DNA of 64,000 bases. Origin: Eremomyces bilateralis CBS 781.70. Lineage: Eukaryota. This document shows positions 1 to 64,000 of this stretch, piece by piece. The notes under the pieces were generated by a model. It saw only the letters and a list, made by a program, of their open reading frames with translations. It made no database searches and was not told the DNA's origin. Numbering within the stretch: the stretch's first letter is position 1; each line of letters starts with the position of its first letter. The stretch lies in assembly GCA_010015585.1 (NCBI GenBank), contig ML975150.1, one strand, 5' to 3'. The position numbers were made by a program, and so were the translations under genes.

Positions 1-1612
1 TCTCGCCACAATGGCCATTGTTTGCTAATGCCAAAACCCACAGTCCGGTAATCCGGACATTTTCACCTGCGGTATCACTCACCCGTGCATATCGATTCTT
101 TTCCACGTGTACTGGAATCCTGAGCCTCGGTTTCTTGGGAGTGACAGCAAACACCCCACCAGTGCATTGGAGTCGCCGAGTAGTCGATCCGGGATCGAAA
201 GCTAGGAATAGAACATTTCTGCCGGCGAGAATTCTTGCAGGAGCAGCTGCCCAAGCGTCCAATCCTGTAAACGACCAGCACGGAGAAGAATGACGATCAT
301 CGCATCAGCATTTCATAATTACCCAGGAAGATCGACAACATCGGGCACGATTGACGAGATCTAAGGCCCCAACTACCAATAGGCAACAGTCCAAGAGAAT
401 GAGTAAAGGGGAAATCGCCACTTAAAAGGAATATCGACAACTGAAGTAAGTACTTGGGTTTGGTAATATAAGAACGCCACGCTCGAAAAACATAACCAGA
501 CATTATCAATTGATGACTGGGTGGTGGCAAGGGAGCGCCCTGTGGGATTAGCGCACTCTCCAGTATATCAGGGCTGGGTAGATACGCGAACTGCCAACTA
601 CCTGGGATAAAGCATAAAAATACGCTGATCGGGCATTGATTCTGTCCGAGTTCATGCCGATGCTTGCCCAAGCCTTGCCTGTTGGTCTGGTTGCTTGGCT
701 CGAGGAGATGTTTCTGCCCATTGCAGGTGAATACAGTGTACATGCAACGTGGAATAAGTAATTCAGACCGAAACGCCGGATTTATACGATGATTAATTCC
801 CTGGGCATCGACACCGGTTAAACACACAACGACGTGGTGGCGTTTATAAAGTCTCGGCCGGTCAAAGAGTCCAGCTTCGCCGTGGCGGGCCGTTTTCCAT
901 GTCATCATCCGATTCTTCCCCAATTCTCCCCCACCCGCCGGTCAAGGAACTCAACTCTCTTCAAAACCTTTCCACCAGTCCACCACATAGTTATCCGACC
1001 TTGCATGAAAAAAGCATCGAGTTTCCATTCCTAGACAGCCTCATCCTTCCAATCTCCATCTTCGCTGCATTTTATCACAATATTTGGTACACCTTTCCGC
1101 TACACCCTCCCACCAGGTCCCTTCTCATTCGTCCCTTCGGTTCGCCCCTCTGCAAGGCTCTATTAGATCTTGGCCAACTTGGATTGACCCTGAGTTTGGT
1201 CCCTTACCTGCTCGCTATCGTCGTCATAGCCGGACATCAAACAGCACACTCGTGGTTGCAATTCGGGGTCTACTCCACTCACCGGGAGGCTCTGTTGACC
1301 AGTTGGCAGTTGACCGACCGACCTCATCGCAACCCTCCATTGTGGGATTGTGCACCCTCTCGACAGGTATGTATAGGCCGATATATCCCCTTCGTCGACC
1401 ATCTCCCCTCCCTCAGAATCTGCAGCTCAACCCCTCATGACATACCTACCACTTGGAGACGTCGTTCAACTGACGCATCCACCATGACTACCAGCGTGGT
1501 ACTACACGCCCGAGAGGGACTTTTTGGATATCCAGGCGGGAGGAATATATTCACTCCTGGCTGGGAGTTACCACCCCACACTTCCTGTCCGACGGTAAAG
1601 GGAACGCTCACA

Positions 1613-4405
1613 ATGGACTCTCGTTACTATCGACCGCCGTCACCGCGACGACTTGTCGCTCCAGGCCGTGCCACCACGGGCAACTTTGACAGTCACGATG
1701 GATACCATACGATCGCTCGAAGCCCTCGGGAGTACACCCCACGATCAAGCGCGGAAAGAGTTGGCGCAACTGGCGGTGTGACCCCTCTATCATCCGAAAC
1801 TTACGTCACGCCTTCCCATCGGTCAAGTGCTTATAACTATGCGGGACGTCCTCGACGAGACTCGGAGCAGACGCGAGGCAGTCGACCACAGGTGATTCAA
1901 TCGTCTCGCAACCGGCCCCCGAGCCCCATCCACGGTTCGTATGAACGGGACAGCTACAGCCAACCCGGGTCCACAGCTCCCAGGAGAGACCACTCGAGGC
2001 TCGTGGACGAACGGGATCTCGAACGCCATGATTACCGCAGCCGCGAGCCTCGAGAGCGGGGCCGGTACCCGCCATCCAATCGTTCGCGCGAGGTCGACGA
2101 GGCGAGTTACTCGTACACTGACCCGGCTGGCATGTTCCGCGATACGGAACCATCATGGAGGCCGAGACGAGGTAGCCCGGAGGGTCGGAGAGAGCGGCCG
2201 ATAAGTATGGCTGATGCGTATCCGGCGCCGCGATCGTCCGTTAGAGACTTAGGTCCGCCACCGTCGAGTCGGGGACTCGATAAGCTTAATGACGGGATCC
2301 ATCGGACCGGCAGCCTTGCTGATCGGACAAAGCACGCACGTGACCTCGATCCTGAGTATTTATACCGTGACGGGGAAAGGGAATCGTTTGCTCCACCGCC
2401 CAGGGCAAGCACTGCCTATGTCCCTCAACAAATCATCCAACGACAGAATACATTTGAAGAGCCCCCCTATCCTCCATCGGACTACGAGTCCCGACGTGAA
2501 CCCCGGCCAGTATCTCGCTATGTAGACGAGGCGATCCAGACCCGTGGATTCGGAATCCGCGCGGGCAGCCTCGACCGCCACAGCGCTGAGCGCGGGCGCA
2601 GCCTAGAACGAGAAACCACCTTCCCCGTCGAGGAACCCGCCATCGAGCAGCCTCAACTCCAGGATTTCATCCCCGATGCCGGGAAAGGCGCCCGGAGAGA
2701 CTACGATCGCCGGGATCGCGGCCCGGATGACTATCGCGATAACGAACGCCATGAGCGGTCGAGCCTTCGCGATGGGGTGGAGAGGGGCCTTCCTGCCGTC
2801 GCGGCCGCCACCGCTGCCTACGGCGTGAGCGAGGCGATCGATCGCAAATTGAAAGATCATCAATATGACAGCCGCGACGAGCGACCTCGGGAGACTCGAG
2901 CGCTACCACGAGATGACCGCGATGACCGCGATGAGCGGCCACGTGAGATTCGACCGCCTCCACGAGTAGACCGTGACGAACGGCCACGGGAGATTCGACC
3001 ACCGCCACGAGATGACCGCGATGAGCGGCTACGGGAGACTCGACCGCCACCCCGAGATGACCGTGACGAACGACTACGGGAAATTCGTCCACCGCCTCGA
3101 GATGACCGTGACGAACTACCGCGGGAGACTCGACCGCCACCACGAGACGATCGCGTGCGCGACGACCGGCCAAAAGAAGACCGATCCCGCCGTCCCAGAC
3201 ACGACAGCCCACCCGAAAACGAACCCCATGAGCGTCATATGGCCGCTGGTCTCGATGCCCACGACATTGACGAACGCCGCACCGAACGTAAAGACAAGCC
3301 CGCCCGCGAGCTCACCGCCGAAGAAGACTACCTTCAGCGCGTGGAACGCGAACGGGAGCTGACTCGTCAACGCGATACGCACCGTGACTCGGACGACTCG
3401 GACAGGGAAAGGGATCGGCGGCGGCGGGAGCGGGAGCGGGAGCGCGAACGGGATCGGGGCGGAGATCGGGACCGGGATCGAGATCGAGAGCGCGAACGCC
3501 ACCGACGAAGTTCCGACTCCGACGACGCCAAACCCCGCATGCTCGAAGGCCCGCCCACGTCCCGCGAGCTGCGACCGCTCAGCCCCGGCCACACGGAAGG
3601 CTCACGAGATCCCTCGGAGACGCGGCTACGGATCGTGGAGCCGCCGAAGAACGACCGGGAGACGACCCCACCCCCTCGATCGATCCTGAAGGCGCCGACG
3701 CAGAAGTTCCCGGAGGACCCCAACCCAATCCGGGAGGGGGTGGCGCCACTGAAGGACGCGACGAAGGCGGGGGTGCCGGCGGGGGCGCGGTGGACGAAGA
3801 TCGATCGGCGGCTGGTGAATCCGGAGGCGTTGGAGGAGTCGAAGGTACGGTATGAGGAGCGGCAGGACTGCGTGATTGTGTTGAAGGTGCTGTCGAAAGA
3901 GGAGATTCAGCATTTGGCGAATCGGACGAAGGAACTGAGAGGTAGGCGTGGGATATTTCGTTCCCCTTTTACATCGTTTGAGTCGTTCTCTTCGTTTTCT
4001 TTTGATACTGCTGCGTCTGGTTCTTCTTCTTCCGCTTCTGGTTCTGTCGAGTCCAAGCACGTGGACGATGGGGATGACGAATCTCCACCACGCGCGTTAT
4101 CTTCCCGCCCAACCGTCGAGATCAGTCCTCGACCGCGGCGGGAGGATGGATCGGACTCTCTTGTATGGACGGTGGAACTTGCGGAAGAACAAAATCAGCT
4201 TCCTTCTCGGTTGCAGATTGCTCGCGGTTTTCTCGGATCAACACTGACTGGATTTCCGGACGAAGAATCGAGAGACAGAGATAGACATCGTCATGATCGA
4301 CGACATGAGAGGAAGGATCGAGATGAAGATTCTGATGAGAATGGGCGGGAGCGGGAGCGAGATAGGCATGAGTCGTCGAGGCATAAGTCCAAGGATGATC
4401 GGTGA
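1613..4405 (+). CDS. Conserved fungal Arg/Asp/Glu-rich protein with a C-terminal ARWTKIDRRLVNPEAL...VIVLKVLSKEEIQ domain (function unknown)
   Basis: Open frame 899-4405. The 899-1612 part looks UTR-like, so the start is placed at MDSRYYRPPSP (1613); 1484 is an alternative. The C-terminal motif is recognisable from conserved ascomycete hypothetical proteins. Possible intron at 3942-~4265. Confidence 0.75.
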   Translation: MDSRYYRPPSPRRLVAPGRATTGNFDSHDGYHTIARSPREYTPRSSAERVGATGGVTPLSSETYVTPSHRSSAYNYAGRPRRDSEQTRGSRPQVIQSSRNRPPSPIHGSYERDSYSQPGSTAPRRDHSRLVDERDLERHDYRSREPRERGRYPPSNRSREVDEASYSYTDPAGMFRDTEPSWRPRRGSPEGRRERPISMADAYPAPRSSVRDLGPPPSSRGLDKLNDGIHRTGSLADRTKHARDLDPEYLYRDGERESFAPPPRASTAYVPQQIIQRQNTFEEPPYPPSDYESRREPRPVSRYVDEAIQTRGFGIRAGSLDRHSAERGRSLERETTFPVEEPAIEQPQLQDFIPDAGKGARRDYDRRDRGPDDYRDNERHERSSLRDGVERGLPAVAAATAAYGVSEAIDRKLKDHQYDSRDERPRETRALPRDDRDDRDERPREIRPPPRVDRDERPREIRPPPRDDRDERLRETRPPPRDDRDERLREIRPPPRDDRDELPRETRPPPRDDRVRDDRPKEDRSRRPRHDSPPENEPHERHMAAGLDAHDIDERRTERKDKPARELTAEEDYLQRVERERELTRQRDTHRDSDDSDRERDRRRRERERERERDRGGDRDRDRDRERERHRRSSDSDDAKPRMLEGPPTSRELRPLSPGHTEGSRDPSETRLRIVEPPKNDRETTPPPRSILKAPTQKFPEDPNPIREGVAPLKDATKAGVPAGARWTKIDRRLVNPEALEESKVRYEERQDCVIVLKVLSKEEIQHLANRTKELRGRRGIFRSPFTSFESFSSFSFDTAASGSSSSASGSVESKHVDDGDDESPPRALSSRPTVEISPRPRREDGSDSLVWTVELAEEQNQLPSRLQIARGFLGSTLTGFPDEESRDRDRHRHDRRHERKDRDEDSDENGRERERDRHESSRHKSKDDR
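2873..3155 (+). repeat. Coding tandem repeat, ~45-bp (15-aa) unit RDER(P/L)RE(T/I)RPPPRDD, about 6 copies
   Basis: Directly visible in the translation and DNA (gatgaccgcgatgagcgg / gatgaccgtgacgaacg units). Confidence 0.9.
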
Positions 4406-4987
4406 ACGGCGAGCGGGTGACGATCGACTAGGAGGTGGATGAGTGTTGAGCGTGGTGCAAGAGTTTTGTGAACATTGTCATTTATTTGAGCGTTTAGTAT
4501 TTAGTACGATAGGAGACGCTAGCGTTCTGGATATGGAATGGGAACGATACCATCATGGTCGTAAGATAGGGAGTTAGAGACTTGGCGATATTTTGGTAGC
4601 AAAATGCGGTAATGTTTCGCTTAGTCTAAATATGTAGAAGAATTCAAGATATCAGACAACACTATTGGATCTACGGTTGGATCTGGGTCATAGATCCATC
4701 ATATATTCCCGTGAGGATACTCTACATAGCATTTGAACTAACAGTCGCACATTTCGCTATATCATTAGGAATTGTGACCCCTCACCCATTTCTTGGTCCT
4801 TGAACGTTTGCTTTGTTCGATTGGTAAGTGATCATACATGTTGATATACATGATGCGGTTTAACCATTCCTACTTTGGCTCCAAACCAACGCTGTGCACC
4901 AGAATCTCATCCCCAAGCGCCATGACTCCTCGCAATGCATCTAATAATCTCGACGCATCCACCATCCAAGAGTAATCCCCTATTCTC

Positions 4988-5494
4988 TTAGAAACCCGGC
5001 GGATTCAACCTCTGGCTCACCCTCGTCCATTTCGGCAGCTCTGTTCAAATGTCAGCATAGCTCACTCCACACCTTCCCATTGACCACGATCCATATCTCA
5101 GCCAGGAGAACACTCACTATGAATTCCCTTCCTATATTTCTTCACCTTCTTATCGAACATGGTGTATTTATCCTTCGCCAACATCTCCGCCTCCGTCGGC
5201 ATCTCCTCCTTCCATCGCTCGACCGCGGCAACGGGCTTGCCCAGCTTCTGCAGCGCGGCGTCGACGGTGGCAACGACCTTGTCGACGTGCTTCAGGCGTT
5301 GGCGATGGCGGTATTTTTGCGGGCGGGAGAGACGGTAGGGGATTTTCCTGGGATGGGTTAGTGGTTGATATGGGAGTCTGTGGTGGATGGATGAATGCGA
5401 TGAGGGGGAAAGAGGTGGTGTCGGGGGTGGGAATGGGAATTTACCAAAGGAGACCTCCAAAAAGGGGCCCTGATGGACGGAACGCGCCGAACAT
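4988..5494 (-). CDS. MRPL31: Mitochondrial large-subunit ribosomal protein mL60 (MRPL31)
   Basis: Spliced model with exons 5494-5445, 5347-5118 and 5040-4988 gives MFGAFRPSGPLFGGLLWKIPYRLSRPQKYRHRQRLKHVD...[36 protein letters not shown]. This is the typical fungal L31 sequence; introns are canonical GT-AG. Confidence 0.95.
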
Positions 5495-5721
5495 GGTGAG
5501 TTGGATGGGATATGGGTTGCGGCGTGCAGCAATTGAAGATTCGTGATGCGGAACAGCGGAAGATATAAAGTTGAATTCGGAGGCTTGGAATTGGTGCGGA
5601 ACTTCCCGTGTCTATTGTGGAGACGTGAACAACAACACCAACGCCCATTTGATATCAACTTGATATCCTCCAACCATCGCACCTAAATCGCATAGCATTA
5701 GTGCTAGGGCGGACAGTGATC
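5495..5721. promoter_or_regulatory. Compact bidirectional promoter region between divergent MRPL31 and TRS20
   Basis: Only 227 bp separate two head-to-head start codons. Confidence 0.6.
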
Positions 5722-6325
5722 ATGTCCTATTACTTTGCCATTATTGGCACCAAAGACAATCCCCTTTTCGAACACGAGTTCGGAACCTCGAGACAAGGCG
5801 GTGACGGCGTTGCGCGATTCCGTGAAGATGCGAGGCATATGAACCAGTTCATCGTGCACAGTAGTCTAGATATCGTAGAAGAGGTGCAGTGGGGAGGCGG
5901 GCAGATGTATGACTCCCTATTCCGATCCTTTACAAGCTGTCTCTTTGTTGGAACGAACCCGTCGTCACCATAGATCTGACCTGACGTCCTATAGGTATCT
6001 CAAACACGTCGACTCTTTCCGCAACTCCCACGTCTTCTCCTTCATCACCGGCGGCAACGTCAAATTCATGCTCCTCGTCGCTCCCGACACGCATAACGCG
6101 TCGCGCGCCTCGTCCGCATCGACAGCGCGAAGCTCGACCTATGGCCAGGTCAGCACGTACAACCCGACCGCTCCGTCCACCGAAGAACCCATCCGGAACT
6201 TCTTCATTGAGGTGTACGACGCTTGGTTGAAGACGATCATGAGTCCGTTTTACCAGGTCAATATGCCTGTGAAGAGTCCGGTGTTTCGGGGACGGGTTGC
6301 CGGGGCAGCGAAGAAGTATTTGTGA
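5722..6325 (+). CDS. TRS20: TRAPP complex subunit Trs20 / Sedlin (TRAPPC2)
   Basis: MSYYFAIIGTKDNPLFEHEFG...NQFIVHSSLDIVEEVQW...MYLKHVD...VYDAWLKTIMSPFY...KKYL*; intron 5907-5994. Confidence 0.95.
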
Positions 6326-7082
6326 TGGGTGGATGGCTAGCAATAGGTCCAGCTTTGATTTGTCTTGCGTTAAGTTCCCGCGAGCCGGTCGCTGCTGGCG
6401 ATATTACACCCTTTTCCAAAAAACTTGAGTTGGCCTTAGCAATCCGACTTATGACACGCTTCCGGGAGGCACAGGGCTGTGGTAAGACCAAAGCCTTTTT
6501 TGGCCCTCCATTCAACACTATACTAACACTGGCACTCTTAGACGACCAAAACGTGGTGGCTAGGTTGTTCATACATTCCCCCGGGGTAATATGAGAACAG
6601 ACATCCCGTTTAATGGGCTCTGCAATAGCTAAGAACCCCTGCGCCAGTTCTTGGAAGCGCCGATGCGTCAGGATGAAATTCGAATGATGCGGGTTCAGGC
6701 CATTGTCCTAGCCACTACCGATGATACCAGAATTAACTCAAGTCATCAATTACCTCTGTGGTTATTATGCTTGATGCGATGCGGTGTCAATTACCCCTCT
6801 AAACCGCATATCGTGGGACAACAGCCAAGTTGCTACCATAGCCGGCCACCGGGCTAATAACGAACTGGATACATCCTTTTCGATGCTAGCAGGACGAGAT
6901 TTATGGCCGTGGTAAGACAGCTCTTCCACCTACTTCATCGAATAAGATCTCGCACTCCGACCTGAACCATCATAGCTTCACTCCTCTGCATTTTATTACA
7001 TCATACAAGATGTCATCATTAATGGCCGTACGAGCAATCCAGGGTGATGTAGCTTGTAATTCTTAAGCAATACCAGCGGCTA

Positions 7083-8441
7083 TTATTCCTGACGAATACT
7101 GGTGTCGACCGAGCCTAAGCGCCTAACACCTGCAATCTCGCCAAGTGTTTTCCGTACCTTCTCTACCCCAGCAGCGTAGACGAGAACACTGTACACGCCC
7201 ACGCCTTCTTTGTTAAAAAACTCCACGCAATTGGTATCGAGCAGGGAGCTGTGTATGGACAAATAATCCAAGTCCAATTCACGTAGGGTCTTGATCACGT
7301 CGCCCCAGGGGTTGATTTCATCCTTAGCATCTCCAGCGGGGTAGGTGGAGAGAATTCGGAAAAAGATTAGAGTGAGCGACCGAAGAGTCTTTTTATGGCT
7401 TCGGAGGAAGGCCACGAAGGGGTCCAGGTTGGCTGAACACTCTGTCAAGCAGAGGGATTTCAGTGGAGGCAGCTCGGAACTGTGTTCGGCCAGACGGAGT
7501 AGCGTGCCATCGCAGATCTCCTTTCCGGAAAAGCCAAGCGATAATTCCGTCAAATTCGGCGCCAGATCGATAAGTTGCGTAGGCAGTGAGGACGGTTGGT
7601 AGGGCTTCGGGCTCGTTATTATGGCCTTCAGGTCCAGCGACAGCTTTTGCAGATTCCGAAACTGTTCCGATAGGCCGAGGGGGATGCTACCAATGATCGA
7701 ATCATGATCGACATAGAAATTATTGTAATAATCACCCCTCTCAAAATCGATTGAGAATGCATGAAGCTCCACAGCGCTTTTTGAAACGGCACTCAAAACT
7801 ACATAGAGGGTGTAATCGACCACCGAAGATCGGTCAAGGTACGGGCTTTTAAACGGGTCGTAACGCCATCCACCTTTGCCATATTCGCGATCTAGGGCCT
7901 GCGTAAATCGGTTCACTCCCCATGGAGCTGGCTTCCATCGCATTGCGGCTGGTCCAACAATACTGACAGATCTGCAATTGCGAAGGTTCAGCATTGCTTT
8001 GTCCAGCAGCAAAGCGACATCGTCAGGGATTTTTGGTTTTAGTTCACGTGGCCATATTCCAGGGTTGAGCGGAAGGGTGGCCACCTTGTCAAGGGCGATT
8101 CGACGGAGCGAAATATCCAGACTGGAAACACAGGGTCCAAGAATGGGGTGTTGTGAGATATCAACGAGGCATTGCAAGCTGTCCTCGCCTAGGAAATGGG
8201 ATCTTTTTTGGAAGTACCGATTGATGAAGAGAGGCCAACTTGCATCTCGGAGGCTCCGGCACGACAAGCGAGTTGCGAACAGAGTGTCGACGGATTCATC
8301 GAGAAGGCCAGCCCAGTCAACGACTATGATCAGCAGTTCGGATGGAAGGGACAATAGAGAAACCACTGTTGATTGTCTTGAGTCCCTACTGGATAGCCTC
8401 TTTGATAACCTAGCAAGCATCTTTGACCGTCTGGAACGCAT
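7083..8441 (-). CDS. F-box-like protein with degenerate LRR-like C-terminus (paralog 1)
   Basis: 452-aa intronless ORF. It has LLSLPSELLIIV...RLSCRSLRDASW (F-box-like), the family motif EDSLQCLVDISQHP, and LxxLxL repeats. Confidence 0.75.
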   Translation of the reverse strand: MRSRRSKMLARLSKRLSSRDSRQSTVVSLLSLPSELLIIVVDWAGLLDESVDTLFATRLSCRSLRDASWPLFINRYFQKRSHFLGEDSLQCLVDISQHPILGPCVSSLDISLRRIALDKVATLPLNPGIWPRELKPKIPDDVALLLDKAMLNLRNCRSVSIVGPAAMRWKPAPWGVNRFTQALDREYGKGGWRYDPFKSPYLDRSSVVDYTLYVVLSAVSKSAVELHAFSIDFERGDYYNNFYVDHDSIIGSIPLGLSEQFRNLQKLSLDLKAIITSPKPYQPSSLPTQLIDLAPNLTELSLGFSGKEICDGTLLRLAEHSSELPPLKSLCLTECSANLDPFVAFLRSHKKTLRSLTLIFFRILSTYPAGDAKDEINPWGDVIKTLRELDLDYLSIHSSLLDTNCVEFFNKEGVGVYSVLVYAAGVEKVRKTLGEIAGVRRLGSVDTSIRQE

Positions 8442-9812
8442 GTTTGATTCTCTAGTATTGATGTTAGTCTCATCCGAAATATATCAATATATTAACCAGA
8501 CACAAGCCAGAGATTGACTGACAACTAATCGTCTCCTGCGTAGAGGCTAGTCTCAAATATGAGATCATCTATGGTCTAGAAGGCAGGAGAAAGGATGAGA
8601 AGCTCATCATCTAGACCGGTAGGTAACTCTCTTGGTCTTGAATGAAATCAATCACCTTGTGCTCATTCAGACGTTGAAGTGTCAAATAAGATGGTCCACG
8701 ACGTGTAGCAAGAGTAGCTTCAGTGATTGGGCAGTTAAGGTAGGTATGTTCCGCACTGTCGCTTCAAGTAATACAAATATTCAACCTGAGCTAAAACAGG
8801 AAACGATCACGGTGAGCATAGCGCTCCAATTCAGTTCTGACTATTTGTTCAATTAGCTTCGACGAAGGGTGTGAGGAGTTGACATCGAGGTTGAACCGAA
8901 TACGAACGAGGCGGAGCTTCGAAATGAGACATGGTACCGTATCACGTGGCAACTCCTGAATTGACCCCTTTTGCTGATATTCCATCTTCAGGGTCAAGGA
9001 AGAACGCCTACCAAAGTCCAAAGCAGCGCTATCTAGAAGCTGAGATTTCTCGGCACCACTAGGAACATTATGGGGATGGCGGCAGTACCTTAGCTTCAGC
9101 ACTTTCGTCATGTATGCGCATTCCGGCGATAAAGTATTCATTAAGTATTGTGTACTGTGTCACAGAATATCTGTGTTTCTTGGCGTTTCCCCACAGCTTC
9201 ATTCCGTATTCGATTCTATCCCTATTCTTTCCCTTCTTAGGGAAAAGATCACCATTGTAAACCATATAAAATAGCTGCAGGAACAGCCTGTTTTCGTAGG
9301 ATCCGGCTCTTCAGGATCAAGGTTAATCTATCTACGCTCTTTTGGAATCTAACGGTGTTTTCCCACTGTGTCGCTGCATTAATCACCTGATTGAGCGAAA
9401 CCGCTATTTATCTCACATACTGCGGCCGATTCATTTAATCGTAGAATATATTCCTGCGGGATCAGTATCTTCCAGCTAGTACAAAGTACCTTAAGTAAGA
9501 GGACTTACCACGTAACCGCAATTCTGAGAGCTAAATATCTTATTAGGATCTACCCTATCGTATACTCTGAGGGGTGGGAGAAATTAATGATTCTTTCCCT
9601 TTGACCTCCTGCTCCAGTGTGCGGAAAACGATTCATCAACTTGCTAAGCTGGAAGAAGTATAAAGGGGACGAGGTTCGACATCTCGAGGGTACGCTTTAA
9701 GGTCATCAATTTTTCCACCCATCCGGAAGCACTCAGATGGCAACGCTTCATTTGGTGATGATCCGCGACTAACAGTCCGAAGGAATTCAGACCTCTATAC
9801 ACGTCAACCAGC

Positions 9813-11216
9813 ATGGCGACCCTATTATCCCTGCCACCAGAACTGTTTTTAGAGTTCTTCGAACACATCGACTGGTCCGACACGCCGTCGTCGCTTCTAT
9901 CGATTCGGGCATCTTGCCGTGCTCTGCGAGACGTCAGCTGGGACGCCTTCGCAGATAATTACTTCAAGCATCGAACCCATCTCGTGAACGAGGACAGCAT
10001 TCAATGCTTGATTGATATATCTAAGCATCCTCACCTATGTGAGGCTGTTGAATCGCTCTCTTTTCCCATTACTCGAATCGTCGCCCGGAAGAAAGATCGC
10101 GTAGAGGGGATGTATGCAAATCAAAAATTTCGAAGGTCTTGCGGCAAGGACACAATGCTCTTATCCTATGCCATGTCCAATCTTCCGAGCGTGACAGAAA
10201 TTTTCATTATCGCAGAAGAGGAAAATACTGAAGAGGAGGACGCCGAAGAGGAAGACACCGAAGAGGAAGAAGCAGAAGAGGAAGAAACTGGGGATAAAGA
10301 AACTGAGGAGGAACTCGAAAATAAAGAAGCTGAAGAGTTACGACGTCGTGAAAATAGGAGATCTGGTGGCAAACATCGACTCGCCCTAGCGTTGAAAGAA
10401 GACAACCTGAAGTTCAACACCGTGTATAGGCTCTCAGACGCACCAGCAAAAGAGGGGGATAATCACTGGGCATACACTTTTAATGTTATCAGCTCGGCGC
10501 TCAGCCTGAACGCAATTGAGCTTCATACATTCAACATTTTTATATTCAACAAAGCCGAAGCTGGTCTCCCCATCGACTGTTTAAAACTTCCTCCTGACAT
10601 ACAGACAGGCTTATCAGGGGCATTCTTCGAATTGGGGTCCTTGAATTTGGACCTGGATAATCTGGGCGGTAACGGGTTTTACAACAGCTACCCGATTCTG
10701 ACCAATTTTGACCTTTTAACTCAATTCGTCGGACTTGCACCACGCCTCAAGACATTATGCCTCCGCTTCCAGACACACCACGGAGACTGTGCCAGCCTTT
10801 TTTCTCACATGGCTGAGCACCTGCACCTGCCCGAACTGATCTCTCTCGAGTTGGGAAAGTTCTCTGGCTCGACGGACAGTCTGCTGAAATTTCTTCACAA
10901 ACACAAGGGTGTCCTGAAGGAGGTGGCATTGAATGAATTCAACATTCTTGAAGAACAAGTCGACGACACTTTTCACAGTACAGGCGGCTGGATGTCGGTT
11001 GTACGGGACCTTGAGGAGTTCGGCGTGAGTTTCCTCATACTTAAAGACTGCTTGGTAAATGCCCAGTTTATTCTGTTTAAGCAAGAGGATGGCACGGTTG
11101 AGGAGTCGTTCGCGTTAGAATCATATACAGATGCTTTGAAACAGAGCCCAGAAGGTTATCGAAGGAGGCTCAAGGCTATTCAAGGGACACGAACCGAGCC
11201 CAACTTCCACTATTGA
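9813..11216 (+). CDS. F-box-like protein with LRR-like C-terminus and Glu-rich insert (paralog 2)
   Basis: 467-aa ORF. It has LLSLPPELFLE...RASCRALRDVSW...EDSIQCLIDISKHP and is clearly paralogous to 7083-8441. Confidence 0.78.
   Translation: MATLLSLPPELFLEFFEHIDWSDTPSSLLSIRASCRALRDVSWDAFADNYFKHRTHLVNEDSIQCLIDISKHPHLCEAVESLSFPITRIVARKKDRVEGMYANQKFRRSCGKDTMLLSYAMSNLPSVTEIFIIAEEENTEEEDAEEEDTEEEEAEEEETGDKETEEELENKEAEELRRRENRRSGGKHRLALALKEDNLKFNTVYRLSDAPAKEGDNHWAYTFNVISSALSLNAIELHTFNIFIFNKAEAGLPIDCLKLPPDIQTGLSGAFFELGSLNLDLDNLGGNGFYNSYPILTNFDLLTQFVGLAPRLKTLCLRFQTHHGDCASLFSHMAEHLHLPELISLELGKFSGSTDSLLKFLHKHKGVLKEVALNEFNILEEQVDDTFHSTGGWMSVVRDLEEFGVSFLILKDCLVNAQFILFKQEDGTVEESFALESYTDALKQSPEGYRRRLKAIQGTRTEPNFHY
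10215..10289 (+). repeat. 15-bp coding tandem repeat (gaagagga-core; EEExx x5)
   Basis: Units gaagaggaaaatact / gaagaggaggacgcc / gaagaggaagacacc / gaagaggaagaagca / gaagaggaagaaact. Confidence 0.85.
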
Positions 11217-11922
11217 TTAGTAGGATTTGCATCCATAGCTTTGCAATTCAAAGTGTACAATCACAGTACTTTGCACGCCTTCAGGAAAGCTTTCCCGCAT
11301 ATCCATACTATCAAAGCCTGGAATAACAAAGCTTCATCCTCATCCGTCCAGCGAGGGCAAAAATTTAGTCTGAGGCATAAATATTCCCCTGCTGACAAGG
11401 ATATGCGAAAAACGCATAGTCACGCGATGGTAACCCTTATTCATCTCGTTTGCCTATGGTTCTCCATCTCTGGCTTTAGGGCATCGGATTATGGCGAATG
11501 ACCCATCCGAAAAGGGCGGTGGGCGTGCGAAAGCTGCGAAGGACTTAGCCCCCGCAAGAGACAGCGACGTCAGTAGAAGATAGGCTTAATAATGAGAAGT
11601 AGCTATAAAGGTTCAAAGGCCGGTAGCTGGAAGGCTTCCTGCAATAACCCTTGGTAGTAACAACGAGGCCTCGCGAGGTCTTAAAAGGAGCTTCCGAAGA
11701 TAATATCGTGACAGGAGCTACAACAACTTTTTGAAGAAGATGAAGCCGTCTGATGAGCATGATCAGGATACCCAGTTTATGCAATTTTACAACGCTAGTA
11801 AGAATTGGGCTGGCGCTGGGGACAAATCTCCTTTTGAGGACAAATCTCACCAGCCATCCTCAGAATCGGGTGGGAAAATTTCAGCAGTCTTTGGAGAATA
11901 CTGTCACGATTCGCTTTCAGAG

Positions 11923-12175
11923 GCGGGCACCCTATCACCCATTTTGGGCACCCCCCCCCACCCATTGTGGGCAGCCCCATCACCCGTTTTGGGCACCCGA
12001 CCACCCATTGTGGGCACCTACGACTACCCGCTTTAGGCAGACCCTATCCCCCGTTTTGGCTTAGCCGCTCGTTGCGGTGGGACAGAGCCACAGAGTGGTC
12101 GAGAGCCGTGTAAGCGGGAAAGTGTGCCCAAAAGTCGTGGTACGGGGTGCCCAAAATGGGTAATAGGGTGCCCGC
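11923..12175. mobile_element. MITE-like element A (~250 bp) with 32-bp terminal inverted repeats and internal (t/g)tgggcacc subrepeats
   Basis: Left arm gcgggcaccctatcacccattttgggcacccc; the reverse complement of the right arm is gcgggcaccctattacccattttgggcacccc (1 mismatch). No TSD seen. Confidence 0.75.
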
Positions 12176-12176
12176 G

Positions 12177-12297
12177 CCATAGGAATGTCGTCAAAATAAG
12201 TCACGTGCTCTATGACCGCTTCTAAATGGACCAATCAGAGCGCAGAAATTTGAAATCACGTGCAAAGGGTGTAGGATGAGCCTTTGGAGGGGTGTAG
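12177..12297 (+). repeat. 121-bp dispersed repeat, copy 1 (identical to 31942-32062); probable transposon terminus
   Basis: ccataggaatgtcgtcaaaataagtcacgtg...ggaggggtgtag matches copy 2 base for base. Confidence 0.95.
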
Positions 12298-12668
12298 GTG
12301 GATCATTTCCCCTAAACTGTCTCACATACAACGAAATTACACCCTACCAAGAGTACAATTAACCATTTTAGATAGAGCTCGAGGTGAATGCCCTAAAACC
12401 TTTCCCGTTTGACCCTTGATTAATTGATCTGTCGCCCTAAAGGGTACTCGTTCTCGATAATTTAATTTTACACCCGAAGCGCAAGGCTATAACCACCAAA
12501 TATAATAGAATCAAGATCAAGCTACTGAGGCGACAGTCAATTTTGTCGGCATTTTCTCGTTTAGAACTATTACAGCAATGGCGAACAATTGTAGACCTTT
12601 AAAACCACAGTCCCTCGCACATGATTTCGATTTAGAATTCTAGTACTCGCAGACTAACCTTCATCCAG

Positions 12669-13879
12669 ATGATGAAGTGGTATTTCTCGTTACTCCTGCT
12701 GCAAGCAGGCATAAACACTACGGTAGCAACTCCGCAGGGTGGTTACGCTGGATGTCCTCCGCAAAGTGGCAGTCAGCGACCTCCGTTATCTCGGCCTCGG
12801 AATTGCCCTGACTGGTCATCAGTGCCTCTAACCAAAGGCACTTTGAAAGACAACGACTGTTTAGTTGGGGGGATTATGGGTGTACGTTCAATGCTTCAGC
12901 AACCGCTAATCCACTACCGCTGAACTTAACCATGAAAAGGGCGACTTTTGGAATCCATGCTACGCACCGGATATGAGCTCTGCATTAGGATCACTCTCTG
13001 CATTAGGCAGATCCGAAGCGGATTGGAGTGGAGGGTCCGGAATATACAATGCCCAGTTCTTCACCGACCCTTCGCTCCCTAGGCATACCATCTATGCCCC
13101 GAAAGTCCCTGTTAAAGGGAAGAAACTTCCCCTGATTGTGTGGGGCAATGGTGCGTGCGGGACCGACGGCTCCGGATTCTCCAACTTCTTAACCGAGATT
13201 GCTTCCCATGGATTCATGGTCATTGCCAATGGAGCACCCAAGAAAAAATGGGGTGTCGGTACAGGCGGTGTCAACCTGGCTTCTACGCAAGGTGAAGAGA
13301 CAAGAGCAGTTCAGCTAACTGAAGCGATTGACTGGGCTGAAAAGGGAGCTGCTGGTGAGAAATATGGAGAGGTTGATATGACCCGAGTAGCGGCGGCAGG
13401 CCAGAGTTGTGGCGGCGTGGAGGCGTACTCCGCAAGTGTCTACGAGTCGCGTGTCAAGGTTATTGGGATATACAACACTGGTGTCATTGACCCAGGGCGG
13501 CGATGGATGCTCAAAGACATCAAACAGCCGATCGGGTATTTCTACGGTGGAACGGCTGACTTCTCGCAAGAATATGTGAGTATCTTGTCTCGTTCCATTC
13601 TGACAGCATCAGATAACTGACATCGCGTAGATCGAACAAGATTATAAGGATATCCGACCAGATCTTCCTGCCATGATGTCCGTCGCAAATTCAGGAGGAC
13701 ATTTTGGTACCTATTTCGAGAAACAAGGAGGCGCATATGGCAGGATATCCGTGGCTTGGTGGAAATGGCAGCTGCTTGGAGATGAAGCATCGAAGGCAAT
13801 GTTTTTGGATACGTCATCAGCACTGTATACTAGAGATGGGTGGAAGATAAATACTTCACACTGGAAAGATATAAAATAG
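12669..13879 (+). CDS. Secreted alpha/beta hydrolase (cutinase/chlorophyllase-like fold)
   Basis: Signal peptide MMKWYFSLLLLQAG; PLIVWGNGACG, EIASHGF and nucleophile elbow AGQSCGG; C-terminal GGHFGT. Introns 12882-12939 and ~13576-13630. Confidence 0.85.
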
Positions 13880-14295
13880 GCAATTACAGAACTGGAAATC
13901 CCTCAAACAATCGTCAGTCCTTACCGATCTGGCCCCCGAGTGTGTAATTTGACTTCGGGGCAATCTAATTCTTTCGTTGGCAGCCATTCATTTACTACTA
14001 AGGTACATCAAAATGCGAATACTCCTTCTCGGACAGGATTGGCAAGGAGACTTAGAATACGATGCTAAAGTGAGAGATAGTCTTCAAGATGGTTGGGATT
14101 ATGACCGCGAGAATATCTCGCTCATAGAGGCGCTGGAAGATTTCTTCTTTCTCCTCTCCCCTCTCTTTATGGTAGTTTAGATTCATGGAACTTGGTAATC
14201 GCAGACCTTGCGCATCCAGACAGTGTCAAGTTTACGGAAATCGAATTTATTTCTTTCCCAATCGTGTCAATAATGATGAAGTCCTTAAGCTAACT

Positions 14296-16957
14296 TTATT
14301 GCAGACTGATTGTACCGGCTTCGATCTGCCCATTCTCCCATTTCTCGATCAACTCGCCGCTCATGAGACCATGGACGTATGATTCACCAACAACTTTGTA
14401 GCCAGAATTCTCGTTCTTCCTACAGACTAGAGGCACATCTAACCCGAACAGAACAATTACTCGATCTCTTGTCTTGGCTTCCTTTGGAGCCAAACCAAAG
14501 TAACCTTCTTTTGTAATTAAAAAACTTCCTTCCTAGCGCATACTTCTCCATTCTTGGTTCTAGTGTTCCGGTCGGAACTGCGCTGACTGATTTCTTCAAT
14601 TCTTGATCCGTAATCTCTTGCATTTCCGGTGTGCTTAGCAGTTGGTGGTTCACACCATAGAAAATCTCCATCGGTTTTGAGTACTCTCTATTTTTCAGGA
14701 GCGCCAGACTATCCTCTTGTGCTCGCACCTCCCAATACGGATCGGGTATGGTGCTAGGTAAATTGAAGGGGAGGTGATATAGGTCATAAGGCTGCTCTTG
14801 CCAAAGTGATCCCAAGTCGTTGAATTGTTTCTTGTGTAAATCCACGTCTTCCGCAGTCCATTCTTTAGGGAGTAGATTCTGGTGCATCTCAACACCTGGC
14901 ATATCCGACTGGATTTCTATATCAGACCCAAGTTTGGACCGAATGTATTCCGTCAGCGCTATGCTGCTCCTACGGCTGAAATCTGCCACTGCTAGTCGAC
15001 CAGTCGAAGTCACAGTCACTCGTGGTTCTGTGGGCAGCCAATGCTCGGGCACTTCGGGTAGCCAGTGCTCGAATCGCATGAGAGGTCTCATATCCTCCAT
15101 CTTCCCAAAATCACCTCGCCGCTCGGTTTGCCCAGCAAACATAGTTAACCAGAATGCTTCACACTTTCCATCAGGAGAGTAGTAAGGATTTTTAGTTGCC
15201 GGATTCTTGAGCGCCATTTCCTTACACCTTCCAACACTGACCATGAATCGGGTGGCATCTTGCCAATCAGCATCGACACTGGCTGGGAAGACATCACAAA
15301 CTTCATCAATGATATCCCATAGGAATCCCTGCGCTGCAAGCGTTCTTGAGTCAAGGTTTTGGACCAGTGGCTTAGTTTGCGCTGCTGCCATGAACGACTG
15401 CTCCGCTGGTGACAAAGCGTCCAATACAGCCAGGTTCTCCCGTCTTTGGGTTGCTCGTTCTCCTAATCTTAAGATCGCTGAAGCAACACCTTCCTCTCCT
15501 TGCTTTGATGCATCCTTATCTTCATATTCCCGGAAACGCTTTCCATACAAGTCTTCGCTGGCATCAAAACACAGAAGTGATTTAGAAGCAATTAACTTTT
15601 TCGCAAGATCCTGCGCCTCTGGTCCTAACCCTTCCATTGCTTTCGGCAGTCTATCATTTGACCCTACCATACGAATACCACCAGATGCAAGTCTGAGTTC
15701 CTTGAATCGGCGGATTTCTTCGCTCTCTCTTTCTTGATCGTTTCCGAAAAAGCCCGGGACTCGCAGCTGCCGAATGCCGCGCATCTCCATATTCTTGTCT
15801 TTATCATCAGGGTCTTTGAACGACTGAGTCCACCATGGTGCATTTGGTCTGAAAGTGGAGCATTTGCTTGGTAAGGGCAAAGCCGAAGAGGAGAACGACC
15901 AATCTGGAACCCACAAAGGCAGCCCTTTAATCAAGTGGCCATGGCATTGGCGAAGAATGCTTAACTTAGAACCGCCCTGGAGCATGTATAAGGCGAAGGA
16001 AGTAAAAACATCTTCTACAGTGGCGGTATAAGTAGGCGATATTTCTGTGAATTGTCGGCCGGCCTCCCTAAAGAGCATCCCTAGCAGGGCGTATATCTTA
16101 TCTCGCGGATCAGTGGATCGAAATCCTCGAAAGCGAGAAACAAGTTCCAGGATTGCCTCCCGGCTAGCGGCCCCGGCGGCAGCGGTGACCCGACTCCCGG
16201 CTTGATCACGAAGGCTTTCTAGAACCAGGATGTTATCGATCGCGGGAAAATATTGTCTCATATCATCCTTGTGTGACTGCATCCGTACCGCAGCGATTGT
16301 TACATGCAGCCATGGAATATTCATGCTCCCGCACCACACTCTAGCTTCCCCCAATTTGCGCCCCGCTGCACCAAAAAGAACTTCTTGTAAGATCCATACT
16401 CTTGACCACCATGGACGACTCAAGAGGAGTTCTAGCGCTTTCAAAGTCCTCCCGCTGAGAATAGGCATTTTATCGTACGGCGAGCCCGAACCTAAGTTCC
16501 ATAATTCATCCATTGCCATATCACTATCGTCTTGCTCAGGTCCCAGCCAAATGTTGAGTAGAGGTGACGCGGCATAGATCATTCCCATCATAGGTATTTG
16601 TCGTTCTTTTTCCTTCAAGTTTGCTTGATTAATACAGATCGCGTCTACCCAGAGCGTAATGTTGTTTTTCGAGTCTCGACGACGACGTAGGAATGCTGCT
16701 AGATTTGGTGTAACCAGGCGGCGAAACCCATTGACCCGAATCCCTTCTGTCCCAACTAGACTATCCCAGGTGTATGAGACGCTTTCCCAGATACGAGAAA
16801 AAAGGTCGGGAGCTAGTGGGCAGCACTCCAGCTTGCATTCGATCCTGCCCGTTTGATCTGTAGCCGGTTCTAACACTAACATCCGAATTTCGAACGGGTT
16901 CAACGGCAGAGTTTCATATAAGTCGCCTTCGTTCCTGTGTTCTTGGTGTTGGTCCAT
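14296..16957 (-). pseudogene. HET-domain (het-6-type) heterokaryon incompatibility protein, frameshifted near the 3' end
   Basis: HET motifs SVSYTW, LWVDAICINQ, MGMIYA, RPWWSRVWILQE, DPRDKIYALLG and LWVPDWS. The C-terminal het-6-type segment GYFGLAP...VLFGLDVPLV...VVGESYVHGLMSGE is in another frame after a 6-nt homopolymer at 14519-14524. Could be an intact gene with a sequencing error. Confidence 0.8.
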
Positions 16958-18189
16958 ATCTAAGGCAGCAAACCGAGTGGTCGGTCGTGTTGTCAGAGCG
17001 GACGTCAACAGTGTGGAATTTCTGAGATATCGAAGGACAAGCCTAATAGTGGGATCAATGTGATGGACGGTTTAATTTGTCTTGGGAGGCAGCAGGGTGA
17101 TTTTGAATTGCAAGGTGGGGTGTCAGGTAAAGCGTTTGCTGTGGGACTCATACCTTTATACTTCAACGACCGGTCAACGGCAACCTACCTACTGCAAGGT
17201 TGAGCTGTTCGGACGAATGACAAGAGTGTAAGGTCACGAGACTGTTGTGGGCGTAGAGTGAGATGGTCACGAGTAGTAGACGAGTAATAGACGAGCCAAG
17301 TACGGAATAATCGAAACTCTTGCAAAATTTGTATGGACGCCAGATGATGAGATTTGGGAAAAATAACGAGATGGCGAATAACATCATACGGGGAAATTGG
17401 GTGGGATCCAGAAGTTGATGCAATATAGATAAAGGGTTGTTAAGCAGTCCTATGGCCATTAAATATCATATTTCTAACTGTTCATTCTGTAACTAGAGTT
17501 ATAAAACTGTTTATCGCGTTATGAAGCAGAGGATCAATCTCCAGATCTGCCTCCATGCGAGTAAAGCGCTGGCGAGGTCGCGCCCATCAGCGTGAACCCT
17601 CCCTATACCAGAATTCAGCCTCTGTACAGCCATCGCCTATCGAGAAAACGATTGAAGAACGAATATCCATACTTGCAACGACACCAGAGAAAGAGTTATG
17701 CTCGGTACTGCAAGAGCTGGTCAAGGCCTGTCTGATACGAAAGAACATCAAATACCAGCATGATCTTATCTTCCATGGTTTGTAGCGACTCCTGGGTGGT
17801 CGGCTCCCACGTATCAACCGGGTTCGGGCCCTTCGACGAATTGATATTCACCATGGGGATACTATTGTCTCTGCTAAGACTGGTTTTGGGAAGAGCATTA
17901 TCTTCCATGCTATCCCACTCTTTATTGGCAGAATTGTCATCCAGTTGATTCCTTTAAGCAAGCTTGAAGAGGAGCAGAAGAGATCAATTGAACAGTTACC
18001 GGAGGCCAGGGGGCACCATTGCCGCCTGAGTCCCAACTGAGATAAACACATATTATAATTACAAATTAGTATAACTATGTGCAGGGTTGGTGAAGAAGTG
18101 GATAGTTGAGACTTCGGTGGGGCGGACAAAAGGCATTCAGTTACCACTTCATGATGCCGATACCAGTCAGTTCTATGTGCTTTGCAACC

Positions 18190-19480
18190 TTAAATGAAAT
18201 AGATGTAGCAGAAAGGCCCGGCAAGAGTGTCCATTACGCTCCGAATCGGCATACTTGGTCCATCCACGCCCACATCGAGTATGTCATCAAGCACTGCATC
18301 GCGACTTGGTGGCATGTTGAACATCGTAATGGTACCTGCAATCGCGTCTAGCCGTGTTTTCCGGTTTAAGTTTTGCCAAATCCACCATAGACGGTCGAGT
18401 TGAGCGTGATGCAGGAAGAAGTATGGATCGCTATCACTTGGTTAGAATGTTGCCGCACATTGTTAGGGTATTCTTACGCAGTGCTGGAAAAGATATCGCC
18501 ACCAGGCTCACCATTGATAAGATAATGGCCGGCAGCGTGAACACCCAGGAAGTAATCGGGTCCAGGTATGAGATTTCCTTGCAACCGATCTTGAAACGTC
18601 GCAATAGTCGAGCTTTGTAATATAAGGCTGGCTACCCTCGATGCTGACAATCCTGCAGATGCTATGGAGTTCAAAAGTGATCGCCGAAGACATCTTGGAT
18701 TGTACCCTAGGCCGTCCGGTTGTGGGTTTGGCATAGCGTCGTCAAAGACCGGGTCCACGGGACCAAGATTGACTGTTATGTTTCGGAACGGACCGGACGT
18801 TACGCAGCCACCTCCACCCTCCTGCGGGACGACCTGGAAGGGGGTAGAGACTGAAGGAAGGTAGATAGCACTAAGATTCTTAAAGTCACCATCGCCGCCT
18901 ATGGAGGTGCTACTGCCGTCGAATAGAGGGGCAGCCTTTATGTTGCTCGCGTGCTTGGCCCAGTCGAAGTATGGAAGACTGCCAGTGTAGCCACATTCGT
19001 TTTGAAGTGCTTGCTCATATGACCATATGAAGTATCGATGCCAGGAGAGAAAGTTTCCCTGCAGAAAGTTAGCTATGCTATGCTTCACTAGATAGATACC
19101 TGGCCTACTGTGAAGTGAATTTGCGGAGTGTTAGCAATGTGGATCGCAACAAAGTCATCGTATCGGTTCCTTGCGCCAGGGGCGCCATTTTTCGAAGGTT
19201 TGTTGAACAAACAAAGCACGGAATCCAGATAGTGACGTTTCGCAGTGCTGGTTAGAGTATCCCATTCCATCCTCTTTGCGCTGTAGATAAATTTGCATGT
19301 ATTGACTGAGGACGCTGCTCTGGCGACCACGGACCCGCCCCCCGTGGAGTTAGCAGCTTCGTCTAAGAGGATGTTTTCTATGGCTTGTTCAGCGAGGTCA
19401 TCCATTGGCGTTGTATCATCTTGAGCCGAAGCGAACTGGATGCCCAGGAGGAAAAGGGGATATATAGAGAGTAGCCGCAT
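18190..19480 (-). CDS. Secreted tyrosinase / type-3 di-copper protein
   Basis: Signal peptide. CuA region YDDFVAIH...QIHFT|GNFLSWHRYF; PYFDW; GGGCVTSGPF; NPRCLRR. CuB region GVHAAGH...DPYFFLHHAQLDRLWWIWQ; C-terminal FCYIY. Two introns. Confidence 0.92.
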
Positions 19481-20080
19481 CGTAAAACAAAGTGAACGAA
19501 AGTAAAAGAAAATACTGATCTTCAAAGAGAATGTCGGACAATAACGCAATAACTTTTCATGGGTAACTAATCTTTTATAAGGAAGTGGATTTAGAGCCAG
19601 GATGCTCGCATCATACCATGTTTAGCCCACATGGCTCAGCTAATTTCGTTGTATCATTGGCAGTCACTAGAGATGTTTTGCAACTACTTGTGCAAGGAAT
19701 TAGCGCTGTGCAAGACCTATAAATCAACATCACAACATCCTAAAACAGTTTGGGGTGCAATTCTTCATCTCCACAGCTCGCTTATCACAAACAGAGACGA
19801 AAGGGAGTGGGGCCGAGGGAGGAGTTGATAGCAAGGATTCTACTCCTAACTAAGATTGACAGTCGCATCTCTAATACAACTCCATGGGTGTGGCGCCCAA
19901 CCTGCGTAAACCTGACTGATGCTACAAGTTGCTCGAGCTGCCTCCTGCACTGGTTTTCCATGTGTCCTCAGCCTGGTCAAATCTAATTGTAAATTTGCGG
20001 GTTATCTCCTATGTAGCAGACTTATCTCACAATATCAGACCGTGCACAGAAAGGTGGCTTACGCACGTAGACTTAAGCCC

Positions 20081-20319
20081 CCTCCCGGGGAGACGAAATT
20101 GAGTTACCTTTCTTGGGATTCCCCTATGCACAGTTCCCACGATCTTAACCAGAACGCGGCGGAAAATTCACTAAAACAGACCTCTAGTAGTTGCTTAATT
20201 AGGAAAAGAGTATACTTTTTGGTATTATGCTGTTTTTGAGCGAATTGGGCCTGCCTGTGATGGTGGTGATGGTTGGGGGAATGCCAAGAGACGTAACACA
20301 ATTTCGTCCCCCCCGGAGG
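20081..20319. mobile_element. MITE-like element C (~240 bp) with ~44-bp imperfect terminal inverted repeats
   Basis: cctcccggggagacgaaattgagttacctttcttgggattcccc (20081-20124) matches the reverse complement of 20276-20319 (cctccgggggggacgaaattgtgttacgtctcttggcattcccc). Confidence 0.7.
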
Positions 20320-20690
20320 CCCCTCTAACTGGTGCAACTTCTGTGAATTGCGTGGGTAAAAAAAAACAGAAAATTCAAATCGAAAGAGAATCTCTAGACG
20401 GCCGCACGAGGTACGGTATTTCGGGACTAAACTATTGTTCTTATGGACAATGATTACTAATATATGTCGATTAGGTGATTGCTACCGTTGGGAATCGGAA
20501 GTTATAACATTTTGAAAATCGACATACAATGATGCAAAACTTCCATTCAGATACTAAGAGAGCAAACCGGGCTACGACAACAGGAAGTATGGCCCGAAAG
20601 AAGCGATGGGGTGGTTCTAGGTGTTAAAGACAGCTGGATGGGCCATTATCTTCCCATTCTACTCCCAATCCAGAGGTTCCTGCTTCATAA

Positions 20691-21071
20691 TTGGAGTTCC
20701 TGGACCTGATCAAGCTCGCGAGCGTGCCAGCCGACCAGCTTCCGTCTACAGTTCGGCAGCTTGTTAGAAAGTGTTCTGGCGGGGCCTCTGAACCTAACAT
20801 AGAGCAGCTGAATACCCTCCTAGCCCTTCAAGGAGAGATCATTGAGCGTTTGCTTGCTCGTCTCCTTGAGAGCCGATTCCCGGATGCGGATCCTCCCCCA
20901 GTACCAAAGCCTCTACAGGTCGATGTACTCCGTCGACTTGCATTCGCAAAGAAGGATACGATTCTAGTCGTGAAGCCTGGCTTTGGAAAGAGTCCGATCT
21001 TCCAGGCGTCGGCTTTAACGACCGGGAGACTTTCAATCATCGTCGTTCCACTTCTTGGGTTAGCTGATTAG
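20691..21071 (+). pseudogene. RecQ-like (SF2) helicase N-terminal relic
   Basis: PKPLQ...KDTILVVKPGFGKSPIFQ (Q motif / motif I) and IIVVPLLGLAD* (motif Ia, with the expected Q codon appearing as TAG). No ATG and no downstream DExH motif. Confidence 0.65.
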
Positions 21072-21113
21072 ATATTCGACGACATCTCCTGTATTCATAG
21101 GAGCCAAATCTGC

Positions 21114-21420
21114 CACGGAGCAAGAGAGATGATACGAAACATGCTGTTCCATGAGGAGAAAGGAGGAAAGATGGCAACCGTGAAACGGGAAGTTAATAAG
21201 ACAAACATTGAGTACGTAATGTAGTCATGTGTTGGTGCTATGACAAAACCTATCGTGGTCTCAAAGGGGACCAAGAGTCTGTACGGCAGTATCATTAAGA
21301 TGATATGGCAGGGCAACTATACATACTGACATGGAGCAGGAGAGATGATGCCAAACATGTTATTCCATGAAGAGAAAGGAGGAAAGATGACAACCGTCAG
21401 GAAAGGGATCAATGGAGTAA
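21114..21420 (+). repeat. Diverged direct repeat with 216-bp period (copies start at 21114 and 21330)
   Basis: The two copies translate in one frame as HGAREMIRNMLFHEEKGGKMATVKR and HGAGEMMPNMLFHEEKGGKMTTVRK. Confidence 0.8.
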
Positions 21421-22578
21421 ATACACATCACGTGATGTGTCAAATGTTGATAGCTAAGCTGAGTGATGGTGTAAAAGACTTTGCCATGTACTATGGAGAG
21501 ACTATAGACGATCTGTAGTGTCCAAAATTAAGCTAGAATAGCTACCTTTGTTGATATTGCCGGAATCATGAATTTTACTCACGCATCTCTGCAAGTTGCA
21601 CTAGATGGTCCCAGATGTAGAACGAGCGTAGACGCCACCAGGGCCGCGTTTTATCCCGATTGGGGATAGCCCCGCCAGTGGCGGATTATGGATATCGAAA
21701 AAAGTATTCAAGCTATACTGGAAGAATGTGACGCTTCGAATAGCACCCTGGGATACCTATGTCCCTTAAAGTATAGAGTCGATCTCTATTGCGTACGGAT
21801 GTCTGGGAACTCGCTCAAACTTGGACACCTCCCCAAGCTTGGGTACTGTGGGTACTACCCCGCCCACGCTTGCGCACCCCATTCCCAAGTTTGGGTGCTA
21901 GTACGCCCACGCCTGCGCAGTGCGCCAGTGCCCACCCCCTCCCAAGCTAAGGCGCCTCATAAGTTTTGGCTCTTACGACCTCCTTACAAGGCATATTTAT
22001 GATTAATTAGATCTCGGGTGACAAATTTGCCGTTTATATCTTCTACTTGTTTCTGCATCCGACTTTATTTTGCGAACATATACAGCGTTCATGTCTTCAC
22101 AGAAAAGCTTAATTTTGATACCAGACGGATTCGCCAGTACGCCACTTCGTGGCGCCCTAATCTTGATTAGTCTCTAGCGCCACCCGTGGCTTCTGGCGGC
22201 CCGTCTGGCCGAGCGAGATAGTTTGCGGGCGCCGCCATCGCTGTTCGGACCGCATGCACTACGTACTGTAGTGCGCACTAGGCTAGGATCCTTCCCAGTT
22301 CCCACCCAAACAGAGATGCACCCGATCTAAGTTTTTGGTAAATTCATGAATACCCTAGGACGCTGGAGAAGCATTATTGTTCTATACGACCTGAAATTCC
22401 AGTTAGCAAGGAATATACGCGCAAACGGTCGTTTTCCTTTTTTCCTTTTATTTAAATTGCTGGCGTTGTGCCCCATCTTTCCTGTGAATCTTTGGGCCTT
22501 TTAAGATAGAGTATAGCGGCCTAGATTTTTGGCCCATCATTAGTGTATTTCTCTTTTGCGTCTACCTCGCAAGTCAAT

Positions 22579-23783
22579 ATGGCGGACTCTGGAATCCCGT
22601 TCACTTTACTCCCAGATGAGTCCAAGAGAGGACGTCTGTTGGCCACCGCGACTCCTCTTTTTGCTATCGCGTTACTTACGTATATTGGGCGTATGTACAC
22701 TCGATTACATCCGGTAGTGACCCTTCGATGGGACGATTTCGTCATGTCGCTATCGGTAGTAAGTCCAACTACTCCCATGATCAGACGGAGCATTATAGGC
22801 TCGTGCTAATATTTTGTAGGTTCTCACCATCATCCATTATGGTTTGATAGTTCATGCTACTAACCTTGGCGCTGGACGACATTTCTACTACCTGCAGCTG
22901 CCGCAACTGGACGCTGCGGGGTGCATCCTGTTTATCATGCAGATGATTTGGATATGGTGCATCACGTTTGTGAAGTTCTCTGTTGCTCTCATGTTATACC
23001 GTACCCGAGAGGACAGGCCGTGGCGACTCTGGCTGTCGGGGTTCATGGGCTTGCTTGTCGCTATAGGCATTGTAGTAAGTGCTCTACAACTGGGCCAGTG
23101 CAGGCCTATACGCGCCTTTTGGAATCCATTCGTACCAGGAGCAAAGTGCTGGTCCAAAACTTTTGCTACAAATGTGCTCCACGGTGCCTCTGGTAAGTCA
23201 AATCCCTCCCTATACGTTGAATGGCAATGATCAGGGTAACTAATAAGGAAGTGCAGCGTTCTTCCTGGCAACCGACCTCGTCTTATCGCTGTTACCCTTG
23301 ACATTTATTTTGAAGCTTCGCCGACCAAGACGTGACAAAATCGTCATTGGCTGCCTTATGGGCCTCGGTCTCATCGCCTCAGCAGCGTCCTTGGTCAAAA
23401 TACTTCGCACCAATATAATGGCCACATCCCAGGACCCGATATGGGACCTTCCCGACCTCGCACTATGGGCATGGATTGAGCTATATCTCGGCATAATGGC
23501 AGCCTGCATACCATGCCTGAAGGCACCCTTCGAAAAGTTGCTGAAGAAGACGGGCCTCCTTACCACGGGAGACAGGAGTCAGCAGAGCACAAGAACTGGT
23601 AACCAATCCAAGGGATATGTTTCTGTGGGCCCAATCGAAAGCGGTTTGGGCCGGGGGAAGGATACGGAATTGGGGACAATTGTAAAACAACACGAGGTGT
23701 ACATTGAAGAATACAGTCAAAAGGATGCGAACTATCCACCGAGGGGCGTGTACCGCCACAATGGCATGGACAGCAGATGGTAA
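22579..23783 (+). CDS. PTH11-like (fungal rhodopsin-domain) integral membrane protein without CFEM
   Basis: RMYTR...LRWDD, GAGRH, VKFSVALMLYR, QCRPIRAFW, TDLVLSLLP, IELYLGIMAACIPCLK; two introns (~22758-22819, ~23193-23248). Confidence 0.9.
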
Positions 23784-23865
23784 ATTCGCACCAAAACGTC
23801 AATTGGCTAAAACTTGCACGAATTTGTAGATTCTAAAGTATCTTCCAGCTGGAACTAAGTTAGGT

Positions 23866-26800
23866 TTAGAATACCAAGAAATATCTCTTAAGACTATCGT
23901 CCAGAGCGGCATCCTCGTCCGAGTGATTGAGAGAAATTTTGAGATACCTTGTCGCTGATCTCAACGCCAGCTTCGGTACAATCGTCGATTGCGCTCTTGA
24001 AATCGACGAGCATATCTTCTGGTAACTTCGCGGTATCGTAGGCGAGGTCGTGGAAGCGTTGACGCGCTGCATGTTCCTTAAACACGCCCCCGAGCCGATA
24101 TTGCTTATCCAGAGCATTACACAGGACCTGAAGCCGAACCTTGAGGACCACTGAGTGTCGTATGACGTATCCGACGCGTACGGCGTCCGTACTCGATACT
24201 GATTCGTCTCTCTCTGGCTTCTCAACAAAGCCCTCCAGTCCTTGAATTGTGAGCAATTCCACGATAGACCTGCGCTATTCCGTATAATGAGCGCCAGAGG
24301 GCTGAAGCTACTCTTCTTTGGGCGAGATATTGATGAGGTTCTTCTTGGAATCCATCGATAGTACGGTTATCAGCGAGTCGGCAAAGCCGGGCTTATCATA
24401 GTCTGTTGAACTGAGAGTGCCGCAAGAAGTGCTCAAAGTTCTCTATGGTCCCCTCGATTTCCGGACGGATGGTCCCCATACCGACGAAGTTACCCTCGCT
24501 AGGGAGTCGAAGGCCTTAAGTCCCCTCTATGTTGCCCGGAAGATATGATCCTTCCATAAGAGGGAAGGGTCAAGCCAGACTCCCAGTACCCGGAGGGATG
24601 TAACCAATTCAGTTTGGTGTCCTTATATCTAGGTCGTAGACCGGAGATCAGCGGAAAGATTGCGTTTCTTAGTAAAGTGGATAATCTAGTACTTATCCGG
24701 GGCAAATTTAGCCCCGAACCGTGACGCCCATTCCAGGCAAGTATCGTGGGCCGCAGTTAGTCGTTGGCAGTTAGCTGCTGCCGTATCTCCCCAGGTGACA
24801 AGTGTAGTATCATCAACGAACCCGAACCCGAGCACGTTACCCTGAACATCCTTAAACTGATGCAGCAGGTCAGATATGAATAGGATAAACAGCGCGGGTG
24901 ATAGGGTAGAGCCTTGCGGGATCCCTGTCTCCGTGTCGAACCAGCGGCTCTTAAAGTCCGAGAAGAGAATCTTTGTTCGCCGTCCGGTTAAGAAAGATGC
25001 GATCATCTGGACAATCCATTTGGGGTATCCCATCCGACGAAGGACCCAGAGCAGCCGGGGGTGAGAGACGTTATCAAAAGCTCCAGCAAGGTCAAGCCCA
25101 AGTACAGAGACCACAGACATCTTTGCGTGCTACGCCGTCTGTATAGTCCCGGTAAGGAGTTCTAGGGCGGAGAGAGTGGATCTCTCCTTTCGAGCTCCCA
25201 TTTGGTTCCAGGGAATCAGATCTCGTGTTTCCGCTTCAGTGATCAGTCGATCTGCGAGGATTTTATCGATTAGCTTTGTAACCGTGTTTTTAAGAGCAAT
25301 AGGGCGGTAGCTGCTTGGAAGTGAGTAGTCCTTTTTCTTGTCCTTCCTTAGTACCACCGTGGTAGATTCCTTTAGAACTGCTGGCAGCTTCCCGCTTCGG
25401 AAGAGGGGGGTGACCGTCCGGGTTAGGTCTACGGCTAGGATATCAGAGAGGGCTTTCAGTACCTCGTTCGGGATCATATCAGGCCCGGGGGCCTTCTGGT
25501 TCGGTAGCCGGCGGATAATCCGGGTGATCTCATCTGGGGTGACCTCTTGCCCGATATCGAATCGTGGAAACTGTTCGTTGGTTATGTCTTGGAGGTCAGC
25601 GGCACCGCTCCGTGGGAAGAACTTTGTAGCAAGGATCTCTGCTTTCCCTTGGTTGTCTCCCGTCGGGGGATCATTCTCCGTGCGCCTAAGTGGTGGGATA
25701 GCTGTAAGCCCACCGGGTTGCCCAGCGGTCTTCTGGCTCTACTTATTCAGTCTCCAGAGCCCTCGGTTGTATATAGTCCGGGTGGTTCTCGTCTTCAGTA
25801 AGTGTCTGGACGAGTTTCCTCCATCTCGTCCGGCCGCCGCTATGCATCTTCCTCCTCAGGGCATTCCTGGTATTTCCACTCTCGTTCGTCGTCCGGGTCC
25901 TAGGTCCGTTGGAGCCGGCGTCGGGCCTGGCGGGCGCCAGCCAGGAACTCTGCAGCCTGTGGTGACCACTCCGGTCTAGACCAGTCACAAGGCCGCGCTC
26001 GTTTACAGTGCTTGTCCAAGGTGCCGTAAAGAAGTCTGATAAGGTTGTCAATCGCAGTATGGGGTTCTGGCACGTACCATTGAGAACTAGAGACATCTTC
26101 CCGGATTTCTTCCCACGGGGCATCCTTCAGTATGAACCTTGGGCTCGTCTGTTGTGAGGGGACCTTGGCGTCCAGCTGGATCTCGATTGGAAAGTGGTCC
26201 TTTGTAGTAGACCACTCCGGCCGTGGGTGGTAAAGGAGGATCCGTGAGACGATCTCCGGCGAGGCGAAGGCTAGGTCAATGACCGACTGGCTCTGGTTCC
26301 GCTGCCACGTTATTACCCCTTGCTCGTTAAGGAGCTGGAGGTCAGCTTGCTCGGTTTGAAGGAGTAGGTGGTCTGCCTTTGGTTCCTTGGGGTTCCGGTT
26401 CCACCCCAGGCTGTGTAATGGCAGTTAAAGTCCCCTAGGAGGATGACATTCTCTTGGCCAATTTCGCATAGAATTTCCGCGATCTCCGGCCACTTCTCAA
26501 GCTGTGGCTGGCCTATATGCCCTGGTGGGTTATATACGTTAACGAGGTTGAGGGGTCCATCACGCGTCATAACGCGGATCCATTCGATGTAGTCGGAGGC
26601 TCGCTTTGGTTCCCAAGCTGTAAGAAGGATCTTATCGTGGATAAAGAAGACGACCCGTATACCGTAGTATATAGGTCGGCTTGGGCGAAAGTTCTTCGGT
26701 ATATAGGTGACTGTTGGCTTAGTTTCGGCGACCATCGGTTCCTGAATTGCAAGTATAGGAAGCCGGGTAGGATCAATCGAGTCGAAGGTAGCCCTAGCCT

Positions 26801-28400
26801 TATCGTTGTTCGCATTACCGCAGTTGTATTAGAGGATGCCAGTCCCTATCATTGAGTACTAGGGGTATTGTCCTTTCCGGTAGGTGTCGTAAAGGTAGGA
26901 ATACTAATGCCGAACATGAAGTCGTTCGGCTGACTAGCCGAGAGCTGGAGCCGCTGCTACCCTGGGGCTCGGGCAGCCACCGTGGTTCCTGAGGGCCTCC
27001 CAGGTCCTGCCCTCTTCCGCTTCTGGGAGTGCTCAACGAGGGTGTATCCCTCGTCGACGTGGCGGACCTGGTGGGTTGTGACGTTTAGGTTTTGGTTTTG
27101 GCTTTGGACAGCGACGGTAGCCTCATTGAGGCGGTTTTCTGTGGCTCGCTGGCCAACTGCGAAGGATTTATATGCCGCACAACTTCTGGTCATCCAGGCA
27201 AAGTGCCCCGGTTCCTTGCACCCTGCGCACCTTGCCTCTTGAAGGTCTTGTATTATACATCCCCTTGTAGGGTGCTGTTTTGCGCAGCGCCCACAGGTGT
27301 CACTATCCGCGTTACAAACGGACTGCGTGTGGCCCCATTTCCAGCATCGGAAGCACTAGACCGCCCGGAGAGTAACGTCCCATAGTTTGACTGGGAGCCA
27401 TAGGGCGCTATAGAGGAAGCCGTCCTTGATAAGCCGCGTCACGTCGGTATCGTTAGCTACCTCGATAATAACTAATCCCTTCGTCTGGGATCCCGCCTTC
27501 CGGATGGCCGCCAGCTTCTCTTTTTTGTAGAGCCAGGAGACTCGTTCAATTTTGACAGTGTTTTGGTTCGACATCTGTCTCGCCCATTCGGTGTTCCCCT
27601 CACTTTCACCGGTTGTGATCTGTGTGTTAATCGGGATACCCATTACCATGAGTAGTTTGGGACGACGGATCAGCTTGACGCCGTCATCCCCAGCGATTCC
27701 AGTAGCGATAATCTGGTCCCGTCGGGTAGTCGTGAGAACCACGACAGATATTTTACCAGCTGCCCTGTGGTGTGGGATAAGCGCTTTCGCGTCTGGGATT
27801 ACCTTCTTGATTCTCTGTAGTTTCTCTTCCGTCGTCTCTTCTACGGCCCCTGCCATTTCAGAGAGACGCACTTCAACGACCGCTTTGGTCTTCCCTCCTG
27901 CGGCGATCTCGCTCCAGGTTGGTGCCTTGGTGGTTAGGGCCACGGCTGGGCGACCGCGGTCTTTCGCGATTCCAGCCTCAATACGTCCAAGTCGCTCCAA
28001 TATTTGACCCATCGCTGGGTCCCGGGCGGGTGTTCCCGCCTGCTCCTTTTCCATACTCTTTCTCTGTGCCAGCTCCGGAATGAGCCGGAGAACGGGCGTT
28101 AGGTGAGCCTCCAGGACTCCACAGAGCGACTCCGCTCCAGCCCATCCACGGCAGCTCTCCAACGCGAATTTTATATGATGTTCCATGATTTAGAGCGTCC
28201 GCCCCTCATCCATCCGTCCAGTTTGTTCTCCCACTCCGTTGCGGGTGTTGGGTCGTGGGTGGTCCGCCTGCTGGAGACGCGTCGGGGACACGTCTTTGGC
28301 CTGCGGGCCCTTCCCCCTCGTGCGCCCTTCAACCATGATAGTTGAGAAGGCTGCAATAGTTGATTATAGGTGAATGAAGTGTGTAGAATCGATTACGACC
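23866..28400 (-). mobile_element. Degenerate non-LTR retrotransposon (Tad-like LINE): gag-like ORF1 with CCHC knuckles, AP endonuclease, reverse transcriptase
   Basis: ORF1 ~28186-26950 with CFRCWKWGH...C. Endonuclease NVYNPP and LLGDFNCH. RT YRPIAL, LDLAGAFDNV, GIPQGSTLSPALF, GFVDD and FAPDK. Many in-frame stops; boundaries approximate, no TSD found. Confidence 0.93.
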
Positions 28401-28617
28401 CTAATCTCAGCGAATTTCCAAGTTGTGGGCTGTCTGCAGAAAAATGTTCTCAGACTGAGTTATTAGTACTTTATAATCTGGGATAATCCTTAACATCATT
28501 TTGCTCCTCTTCAAGTGCAACTAACAGTTCAGTGTCCTAAAAACATCCCCTAAACATCCTATCAGACGTTCAGAAGCTAGAGAATAATGTTGCAATTTGC
28601 AAATATTTTAGGAAACC

Positions 28618-30378
28618 CTACAAAATTCCAAACATATTCTTTAACGCCTCGAAGTTCTCTACTCTCTCACGGCTAAGCGAGACAGCCGCCTTTTTCCTGT
28701 TTGCGCCGTTTTGAAAGACAAACGAGAGCTGCCCAACATGGATCCATTCCAGCGCCTCAAAAACGACAGCATACTTCTCGGCATGCCCAGCCATACTCCG
28801 GCGATGCAATGTCTCCCAAAGAGCGTGTGTATGATTCAAGGGGGAATCATCTCCCAGGTTCTCGTCTGGAAATTGCTGCATGAGTTCATCTTGATCTAGT
28901 ATACGGAAAGAGTAATACGCGTCAATATCTTCGCCGGTTGCCCCGTTATTAACTCGGTACGAGTCTCGGGTGATAGCGAGTCTTTTTAGTTTGCGCAATG
29001 GAAATAGGGTGGTCCGGATAGCATCATGGTCGATCAACCAGTCGTGTCTCCATCCAGCCTGCTGGCCGGAACTGATATGTAGCTGCTCTAGCGAGACAAG
29101 AGACGAGAGAGCAGCGAGTGAAGAGACTGGGACCGTGTTTCCATCCCACATCAAGGAAAGGGTTTTGAGATTGAGAAATGTTGCGAGGACAGGGATGACG
29201 CGTTCTATGAGAGAGGCCGAGCAGCTGTAATAAATGCCGAATGCGGTCAATTGAGTGTTTTGTTCCAAGGCCTGAAGTGATGCTGTTTCTGGAATATCAA
29301 AGCCGGTCCAGATGAGGGTCTGAAGTGACTTTAGACATCCGACGTGGTCCAAGCACTCTCGTGTAACCGGGTAGCTGAAGTCTACAGCTAAAGTATGCAA
29401 TCGATGGCTTCGCAAGAGACTTCGCAATGTCGGCTCACTTAGCTCGGTGCTGTCCCCAAGCCAAAGAAAGCGGAGACAAGTGAACTCGGCAGTAAAGGAT
29501 ATTGGCTTGTCTTGACTCTGAAGAAAGGATCTATGGCTAAACTTCAGGCTCTGAAGACTGGAGGAGCACGTCCGAAAGAAGCTATCCCAGAGAGAGGATG
29601 AGTCGGCTGAATCGAGTCCATAATGGAAATTGAAGTCCCAGACGATATCAATGTCGGCACTCAACAGCGGCCACTCAGCTTCGCCATCAATCTGGACAGT
29701 GACGTATTCAGACTCGATGCTGCCACGTAGTTTGAGGTGTTTGACTGTCGAAGTAGCCAGGCTATTGAGGAGGTGGTTGTCGACGGTCGTACCATTTGAC
29801 CAGTCCAGGACTCCAAAATGCGGTAATGAAGAAATAACGAGTATCAAGCTAGGATCATAGACATGCCTCATTCTGGTTGTCATATTCCCAACAGCTAACC
29901 CCCATTGGTCAATACTAAAAGTACCGCCGAGCCCATCATTGCGTACATTATTCGCCTCATCATCCCGGGATGCCTTGGGTTGCATTGCACGGATCTCCTT
30001 CCAATAGTGGCCCGAATCCGTCTGTATGCGGCGGACACACGCACCCAATGACGGCTGATGCGTCAGGCGATTCTTTGATATGAGTCGCTCAGTAGCTTCG
30101 CGAATGAGGATGCCGAGAACGCAGGATGAACGAGGGCTATAGTCAATGACAACACTACAGAACTGGCAAGAGCGTGCCAGCTGGCGACAATCCGAATTGA
30201 CAAGTGCAAGGGAGGCCAAAGCCTCCCTGTCCGTGTTGATGTATGTCATAACCACTGATAGGATCTCATCTGGTAGATGCAGGAGGTAACTGTTCTGTGC
30301 TGCGATCGGTCTTCCTTCCATCACTTGACCAAGTGTCAGCGGTAAAGGCGCAAAATCCTTGGACAATGGGCAATCCAT
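28618..30378 (-). CDS. F-box / LRR-like protein (distinct family from paralogs 1-4)
   Basis: 586-aa intronless ORF with LLHLPDEILSVV...LASLALVNSDCRQLARS and LxxLxL repeats. Confidence 0.75.
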   Translation of the reverse strand: MDCPLSKDFAPLPLTLGQVMEGRPIAAQNSYLLHLPDEILSVVMTYINTDREALASLALVNSDCRQLARSCQFCSVVIDYSPRSSCVLGILIREATERLISKNRLTHQPSLGACVRRIQTDSGHYWKEIRAMQPKASRDDEANNVRNDGLGGTFSIDQWGLAVGNMTTRMRHVYDPSLILVISSLPHFGVLDWSNGTTVDNHLLNSLATSTVKHLKLRGSIESEYVTVQIDGEAEWPLLSADIDIVWDFNFHYGLDSADSSSLWDSFFRTCSSSLQSLKFSHRSFLQSQDKPISFTAEFTCLRFLWLGDSTELSEPTLRSLLRSHRLHTLAVDFSYPVTRECLDHVGCLKSLQTLIWTGFDIPETASLQALEQNTQLTAFGIYYSCSASLIERVIPVLATFLNLKTLSLMWDGNTVPVSSLAALSSLVSLEQLHISSGQQAGWRHDWLIDHDAIRTTLFPLRKLKRLAITRDSYRVNNGATGEDIDAYYSFRILDQDELMQQFPDENLGDDSPLNHTHALWETLHRRSMAGHAEKYAVVFEALEWIHVGQLSFVFQNGANRKKAAVSLSRERVENFEALKNMFGIL

Positions 30379-31253
30379 GATAGTAAGCCACCACGAAAGG
30401 AGGTAGTTGGCTGAGGATGGTTCTGAAGGGGAATGGAAGACTCGATGTTCGCACGTGTTGAGGCCTTGATACCTCAGGTCTTTGATATTGCACCGGGGCT
30501 CGAGGTTGCGGGCTCAACTGTGGAGATGAGGCGTTGCAGACCGTTGGTGATGTAGGGTCGGCACGTAGCGAATTGAGTGATAGAGAATTGTGCTTGGTTG
30601 AAGGTCGCCTAGCTTATAAGGCAATCCGGGTCAAATTCTGCTGTCTAGAAGGTTTATTGAGCGTGAAGTTCTTTGAGAGCTGCTCGCAGTTGGCGACCGC
30701 CGCGCTTCGCGTAAGTGTTGAGGAAGGTCTGTATGCGATGTACTCGGTTTATTACTTCCTGAGGGATGCCGCTGTTTACGACTTCCATGAGTTGCCGGGA
30801 GAGTTACCCATCTAGGAAGTGAGAGTACGCGTTCGTGGAAGGATCACTGCGGCGGCTTGTTGACAGATGAATCACACGACAAATCGCCCTGATTCTTGAG
30901 GTTGAGACATGGATCTCAAGCAATTGAGCTGTTCTCAACCGTTCAGGTAGTGGATTGCGTCAATCCTTAATGTTTGAGGCCTTTGGGGAATCGAGGGTTT
31001 GGTCTCAGCAAGGCCTGTAACTATGAACACCTTGAGGACACGGAGTGCCTTTGAGCAAGATAATTCGTTAGATTAAAGCTACAGAAAGACAGAAGGGAGG
31101 TGAGATGTGAGATATGAGGGCTGTGCCTGGAGGAACGAAGTTCCGTCAGGTCTTTGTGGTCGCACGAGGGGAGACTTACCTCAGCAAGCTCAGGCCATAT
31201 ATCAGAGGAGTCTAGCCTTTTTTGGACAGTCACGTTACTTATACTACTCCTCT

Positions 31254-31927
31254 GTTTACCTCAGCAAGCTCAGGCCATTGTGGTAGTGCCTGAGGCAACG
31301 AACCGCGCTATACCTAATTGGTATGGTTCTCTACCAAATAGCCTGAGGATCCTGTCATTGATTTTTGGCCTGAGTTAAGATCGTTTGTATGAGAGCAATT
31401 TAATCACTTCAACCTCGTTTTCCTCCACAACGAGCTATCACACAGTAAAATTGACATGTTCAACCGAATCCTCTATCGTTTCTTGACAACCCAGTGGAAT
31501 TTGGACGATGCCAGATCGAACCTCCTCTCGGCGCAGCGTACAACTGAACCCAACGTCTCCAGAGGTGCTTGAACTGCGGTGGTTGGTTAACGATTCTGAC
31601 GCAGTCTGGCTTCTTACATATCAGCGTTTTTTGCAAGACACAAGCATGGGGAGTAGAAAAAATTCAAATTCTAGATAAAGTATACCTTGCTGCACAGCCC
31701 AGTGAATTTAAGGGCAATTATAATAAGTCTTCGTGTTGTTATTGAAGAATATGCAAAAGTGAGGTTTCCAAAATCGTGAAAAACACATGTAAATTATCGA
31801 ACAGTCAGTATGCGTCATTGACAGGATCCTCAGGCTATTTGTTCGAGAACTGCATTTACCGATTAGGTATAGTGTGGTTAGTTGCCTCAGGCACGACCAC
31901 AAATAGCCTGAGCTTGCTGAGGTAAAC
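31254..31927. mobile_element. MITE-like element B (~670 bp) with ~110-bp imperfect terminal inverted repeats
   Basis: gtttacctcagcaagctcaggcca...gcctgaggcaac...ctatacctaat...aaatagcctgaggatcctgtca at 31254-~31361 matches the reverse complement of ~31815-31927. An extra partial terminus lies at ~31177-31198. Confidence 0.8.
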
Positions 31928-31941
31928 CATAGCCCATAGCC

Positions 31942-32062
31942 CCATAGGAATGTCGTCAAAATAAGTCACGTGCTCTATGACCGCTTCTAAATGGACCAAT
32001 CAGAGCGCAGAAATTTGAAATCACGTGCAAAGGGTGTAGGATGAGCCTTTGGAGGGGTGTAG
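31942..32062 (+). repeat. 121-bp dispersed repeat, copy 2 (identical to 12177-12297)
   Basis: Exact direct match to copy 1. Confidence 0.95.
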
Positions 32063-32526
32063 CCCACAACCAAGGGAACAGGCCGCAGGCCTGGGACCAT
32101 AACATTCCTTTACTTTATTCCACGATTCAAACCCCCCAACTCATATCAAACATACAAAAGTCGAAAATATTGTAATTCAACTAATTGATTTTATTTTAAT
32201 AAGCTAAGCTGATTTTATAAACTGCATTAGTTAATAATCTTGCCATGAGTCGTATATCTGCAGGGCCAGCCCGGCCAGGGAACTGGGCATTCGCATAGAA
32301 CAAGCAACTCACACAATAGACAATACAACAACTTTGCTGCTGTCACTAAATCACCTGACTCCCAACTATTTTAGCACATCCCAGTGCGACACAAATCTCA
32401 AAACCTTGGGGACAAATCTCACCAGCCTTCCGTGACAACGCTTGTGATCAACACAATCCACAATCATCTTCATTCGAGTACTGCAATCAACTTCTTCGTG
32501 ACAGGTCCCTTGAGATAATCATCAAA

Positions 32527-35493
32527 TCAAATCAATAGCCTGGCCTCCCTGTCTGTAAGTCTATCATATCTTAGCCGCATATCCAGCTCAGAATGTACAG
32601 AACACTTACCCAGGTACCGCATCATCTGGTATTCCAGATCGCTCTTGAAAGAATCAACATTGCTAACGATGATGTTAACATCCTCCTCAGTGAGCTTTCC
32701 GGTTCCATCCTTGCGAGCCATAGCTTGGCCCATGGCGGAAGAGACAATATTCCGCAGCTGTCTCCCGTCGAATCCTTTCTTTGCGATATCGCTGCGGAAC
32801 GTTTTCTTGATCCTCTCGTAGTCCTCGACAGCCCCTTTGATTTTATACTGATCCAAAAATGATTCGAAGATTTGAATTGCTTGCTCCTTCTCCAGGTCAG
32901 TGTATTTGATTGCAATGTGGATTCTTGACTGGACCGCAACGTCGAACAACGCAATTTGATTCGTCGTGAGTATTAGGATGCCTATTTTATGTCAATAATG
33001 TGTCGGAGAATATAACACGTGCCAATCGATAAGGGGCTACTTACCCTGATAGTACTCAAGTACTCGAAGAAACACTGGACGGTAGAGCCAGGTTCAGCTT
33101 ATGAGCGATTCAAGTCTGAGCGTTAGGGTCTCACCTGATACCAAAGCATTCCTTTCTGTCGTCGGGCCTTGGTGACCCATTCCACGGCTCTGGACGAAGA
33201 CATCTACCTCATCTCTAGTCCATCATGTTAAGAGACATCTTCGCCTCATAGCGCGTGCGCAACTTACATGAGAAGAATGGCTTTCCACCTGGTCGCAAGA
33301 TCAAAAATCCTATGCAGGTTGGATTCTACATTCTCTGCCTGAGTTCCAACATCCCCGACCCCAATACTAAACAGTGGCTTTCCCGCGGCCGCTGCTAAGG
33401 TCTCCGCTGACACAACGGTTAGCTCTATACGGTGATGAGGTAGGTCGGATACGGGGCACATGTAAAGGTCAACCCTACCGGTTGAAGTTTTCCCAACTCC
33501 GGGTTTGCCTGCAGTCGTCGTCAGTGACATCATCAGCCGTGCTTATTCGCAGTTACTGACCGTATAGAAGTATCACTAGGCCTTGCCCTTTATCGGCTAC
33601 TAGGTCGGCCAGTTGGTCTTGGCCATGGGTGGTGACCAAATTTAGCAAAAGCTGCTTTGTTTCCTGCCCGTTGAGGCTGGCGTCTCCCTTCAGATGGAGT
33701 CTCTTTTCGAATGCATTACCATTGTCAGAAACGGGCTGGAGATTGTCGATCTCAAGCTGTGCCCACCGCTTATCGCGGAGGATATATCCCAGGACCCTTG
33801 GTGGCAAAAGCATGTATTGGAGATCGACCCATTCCTTTTCGTCCTCCTCTGCAGTCTCATCGAACGCCCGATGGTACGTCCTCGCCAAATCCCTGTTGCC
33901 ATTGCAGCGCGTGCAAGTGCACTCATATGACAATTCATATATCGGTATGGCTCCAACATAGCCTTCCTGAGGACCATGTTGGTAGTATGATTCGAAATCT
34001 ACCATGACATCGCTGTTCACCTGCAAGTGCGTTAGTGTTGAGCTCCAACGAGAACCTATCGACTTTGAATCAGTGATTACCAGTGCCTCTTTGGACAAGG
34101 CGTGAGCATCGTCGCTGTCGCTGTCAAGGCCAAGCACTGATCTGAAAAAAGTAACAGCTGGCTTAGCCTGAGGTCTCTAGGGATCAAGGACTATCAGTAT
34201 TCTATGATCGGTGCATTTTTGGGAATGGTGCTCGCCTTAGGTTTATCCCTCCCACGGAATCCCACCCTATCCACAATCGCTCTTCCTTGGTATTTGAAGC
34301 GGCGTTCCCCGGCGTTGGCAGTGCAGTATTTTCGGTAACGTCGACCTCGCTCGATCAACCTGCTCTCGATCCTGTCCCTATCCTCGGCCATAGAAAGCGG
34401 AAAATATAGCAAAGCGGTGATCGGCTTAGATCCGTTAAAAGTAGGAAAGGCTAGGCGTAGAAATCGCCGCCGGAAATCCCGTCCATTCCAATCGTACGTC
34501 CAGCATTCAAGCTCCCACTCTTTCGAGTCCGAGTTCGGCCACGGACCACTATTGTCCTTCACGATGAACAGTTGGTCCTGATTAAGAAATGGGCGACCAT
34601 AGATGATAGTTCCCGGGGCGAAAATCGTCCACAGCGTGTCGTAGGTGATGTTATTCGACCTGATAACGGCCTCTCGGCTGCGTAGGAAGTCATTCAGTCG
34701 ACTATCACCTGCATTTTGCCGTACGCGATCAAGAACCATGCCGAGCGCCCTCCGAGCGGTCTTGTCGTTTTCGGTTGAACCCTCCTTGTCTGCTTCAGTC
34801 TTAAGGCGATCCCAATTCAGAACCAGCGGCTCGAAGGGAGAGTCAAGCGTTACGCATTCGCCGTAGAACTCATGCGTGGGATGATGCGAGAGGACCCTTT
34901 TGAGTAACTCAAGAAGGTCCTTATTGAATATCTCCAGCTGACCACGGTTTTCCGTCTCATCCTCATTGTCCTTAGAATCGTAGATAAATATTCTAATGAT
35001 AGCAGCTTCTTGAGGACTGTCGTTCTTGGTCTCTTGAGATTTTTCTTCCTCGAAGTCTTTTCGCTCACCAGTTTTCGAGGCTCGATCACGTCTGTTGGTG
35101 ACGAGTCGGACGTGCCATGGTGGTTTAGGTTCTTCATCGGATCCTGCTCCTGGCTATTATGAGGACAGAATCAGCTTGTGATGTCGCTGGCCAACATGAC
35201 ACTCAGTTACCCACTTTCTCCTCTTTGTTGGTAGACTCCGCAGCTTCGGTCGCCTCGTCTAAGCACAAATACAGGTTAGCTCTTATCATCATGTCAAGTT
35301 TGACGATGCAGCTTGCTGACGCGACGCAATACCTTTTGCCTTGAATTTCGCCTCGAGCTCCGAAACCCGAGCCAACAGTTCTCGAACTTGATTCTGCAGT
35401 GCAACTACGTCAACCTGATATGCATTAGCTGATTGTAGGGTGGGATAGTTGGGAGTAGTGTACAACCTGCGGGTCTTCGTCAGAGATGACCAT
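32527..35493 (-). CDS. Fungal AAA+ ATPase (DUF7025-type N-terminal region + AAA + lid), multi-exon, intact
   Basis: Spliced model starts MVISDEDPQ|VDVVALQNQVRELLARVSELEAKFK. It has SPFEPLVLNW, ITYDTLWTIFAPG, LLPPRVLGY, Walker A VILLYG-PGVGKTST, Walker B ILLMDEVDVF, and FLRVLEYYQGILILTTNQIALFDVAVQSRIH. Confidence 0.9.
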
Positions 35494-36153
35494 GATGATG
35501 GGTACTCGGTGATCGGAGAATTGGACCCAAGATCTGAGGCCGCTATGAGGTGTTCGTGGCCGGGTCTCTATTAAATACCTATGACATGGAGCCTTGTGGA
35601 CGAAGAAGAACATATGGGAAACCCCATCCCCCATCCCGTACTAAGCAGCCCATTGGTCAGATATTTCCGAGGCAGTAGGCTGTGAATATACGAAGTCCAG
35701 CATTGTTGTCATGCGTCTTCAAGCCATGGATTGTACTTTGACTGGCAAATAAGACGACGTTCGGGTTGCAGTGCCGCAAGCTCCAACGCAAGGCTGCGTA
35801 GCCGACTCCAAATTTGTCTTTGGAGGAACTGGTGGTGGTGGAAATGTGAAAGTCATTGGATGTCCGTAGATGCAGAGGGTGGTTCCCATACGCCAACAAA
35901 ACACGACCCTCCCCACCTGGACATCGCCCAGCCTTATGGGAATGTTGCCTAGACTGATGGGGAATGAGACGAGAGTAAGAAAAGGAGATGAAGGCCGACT
36001 GAATGATACTATATGTTGCGAGAGTTCTCTCTTTCAGTCCCAATCCACCTTCGATGTCGAGTCCAACAAGGCTGAGGTTGGCATACTCTACCTTCAGTCT
36101 CCCAGATGCTGCAGAGAAGGCGACAATCTGTCGTTCCGGCTGCCTTCTGTCCA

Positions 36154-37996
36154 ATGCCCACGGCTGAGCTATCGGACGCCGAAAGGTACGAAATTCAGAT
36201 CCCCCAGCAAATTGAATTGGCTAAGGATGTATAAGGCGGAAAATTCAGCAGATACAAGAAAAACAGGATCTATTTCATCAAAAGTTGAAACGCAGAGGAC
36301 TTGGCCGATACGAAGAAAAGGCCATCGCTTGTTCCAGCGCCGAAGAGTTTGCAGGATTTTGGACCGAATTTTCCGATCATGCCCAAGTCAAATTTGAGAA
36401 TCGGCACATTGACGGCTGGAGACGACGAACAAGAAAGTTTCAGAGTTTTGCAGAGGGCGTTCGAACTTTCATGGACGAAATAAAACCAGTATTGGATGCT
36501 TGCAGGGAAATGGGCAAGCCTTACTCTGGGTTTGCAATTGGTACCATGGCAATTCTTTTCGTGGTAAGTATATCCAACCTCAAATGTGATTCTGATGGGT
36601 TGTATTAGTAACGCTCGGCGTTCTTAGGTTGGTTCGAATAAGCATCGGATAGAAAATCAACTTCTATCAACTTTGACAGGAATAAAAGACCGTCTTCCCG
36701 GAATCAAAATACTGGCTGAGTGTTGTGGAATGGGCACTGAGTATGAAATGGACCTGAAACTGAAGATGCAGCTTGCCCATTGGGCCTTCACTGACCTTGC
36801 CATTGAAATGGTAGGGTACTATATTGACCGTGGCTATCGTAAGTTCATTTGCCAGTATCTGTACGCAATATGTGTAGGTTCGGTCATCACTGACAATATA
36901 CAGGGAGGTGGATGATAGCAATCTTTAGATCTGGCAAGTTCAAGGACATGATAGACACGGTAAATACTAGTGTTATCGCGGTTCGTTCGCGATGCGAAGA
37001 GTTAGCCATCTTAAACATCAACCAAATCAAGGAGACCAACGACGGTATGTCATTCAATGTACAGCCTGGGTTGTAAGCTGGAGTAGAGTTCTCATTAACA
37101 TATTTCTAGAGCTCCTAAAGAAAATGCACAGTAAGTAAGATGATGTCCTAAACTTTCGACTGTAATTGCTGATCACCTCATCTCTAGGATACCAGCTTGG
37201 CCAAGGGAGTGATTATCTCATGCGCCTTCTGGAGCCCCTTGGAATCCCCACTTGGTCCCTGTCGGGGCATCACAAGCGATTAGCGGATTACCAGCGCAGT
37301 ATCGAAGCAGAGCAGTTCTACGAAGGTTCGTATGAGAACATGACAGGAATGAGTCTGGAGAGATTCCACCAACAGGAGACATCCTTCATTCAGTGGTCTC
37401 AGAGTAGCGATGCCGCCATGCTCATTCTCACCGGAGCCAACAACTGTAACATCACCGAACTCAAGCAACACTGTTGGATATCGCCCGTAGCAATTGATAT
37501 GGCCCGAAAATATCGAGATCAGGGTATCACGCACGCCTTTTACCCATTCCAAGAGCGACGGGCAACCTCGATTAGCACAGCGGTTCCCATCATCGTCACC
37601 CAGCTACTGGGCTTCAAGCTCAGGGAACTTGACGGTCACCAAATGGATATCATAGCACACGCGCGCGCGTTTTCCCGAACTACTGATGCCGACGAGGAGA
37701 CCAGAGCTACCGCGCTAAGTCGACTGCTCAATGACACCATCAAGATTTTCCAGCCCGAGGAGAGGGTCGTGCTAATAATCGACCGCGTGGATATTTGCGA
37801 CGAATCGGAAAGGGATGGCTTTCTTCGCATGCTGGTTTCCATGCTAAATGAAGCGTGCTGTACGTTGAAGATCCTGCTGGTGACCCAGTCAGTGGTTGAT
37901 TGGAGACCGAACGTGAGGGAATTGCGATCTAGGTTGAGAACGTCGGCTGGTTTACATCAAGCGTTGAAAGTTCAGCGATTTCGTTCGGAGTATTGA
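36154..37996 (+). CDS. NACHT/STAND-like protein: helical N-terminal domain + degenerate P-loop domain, no C-terminal sensor repeats
   Basis: Introns 36186-36235, 36564-36627, 36839-36903, ~37025-37109 and ~37132-37187 join into one open frame. FIQWSQSSDAAMLILTG (pre-P-loop), VVLIIDRVDIC (Walker B-like) and LKILLVT (sensor-1-like) are present; GKS/T is absent. Confidence 0.7.
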
Positions 37997-38519
37997 TTGG
38001 CGGATGCTTCTTAGCTACAATATGTACTGACTCTGAGGTGACAAGGCGGATCATGACCGATGAAGCCGATACAAATGATACAGGTAGAGGAAGGAAATGG
38101 CCAAGATATCCAAATGAACAGTGCGATCCAGTCAATCAATGTGTTTTGGGAGGCTAGGGGTGGGAGCGCCAGGGTGAGGCCTACAAGAGATCCACGACTC
38201 GCAGGTAACCGGACACCCAGGGGAAGAAGTCATGACTGGCCTGATGGTAAAGAAATACTTTTGGCCGGGGATGACGACCGATATCCGCAGATTCGTATGG
38301 AATTGCCACCCATCCCTGGGGGAAATAGATCTAGGATTTGAGCGCGGATAGAGCGGTTTATGTGATTATAACTAACTAAGTTAGCCCAGGTAACTTCATT
38401 AGTTCATCTCTCTCGAGTGATAGACTAGATATTCGAACCCTTTCTCATTGACTTTAAAGTGTTACCTATTATGTTAAGCATGTCTTAATTGAACACTGGG
38501 GCATGCTCCCATTACAACC

Positions 38520-40016
38520 ATGCCTACCTTGTTGTTTCTCCCTACCGAGTTGTTGATCAAGGTTATCAGGGATATCGACCACCAGGATCCTGAAGTACCA
38601 GCCCCTGTACTGGCCGTTCGGTTGGCATGCCGTAAATTCCGGGATATCTGCTGGATGCCCGAGACGTTCCCCAACATGTTCTTCCAGAATATTATATTCA
38701 TGTTGTCATACGATAGCTTAAAGGAGCTCATCGATATTTCCGCCACCCAATTCTCAGACCTACCGTGACCCACCTTCAGATTGCTGTCACTCGTCTTGAA
38801 GTCGATACTGGTGTTGTGCGCGATATTCCTGAAGATCAAATCTTCCGTTCGTACAGTGGTGAAGATGTGTTGCTGTTGACACAGGCTCTGTCCGGGCTAC
38901 CGAACTGCAAATCCATCATGATCAAAGATGGCATGGACAATCTAGGGCGACCCCTGTCGGCTGTCGCATTTCGCGGGGGTGATCATTAAGCACGATAGGT
39001 GCTTGAGCTCAGTTACTGTAGAGTCATAACGCAAATTGGTATTAACGATTCACATTGTCTAGAAAGGAGATCTAGCTAGTAAGTTAGATGAAAATAACTT
39101 AGTTAAATATATAGGAGAAGACTTGAGAGTCCTGATTAGGCTTAGCCTAGGGGGTAGAGGGTAGTGAAAGGAATGTTAAGTGGTAGTAGAAACGAATAGG
39201 GGCATCTTGCGACAACCCCTACTTAAGGGAAAGATGGAGAAGTGGTTGGACGTGGCAGCGAAAGAACACATTCTCGATCCCACAAGATACGCGATCCAAT
39301 CCATCGTCAGTGAGGCTGTCAGCGACTGCTTTCGCACCGTTCTATGCGCCCTCAGTAACAGCAGTGTCCAGCTGGAGTGGCTCCTGGTTTATTTGGATTC
39401 TTTCAATTATAAAACTGGCCTCCTTGTTGAAAATCCTGTCTTCCCTAACCGAATCTCGTCAGTGATAAATGAGAGATCATTTCTGGACCTTACGGAATTA
39501 CACATGGACCTAGACGCGTACATTCGTTCTCAGTCCATTTACCAAGCTCTTCCAAAATTCCTTTCGCTCGCCCCTAAACTGGAAAGTCTGAGCCTTTCCT
39601 CTTCGGCCGCATCCTTGTATACGTCCTGGGTTATTCGCGAGCTTTCCCAGCTACAGTTTCCGTGTCTGAAATCTTTAGAGCTGAATGCAGTTTCTGCCAA
39701 GCAAGAGTCCCTGTCACGTCTACTTCTCAAGCACCGGAACACGTTTCGCAAAGTTGCGCTACTTGATGTTTGTTTGTGCAATCCGGAGGACTTAAACGCT
39801 CGAGGGGATCCCAACGAATGGCACGTCATATTACAAGCTCTGCTAGAGTTAGGGTTGGAATGCTTTTCCATTTTTAGACCTTGTATGCCGCACTATGGCG
39901 TTCTATTCGTGTTTAACGATGGGAATGTAGACCCAAATCTTTCTAGAAAAACACCTGACGAGGTTCGAAAGGCAATAAATAGGGTCTGGAGGACCAAGCT
40001 TAGGAGGGAAGCTTAG
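38520..40016 (+). pseudogene. F-box-like paralog 3, disrupted (stop at 38766, AT-rich interruption ~38990-39200)
   Basis: MPTLLFLPTELLIKV...RLACRKFRDICW...YDSLKELIDIS; DVLLLTQALSGLPNCKSI; later LSLAPKLESLSL and LLKHRNTFRKVAL match paralogs 1-2. Confidence 0.75.
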
Positions 40017-40323
40017 TATACGATGGACGGTGTCGTGGCGATACGGCTTATGGGTGGAAAGGGTGGTCAGGTACGGTGGAGGGAGTTACACAAACCATTC
40101 AGCTTCAGGGTTGCAGAGGCTCTGGATGGCACGCCGAGTTGGCCTGGGAGATGACGGCTTTGAACACAGATTGATTCGGACGATCTCTGGGGTAGCAGAG
40201 CAATCCATCCACAGTGAGGACATTTCCATCATTGTTCCATCTTTAGAACCGCGAACTGGGTTCCGAAATTGTATACACGTCTTCCACCATTCCTTCCGCA
40301 TCTCCCAAGTGAGGACAATTCCA

Positions 40324-41688
40324 TCATTCTCGAGCCCTTAATGCAGCGACCAGTTCCCAGAACTCCTCAGGCGACCTTGTAAAGATGGAATCCACCATTT
40401 TCTCGGTGTTTCCCGCCATTTCCTCGTCACTAGAACCGATCAACGAGTCGTTCCAATTAATAAAAACATCATGAAGAGTTAACACACACAATCTCTGAGG
40501 GCAGCTCAGCCACCGCCTCTGATCTGTCGACGCGTTTCCACCCGGCCGGGAGAAACGGACGATGAGATCGACAACCTCCTCAGTGTCTCTTTGTGCAGGA
40601 GGATAAAGCTCTTTAGGTCTTTCGAGTAGTTGACGCTTCTATCGACGTCGTCGACTAACATATCCCACTTATGGCATCGAAAGTTTTGAGGCGCGGAAAC
40701 ACCATATTCCTGGGAAAATACTTCGCGGGAATAAGTCGGCCAATAATCTATCGACAGTGACAGACTTTCAAGGTTCGGAATTGCAGATAGGAAATTTCTC
40801 AGAATGGTCGTTGCTTCTTCCGTTTTGTTGCGATCCACTGATAGAGCGAGGTCGAGTTCTCAGAGTTCTTGAAAGAATATGCTCTTTTGAACGTGGAGCT
40901 CATGATCTGGAATTGACAGGGAGGCCATGGGAAATATTGATACAACGTCCATGTCTGGATCCAAGTTCCATTCTCCTGGAATTAGAATGGAAAATTGTTG
41001 TAGGCTTAGCTTGCTCCGCTTCAAAGCAGTGAAAGTAGTATTCAGTGTGTATGCTGCTGTTTCATCATCAGTCGGCGTACCAGCGTCCATAGCTGGATAT
41101 TTCCATTCCATGTAGGACGGATCGTCCTGCCTGGGTACCGGTAATCCTGCCAGAGCTAATTCAAGATCCCGTCCATCGAAGCAATCGTCTTCAATATCAA
41201 GGTTGACAAGCTCAACTGACTTGCAATTTGGCAGACTAGTGCGAGCCAGAGCGAGCAGAACAGCATCGTCTCCGTATTTTCGACAATATAGACGTTGATC
41301 GAATGCCTGCACTTCTCTGGAGTGGTTCCACGAGGAACAAGCATAATTTTTCCAATCCGAAACTTCGTTACTGCTTTATTGAGTATCGCGTTGCGAGATG
41401 TTGACAAGCTCTTTCCTTGGATAGGGTCACTGTTTGTTGTTGAAAGAACTTCGAAAAGTCCGGCCATGAAGCATCACGAAGGTTCCGATGAGTTTATCGG
41501 AAGACGCAGAATGCGATGCGCTTTGATTCGTAATGGTCTTGATGGTCATCGTTGACAATCTCAGCTAGTTGCAAGAGGATCTCAGCCGGTAGGTGATAAA
41601 GTCCCGCCACCGCTCCGTTTGAGTCCTCTTTGTGGCCTTTGCTGGTTGTAAGCTTGAGTGAGGTGTAAAAAACTGAACCGAATTCCAT
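40324..41688 (-). pseudogene. F-box-like paralog 4, fragmented by stops and frameshifts
   Basis: LYHLPAEILLQLAE, DAVLLALARTSLPNCKSV, YTLNTTFTAL, AIPNLESLSL and ILLHKETLRRLSI are spread over several frames. Confidence 0.7.
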
Positions 41689-42430
41689 TTCTTTATAGAC
41701 TTGTGATATTCACCGGGAAAACTTAAAGCATTGTAACTAGGTTCGGTCCGCGGTTGGAATGATTGATTCGAGGCTAAGGGTGCTGATCAAGTGGCTCGCT
41801 CTTTGACTTGATAATTAATCAGATATGAGAGGGAAAGAGAGGTGGGAAGTGAGAGTAAAAAGTGATGATGAAAGGAAAAGGTGAGGTGAAAGCAGCTACC
41901 ATATCCATATGATATCCATACAGCCACATCAGCCACATCGGATGTTTTGAGTAGAAATTCAGCTGTCTAGTCAAAGTGCAGACTGGTATAATAGAGATCG
42001 AATCTACTGGTATTACATGGTTTGACCTCAGCGCGTGCATGTGACTAGAAGAAGCCATAAGAGAGATTTCATTGAGAAGCAGAACTCCGAATATTAGTTG
42101 ATGCGAAAGAGCCCCCGAAAAGAACGCTTTAGTCCTGACCTGTACTGGATGATACTTGTAGCGATTAATTCCACTCATCTCTAACGTCCAAGTCTTTGAA
42201 AGACTGCCCTCGGACCGCTTGAGCTCATTGCCTCCTTTTTCTCAAGACAGTAAGATCGCAGTACACTTCCAACAGACAATGAATCCGTCATCTGTCAACT
42301 CCAAACAGGACCAACCCAGATTGAAACCCGTTCACACTGAACCACCATGCCTGTAGAAACATCGCTCCGATGAACCCTTACTCCTGCGACCCTGACCCCT
42401 TCAACCCCTCTTACGAGCAGCAGATCGATC

Positions 42431-45400
42431 CTACAACGGCGAAAGGCACCTCTTCTCCCCCAACTCCCCGTCCCTTTTCCGCAACGACACACAAAGAGCG
42501 AGCGACGAGGGACCTAACGAAACCAGAGTCGATCCGACAGGATCAGCCTTGACATAGCTGCGTGGCACTCCAGCCAGCCCCTCGACGATGGCGTGAATAC
42601 ATGCCGCTAGACAAGACCACAGGTCGTTTCTGGTCCGCACATCAAGCTTGACATAGCCGCTTCGCATCCCAGACAGCCTGAGGGGGCTGACTGGAATCCA
42701 TGCTGCTAGATAAGACAACTCGTCGTTGATGGTCCACGCATAATCGGAGACGAGATCTGATTTCCCTGCTTCCGAGCTTTTAGCAAGGTGGAATGTCGGA
42801 TGGTCCATCCGGAGCGCCCAATAAAGGGTACCATCTTGTGGTGGGGCAGGTCCTAGATCTTGAACCCCTTTGGCAAGCAATCGGAGCTGTTTTTCGGAAC
42901 CATCGAGATCAAACGATCTCAGCGCGGAGATTGCCCTGTTCATCTTATTTATCTCCTCGATCGATTTATTGACCAGTGCGAAGAGATTCGCAAGAGCGAA
43001 ACCGGCGAATATATCCGCCGCTGAACTGGCAAAGAATGCCCGTCCGTCGGTGACGCTGACGGCTGGCGTTTGATATATTCTCAGTTCGCGTGCTTGAGCA
43101 GCGGATCGATGGGATGCTAGAGTTAGTGGACCTTTTCGGCCCCTGTTATTTGCTCTTCTAGAGCTCTCGATGTATTCTAACTGATTCATCGCTTGTTTTT
43201 GAAGGCTTTGCTCTTGTATAGCTGGAACTTGCAATGGGAAAGGATTATGTCTCATCGAGTCATCTCTCCTAGATGGATCGCATAGAACACCAGCGTCTTG
43301 ATTAACCTTGGCATCGGGATTAAAGCAACGACTCGTTCTCATGAGTTGAGACTTCCCCATCCCCCGGATCCAAAGTAGAGGTCTTGGTAGGTCGTCCAAC
43401 GGAGTGCGTAACCACGTCCGGACGACTTGCTCAGGAAGTCCAAGACTCTCGATACCGGAGGATGGTAGAATCGGATCGGTCACCGTGTTGCCGCATAGTG
43501 CGTCCGTTTCCAGATAGTCCATTGGAATGCCTGCTATGGTAGGGTTAATGGAGGGATCGAGCGTTAACTGCATTTGGAGATTATGTTTTTGTCTAATGCG
43601 CCGGGTTTGGAACCAGGTCTGCTTATCTGTCAGCTTCGTCAAAATGAACGGTGCTGAGAACATACGTTGACCTTCTCCAACGTCGTGTGTAACTGTTCCG
43701 CAAGCGCCTCCTTCGTCACTGTAGTTGGCCGGCGGTCAAGCCGGAATTGAGCCTCGAGAACATCGAATTGCGGTTTCGTGAGTCGGTGGGATCGCGGCTG
43801 GTCACCCGTGGCTACAAACCCCGTGGTCACGGTCGAGGTTGGAGTTCCACCCTGTTTGCATCGAAGCTGCAAGTATGAATCCGAGGAGATTGGACGGGGA
43901 ATACCAGGTCGGGAAGGTGTAATATACCCCTTCAGGAGTGTTTTAAATCCTTCGTGAGAATGACCTGAATGACCTGCAGCGGGGGACATCGATGCGAGCG
44001 CACATCTCCTAGTGTGTCTCAGCCGCTGAAATACATCCGGAAACCTCTCCCCACAATGCTGACACGCTCCATGAACATGCTTCAAATGGCGCTCGTAGAC
44101 CTCCGCAAGGTCGAATCGTCGGTCGCAAAACTGGCACACGTATCCGCTCGGTCGAGGCGCGGGGATGTTGTGCGGTTGCAAATCATCGTCGTCGGAGATG
44201 GTGGCCGAGGGGCGGGATACGTCAGCAGTCCAGGCGCGGCAGCGGTTGGGATCGAGTGGCGGCTTGTGGGATTGGGAAGGCGTCGGTGCTTTGCGAGGTG
44301 CGTCTAGGCCGTGCCTCATATGGAGTCGCATAGCTCGGAGGTCGTGGTAGGAGGTAGGGTTCTGAATCGGTGGTGTAGGGATAGTGGGGATGTTCCTGAG
44401 TGAACTGTAGGATGGAGGGGTCGCACGGGACTCTGGAAATGAAGAAGGGCTTCGAGAGGTCGTGGTAGAAGGCAAATTGTTCATGCGCTTGACCCGTAGG
44501 AGACTCTCAAAACGCCTGGTGAGGTATGTTACTTCGTCCATAGAAGATGTCTGGGCGTCGATGTGCGAAATATCCGAGGCGGACCGCGACGAAGTGGCTC
44601 CCTGGTATACATTGTTTCCTTGGTATTGATCGCCAAACCCCGAGAAATATCCCCAGGCACCATTGGGGTTGGACGGATCGCCACCGTTCCTCTTATTCTG
44701 ACCGCCAGGGTCCTTTGGCAGATGAGGTCCCCCGGACGTGCCAGATCCGTCAGGTCCGTCAGAGCTGTCGCCATCATTGTCGCCATTATCGTCGTCGTAG
44801 CCACTACTACCCGTCCCGGCCGAATTTTCATCGACCCAATCGATCATGCACTTTCCGGTCTTGAAGTGCATCTCGAGATGATCCAGTCGCTCCTCACGGG
44901 ATGTGTATGCCGCATTGCTCAGACAGAACCCACACCATGTGGGGAAGATGTCGTCCATCGTCACGATGCTTTGATCCTCGTACTGGCGAGGGTCGATTCC
45001 GGGGTGCATGTTCCGGAAGTGTTGCATGTACTTATCCCGCCTTGACGTGAGGCGCATCGATCGGCCGTGGGCGATGCAGAGCGCGCATTGCCATTGCTTC
45101 AAGGGGTAGGCGTCTTCTTCGTGGCGCTTCCACTCCGATTTTCGGCCGTAGCGTTTCCCGCACTTTCGGGTGCATTGGTAAATTTTACCGGGGTCGCGTC
45201 GCAAGCTGCTTCGATCCGAGGAGGGGAGGCAGCAACGGCTCGGTAAGCATTTGGCTTTGTTGACTGGAGGGGAGGTCGACACGGAGGGTGACGCCTCGTC
45301 GGAAGAGGTGTTTGAGCTGGACTGGTATCCGGAATCGTAGCTTGGAGGGCTGATACTATTCAGTCCAAACCATTCTTTGATCCCGTCCGGATGTGCTCCG

Positions 45401-45940
45401 GTGAGCTTGCTCAGGGAATTGAAATGGCCCTCTGTCACTAATAGTTCTTTATTTCTCAAGAAGGCGGCAACCGCTGTGAGTAGAGTTACGACATGCTTGT
45501 CAATGGCTTTATTCTTGGGCATGGTATGCGAATAGAACTGCTGGGGGGAATTCAAGTTTAAACTGTCGGTCGAGGCTGTCGGATTGACTACTGGTGTGCT
45601 CAAAGTGTCAACACTGAAACTGGGCCGTATGTCCTGCGAAGTATTCAATCAGTACTCGTCTAATCCATTGTTGGGTGCTTCGAAGTACCTGAACTTCAAA
45701 GTTATATCCTTGTCCGCCCGAGTCTATATGCCAGGCTTTCCCAAATTCTTGCCCGGCTTCATTAGAGTCGCCTGCTTCGTACCGAAACTCTCCTAGTGTC
45801 TCGCCATAATCGTAGTTACTCGCCGTGGAAGTCCGGGCAGGATCCCAGGACTGGAGTATCTCGTCCACATCCATTCCATCCGACTCTATCGGCATGGACC
45901 AATCAGGCATGTTGGGGTTGGAATACCGGAAATCAGACAT
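42431..45940 (-). CDS. C2H2 zinc-finger / homeodomain transcription factor
   Basis: Exon 1 starts at 45940; introns ~45636-45688 and 43619-43665. C2H2-type motifs YQCTRKCGKRY...WKRHEE, CGFC...RLDHLEMHF and CQFCDRRF...ERHLKHVH. Homeodomain RLTKPQFDVLEAQF...LEKVN|TWFQTRR. Confidence 0.8.
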
Positions 45941-47246
45941 GCTGTCAACTGACTTCCAGCAAACAAAATATCACGCAACAATCTGTGGAAGTACTAATGA
46001 ATAACGCTTGAAGTTTGTGAATTGAATATCATCGCTAGGAATGACTGAGATGCAACAGATAAAAACTAGGATGAAGGCGGAGCACAATGTGCTTATGAAA
46101 CTCAGGACATGTGGTCGCCCTTCTGCAGCCCTTCAGAGTTTCCTCGCCCTCGCGTTCACGCAGCCCAGTTCAGCACACAATGCAGAGGCGGAGAGCGCAG
46201 TAAGGCTGGCCCCTTCTGAGCCCTTCTGAGCCCTTTGCGGATTCGTCGCATGTAATTAGCTGTAAGCTTGGCCAATTGCGACACATCCCCATGGAACTCA
46301 GCCTCCAAGCCACATGGGGAAAGTATTGAGAGCATCTACGCTGTTGACGCGCGCACGGGAACCGGAAAATACCATAGAAACCAGCGGGACATTAGAAATG
46401 ATTGAAAATGCAGACTTTTGACGAGATGGAATAATATACAAGTACCGTATCATGATGCCTCTCATCTCAAGGAGCGAGGTGGCAGTTCCCTTCTATTCTT
46501 GGGCGTGGCTAGTCAGGGCTTCATCTGGTCGATACATTAGTAAGTCGTAGCCGGAAAACCAAGCGTAGCATCTGGAATATGAACACCAGTAATGAAAGAA
46601 ACCATGAATCAAGGAATTGGACTAAGTTAGATCGAGTCTATTAGAACTATAGAGGAAGGTGAAGTCCATCGTGAACAGGAAAAAGATGTTGGTGGTTGCG
46701 TCATAGGAGGGTTGCTGCCAAGGCCAAAGTCAGGAGGTCGGGCTTTCCCGCCTCCTGCCAAAGCCGCGTCCCCGCCCTTCCAATTGTCTGGACGACTACG
46801 ACATCGACGTTTCTACAAACAGTGTGTCTCTGCACCACCACGCTCATCTTGCATGCCCAGCTTGCGTAATATTCATGTCATCAAGAATCCCTCTCCCTGT
46901 CTGACTGTCTCTCTTTTTCGCTATTCAATGAGCTTTTGTCCGTCCAATATCTTAAGTCGCAACGCCTCCTGAACATTAGATTCAAGACCCTGTCCTAGTG
47001 TACCAACTGTGATACCGACTGTATCTCCCGGCATCCCCTTGTACACCCAATCGACTGCACGGAGGGACAAGAATAGAACCACCAGATTGGGGATTGTGGG
47101 AGGTATATGCGCACAAGCGATTGAGACCAAACAACCACGCCGTTCGTTCACAGCAACCCACGAACATAAAGATTCCTCCCGGCGCATCGAAGCGCATCGC
47201 GTCTATCTCTCCCTCAAACCCACCACAACCATCCTGCGACCTCGCG

Positions 47247-47939
47247 ATGCCCGCAATTCCCACCCTACCGCGTTCCGTACCCACCCACGACATCCTCGAC
47301 TCTACCACCTCCCCGACCCTCGACCTCCTCGCCCGAATGGACTCAATACCCTTCTCCCCTCCACCCAACAACCTAGAACCGCATCTCCAACCCCGCCAAG
47401 ACGCCGACATCGTCGCCATCCCCACCGTCTACGACACCCGCGGCCCACCCCCCGGCACCGTCGTCGCCATCGTTCTCGGATCCATTGGCGGCTTCGTTCT
47501 CCTCATCTTCCTCCTCTTCCACGTCGGCAACATCAGCGCCCGCTCTAGCGTCGTCGCCGAGGAGCACATCGTGCGCGCCGACCGCTCCCCGCGCTCGCAC
47601 CGCTCGCGTCGCTCCCGGCACAGCGGACGCACGACCGAGGTGCGCGAGCTGAGTCGCAGCCCGCGCCGGGGGCGCGTCGTTGTGGAGGAGCGGAGGGAGA
47701 GGAGGGGGAGCATGCCGCCGCCGCCGCCGGGCCCGCCGCCGATGCGCATCGTGGAGGAGCGGATCGAGAGGGAGAGGAGAGTGGATGGGGATGATGTGGT
47801 GGAGGTGGTCGAGGACTATAGCGATGTGACGCCGCCGCGACGGCATCGGAGTCGGAGAGGGAGCGATTACAGGTCAGTGGACCCTTATGGGTATGGGGGT
47901 GGGGAGTATCCCATGCGCGAGGTCCCGTACAGGCGGTAG
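47247..47939 (+). CDS. Conserved fungal single-pass membrane protein with Arg-rich cytoplasmic tail
   Basis: PPPGTVVAIVLGSIGGFVLLIFLLF transmembrane segment followed by an RS/RE-rich tail and VVEVVED motif; strong coding GC bias. Confidence 0.75.
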   Translation: MPAIPTLPRSVPTHDILDSTTSPTLDLLARMDSIPFSPPPNNLEPHLQPRQDADIVAIPTVYDTRGPPPGTVVAIVLGSIGGFVLLIFLLFHVGNISARSSVVAEEHIVRADRSPRSHRSRRSRHSGRTTEVRELSRSPRRGRVVVEERRERRGSMPPPPPGPPPMRIVEERIERERRVDGDDVVEVVEDYSDVTPPRRHRSRRGSDYRSVDPYGYGGGEYPMREVPYRR

Positions 47940-49096
47940 TTGTCGATTGGGTGCGGGCTTTGCGTGGTGAATGAGTCGTGGACTCTATACTGACTGCCTT
48001 GAGCAGATATTGAGACTAGCATACGAAAATCCCGCCCAAAAATTCGAGACAGGGACACCACACACCCGGGTTTAGCGAAGACATATTGCCGCTCCCTGGA
48101 TCACCTTACCTTCTCTGTACATGGTTTATGTGGCTTTTTCGGTGACTTTGGACCTATAGCGGAAAGATCGATACCATGATGTTGGAGTGGCGGCATAATT
48201 AGCTCGGCGTTGCTGGCCATTTTGCAGTGCTTTCGAGGCTTTTGATTGAATCAAGTGTCGATTGGCATGATGCGGTTCAAAAAGAGGAAGACTTCTGGTT
48301 GAGGCGTATGAAAGATAGCTAGGGAAACAAAGACGGACGAAAATGGGAAGGTTAATGTGGACAGAGAAACGTCTCCGGCTTCTCCATACATAGAAGGATT
48401 CTGGAAAGTCAGTACAATAGCTGCTACAGTTCTGATTATATAAACTAAAGCTTTATTTGAGTCGCGATGCAAGTATAGTACGGAATACATATCTGCATTT
48501 GATAGTTTGGCTTGGGTTCATGATCAAATCAAAACCCATACAATAGCACAATATTATGTTTACACTTTTACATCATCCAGGCGTGCCAGGTAAATAAACC
48601 ACAAATCTGGTAAACGATCGAATCCAAAACCAAGGTAGAGAATCCATGCTAATTCTACAAGTGTGCCCTGAGTATTACCTGTGACTTCATCACTGTTCCT
48701 CGTTACGCTGGTGCCCAGCTTCACACGCCACACGAGCTCTCCTGCCACCATGGATCTACACATGGAATAGAACCTCGACAATTGATACATTGTTCAAAGC
48801 TACACTTCAACAGACAACATCTTTGTTTGAATTCCACTCTGAAGGTTGGGCGATATTTGACACGGAATTTGGTTGAGATCGGACTTATATCCATACAATA
48901 AAATCGGGTCCCATGATCACACCCATCCTACATCAGTTCATATCTCACCGACCTGCTGTCTTAACCTGAATCCTTCACCTCCGGCCATTCCCCTGAAACA
49001 CTCTCCAATCACATCTACCATCCTCCCTTCTTTAACAATTACCCTTTCCAGTCCTCCACTATCTTGAATCCACCCTCACCCTTCCCCACCGCCAAA

Positions 49097-51790
49097 ATGC
49101 TCCCAGGCTACCGCGGCAACCGCCCCCCCCCTTCCTCCTCCAACTCCCGCCCCTCCGAATCCCAACCCTTCCTCGACCGCCCCGATCCTCGCTACGGCGC
49201 CCAACAACCTCCTCCCGGTCGCTACAACAACGGCCCTTCTCACGATCCAAATGCCCCCTATCGCGACCACAGTCCCGCGCCCACGTACCGCTCCCGCGAC
49301 CCCCGCCAAGACCCTTACAACGAATACCAGAACCACCCCCCCAGCCGCTCCGGCGGCGGCGGCGGCGGCGGCATGACGCTCCGCCCCGTGAAATCCCCCG
49401 GAGGCAACGAAGCGGCCTTCTCGAACATCGCGCTCGTCTCCCCGGCGGACTTCGGCGGCGCCCCCGGCAAAGGCGCGCGGACGTACATCCTTCTCAACGG
49501 GCGATACGTGCTGACGGCGGAGCCGAGCGAGGCATGTCAGCCGGGGACGGTGGGGCTGACGGATGCGCAGCGGACGTGGGCGGAGGTGAGCATTGGGCCG
49601 AACGACACGGTGGGGGTGGAGCGGTATGATGTGCGGAGTCAGGGAGCGCCGTTGTTGGCGAGTGCGGATGTGGAGATTGGGTTTGCGACGGCGAAGAAGC
49701 AGCATGAGAATCCGTATGATCAGGATGAGTTGACGCAGGCAGTTATTAAGGTGAGTGGTGGCGATGGAGAGGCTACGGAGATATGGGAGTGGGCTAACTT
49801 GTGGTAGTCGTTCCGCGATCAGTTCCTGGCGCCTGGACAGGGCCTTTTGCTGAACCATAAGAACATTCCGCTAAGGATCTTGGTGAGAGGTGTGCAGCTT
49901 CTGGATATATCCACCGGAGACGCGAAGGACGAGAAAGGAGGTGAAAAAGCGGCTGATCCGCGAAAGCGGGGGATCGTGAATCCAAGCACGCAATTCAACT
50001 TCTTCAAAGAGGATGCCACTATCCTAAACCTCAAGGCCTCCATGTCGCGTCCCGCCGCGAACTCCGTACTCCAGCCCAATTTCGAGTTTGGAAACCTACA
50101 GGTTGGTGGCTTGGACAAGGAACTGGGCAACATCTTCCGGCGCGCGTTTTCGTCACGAATCTTCCCGCAAGGGGTGATGGAGGCCCTGGGGATCACTCAC
50201 GTCAAAGGTATCCTCCTTTACGGACCTCCAGGGACGGGAAAAACCCTGCTGGCCCGCGAACTCGGGCGTTCGTTAAACGCGCACAGTCCCAAGATCGTCA
50301 ACGGTCCGGAGATCTTGAACTCTTACGTCGGCAAGTCCGAAGAGAACGTACGCAACCTGTTCGTCGACGCGGAGAAGGAATGGAAGGAGAAGAAGTCCGA
50401 GAGCAAGACGCATCTGATCATCTTCGACGAGATTGACGCTATCTGCAAGCAGCGAGGCTCGGGCGTCGGCGGCGGCACGGGTGTTGGCGACAGCATCGTC
50501 AACCAGCTCCTCTCCAAGATGGACGGTGTCGATCAGCTCAACAACATCCTCGTCGTCGGCATGACCAATCGCCGCGATCTCCTCGACGACGCGCTCCTCC
50601 GCCCCGGCCGCTTCGACGTGCAGGTGGAGATCGGCCTGCCGAGCGAAGACGGCCGCGAACAGATCCTCGAGATCCTCACCCGCAGCGCGGTGAAAAGTGG
50701 CCGCTTCGCCGACGACATCTCCCTCAAGGAGCTCGCCCGCATCACCAAGAACTTCTCCGGTGCCGAGCTCGCCGCCCTCTACCGCGCCGCCGGCTCCATC
50801 GCCATGACCCGCCACGTGCGCTTCGGCCGTGGCGAGTCCGGCACCGTCGAGCGCCCGGAGGACCTAACCCTCACGATGGCGGACTTCCTGCAAGCGTTCG
50901 AGAACGACGTGAAGCCCGCGCACGGGCTGCAGGTTGACGAGCTGGACGCGAGGATCCGCTATGGCATCATCCCGTACTCGCCGCGCATCAAGGAGATCCT
51001 GACCAAGGGACGGCGGGCGCTGGCGGCATGCTTCAATGCGGAGTCAGGGAAGGATACCCAGGTGCGGCCGACATGTATCTTGCTACACGGGCTTGCTGGA
51101 GCTGGGACGTCGGCGCTCGCGAGTCGCATGGCGCTGGACGCCGATGTGCCGCTGGTGAAGTTCGTGGGGCCGACGAATTTCATTGGATATGGAGCGATGC
51201 AGACGGTTGGGGGGCTACAGAAGGCGTTCAATGACGCGGCACGGAGCAAGCAGAGTATCATCGTCCTAGATGATATCGAAGGGTTGATCGAGTGGTTTGA
51301 TGTGGGCATGCGATACAGCACGCAGGTATTGGCGGCACTTATGCGCCTGCTCACCGAATTGTTACCAAAGGTTCGTGCTATCTAATCTATCTCGCACTCA
51401 GTTCTCCGTCAGCTAACATTCGACCCTCAGGGCCACCGCCTCGCCGTCATCGGCACCACCCGCACCCCCGAGCCCCTCAAGCAGCTTCGCCTTTGGCAAT
51501 TCTTCCAAACCAAGATCGACGTCCCCTACGTGAGTGGGGTCAACGAGCTCGCGCAGGTGCTGCGCCATTCCGGGAAGTTCTCCGACCGGTCGCAACAGCT
51601 GATTCACGCGACGCTGCAAGATCAGTTGCGCGGGAACCCGTTGTCGGTGGGGATCAGAGATGTGTTCCACGCGGTGGAGATGGCGAGCGATGCGGAGCCG
51701 CATGTATTTGCGGATGTGTTGCTGAGTAGGGTGCAGGAGGATAATCCTTTCTTGATGCCGCCGCCGCCGGAGGAGGAGAGTATGGAATAG
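49097..51790 (+). CDS. SEC18: Vesicle-fusing AAA ATPase Sec18/NSF
   Basis: GGLDKE...IFRRAFSSRIFP...HVKGILLYGPPGTGKT...PKIVNGPEILN-YVGKSEEN...IIFDEIDAICKQRGS...GMTNRRDLLDDALLRPGR; introns 49751-49807 and 51371-51430. Confidence 0.95.
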
Positions 51791-54288
51791 ATGTCAAGGT
51801 TTGGCGATATGTCTAGCATAATTGATTCCAATTGAATAGAATCCATGCCTTCGACGTAAGTCCCCCGCCAGTGTACTAGAAAAAGTTGCACGCAATCCAC
51901 CGCGAGTATCTGGTTCCTCCCCTCGATGCATGCCTCCAGCCATATCAAATAATATACATAGGAGTAGTATATCTGATTGGGTCCTTCCGAACTTTGGACA
52001 GTATTCATGCTCCATGTTGACTGCATACCAGACTGGGGGCTTTCAGTGCCCTCAACACTTCGATGAAGTACATCCCTCTGCTTACCGTAATGCAGTGTAC
52101 TTAGACCTGGATACATGTTCCAGGCCCGCAATTTCCCCCGCCAGACCTCCCAGTGTAACTTGACCATCAGACCGAGTGTGGCCGGAGAAATTCACCAACC
52201 CAGTAGGTGCAGGACGGGCCGGCTTATCACATATGCTGTCCACTGCCAGAATCCCCCTTCCCAACAGAATGGACGGGATGAGTGGCAAAACGGCCAACGG
52301 CCACGTCGACGTGCCGTTGGCATTGTTCGCTTGGGCTGCAGGAGGGCTCTCGGGGTGCATACAGATGGCATCATGTGTACTCGCCCGAGAACGACCTTAC
52401 TTGCCCGTACCCGACAACTGAGGAGCGGATTTCCGGTGTAAGAGGCTAGCGATTAGCCGTTAGCATAGGTCTCCAATCGCCGTCCTCCTCGCTGGTATGC
52501 AGGACCCATGTACGAACACATCGATGGACGACTGGAGCAGGTCGGTCTGGGACACCTGATACCACGACATCCCGGCCACGCTGCTTCGAGTCCTGCTACT
52601 CAGTGCCCGCATCGTGGACGGATCTGCGGCTGCATAGTCTAAGCGTGGCGGGTGCAGCTAGTCGCCCGGAACTGAATCGACACCCGGGATAAACGGGGAC
52701 GCCCTGTGATTTGCGAGCCGGAGAGGGAGGAGAGGATTCCAGTCGCCTCTGCTTGGAGGGCGGAGCTCTCCACAGGCATCACGGCAGCACGCACACGCAT
52801 ATTCAACATGACACCAATCTCGCGTGGTTTGTACTCAGTGCTTCCAGTACCGGAGCTTCGAACGGCCTGTACGACTAGCCCATGTTGCCTTAGCATGGGA
52901 TCATGTAGTACTGGCTCGGGAAGCTTGGGCATGGCCGGACCAACGGCGTATTAAGGTGCTGAGACTTCGGGTTGTATCTTTTCCCTCATCGTTGTTGGCA
53001 GTTGGAGAGTTGCATAAACTGAGTATCAGCTGTGTACACTTTAAGGCGATATGCGCCAAGCGCGAGGATACCCATGACTCGCTCCACACGTCGATTTCGG
53101 CTTCCTACAAGGTCTCTCGAGGTTCTCTCTAATTACGTCTACAGACTGCTCCAATTCCTACAGAGGTTTCTACTCGTCTATCAAAATTCGAATCGCCCCA
53201 AATGACGCCAACGATAATCCGTCCCGCGTCGCGAAGCCCATCTCCGCAATGCCCCGTAAATCTCACCCCTAGCCCGCCCTGCACCATCGCCCTCGTCGCT
53301 ACGAGGATTCCTGACACGAGCAACAACGATGCAGCTCTCCGCTCCGAAGGGATAGCTGTGTGCCTTTCCTCCGATCCGAGGCCCTGGTTCCCTCAGCGAA
53401 AGCCAGTCCATCCAGTCGAACGGACGCATGCGGAAATTCTGCCAACTCATCCGCTCCATCAAATCGCTAGTTGACAACGGAGCAAGTTTGATGCAGATAG
53501 CAGCGTTGTCCGGCATCGCCATCCATGCACTCGCGCGTTTCTCCAATCTTCATGGTCATGCTGATTTTACGGAGTTTTTAGCCCGGCCCGGGGTTTTCGG
53601 CTTGCTTCTGCCTTGGGGAGATTGTTGATGGGGGTAATGGGATCATGCCCCGTCATTGCCGACTAAAACCTCATGCTGTGGAGAGGTCGATTCTCTGGCC
53701 TCACCATTGATTCTTATTGGACTTCCAGAGAACGAATTAGTCGTGTTCTAGGCCGTCTTCCCTGTACTACTGCCATTTTATTCTGCTTCAATTTCTGATG
53801 CGCAGGCAGCGCTTGGCGGCAATGTTGGTAGCAGTCGTCCCTGGCTTCCTTAGTCTGATATCCCACCGACTACTGTACCACATGATGATTTCGAGGCAAT
53901 TGAATGGCCAATGGCTGCCGTATCTCCACCGGATGCTCATCTTCCTGTCTAGGTTAAGCATTTCCTGGCATCTGGTGTTGTGGGATGTCCGTTGAGTGGT
54001 CAATGGCAGGTGAAGTGCTCGAACTGTCGTATCAGTCAATCCCAGAGCATCGACGATGGTGGAGAAAGTTGGAAATCCTGTCATCGCTCTGCAGTAACCG
54101 TCCGGGGGTTGACGGGTATAAAAAGGTGAGAAATTTGGAAAGTTTTCGATTTCCTTCTGCTTCCTTTTCCTCCAGTCCGTCGCCAATTCTTCCGAGTCAG
54201 ATATCATTACTTGAAGCATCATTACTTGTCACAAGTCCATACTTAGCCCAACATCACCTCAACCGAGTCACTCCACAGACTTATCATC

Positions 54289-54989
54289 ATGACTTCCACT
54301 CAACAGTACGCATACTACTCACCCACTCAGTCAGCTCCAGTGAGCATGCCCCAGAAGCCGGGTCAATATCCTGCTTCTGCCTATCCGTACTACCAGAACC
54401 CCTATCAGCGTCTGTCTGCCTCGCCTCCAGAGGTAGCGGACAGCTCCACCACTTCCGGCGTTGCTTCGTATTCAACCACCTCCAGCAACTACGCTGGGAG
54501 CGTCAGCGAGTACGATACCAGCTCGTCCGGTGGCAGCGCGTCAAGCGTTGATTTGCTCGACTACATGGGTGGCCGAGTACAGGCTGCCTATGATCCAATG
54601 CCCATGGATAAGAGCTTAGTACAGCAAGCGCAGACGTGAGTTTCACCGCACTGATTTCCGATGAATTGATTCTGACCATTTTCGCAGCTCCGGAAAATTG
54701 AACGCCAAAACACAAGAGCTGCTCCGCTTGCAAGCGCTCGCTCGGAGCCGACTGGCGTCGGTGCAAGCGGGCTTCAACGAGGGGATGAAGACAGCGAAGG
54801 ACGTGCAGCAGGATCTGGAATGGACACAGAAACGCGTGGCGTAAGTTCTTCGTCCCACTGGCCCATTAGATTGGAATTGTTGAAATTGACCGAGAACTCA
54901 GATCCATCAACCAACGTGCTGCGCGAAAATATCCCGCAGAATATCAAATGGCCTCGGAGCGATATCCGGCACCCGTGTCGGACTACTAG
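54289..54989 (+). CDS. KXD1: BLOC-1-related KxDL-domain protein (KXD1)
   Basis: Ser-rich N-terminus, then DPMPMDKSLVQQAQT|SGKLNAK...AKDVQQDLEWTQKRV|...KYPAEY; two introns. Confidence 0.8.
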
Positions 54990-56133
54990 CTCTGCTGCCA
55001 TCTCTCCCCCTCTCTTCATTCAATTCCCCAAGTTTTCATTTCTTCAATTGTATTATTCCCTTGGCGGCTTCCTTTTCATCGTCGGAGGTCAAATTTGAAT
55101 TTCTCACGAGGTCACGACGTTTTACGACACATGTGTTACCCCTGGTGTTCGATTTCATGCACGTCCAACCATTCTCAGCCCTGCAGGTTACCAAGGCCAA
55201 GCTCCGATCGGATCGCGTGGGCGATGCAAGGGCTTTGCGTTCGCGCCCCGTTCCCAGCGGGTCGGTCCGCACTGGTCAATGTGATTCGGGCTTCGAGACT
55301 GCAGACGGTGGGTGCGCTGGCTCGCCGTCGGATTGGATGGGGGTGCCACGGTATGGAGGGGCAGCGGATGCATGACTTAATGCTTGTTTTGCTCAATTCA
55401 GTGGAGCGACGCCGGGACAGTAGGGAGGGTGTAGTGGAGGGTATTCTGGGTGTGCAGGCGTCTGAATGGGTCACAATCGGAGGACAAGGTCAAAATGGGT
55501 GGATCCCTTTAGCTTAGTGTGCGAGTCATGGATAATTCACGTATTATACAAGCAGAGGACTCCGGTAGGGGTATCTGGACATGATCTTCAGTCCGCATGT
55601 GGCTCGTTATGGTAGGTTTGATACGAGATGTAGGCCACAGGCCGACAGAGTCGGACGAAGGACCCCTTAAAGTCTCCCAGCCCATTCAGTACAGTCCAGT
55701 GAAGATAAGCTCGAGACACAGAGATTCTCGTCTGTGGTCTCGGCGCCCTATTGGCTTCCTTGAGCACCATAGAAAGACTCGTCCCATTGAGAGAGGGTTA
55801 GTCACATGACCTAGTCATGTAGAAGACGGAGGGCTTCGATAGCATCTCGTGCTCCATATAGTGCTCTGCCAACCATTTTGGGATAGCTTAAATGTAAAGC
55901 ATATTCCCAAAGTCTATAGAATGTCAGTGCTATCCTGAAGCCCGCCATGACTGTGCTGCAACGACATACCTGACCCAGTTATGCCATCACATCTGGGCAT
56001 CGAGAGCATACACCCGTCCATAAGCAGCTCTCGAACGAAGTATTCTCATAAGTGGGATCCACAGTCCACTGGTACTTCGATATGTCCAAGCTCTTGCTAT
56101 TAATCTATAACCTCATCCCTCATCCTCCATCCA

Positions 56134-56581
56134 TCACCTCCCCTCATCCCTTATCTTCCACCCGTCATCTGGCCTCATCCCCGCCCACTGCCCCTCACCC
56201 GAGTTTGCTACTCCTTTTTTAAGACGCGCCCATGGATCTTCGATGAAACTAGGCAAGAAATACACCATATCGCCATCCGGGTTCCGGACGCCGCTGCGGA
56301 GAGCCTGGAGGTCGCCTTGGCTAAGGTTCAAGCTCATAGCCGCGGACTGATGGCTATTCTGGGGAGCGGGTGCTGGAATTTCGGCCTCATTGGATGGGGT
56401 TGGTAGGAACGCTGTGAAGACATTAGTATGGGTATCGTGGTACGGGAGAAACTACAGGTGGCTTACCAGAAGTGGGATGTGAAGGGGAGGGGTGAGGTGT
56501 GTCAGATGGCTCTCGTTTCCGCTTTTGGCTTGCGGATTCGTGGGAATTGGCGTGGGGATCCCCGACGGCGGCTTCAACCAT
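56134..56581 (-). CDS. Small conserved protein with C-terminal YFLPSFIEDPW motif
   Basis: Exons 56581-56467 and 56411-56134 join in frame (intron 56412-56466); NLS-like KRKR near the N-terminus. Confidence 0.65.
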
Positions 56582-57065
56582 TTTGAACGTTTAACAAGGA
56601 GCTATAGGTAGGACACAGTTTTCACAATTGCATGCCAATGCTCGATGGACAAAAGTTGGGAAGCTGGAGGGAAAATATATATGGAGGTACGTTTCGCACT
56701 GTGATTGGTTCGCTGAAGAATTAGACCTGACCGACGCGTCGTCCATGTCGTGTCTCGTCTGCTTCATAAAACTTCCAACCTTCATCACACCTCGTCTCCA
56801 TTTCATTTTCTGTTTCAAGGATCCATTCAAAAGTAGGTAGGTATGCACAAGTTGTTGAATCTTATTCCCATTACCGTATGTCATGTTTTAGTCGTTAATA
56901 ACATTTCCTCCGAAAACACCATGTTTCAACCAAGCGTATAAACGTATTCATCCTTGCGAACCTTATTACTTAATACCTCCCTATTCACTTACATGCATGG
57001 TGTTTTATTCCAGTCTGTAACTCTGCAATTCCATAATGATCCAAACAATGTCACGATTCGAACAC

Positions 57066-58692
57066 CTAGTCGTATTTAGGTTGGAACGGCAGGGTGGAAA
57101 GCTGCGCACCCGGATTGCCGTCGATACCGAGGATGTTATAGAACCATTTGAGGATCACGAGGAATGACTCCGGCTCTCCCATATGCTTCAGTCTAGGTAC
57201 AAAGCTATTCAAGTCAGAAAGAGCCTCAGGTGTAATGGAGGGCAACGTACCGGACTTCCTTCGGTGCACCGTGCTGTAAAGCGAGGTAGTAGTCATCAAT
57301 TGGGAAGATCTCGTCCTCAGTGCCCTAGAGACGATTAGTCTAAGAGAGAGTTATGAGGCTAGAGGTCTCACGTTGACAAGGAGTAATCTCGCACACTCCG
57401 GTATGTCGAGGGTACCATCTTTCAGTAAGGAGAACTTATCCGAAGCCTCTTTCTTGAACGTCTCGACATCATCGCCGTATCCCCACTTATAGCAGAGCGT
57501 GTTGGCGAGGCTGCAGCTCCCATCAGCACATCATCTTCGATCCCGACGAACTGGGACTTACTCGAACGGGTACTCCAAATGGTTCACCTGATCCAACCAT
57601 GCCGGCTCAAACATATAATGACACCCGCCGCCAAGCGCTGCCACACCCGCCAGCCGCTTCGCATGCGTATGCGCCAGCCTGATCGCATAGAACCCGCCCG
57701 TCGAGAACCCCCAGGCGCACACCTTGCCACTATCGATCCCCCCCTGCTGGTCGACCCAGTCCAGCAAGCTGGAAAACACTCTGTCGGGGCTGGTTCGATC
57801 CTTCGGGTCGGCGGGCGAGTCGCCGGTGCCGGGGATCTCGAGGATCGCGGTCGCAACACCGTGACGTCGCCATCCTTCAATCCATACGGCGAGCTCGGTG
57901 CGGTAGCCGTCGAGGCCGGTGATGATGATCATGAGGGGGGCCGGGTTCGCTTTTGAGGCGCTGGCGGGGAGGTGGTGGCCGATGGGGATCGACGTGCCTT
58001 CGTGGGGTAGGCCATGGGTATGCGGGACGTGGATATCATATGAGGGGTGTTCGCGCAGGCTAATGGTGGCTTTAGAGTCCGATCCGTAAAGTACATTATA
58101 ACAAGAGGCGATCTCTCACCCTAGCCCTTTGAAACACGCCTCCTTGCCTTCGACCCAGGCTTCCATTTGCTTCGGCGACCGTGGGGCCGGGAATCGCGAG
58201 ATTCGGTAAACCGCCGATGCGCGTCTGCAAGACTTGTGAGCGGTAGGGGATACGTGCCAACATGGTCACTCACAGGTAGTATTCCGAAGCCTTGTCGTTG
58301 TCGCCGGCGTTCTCCGCAGACACTGCATTGGCAACTAGTTCCTTGGCTTTGGGAACGAATACTGACGCGTATTCATCCCAGTCGTAGGGCTCGCGCATAT
58401 TCCTCTGTTCACAAGATGTTGGTGAGAGTTAGTCGAATACGGTGGTGGCACTTTCAAATACCCTTTCCATTTCCTCAACGATCGGTAGGAAGTCTTTCGC
58501 TGTCGCGAACATGAAAGGATATACGCCCATCTCAGCCTGTCTATTGTCAACATCGGCAATCTTAGGAGGGGCATCACCAGTCCATACTGGCTTCTTCCAT
58601 TTCGTCTCCCATAATTGTTTGAAGGACTCGTGATGCGGCGCAACCTGGTCCAGCTTAGCCTGGATAAAGAATTGACCTCCTGGAGCTGCCAT
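57066..58692 (-). CDS. Ayg1-like alpha/beta hydrolase (polyketide-shortening family of DHN-melanin pathways)
   Basis: HHESFKQLWETKWKKP, GVYPFM, RASAVYRISRFP, ITGLDGYR, EIPGTGDSPA, WGFSTGG nucleophile motif, LEYPF, HMGEP; multi-exon. Confidence 0.88.
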
Positions 58693-59707
58693 TGTGGGGA
58701 TTGATTTTGTAATGACAATTGAGAGACTTCGACTGATAGGCTTCAAGTGATCATAGACTTCAACAATTCAAACGTGAATTCGAACAAGGTATACAAGCTC
58801 ATACCGGTATTTCCTACACACTCATGGCTCTTTCACGGCTCTTATATATGCTTGAAACATTGCTGCTCGTTCCTGCGTTGTGCATCGCTGACTCCGTGAG
58901 GGGAGCCGACGCATCGTGACTGCACCTCATCCAAATAAGTATGTTCGACTGATCTAGGCTGCTTATCGAATTTCGTTTCCTTATTTTAGCAATATTTTAT
59001 TAGCTATGGATGCGCAAAGTGCACTCATATAAACTCAGCTTCAATCAATAAATGTCTCAACTCCGAACTTACTTAAGATCAGGTAGGTAATAATAACTAA
59101 GTCTAGTTAGTTAGAGAGCCCAAGTTTAACTATTGTTTACAGTTGCTTGTGTGACCTTATATGGTACTCTACAGCTAACTTAGGTCTGGGGATAAATCCG
59201 CATTTCGTAAACCCCCACCACAAGCACCACCCCACAATTGCGCCGATGATCGCCGGGATAGGGAGGTTCGAATATGCGAATTCTTCCGTGAGATCTTCAG
59301 ATTTGCAGTTACAGGTCGACGCAATGATAATGCAGGAATGGTGTACGACTTTATCGCCCCCGTTACTGTATTCCATCCCATCTCATAAAAATTGCAGGAT
59401 CGTGGCTTATCAAAGAGCGCCTTGAGTATTACCAAATTCTCTATAAATATGACTCAGCATTTGATGTCTCGTAACTCGTTCAGTTCTGTTGCATGATGCA
59501 TCACACATTAGGAAGAGTGGAGCTGAGCTCACAAGCTCCCCTTCCCGCCGAGATTGAAATATCGCCGTCATCCGGGTATCTTCTTCATTCCAGGTGAGGG
59601 ACAATTGCTTTAGAACATTCCTCAATTGATAGTGCAACAACTGAAAGCCAGTCACTGGAGTGCTTTGGTAATTTGAAGAAAGAAATCGTCCCAAATACAC
59701 GAAAGAA

Positions 59708-61498
59708 ATGGCTACCCCCGTGAGAAGGCCATCCTCTCGGAAAGGTCAGTTACTGTAGTCAATTGGCCATATCAGCTCTGACCTGCAGCAGGGTCGATGT
59801 CCGATGTGCCGAAAGACCTCCTTCAGCAGATCGAGCGGCTTGAGGGACTCTTCACAGTCCCGCAGGAGAAGCTCAAGGCGATAACGGACCACTTCGTGTC
59901 GGAGCTTGCCAAAGGTATGCCTCCGACTCCAGACCATGGGACTAAGAGGAGCGACCGTGGCTAACTGAGGCAGGACTGTCGAAGGAAGGCGGAAGTATAG
60001 TATGTCGAGTATCCAAATCGCGTTGTCCGACGCTCACAACCATCCTTCACAGCCAATGATCCCAACATGGTGTATGGGCATCCCAAACGGACACGAGACC
60101 GGCACCTTTCTCGCCGTGGATATGGGCGGGACTAATCTCCGGGTTTGCGAGATTGTGCTCCCAGATGCGAAGGGCGAGTTCGACATAATACAATCGAAAT
60201 ACCGAATGCCGGAGGAGTTGCGGACTGGAACAGCGGAGGAGCTGTGGGGATACACGGCGGATTGTATCAAACAGTTCATCGAGTATCATCATGAAGATGA
60301 GAAGCTTGACCAACTACCCATGGGTTTTACGTTTTCGTACCCGGTCTCGCAGGAATATATTGACCATGGAGTGCTCCAGAGGTGGACGAAAGGCTTTGAT
60401 ATAGATGGCGTTGAAGGGGTGGATGTGGTTCCTCCGTTTGAAGCGGCACTCAAAGAGAGAGTATGGCATATGCAACGTCAAATGTTGCTTGGAAACTGAC
60501 TTGGTTCTGTATAGGGTGTTCCCATCAAACTAACCGCACTCGTCAACGACACCACCGGTACCCTTATGGCATCGGCATATACTGATGATACCGTCAAGAT
60601 CGGCTGCATCTTTGGAACCGGCTGCAACGCCGCATATGTGGAAGACTGCGGCTCAATACCGAAACTCGAGCACATGAACCTCGACCCGAAGCTACCGATG
60701 GCTATCAACTGCGAGTGGGGTGCTTTCGACAACGAACACATCATCCTACCGCGTACTCCGTACGACATCATCGTCGACAAGGAATCTCCACGGCCAGGCC
60801 AGCAGAGTTTTGAAAAAATGGTCGCAGGGCTGTATCTCGGAGAGCTGTTCCGTCTGGTCCTGCTTGACTTGCATACGAACCCAGAAGTCCAGATATTCAA
60901 AGGCCAAAACGTAGACGAGTTGCAAAAGATGTACTCTTTGGACGCGTCGTTCCTTTCAGCCATTGAAGTGTGCGTATTTCTCAGCCCTCGATTCTGACCT
61001 TTCCCTAATCCCTTCCCAGGGACCCTTATGAGAATCTTCAAGAAACCGCGGATCTCTTCTCCTCAAAACTAGGCATCCACGTCAACAAGCCCGAACTAGA
61101 GCTCTGCCGCCGGCTCGCCGAACTGATCGGCACTCGGGCCGCCCGACTCACCTCCTGCGGCGTCGCAGCCATCTGCAAGAAAAAGGGATATACGAGCTGC
61201 AAAGCTGGTGCGGATGGCTCAGTCTTCAACAGGTACCCGCACTTCAAAGCTCGAGGAGCGCAAGCTCTACGGGAGATTTTCGACTGGCCCAGCGACCTGA
61301 AGGATCCGATTGAGGTGATTCCTTCAGAGGATGGGTCCGGCGTAGGGGCCGCACTTATCGCGGCGTTGACGCTGAGGAGGTTGAAAGAAGGCAACCACGC
61401 TGGAATTCGGTATGTTCATTTTGTGCTGGTAAAGGTTTGTGCCATCCTAACGCAATCGCAGAGATCCACAGGCAATTCTTGCTTCGGCGAAGTCCTAG
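59708..61498 (+). CDS. HXK: Hexokinase
   Basis: AVDMGGTNLRV, PMGFTFSYP, RWTKGFDI, VNDTTGT, IFGTGCNAAY, INCEWGAFD, EDGSGVGAA; multi-exon. Confidence 0.97.
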
Positions 61499-62041
61499 GA
61501 CGGACCAGCGGCCGTATAGTCCCGCTCTAGTATGGTCGATGAAGGAAATGATGAGGCTAATCCCGTCTTGAACCAAATGACAGATATGGTTAAGTGAATA
61601 GATGAATGAAAACAAAACTTGGAAGATAGATAGGTACCTGTGTAGCAACCTACCTCTAATGAACCTTTTCGCTCTTGGGCCGAGAAGTTTTGTCTTTGCC
61701 AAAGTTCACAACTAAAAGCCTATAACTAAAATATACTATAGTTAAATCAATAGAGCACTAAACCAAAGGTAATGTTCAAGCATCTAACTAGGTATCTGTG
61801 ATGTAAGTTAGATTATTACTCACTAGAACTTTGCCACTCCGTCAGTCTTTGTGTTAAACAAACTTCATGAGTATGAATCATTGACGCTAACCCCAAAGAG
61901 GACTAGCGTACCATCCCCAACTTTTGATTTGCAGACAATGAACGTCAACCATCGACTCCAAGCTCTGCACATTTTGCGAGAATATCACTGTCCACCTCTG
62001 TCGAAACAGGACAATTAGACCATGCCATACACCTCTTGAGT

Positions 62042-64000
62042 ATGGCGAACGAAGATTCTGGGGAATCGTCCCCTACGATACAGGTGGAGAACGTCCAGAA
62101 ACACCTGTTCTCTAGTTCCACAAAGCTGCGCACCGCAGAGCTTCATACACTGAAGCGATATGTAAACGATGAGCGTAAGCATAACAACAATCCTTTGGAC
62201 AATGCCATGATTTAACAGGAACAGATCTTAGCTCATCGGAAATAAAAAGCATCGCCACCCTTCTTTTCAAGTTACACCCCAGATACATCGATCAGGAATC
62301 ACGAACTGCGGCCCGACAATGTCTGGCTGCGTTGATATCTTCCGAGCACGGGCAAGATGCGGTTGCCGTCATCATCGATTCGATTACCTCCGAAGCATCC
62401 AAACGAACCATAGCACCGGGCAATGCTTTTGTACTTCTCTCCTGGTGCTCCGCTCTCCATAAAGAGACCAAGGACAACACAGCCTTCTGGGACAAATGGG
62501 GGGGTAAGCTCGTCGATGCCGAAGCGAATGCCCTTGATCTCGTACTCGGAACGGGACACCGCGAGAGTGTGAAAAAACATTGCAGAGGGAAGATAAGGAG
62601 TGCTTTTCGAGCATTGGTGGAAACCGGTCCTGCTGGAAACAGTATAGTGACTGGGCTGATCAAGAAGCTCACAACCAAAGGATCTGCACCAGCAGCCAAG
62701 AATGCTCTAGTACTAGGCCTCATTGCGAGTGCTTGCTCACGAACACCGTCTACGCATCCAGTAATCGAGCAGAGCAAACCGGATATCTACTCCTTTTATG
62801 TTCGTGAAATCCTTGCTTCGCGGACGGCTGTCCCCGAGCATGTCGCGGGTGGGCTTCACCACTTCTTCAGATCCTTTTCTTCGCTGGATGAGCTTCGGAC
62901 TCAAGTGGTAGGAAGCATAGAAAAAGGGTTGCTCCGAGCCCCAGAAGTGCTCTTAAACAATGTCCTCAATCAGCTGTTCGCCTCGGTCTCTCCTGAAGTC
63001 GACCTCTCGACTGTCCTCAAGGGGCTAGTCAAGCCTCTTATGTCGAATCTCAAGTCGACAAATCTAGTCGTCAAGAAGGGTGTTCTAGAAGCTTTCCATG
63101 CTCTCGCAGCGAAGTCGCACGATCAGACGGCTCTCTCTACTGTCGTGGATGAGTTGCTGAAACCTTTGAAACAAGGAAAGGTCACAGCCGCAGACCAGAA
63201 AGCCGCCCATTGCCAGATGCTAGCGGCGTTGCAATGCAAAGATAGCCTAGCGCTGCGGGTGGCAACTGACTTGACAGCGGTAGCGCAGAAAGAGTCAAAC
63301 GATGTAGCTCTTCATGCCGAACTGCAAACAGCAGCTGCACATGCAGTGACCGCGTTTAAGGAAGGGCAGAGCTTTGATAAGGTCGTCAATGACGCGTTCA
63401 CTAAGGGATGTAAAGAAAAGCGTCCGGCGTTCTCGAAGCGCTGGGCCCTGTGCTTTGGCAATATTGTCCTGGGCTCGTCAGAAGATACCCTTGGTTCACC
63501 AGGAATGGTAGCCTTCATCAAAGCCGCATTGAATGGGCTGGTAGATGCCTACAAGGACATAACCGCCAATCCGATTCAAGCCACTCAAAACGGATCGATA
63601 TCAACAGCCTACGTTACGGCTACATTGTCACTGTCCACACTCCGAACGATCAATGACAATGATGTCTCTTCGATCCTTCAAAAACTCGCGGTACAAAAAC
63701 ATTTGTACATGGTCGAACCAAAACCATCTTTCCTCCTAAACCCTCGCGTCTACACCAAACTGCTCGACGAAGAAGACATAGCCTGGTGTCTACGATGCCT
63801 CGAGGCTGCCGTGGATGGTATCGCAAGCACCAAAGACAACCAAGACGCGGCACGGCCGTGGTCACAAGGGATCTTATATTTCTTATCAGAGAGACGATCT
63901 GCAGCGCTGTCAACGCGGTCAAGCGAAACGATTGCGAGCGCATTCAATGCTCACCCTGGGTTCGTCGGACAGGCAGTGATTGATGGGATATGGACGTGGT
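62042..64000 (+). CDS. GCN1: Translational activator GCN1, 5' part (runs off the window)
   Basis: LFSSSTKLR, YIDQESR, IEKGLLRAPEVLL and EPKPSFLLNPRVYTKL resemble fungal Gcn1 N-terminal HEAT region; long open frame after a first intron (~62175-62225). Confidence 0.8.

Follow-up and report, generated by a model that had tools for sequence, protein, structure and literature searches.

Two divergently oriented genes of the filamentous ascomycete Eremomyces bilateralis, located within the 64,000-nucleotide stretch of DNA analysed here (the window), form a real, conserved and expressed gene pair. Judging by its motifs, the gene A product is a classic-clade AAA+ ATPase of the single-ring type, enzymatically intact and with a large DUF7025 N-terminal region, whereas gene B combines a DUF7708 helical head with a NACHT-like core without Walker A. 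Given that both genes are expressed and are neighbours in distant fungi, they probably constitute one functional unit, and we tentatively propose that this unit is co-inherited and co-expressed, with the AAA+ ATPase controlling an NLR-derived partner. The pair appears to be a so far uncharacterised type of NLR-related module in fungi, with an inferred mechanism. The earlier note on this DNA knew of no characterised system with this architecture, and in our full-text literature search neither family, nor the two genes as a pair, was found described.

Both genes lie where the earlier note had placed them, and we re-derived both gene structures (Table 1). The two frames are, as claimed, intact after splicing: they are open across 16 introns, all of which are removed in a single 4,835-nt RNA-type contig (100% identical) covering both genes, an agreement beyond chance that shows both genes to be transcribed and spliced. 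The 11 introns of gene A (ten GT-AG and one GC-AG) were taken from this contig and adjusted to GT-AG or GC-AG before translation. Three differences separate the resulting product from the deposited 773-aa protein KAF1816127.1 (P0002); the deposited model retains the 72-nt in-frame intron and so carries a false 24-aa insertion, absent from all 7 homologues that cover the site. For gene B, three introns are listed as joints in the contig, with the last intron matched by the piece 37188-38209; splicing from ATG 36106 reproduces the deposited protein KAF1816128.1 (P0001) exactly. The start previously assigned to gene B, 36154, is a real in-frame ATG, but the deposited model begins 16 codons upstream, so that the spacer measures 612 bp (deposited) or 660 bp (earlier note). 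The RNA-type contig is gapless across the spacer (piece 35463-36182), which is thus transcribed, with no implication of a single transcript; being one contig with one depth value, it cannot show co-regulation.

Table 1. Positions in the window of the gene pair, its predicted domains and motifs, and surrounding elements
Feature	Position	Strand	Remarks
HET-domain ORF	14423-17071	minus	
LINE RT/endonuclease pieces	24689-26828		TE relics
Gene A CDS	32532..35493	minus	ATG 35493, stop codon 32534-32532; 12 exons; 768 aa as RNA-supported
Gene A exons 1-6, 5'->3'	35493-35467, 35414-35333, 35258-35215, 35153-34236, 34176-34081, 34020-33561	minus	
Gene A exons 7-12, 5'->3'	33508-33479, 33406-33268, 33214-33135, 33074-33045, 32981-32610, 32560-32532	minus	
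Gene A heptad-like N-terminal helix, aa 12-36	35334..35408	minus	putative coiled coil, read from sequence
Gene A DUF7025 (PF22942), about aa 215-307	34386..34664	minus	Pfam 84.3 bits on exon
Gene A C-x-C-x-x-C motif, aa 423-428	33904..33921	minus	linker region before ATPase
Gene A AAA+ module, aa 537-713	32749..33579	minus	intron-interrupted; Pfam AAA 53.2 bits
Gene A Walker A GKPGVGKT	33561-33486	minus	split by intron 33509-33560
Gene A 72-nt in-frame intron	33407..33478	minus	directly after Walker A, in following helix; skipped in RNA-type contig
Gene A pore-loop-1 position GVGDVGTQAENVES	33362-33321	minus	without aromatic residue
Gene A Walker B LLIDEVD	33275-33202	minus	split by intron 33215-33267
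Gene A sensor-1 LTTN	32970-32959	minus	
Gene A Arg-finger QSR	32931-32923	minus	
Gene A sensor-2 DGRQLRN	32769-32749	minus	
Divergent spacer between start codons	35494..36105		612 bp; presumed shared bidirectional promoter and 5'UTRs
Gene B CDS	36106..37996	plus	ATG 36106, stop 37994-37996; 529 aa; 5 introns
Gene B introns	36186-36235, 36564-36627, 36839-36903, 37045-37109, 37131-37187	plus	
Gene B DUF7708 helical head, aa 108-235	36477..36989	plus	Pfam PF24809, 33.4 bits, cut-off 25
Gene B hydrophobic helix GFAIGTMAILFVVG	36528-36633	plus	within DUF7708 head; spans an intron
Gene B long single helix, aa 216-278	36930..37240	plus	joins head to nucleotide-binding-type domain; AF2 model, mean pLDDT 89.7
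Gene B five-stranded alpha/beta core, aa 337-522	37415..37972	plus	AAA+/STAND type
Gene B pseudo-P-loop MLILTG-ANNCNITELKQH-CWISP, aa 338-360	37418..37486	plus	
Gene B Walker-B-like LIIDRVDIC, aa 456-464	37772..37798	plus	strand 3
Gene B KILLVT, aa 488-493	37868..37885	plus	strand 4, sensor-1 position
Integrase_H2C2 piece	38178-38351		TE relic; 180 bp 3' of gene B, directly after stop codon

The motifs for which gene A had been described as an active ATPase, namely, both Walker motifs and the region of sensor 1 and the Arg finger, are intact in the spliced product, and so is sensor 2. In Pfam, the deposited protein matches DUF7025 with 82.7 bits (cut-off 27) and AAA with 53.2 bits (cut-off 21.2), and the profile of a 9-sequence alignment, A3, matches VAT/p97/Vps4 structures in the PDB (E 6e-18 to 1e-12). 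In A3, the L/A pattern of the putative coiled coil is partly conserved and the consensus at the Cys motif is SDECxCxxC. None of 8 gene A relatives has an aromatic residue at pore-loop 1, which weakens a simple threading or unfoldase reading of the AAA+ module. Gene A is a member of the fungal DUF7025 + AAA + AAA_lid_13 ATPases (PF22942 / PF00004 / PF23232); full-length identity to its closest relatives is 44-59%, and DUF7025-AAA proteins form a large family, with 25 Atlas clusters at a score of at least 0.9. A literature search for DUF7025 and the Pfam accession numbers found no publication on the DUF7025 family and no description of a conserved partner gene of these ATPases. Most DUF7025-AAA genes need not have a gene-B-type partner.

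The motifs on which gene B had been called NACHT-like were all found (W-x-x-S...MLILTG-ANNCN, LIIDRVDIC and KILLVT); the protein is indeed NACHT-related, matching Pfam NPHP3_N, the N-terminal half of fungal NACHT, with 33.6 bits (cut-off 24.8), and no repeat family was matched in the Pfam search. Overlooked at that stage were the DUF7708 head and the large family of short forms. In the AF2 model, aa 24-304 are all-helical, and a strand (337-344), a loop (345-358) and a helix (from 359) make up the pseudo-P-loop, such that 14 loop residues replace GxxxxGK[ST] and W357/S359 occupy the Lys-Ser/Thr position. The family consensus at strand 4 is K-V-L-x-V. The model is confident through the last strand, and the protein stops 7 residues past strand 5, without winged helix, arm or repeats. 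Lacking Walker A, the winged-helix arm and sensor repeats, gene B presumably cannot operate by itself as a switch driven by NTP. Gene B matches neither Goodbye nor NACHT_N in Pfam, the 'Goodbye' label of its head coming from an automatic cluster name, and it has no PADLOC or PHROG match.

Linkage, on which the idea of a two-component module depends, recurs among the closest relatives of the AAA+ ATPase and its partner in 3 of the 3 species for which both accessions were readable. The GenBank accessions are consecutive in Eremomyces (KAF1816127.1 / KAF1816128.1), a positive control because adjacency is directly visible in the window, as well as in Daldinia sp. FL1419 (KAI8957893.1 / KAI8957894.1, each from a contig of 86,674 bp) and Hypoxylon sp. 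CI-4A (OTB07949.1 / OTB07950.1, each from a contig of 656,892 bp), where adjacency is deduced from accession order and contigs of equal size rather than read from DNA. All three pairs belong to one 8-member clade of the gene B family, which defines the scope of the adjacency, and since Daldinia and Hypoxylon are both Hypoxylaceae, it amounts to two independent lineages. Divergence of the two proteins is congruent among the three species: the AAA+ ATPases of Daldinia and Hypoxylon are 66% identical to each other and 56% and 59% identical to that of Eremomyces, the corresponding values for the partner being 53%, 41% and 42%.

It is possible, if on balance unlikely, that descent or joint transfer alone accounts for the adjacency of the two genes, as members of patchy, fast-evolving accessory families in TE-rich islands whose proteins do not cooperate, the block having been either passed down vertically or transferred horizontally between Xylariales and Eremomyces. 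The clade of 8 that includes gene B is mostly Xylariales, with other Dothideomycete members elsewhere in the tree, which fits transfer or heavy loss; the island carries LINE, integrase and MITE-like relics; adjacency is confined to the two lineages; and hhalign of the two family profiles detected no shared docking motif (probability 1%). However, fungal classes differ from one another in a largely scrambled gene order, and the two genes are still immediate neighbours after the divergence given above, are arranged head-to-head around a short spacer transcribed over its whole length, and conserve family-specific motifs in both proteins. As a general matter, joint inheritance or joint horizontal transfer could maintain adjacency without common function.

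Full-length fungal NLRs are described as carrying a Goodbye-like/DUF7708 head, NACHT (NPHP3_N + NACHT) and ANK/TPR/WD repeats (Dyrka et al. 2014, PMC4986451; Wojciechowski et al. 2022, PMC9815663; PLoS Genet 2025, PMC12258605), and the Goodbye class has been related in print to MLKL/HeLo bundles. Gene B resembles them in having DUF7708 and NPHP3_N above Pfam cut-offs, in the head-then-NBD order and in the acidic D-x-x-D kept on the Walker B strand. It differs in lacking winged helix, arm and repeats and in its length of about 530 aa, full-length fungal NLRs having 800-1500 aa. Furthermore, the residue after the Walker B Asp is an invariant Arg, in contrast to [GAS] in the NACHT motif, which is given as hhhhD[GAS]hDE (PMC12258605). 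Gene B could, conceivably but improbably, act alone on full-length NLRs of the DUF7708-NACHT-repeat type as their decoy or dominant-negative regulator, co-assembling with them through the common head or NBD core to block or tune them, and the AAA+ neighbour would then be irrelevant. DUF7708 and NPHP3_N do occur in full-length Atlas NLR clusters with Ank repeats and WHD_GPIID, the gene B family is large and conserved without the catalytic loop, and truncated NLRs are regulators in plants and animals. This explanation leaves the conserved AAA+ neighbour unaccounted for, and the best 150 relatives of the gene B nucleotide-binding domain are all short forms (maximum 584 aa), so that no potential full-length NLR partner resembles its core closely in sequence.

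The gene B family comprises at least 184 clusters (50% identity) at E<=1e-3; its full-length members are about 480-600 aa long, most typically 500-570 aa, with a common C-terminal end point, and DUF7708 is present in 41 of 41. The earlier verdict of a dead P-loop is correct and describes a conserved trait of the family rather than local decay: the canonical Walker A is found in 0 of 148 representatives, and W-x-S stands in its place in 146 (CW.SP in 109). At the Walker-B-like strand, 131 of 145 representatives keep DR.D, which extends to DR.D.C in 121, and R460 does not vary among the 41 full-length sequences. These patterns indicate a degenerate form under selection. That gene B is instead a decaying NLR remnant, cut by the retrotransposon whose Integrase_H2C2 relic follows its stop codon, would agree with the missing Walker A and repeats but is very improbable, being contradicted by the same length and C-terminal end in relatives from many species, the conserved W.S replacement loop, the expressed frame intact over five introns and the model confident to the last strand.

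Returning to the two-gene unit, gene B would be NLR-derived, having kept the DUF7708 head and a bare nucleotide-binding core and lost Walker A, the winged-helix arm and the sensor repeats, with ATP-dependent control supplied in trans by the AAA+ ATPase. Gene A may bind the gene B product, most likely via its N-terminal region, and either keep it apart or assemble its oligomers, thereby gating the activity of the helical head. The earlier note cast the AAA+ ATPase as the remodeller in immunity or allorecognition; we infer that a response to conflict or a cell-death response, such as fungal NLRs control, is the likeliest setting, the contact, direction of control, head activity and role all being conjectural. 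The HET gene lies 15 kb from the pair, and our analysis saw no link between them.

Among known systems, the NWD2/HET-S-type two-gene fungal clusters, in which an NLR is reported beside a separately encoded executioner (PMC4344463; PMC3321046), are similar in that a P-loop ATPase gene adjoins a gene for an NLR-type helical head in a filamentous ascomycete. In the present pair, by contrast, the ATPase is a classic AAA+ rather than an NLR and the head-bearing protein has a dead NBD; NWD2/HET-S signals via a shared amyloid motif, whereas hhalign found no segment shared by gene A and gene B. A similar design, in which an ATPase is combined with a partner gene, is also seen in bacterial defence pairs of a classic AAA+ with a non-ATPase partner (PADLOC names), namely, IetA of IetAS and TRIP13 of CBASS with HORMA. 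Gene A relatives match the IetA (E 8e-16) and TRIP13 (E 1.3e-14) profiles in the AAA module alone and p97/VAT about equally, and we claim no membership. NLR censuses requiring GxxxxGK[ST], as described in PMC13449251, would exclude gene B. The closest structures to its core include STAND NBDs (Avs3 8dgc_A, Apaf-1 1z6t_A, STAND-TPR 6mfv_A) and inert AAA+ subunits of mixed assemblies (ORC2-5 and Sir3; 7jpq_D, 3te6_B) that work beside active ATPases, to which gene B might, purely by analogy, be likened.

The earlier note had read from the DNA a head-to-head pair of genes, an active AAA+ ATPase and a P-loop-dead, NACHT-like partner. Both genes are real and both are annotated in GenBank, gene A (minus strand) as a 773-aa 'P-loop containing nucleoside triphosphate hydrolase protein' (P0002, KAF1816127.1) and gene B, the partner (plus strand), as the 529-aa 'hypothetical protein P152DRAFT_454367' (P0001, KAF1816128.1). 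Their expression is borne out by a 4,835-nt contig from the public sequencing run X1, which is identical to window 32419-38209 and spans both genes without any of their introns. The run was labelled RNA by guess, and we take it as RNA-derived solely because its contig lacks every intron; given that 16 introns are skipped at GT-AG or GC-AG borders, the source must be spliced RNA, so that genes A and B were both expressed in that sample. The contig covers the A-B spacer without a gap, indicating that the spacer is transcribed, which does not imply a single transcript; depth in X1 is one figure per contig and can neither show co-regulation nor rank the two genes.

Gene B has 5 introns and, spliced from the ATG at 36106 to 37996, yields exactly P0001. 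The start at 36154 proposed in the earlier note is indeed an in-frame ATG, but the deposited start lies further upstream; since 36154 is the later of the two, the spacer measures 612 or 660 bp. Gene A has 11 introns, and its RNA-supported coding sequence runs from 35493 to a stop codon at 32534-32532 and encodes 768 aa. The deposited model departs from it. It retains a 72-nt in-frame intron (33407-33478, minus) just 3' of Walker A, which the X1 contig skips and whose 24 residues are absent from 7/7 homologues covering the site, and it uses another splice at 34177-34235 (minus), missing a GC-AG intron evident from the RNA. Thus, the RNA supports a gene A product of 768 aa rather than the 773 aa of KAF1816127.1. 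The consequences are practical: a phmmer search of the PDB with P0002 gave no match, whereas a profile of gene A relatives matched 271 chains, and the empty search is probably due to this model error, so that a retained in-frame intron after Walker A can conceal the AAA domain of the deposited protein from searches.

Gene A carries DUF7025 (82.7 bits, cut-off 27) and AAA (53.2 bits) in P0002, with DUF7025 N-terminal to the AAA module, the arrangement of the DUF7025-AAA family, for which the Atlas lists 25 look-alike clusters. All five catalytic motifs can be read in the RNA-supported product (GKPGVGKT for Walker A, LLIDEVD for Walker B, LTTN for sensor 1, QSR for the Arg finger and DGRQLRN for sensor 2), and they are conserved in an alignment of nine relatives (A3). 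Against the PDB, the nine-relative profile matched VAT, p97/Cdc48, AFG2 and Vps4 at E values of 6e-18 to 1e-11, placing gene A in the classic clade of AAA+ proteins. The AAA_lid_13 profile scored 15.6 against a cut-off of 27 on the last large gene A exon of the window and exceeded the cut-off in the relative P0007 (28.9 versus 27). At pore loop 1, aligned to 'SKYYG' of VAT, the family reads GTQA, GTKA or GDKA, with no aromatic residue in 8/8 sequences covering the site, so that a substrate-threading mode is not supported.

Similarity to known defence systems is confined to the ATPase module of gene A relatives, which is all that the PADLOC profiles for bacterial IetA (E 8e-16) and CBASS-type TRIP13 (E 1.3e-14) match. 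Some of the Atlas clusters resembling P0004, a relative of gene A, combine AAA with DUF7025 and are reported to come mostly from tailed phages (Uroviricota) and bacteria, which we treat as a lead only. The ATPase part gives stronger matches to PHROG 29662, 3757 and 10401 (E 4e-28 to 2.5e-25) than to the best solved structures (VAT/p97, E about 1e-17). The fungal DUF7025-AAA family may accordingly have prokaryotic or viral kin; a scan of viral contigs with an alignment of gene A-type AAA+ proteins and their fungal motifs found none.

In gene B, Pfam recognizes DUF7708 (aa 108-235; 33.4 bits, cut-off 25) followed by NPHP3_N, the N-terminal half of fungal NACHT (aa 323-492; 33.6 bits, cut-off 24.8), with the NACHT profile itself below threshold (12.5 bits, cut-off 26.7). 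No repeat family was found in the Pfam search, in keeping with the lack of repeats noted from the sequence, and the same is true of all full-length relatives (41/41). The Goodbye family (PF17109) has no match in gene B, and the link to Goodbye comes solely from an automatic name: among the 13 Atlas clusters that likewise combine DUF7708 and NPHP3_N, the nearest is labelled 'Fungal STAND N-terminal Goodbye domain'. An AlphaFold2 model built with 150 relatives (pLDDT 89.7) predicts a helical region (aa 24-304) that includes a hydrophobic helix (123-140) and a 63-residue helix (216-278), and then a five-stranded alpha/beta domain, with the chain stopping 7 residues past strand 5. Gene B thus has neither a winged-helix or helical arm after the nucleotide-binding domain (NBD) nor C-terminal sensor repeats.

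Modelled alone, the NBD reached a pLDDT of 95.3 and a pTM of 0.92. With this domain model, Foldseek returned 31 PDB matches at E<=1e-3, among those listed ORC subunits, MuB, TnsC and Sir3, with MalT just above the threshold (2.2e-3); the full 529-aa model retrieved nothing at E<=1e-3, and by sequence the partner-family profile found in the PDB only coiled-coil noise (E>0.1). Matches to MLA13 and ZAR1 that spanned the head and the NBD had rmsd values of 23-24 A and were excluded as evidence. At the level of predicted structure, the domain model confirms an AAA+/STAND nucleotide-binding fold for the gene B core. The predicted structure cannot tell NACHT from ORC/Cdc6 in this case, and it is the Pfam NPHP3_N profile that supports an assignment to NACHT; in this combined form, the NACHT-like P-loop fold ascribed to the partner holds. 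PADLOC and PHROGs gave no match when searched with gene B.

The P-loop is dead, as had been seen in P0001, which reads G-ANNCNITELKQH-CWIS, and the same is true of its family. In the model, a 14-residue loop, ANNCNITELKQHCW (aa 345-358), lies between strand 1 and helix 1 in place of GxxxxGK[ST], and helix 1 begins at S359-P360. An exhaustive HMMER search with the last exon of gene B yielded 184 representative clusters at E<=1e-3 (75 at E<=1e-10). Among the representatives covering the loop, a canonical Walker A occurs in 0/148, W.S is kept in 146/148 and CW.SP in 109/148; three incidental GK[ST] strings in the family are out of P-loop register. The Walker B strand of gene B, LIIDRVDIC, consists of a hydrophobic strand, an Asp and an acidic residue at +3, with an invariant Arg in place of [GAS] and then Cys, and DR.D is kept in 131/145 representatives covering this strand; the NACHT motif is given as hhhhD[GAS]hDE in PMC12258605. 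Full-length members are about 480-600 aa (the longest among the best 150 of the 184 representatives has 584 aa), matches fall at most a few residues short of their C-termini, DUF7708 is found in 41/41 and NPHP3_N in 26/41 (E<=1e-3).

Named members of the partner family come from Daldinia, Hypoxylon, Xylaria, Biscogniauxia, Pseudomassariella, Microdochium, Lasiodiplodia, Diplodia, Aulographum, Bogoriella, Pseudocercospora and one basidiomycete, Lentinula, although the species lists of named relatives, for both genes, are far from complete. The basidiomycete protein (P0024, Lentinula aff. detonsa; 527 aa, DUF7708 and NPHP3_N) is nested amid ascomycete sequences. Across classes, P0158 of Lasiodiplodia mahajangana, a Dothideomycete, and P0014 of Xylaria curta, a Sordariomycete, are 76% identical over their full length, far above the 30-50% between other genera of the family; the contigs that carry them are short (28,495 and 4,958 bp, respectively), and their likeness could reflect cross-contamination or recent transfer. 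Searches of metagenome contigs with 7 closer partner sequences found one 1,796-bp contig (L001) without flanks, and those of genome contigs for partner relatives found none.

Linkage of A and B was read from the order of GenBank accessions, where, by the usual numbering of annotated records, consecutive accessions denote neighbouring genes. Eremomyces serves as the positive control, the adjacency of KAF1816127.1 (AAA+) and KAF1816128.1 (partner) being seen directly in the window. In Daldinia sp. FL1419, an 86,674-bp contig carries KAI8957893.1 (AAA+, 56% to gene A) and, next in number, KAI8957894.1 (partner, 41%); in Hypoxylon sp. CI-4A, OTB07949.1 (AAA+, 59% to gene A) and OTB07950.1 (partner, 42%) are likewise consecutive and share a 656,892-bp contig. 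The recurrent linkage for which the earlier note had asked is thus seen, as consecutive accessions on contigs of the same size, in 3/3 species for which both accessions are known; four further AAA+ relatives and over 10 named relatives of the partner do not enter this count. The two families diverge congruently, in that each places the two Hypoxylaceae nearer to one another than to Eremomyces, and the partner evolves faster than the AAA+. In a FastTree phylogeny of 46 partner-family rows, P0001 belongs to an 8-member clade (100% SH-like support) comprising Eremomyces, five Hypoxylaceae, Xylaria curta and Lasiodiplodia, with other Dothideomycetes elsewhere in the tree. These data also bear on the explanation that A and B are neighbours by descent or co-transfer only: the adjacency recurs in each species with both accessions known, all three A/B pairs fall inside the single P0001 clade, a narrow base for the synteny that is the chief limit on the finding, and the patchy distribution of the partner family leaves room for joint horizontal transfer. 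We regard this explanation as possible but, on balance, doubtful.

The best-supported reading is that A and B would form a functional two-gene unit. On this view, gene B is NLR-derived and has kept the head and a bare NBD core without the ability to cycle nucleotide, and gene A is an intact AAA+ that adjoins it. We infer that gene A would control the assembly state of gene B in trans, probably acting through its large N-terminal region; the two families have no common motif (hhalign of the A and B families gave a probability of 1%, with no shared docking or amyloid-like motif) and the AAA+ has no threading pore loop. The unit may belong with the cell-death or conflict responses of fungal NLRs, because DUF7708 heads are typical of these proteins and because Goodbye-like heads are described, in Wojciechowski et al. 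2022 (PMC9815663) and PMC12258605, as bundles related to MLKL/HeLo, the former stating the control of Goodbye-type heads to be open. A bolder version, which we consider unlikely, is a 'split NLR', in which the nucleotide switch would have been deleted from the receptor-like chain across the family (at least 184 clusters) and replaced in trans by the co-inherited DUF7025 AAA+. If true, the pair would represent an immune or cell-death architecture of two components that is not known from fungi, plants or animals, and would provide the first function for DUF7025 ATPases and DUF7708 heads. Gene B, with its NLR-type head and core and no sensor repeats, might also be a stand-alone decoy of full-length NLRs; with an AAA+ gene beside it in all three species, we consider this less likely still. 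That gene B is a TE-truncated relic is highly improbable: the shared size and C-terminal end of the relatives make the short form the family norm, and the replaced loop is itself conserved, so that the integrase relic at 38178-38351 was rejected as the cause of a truncation.

Fungal NLR repertoires are large, and we know of almost no fungal NLR with a known trigger or mechanism. The A/B pair is a small, intron-mapped and expressed two-gene system whose members lend themselves to separate and joint expression, so that the question is open to experiment, and it points to a sizeable family of NLR-like proteins devoid of a P-loop. NLR-related gene pairs are a known kind in fungi, of which A/B would be a variant. 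A full-text search of the literature, supplements aside, found no description of the DUF7025 family, the DUF7708 family or the A/B pair; no such gene pair appears in the Goodbye/NACHT/AAA fungal literature retrieved, work on degenerate Walker A motifs in fungal NLRs had nothing on the partner family, and none of the papers on AAA ATPase/NLR gene pairs in Pezizomycotina bore on it, to judge from titles and abstracts. Dyrka et al. 2014 (PMC4986451) mention that departures from the canonical P-loop recur among fungal NLRs, and their Table S1, which deals with such P-loops, might list partner-family members. A recent census defines NLRs by GxxxxGK[ST] (PMC13449251), so that the partner family would be left out by design.

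Features surrounding the A/B pair
Feature	Coordinates	Strand	Details
HET-domain ORF, long and intact, 883 aa	14423-17071	-	E 5.6e-26
LINE-like element, broken into several frames	24689-26828	-	RVT_1 and endonuclease/exonuclease pieces
Weak F-box plus LRR-like ORFs	28621-30513 and 38493-40013	- and +	flanking the pair on either side
MITE-like element, nested inverted repeats	31254-31927		arms 26-46 nt, 89-96% complementary, 453-622 nt apart
Integrase_H2C2 fragment, isolated, LTR retrotransposon	38178-38351	+	E 9e-13; directly after the gene B stop codon

Nothing ties the HET ORF, which lies 15 kb away, to the pair. A second, unrelated AAA gene is found at 48965-51382 (+); it is of the Cdc48/AFG2 type and has two AAA modules in addition to CDC48_N and AAA_lid_3. 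Of the two F-box/LRR-like ORFs, one matches F-box (E 0.0075) and LRR_14 (E 1.8e-4) and the other an LRR_At5g56370-type family (E 0.004); they may be paralogues between which the A/B pair was inserted. Over the integrase fragment, a second X1 contig differs by G>A, G>T and G>A, probably reflecting other copies. The depth of RNA-type contigs over the MITE-like element is 200-650, versus 60 over the gene pair, indicating that the element is multi-copy or highly transcribed.
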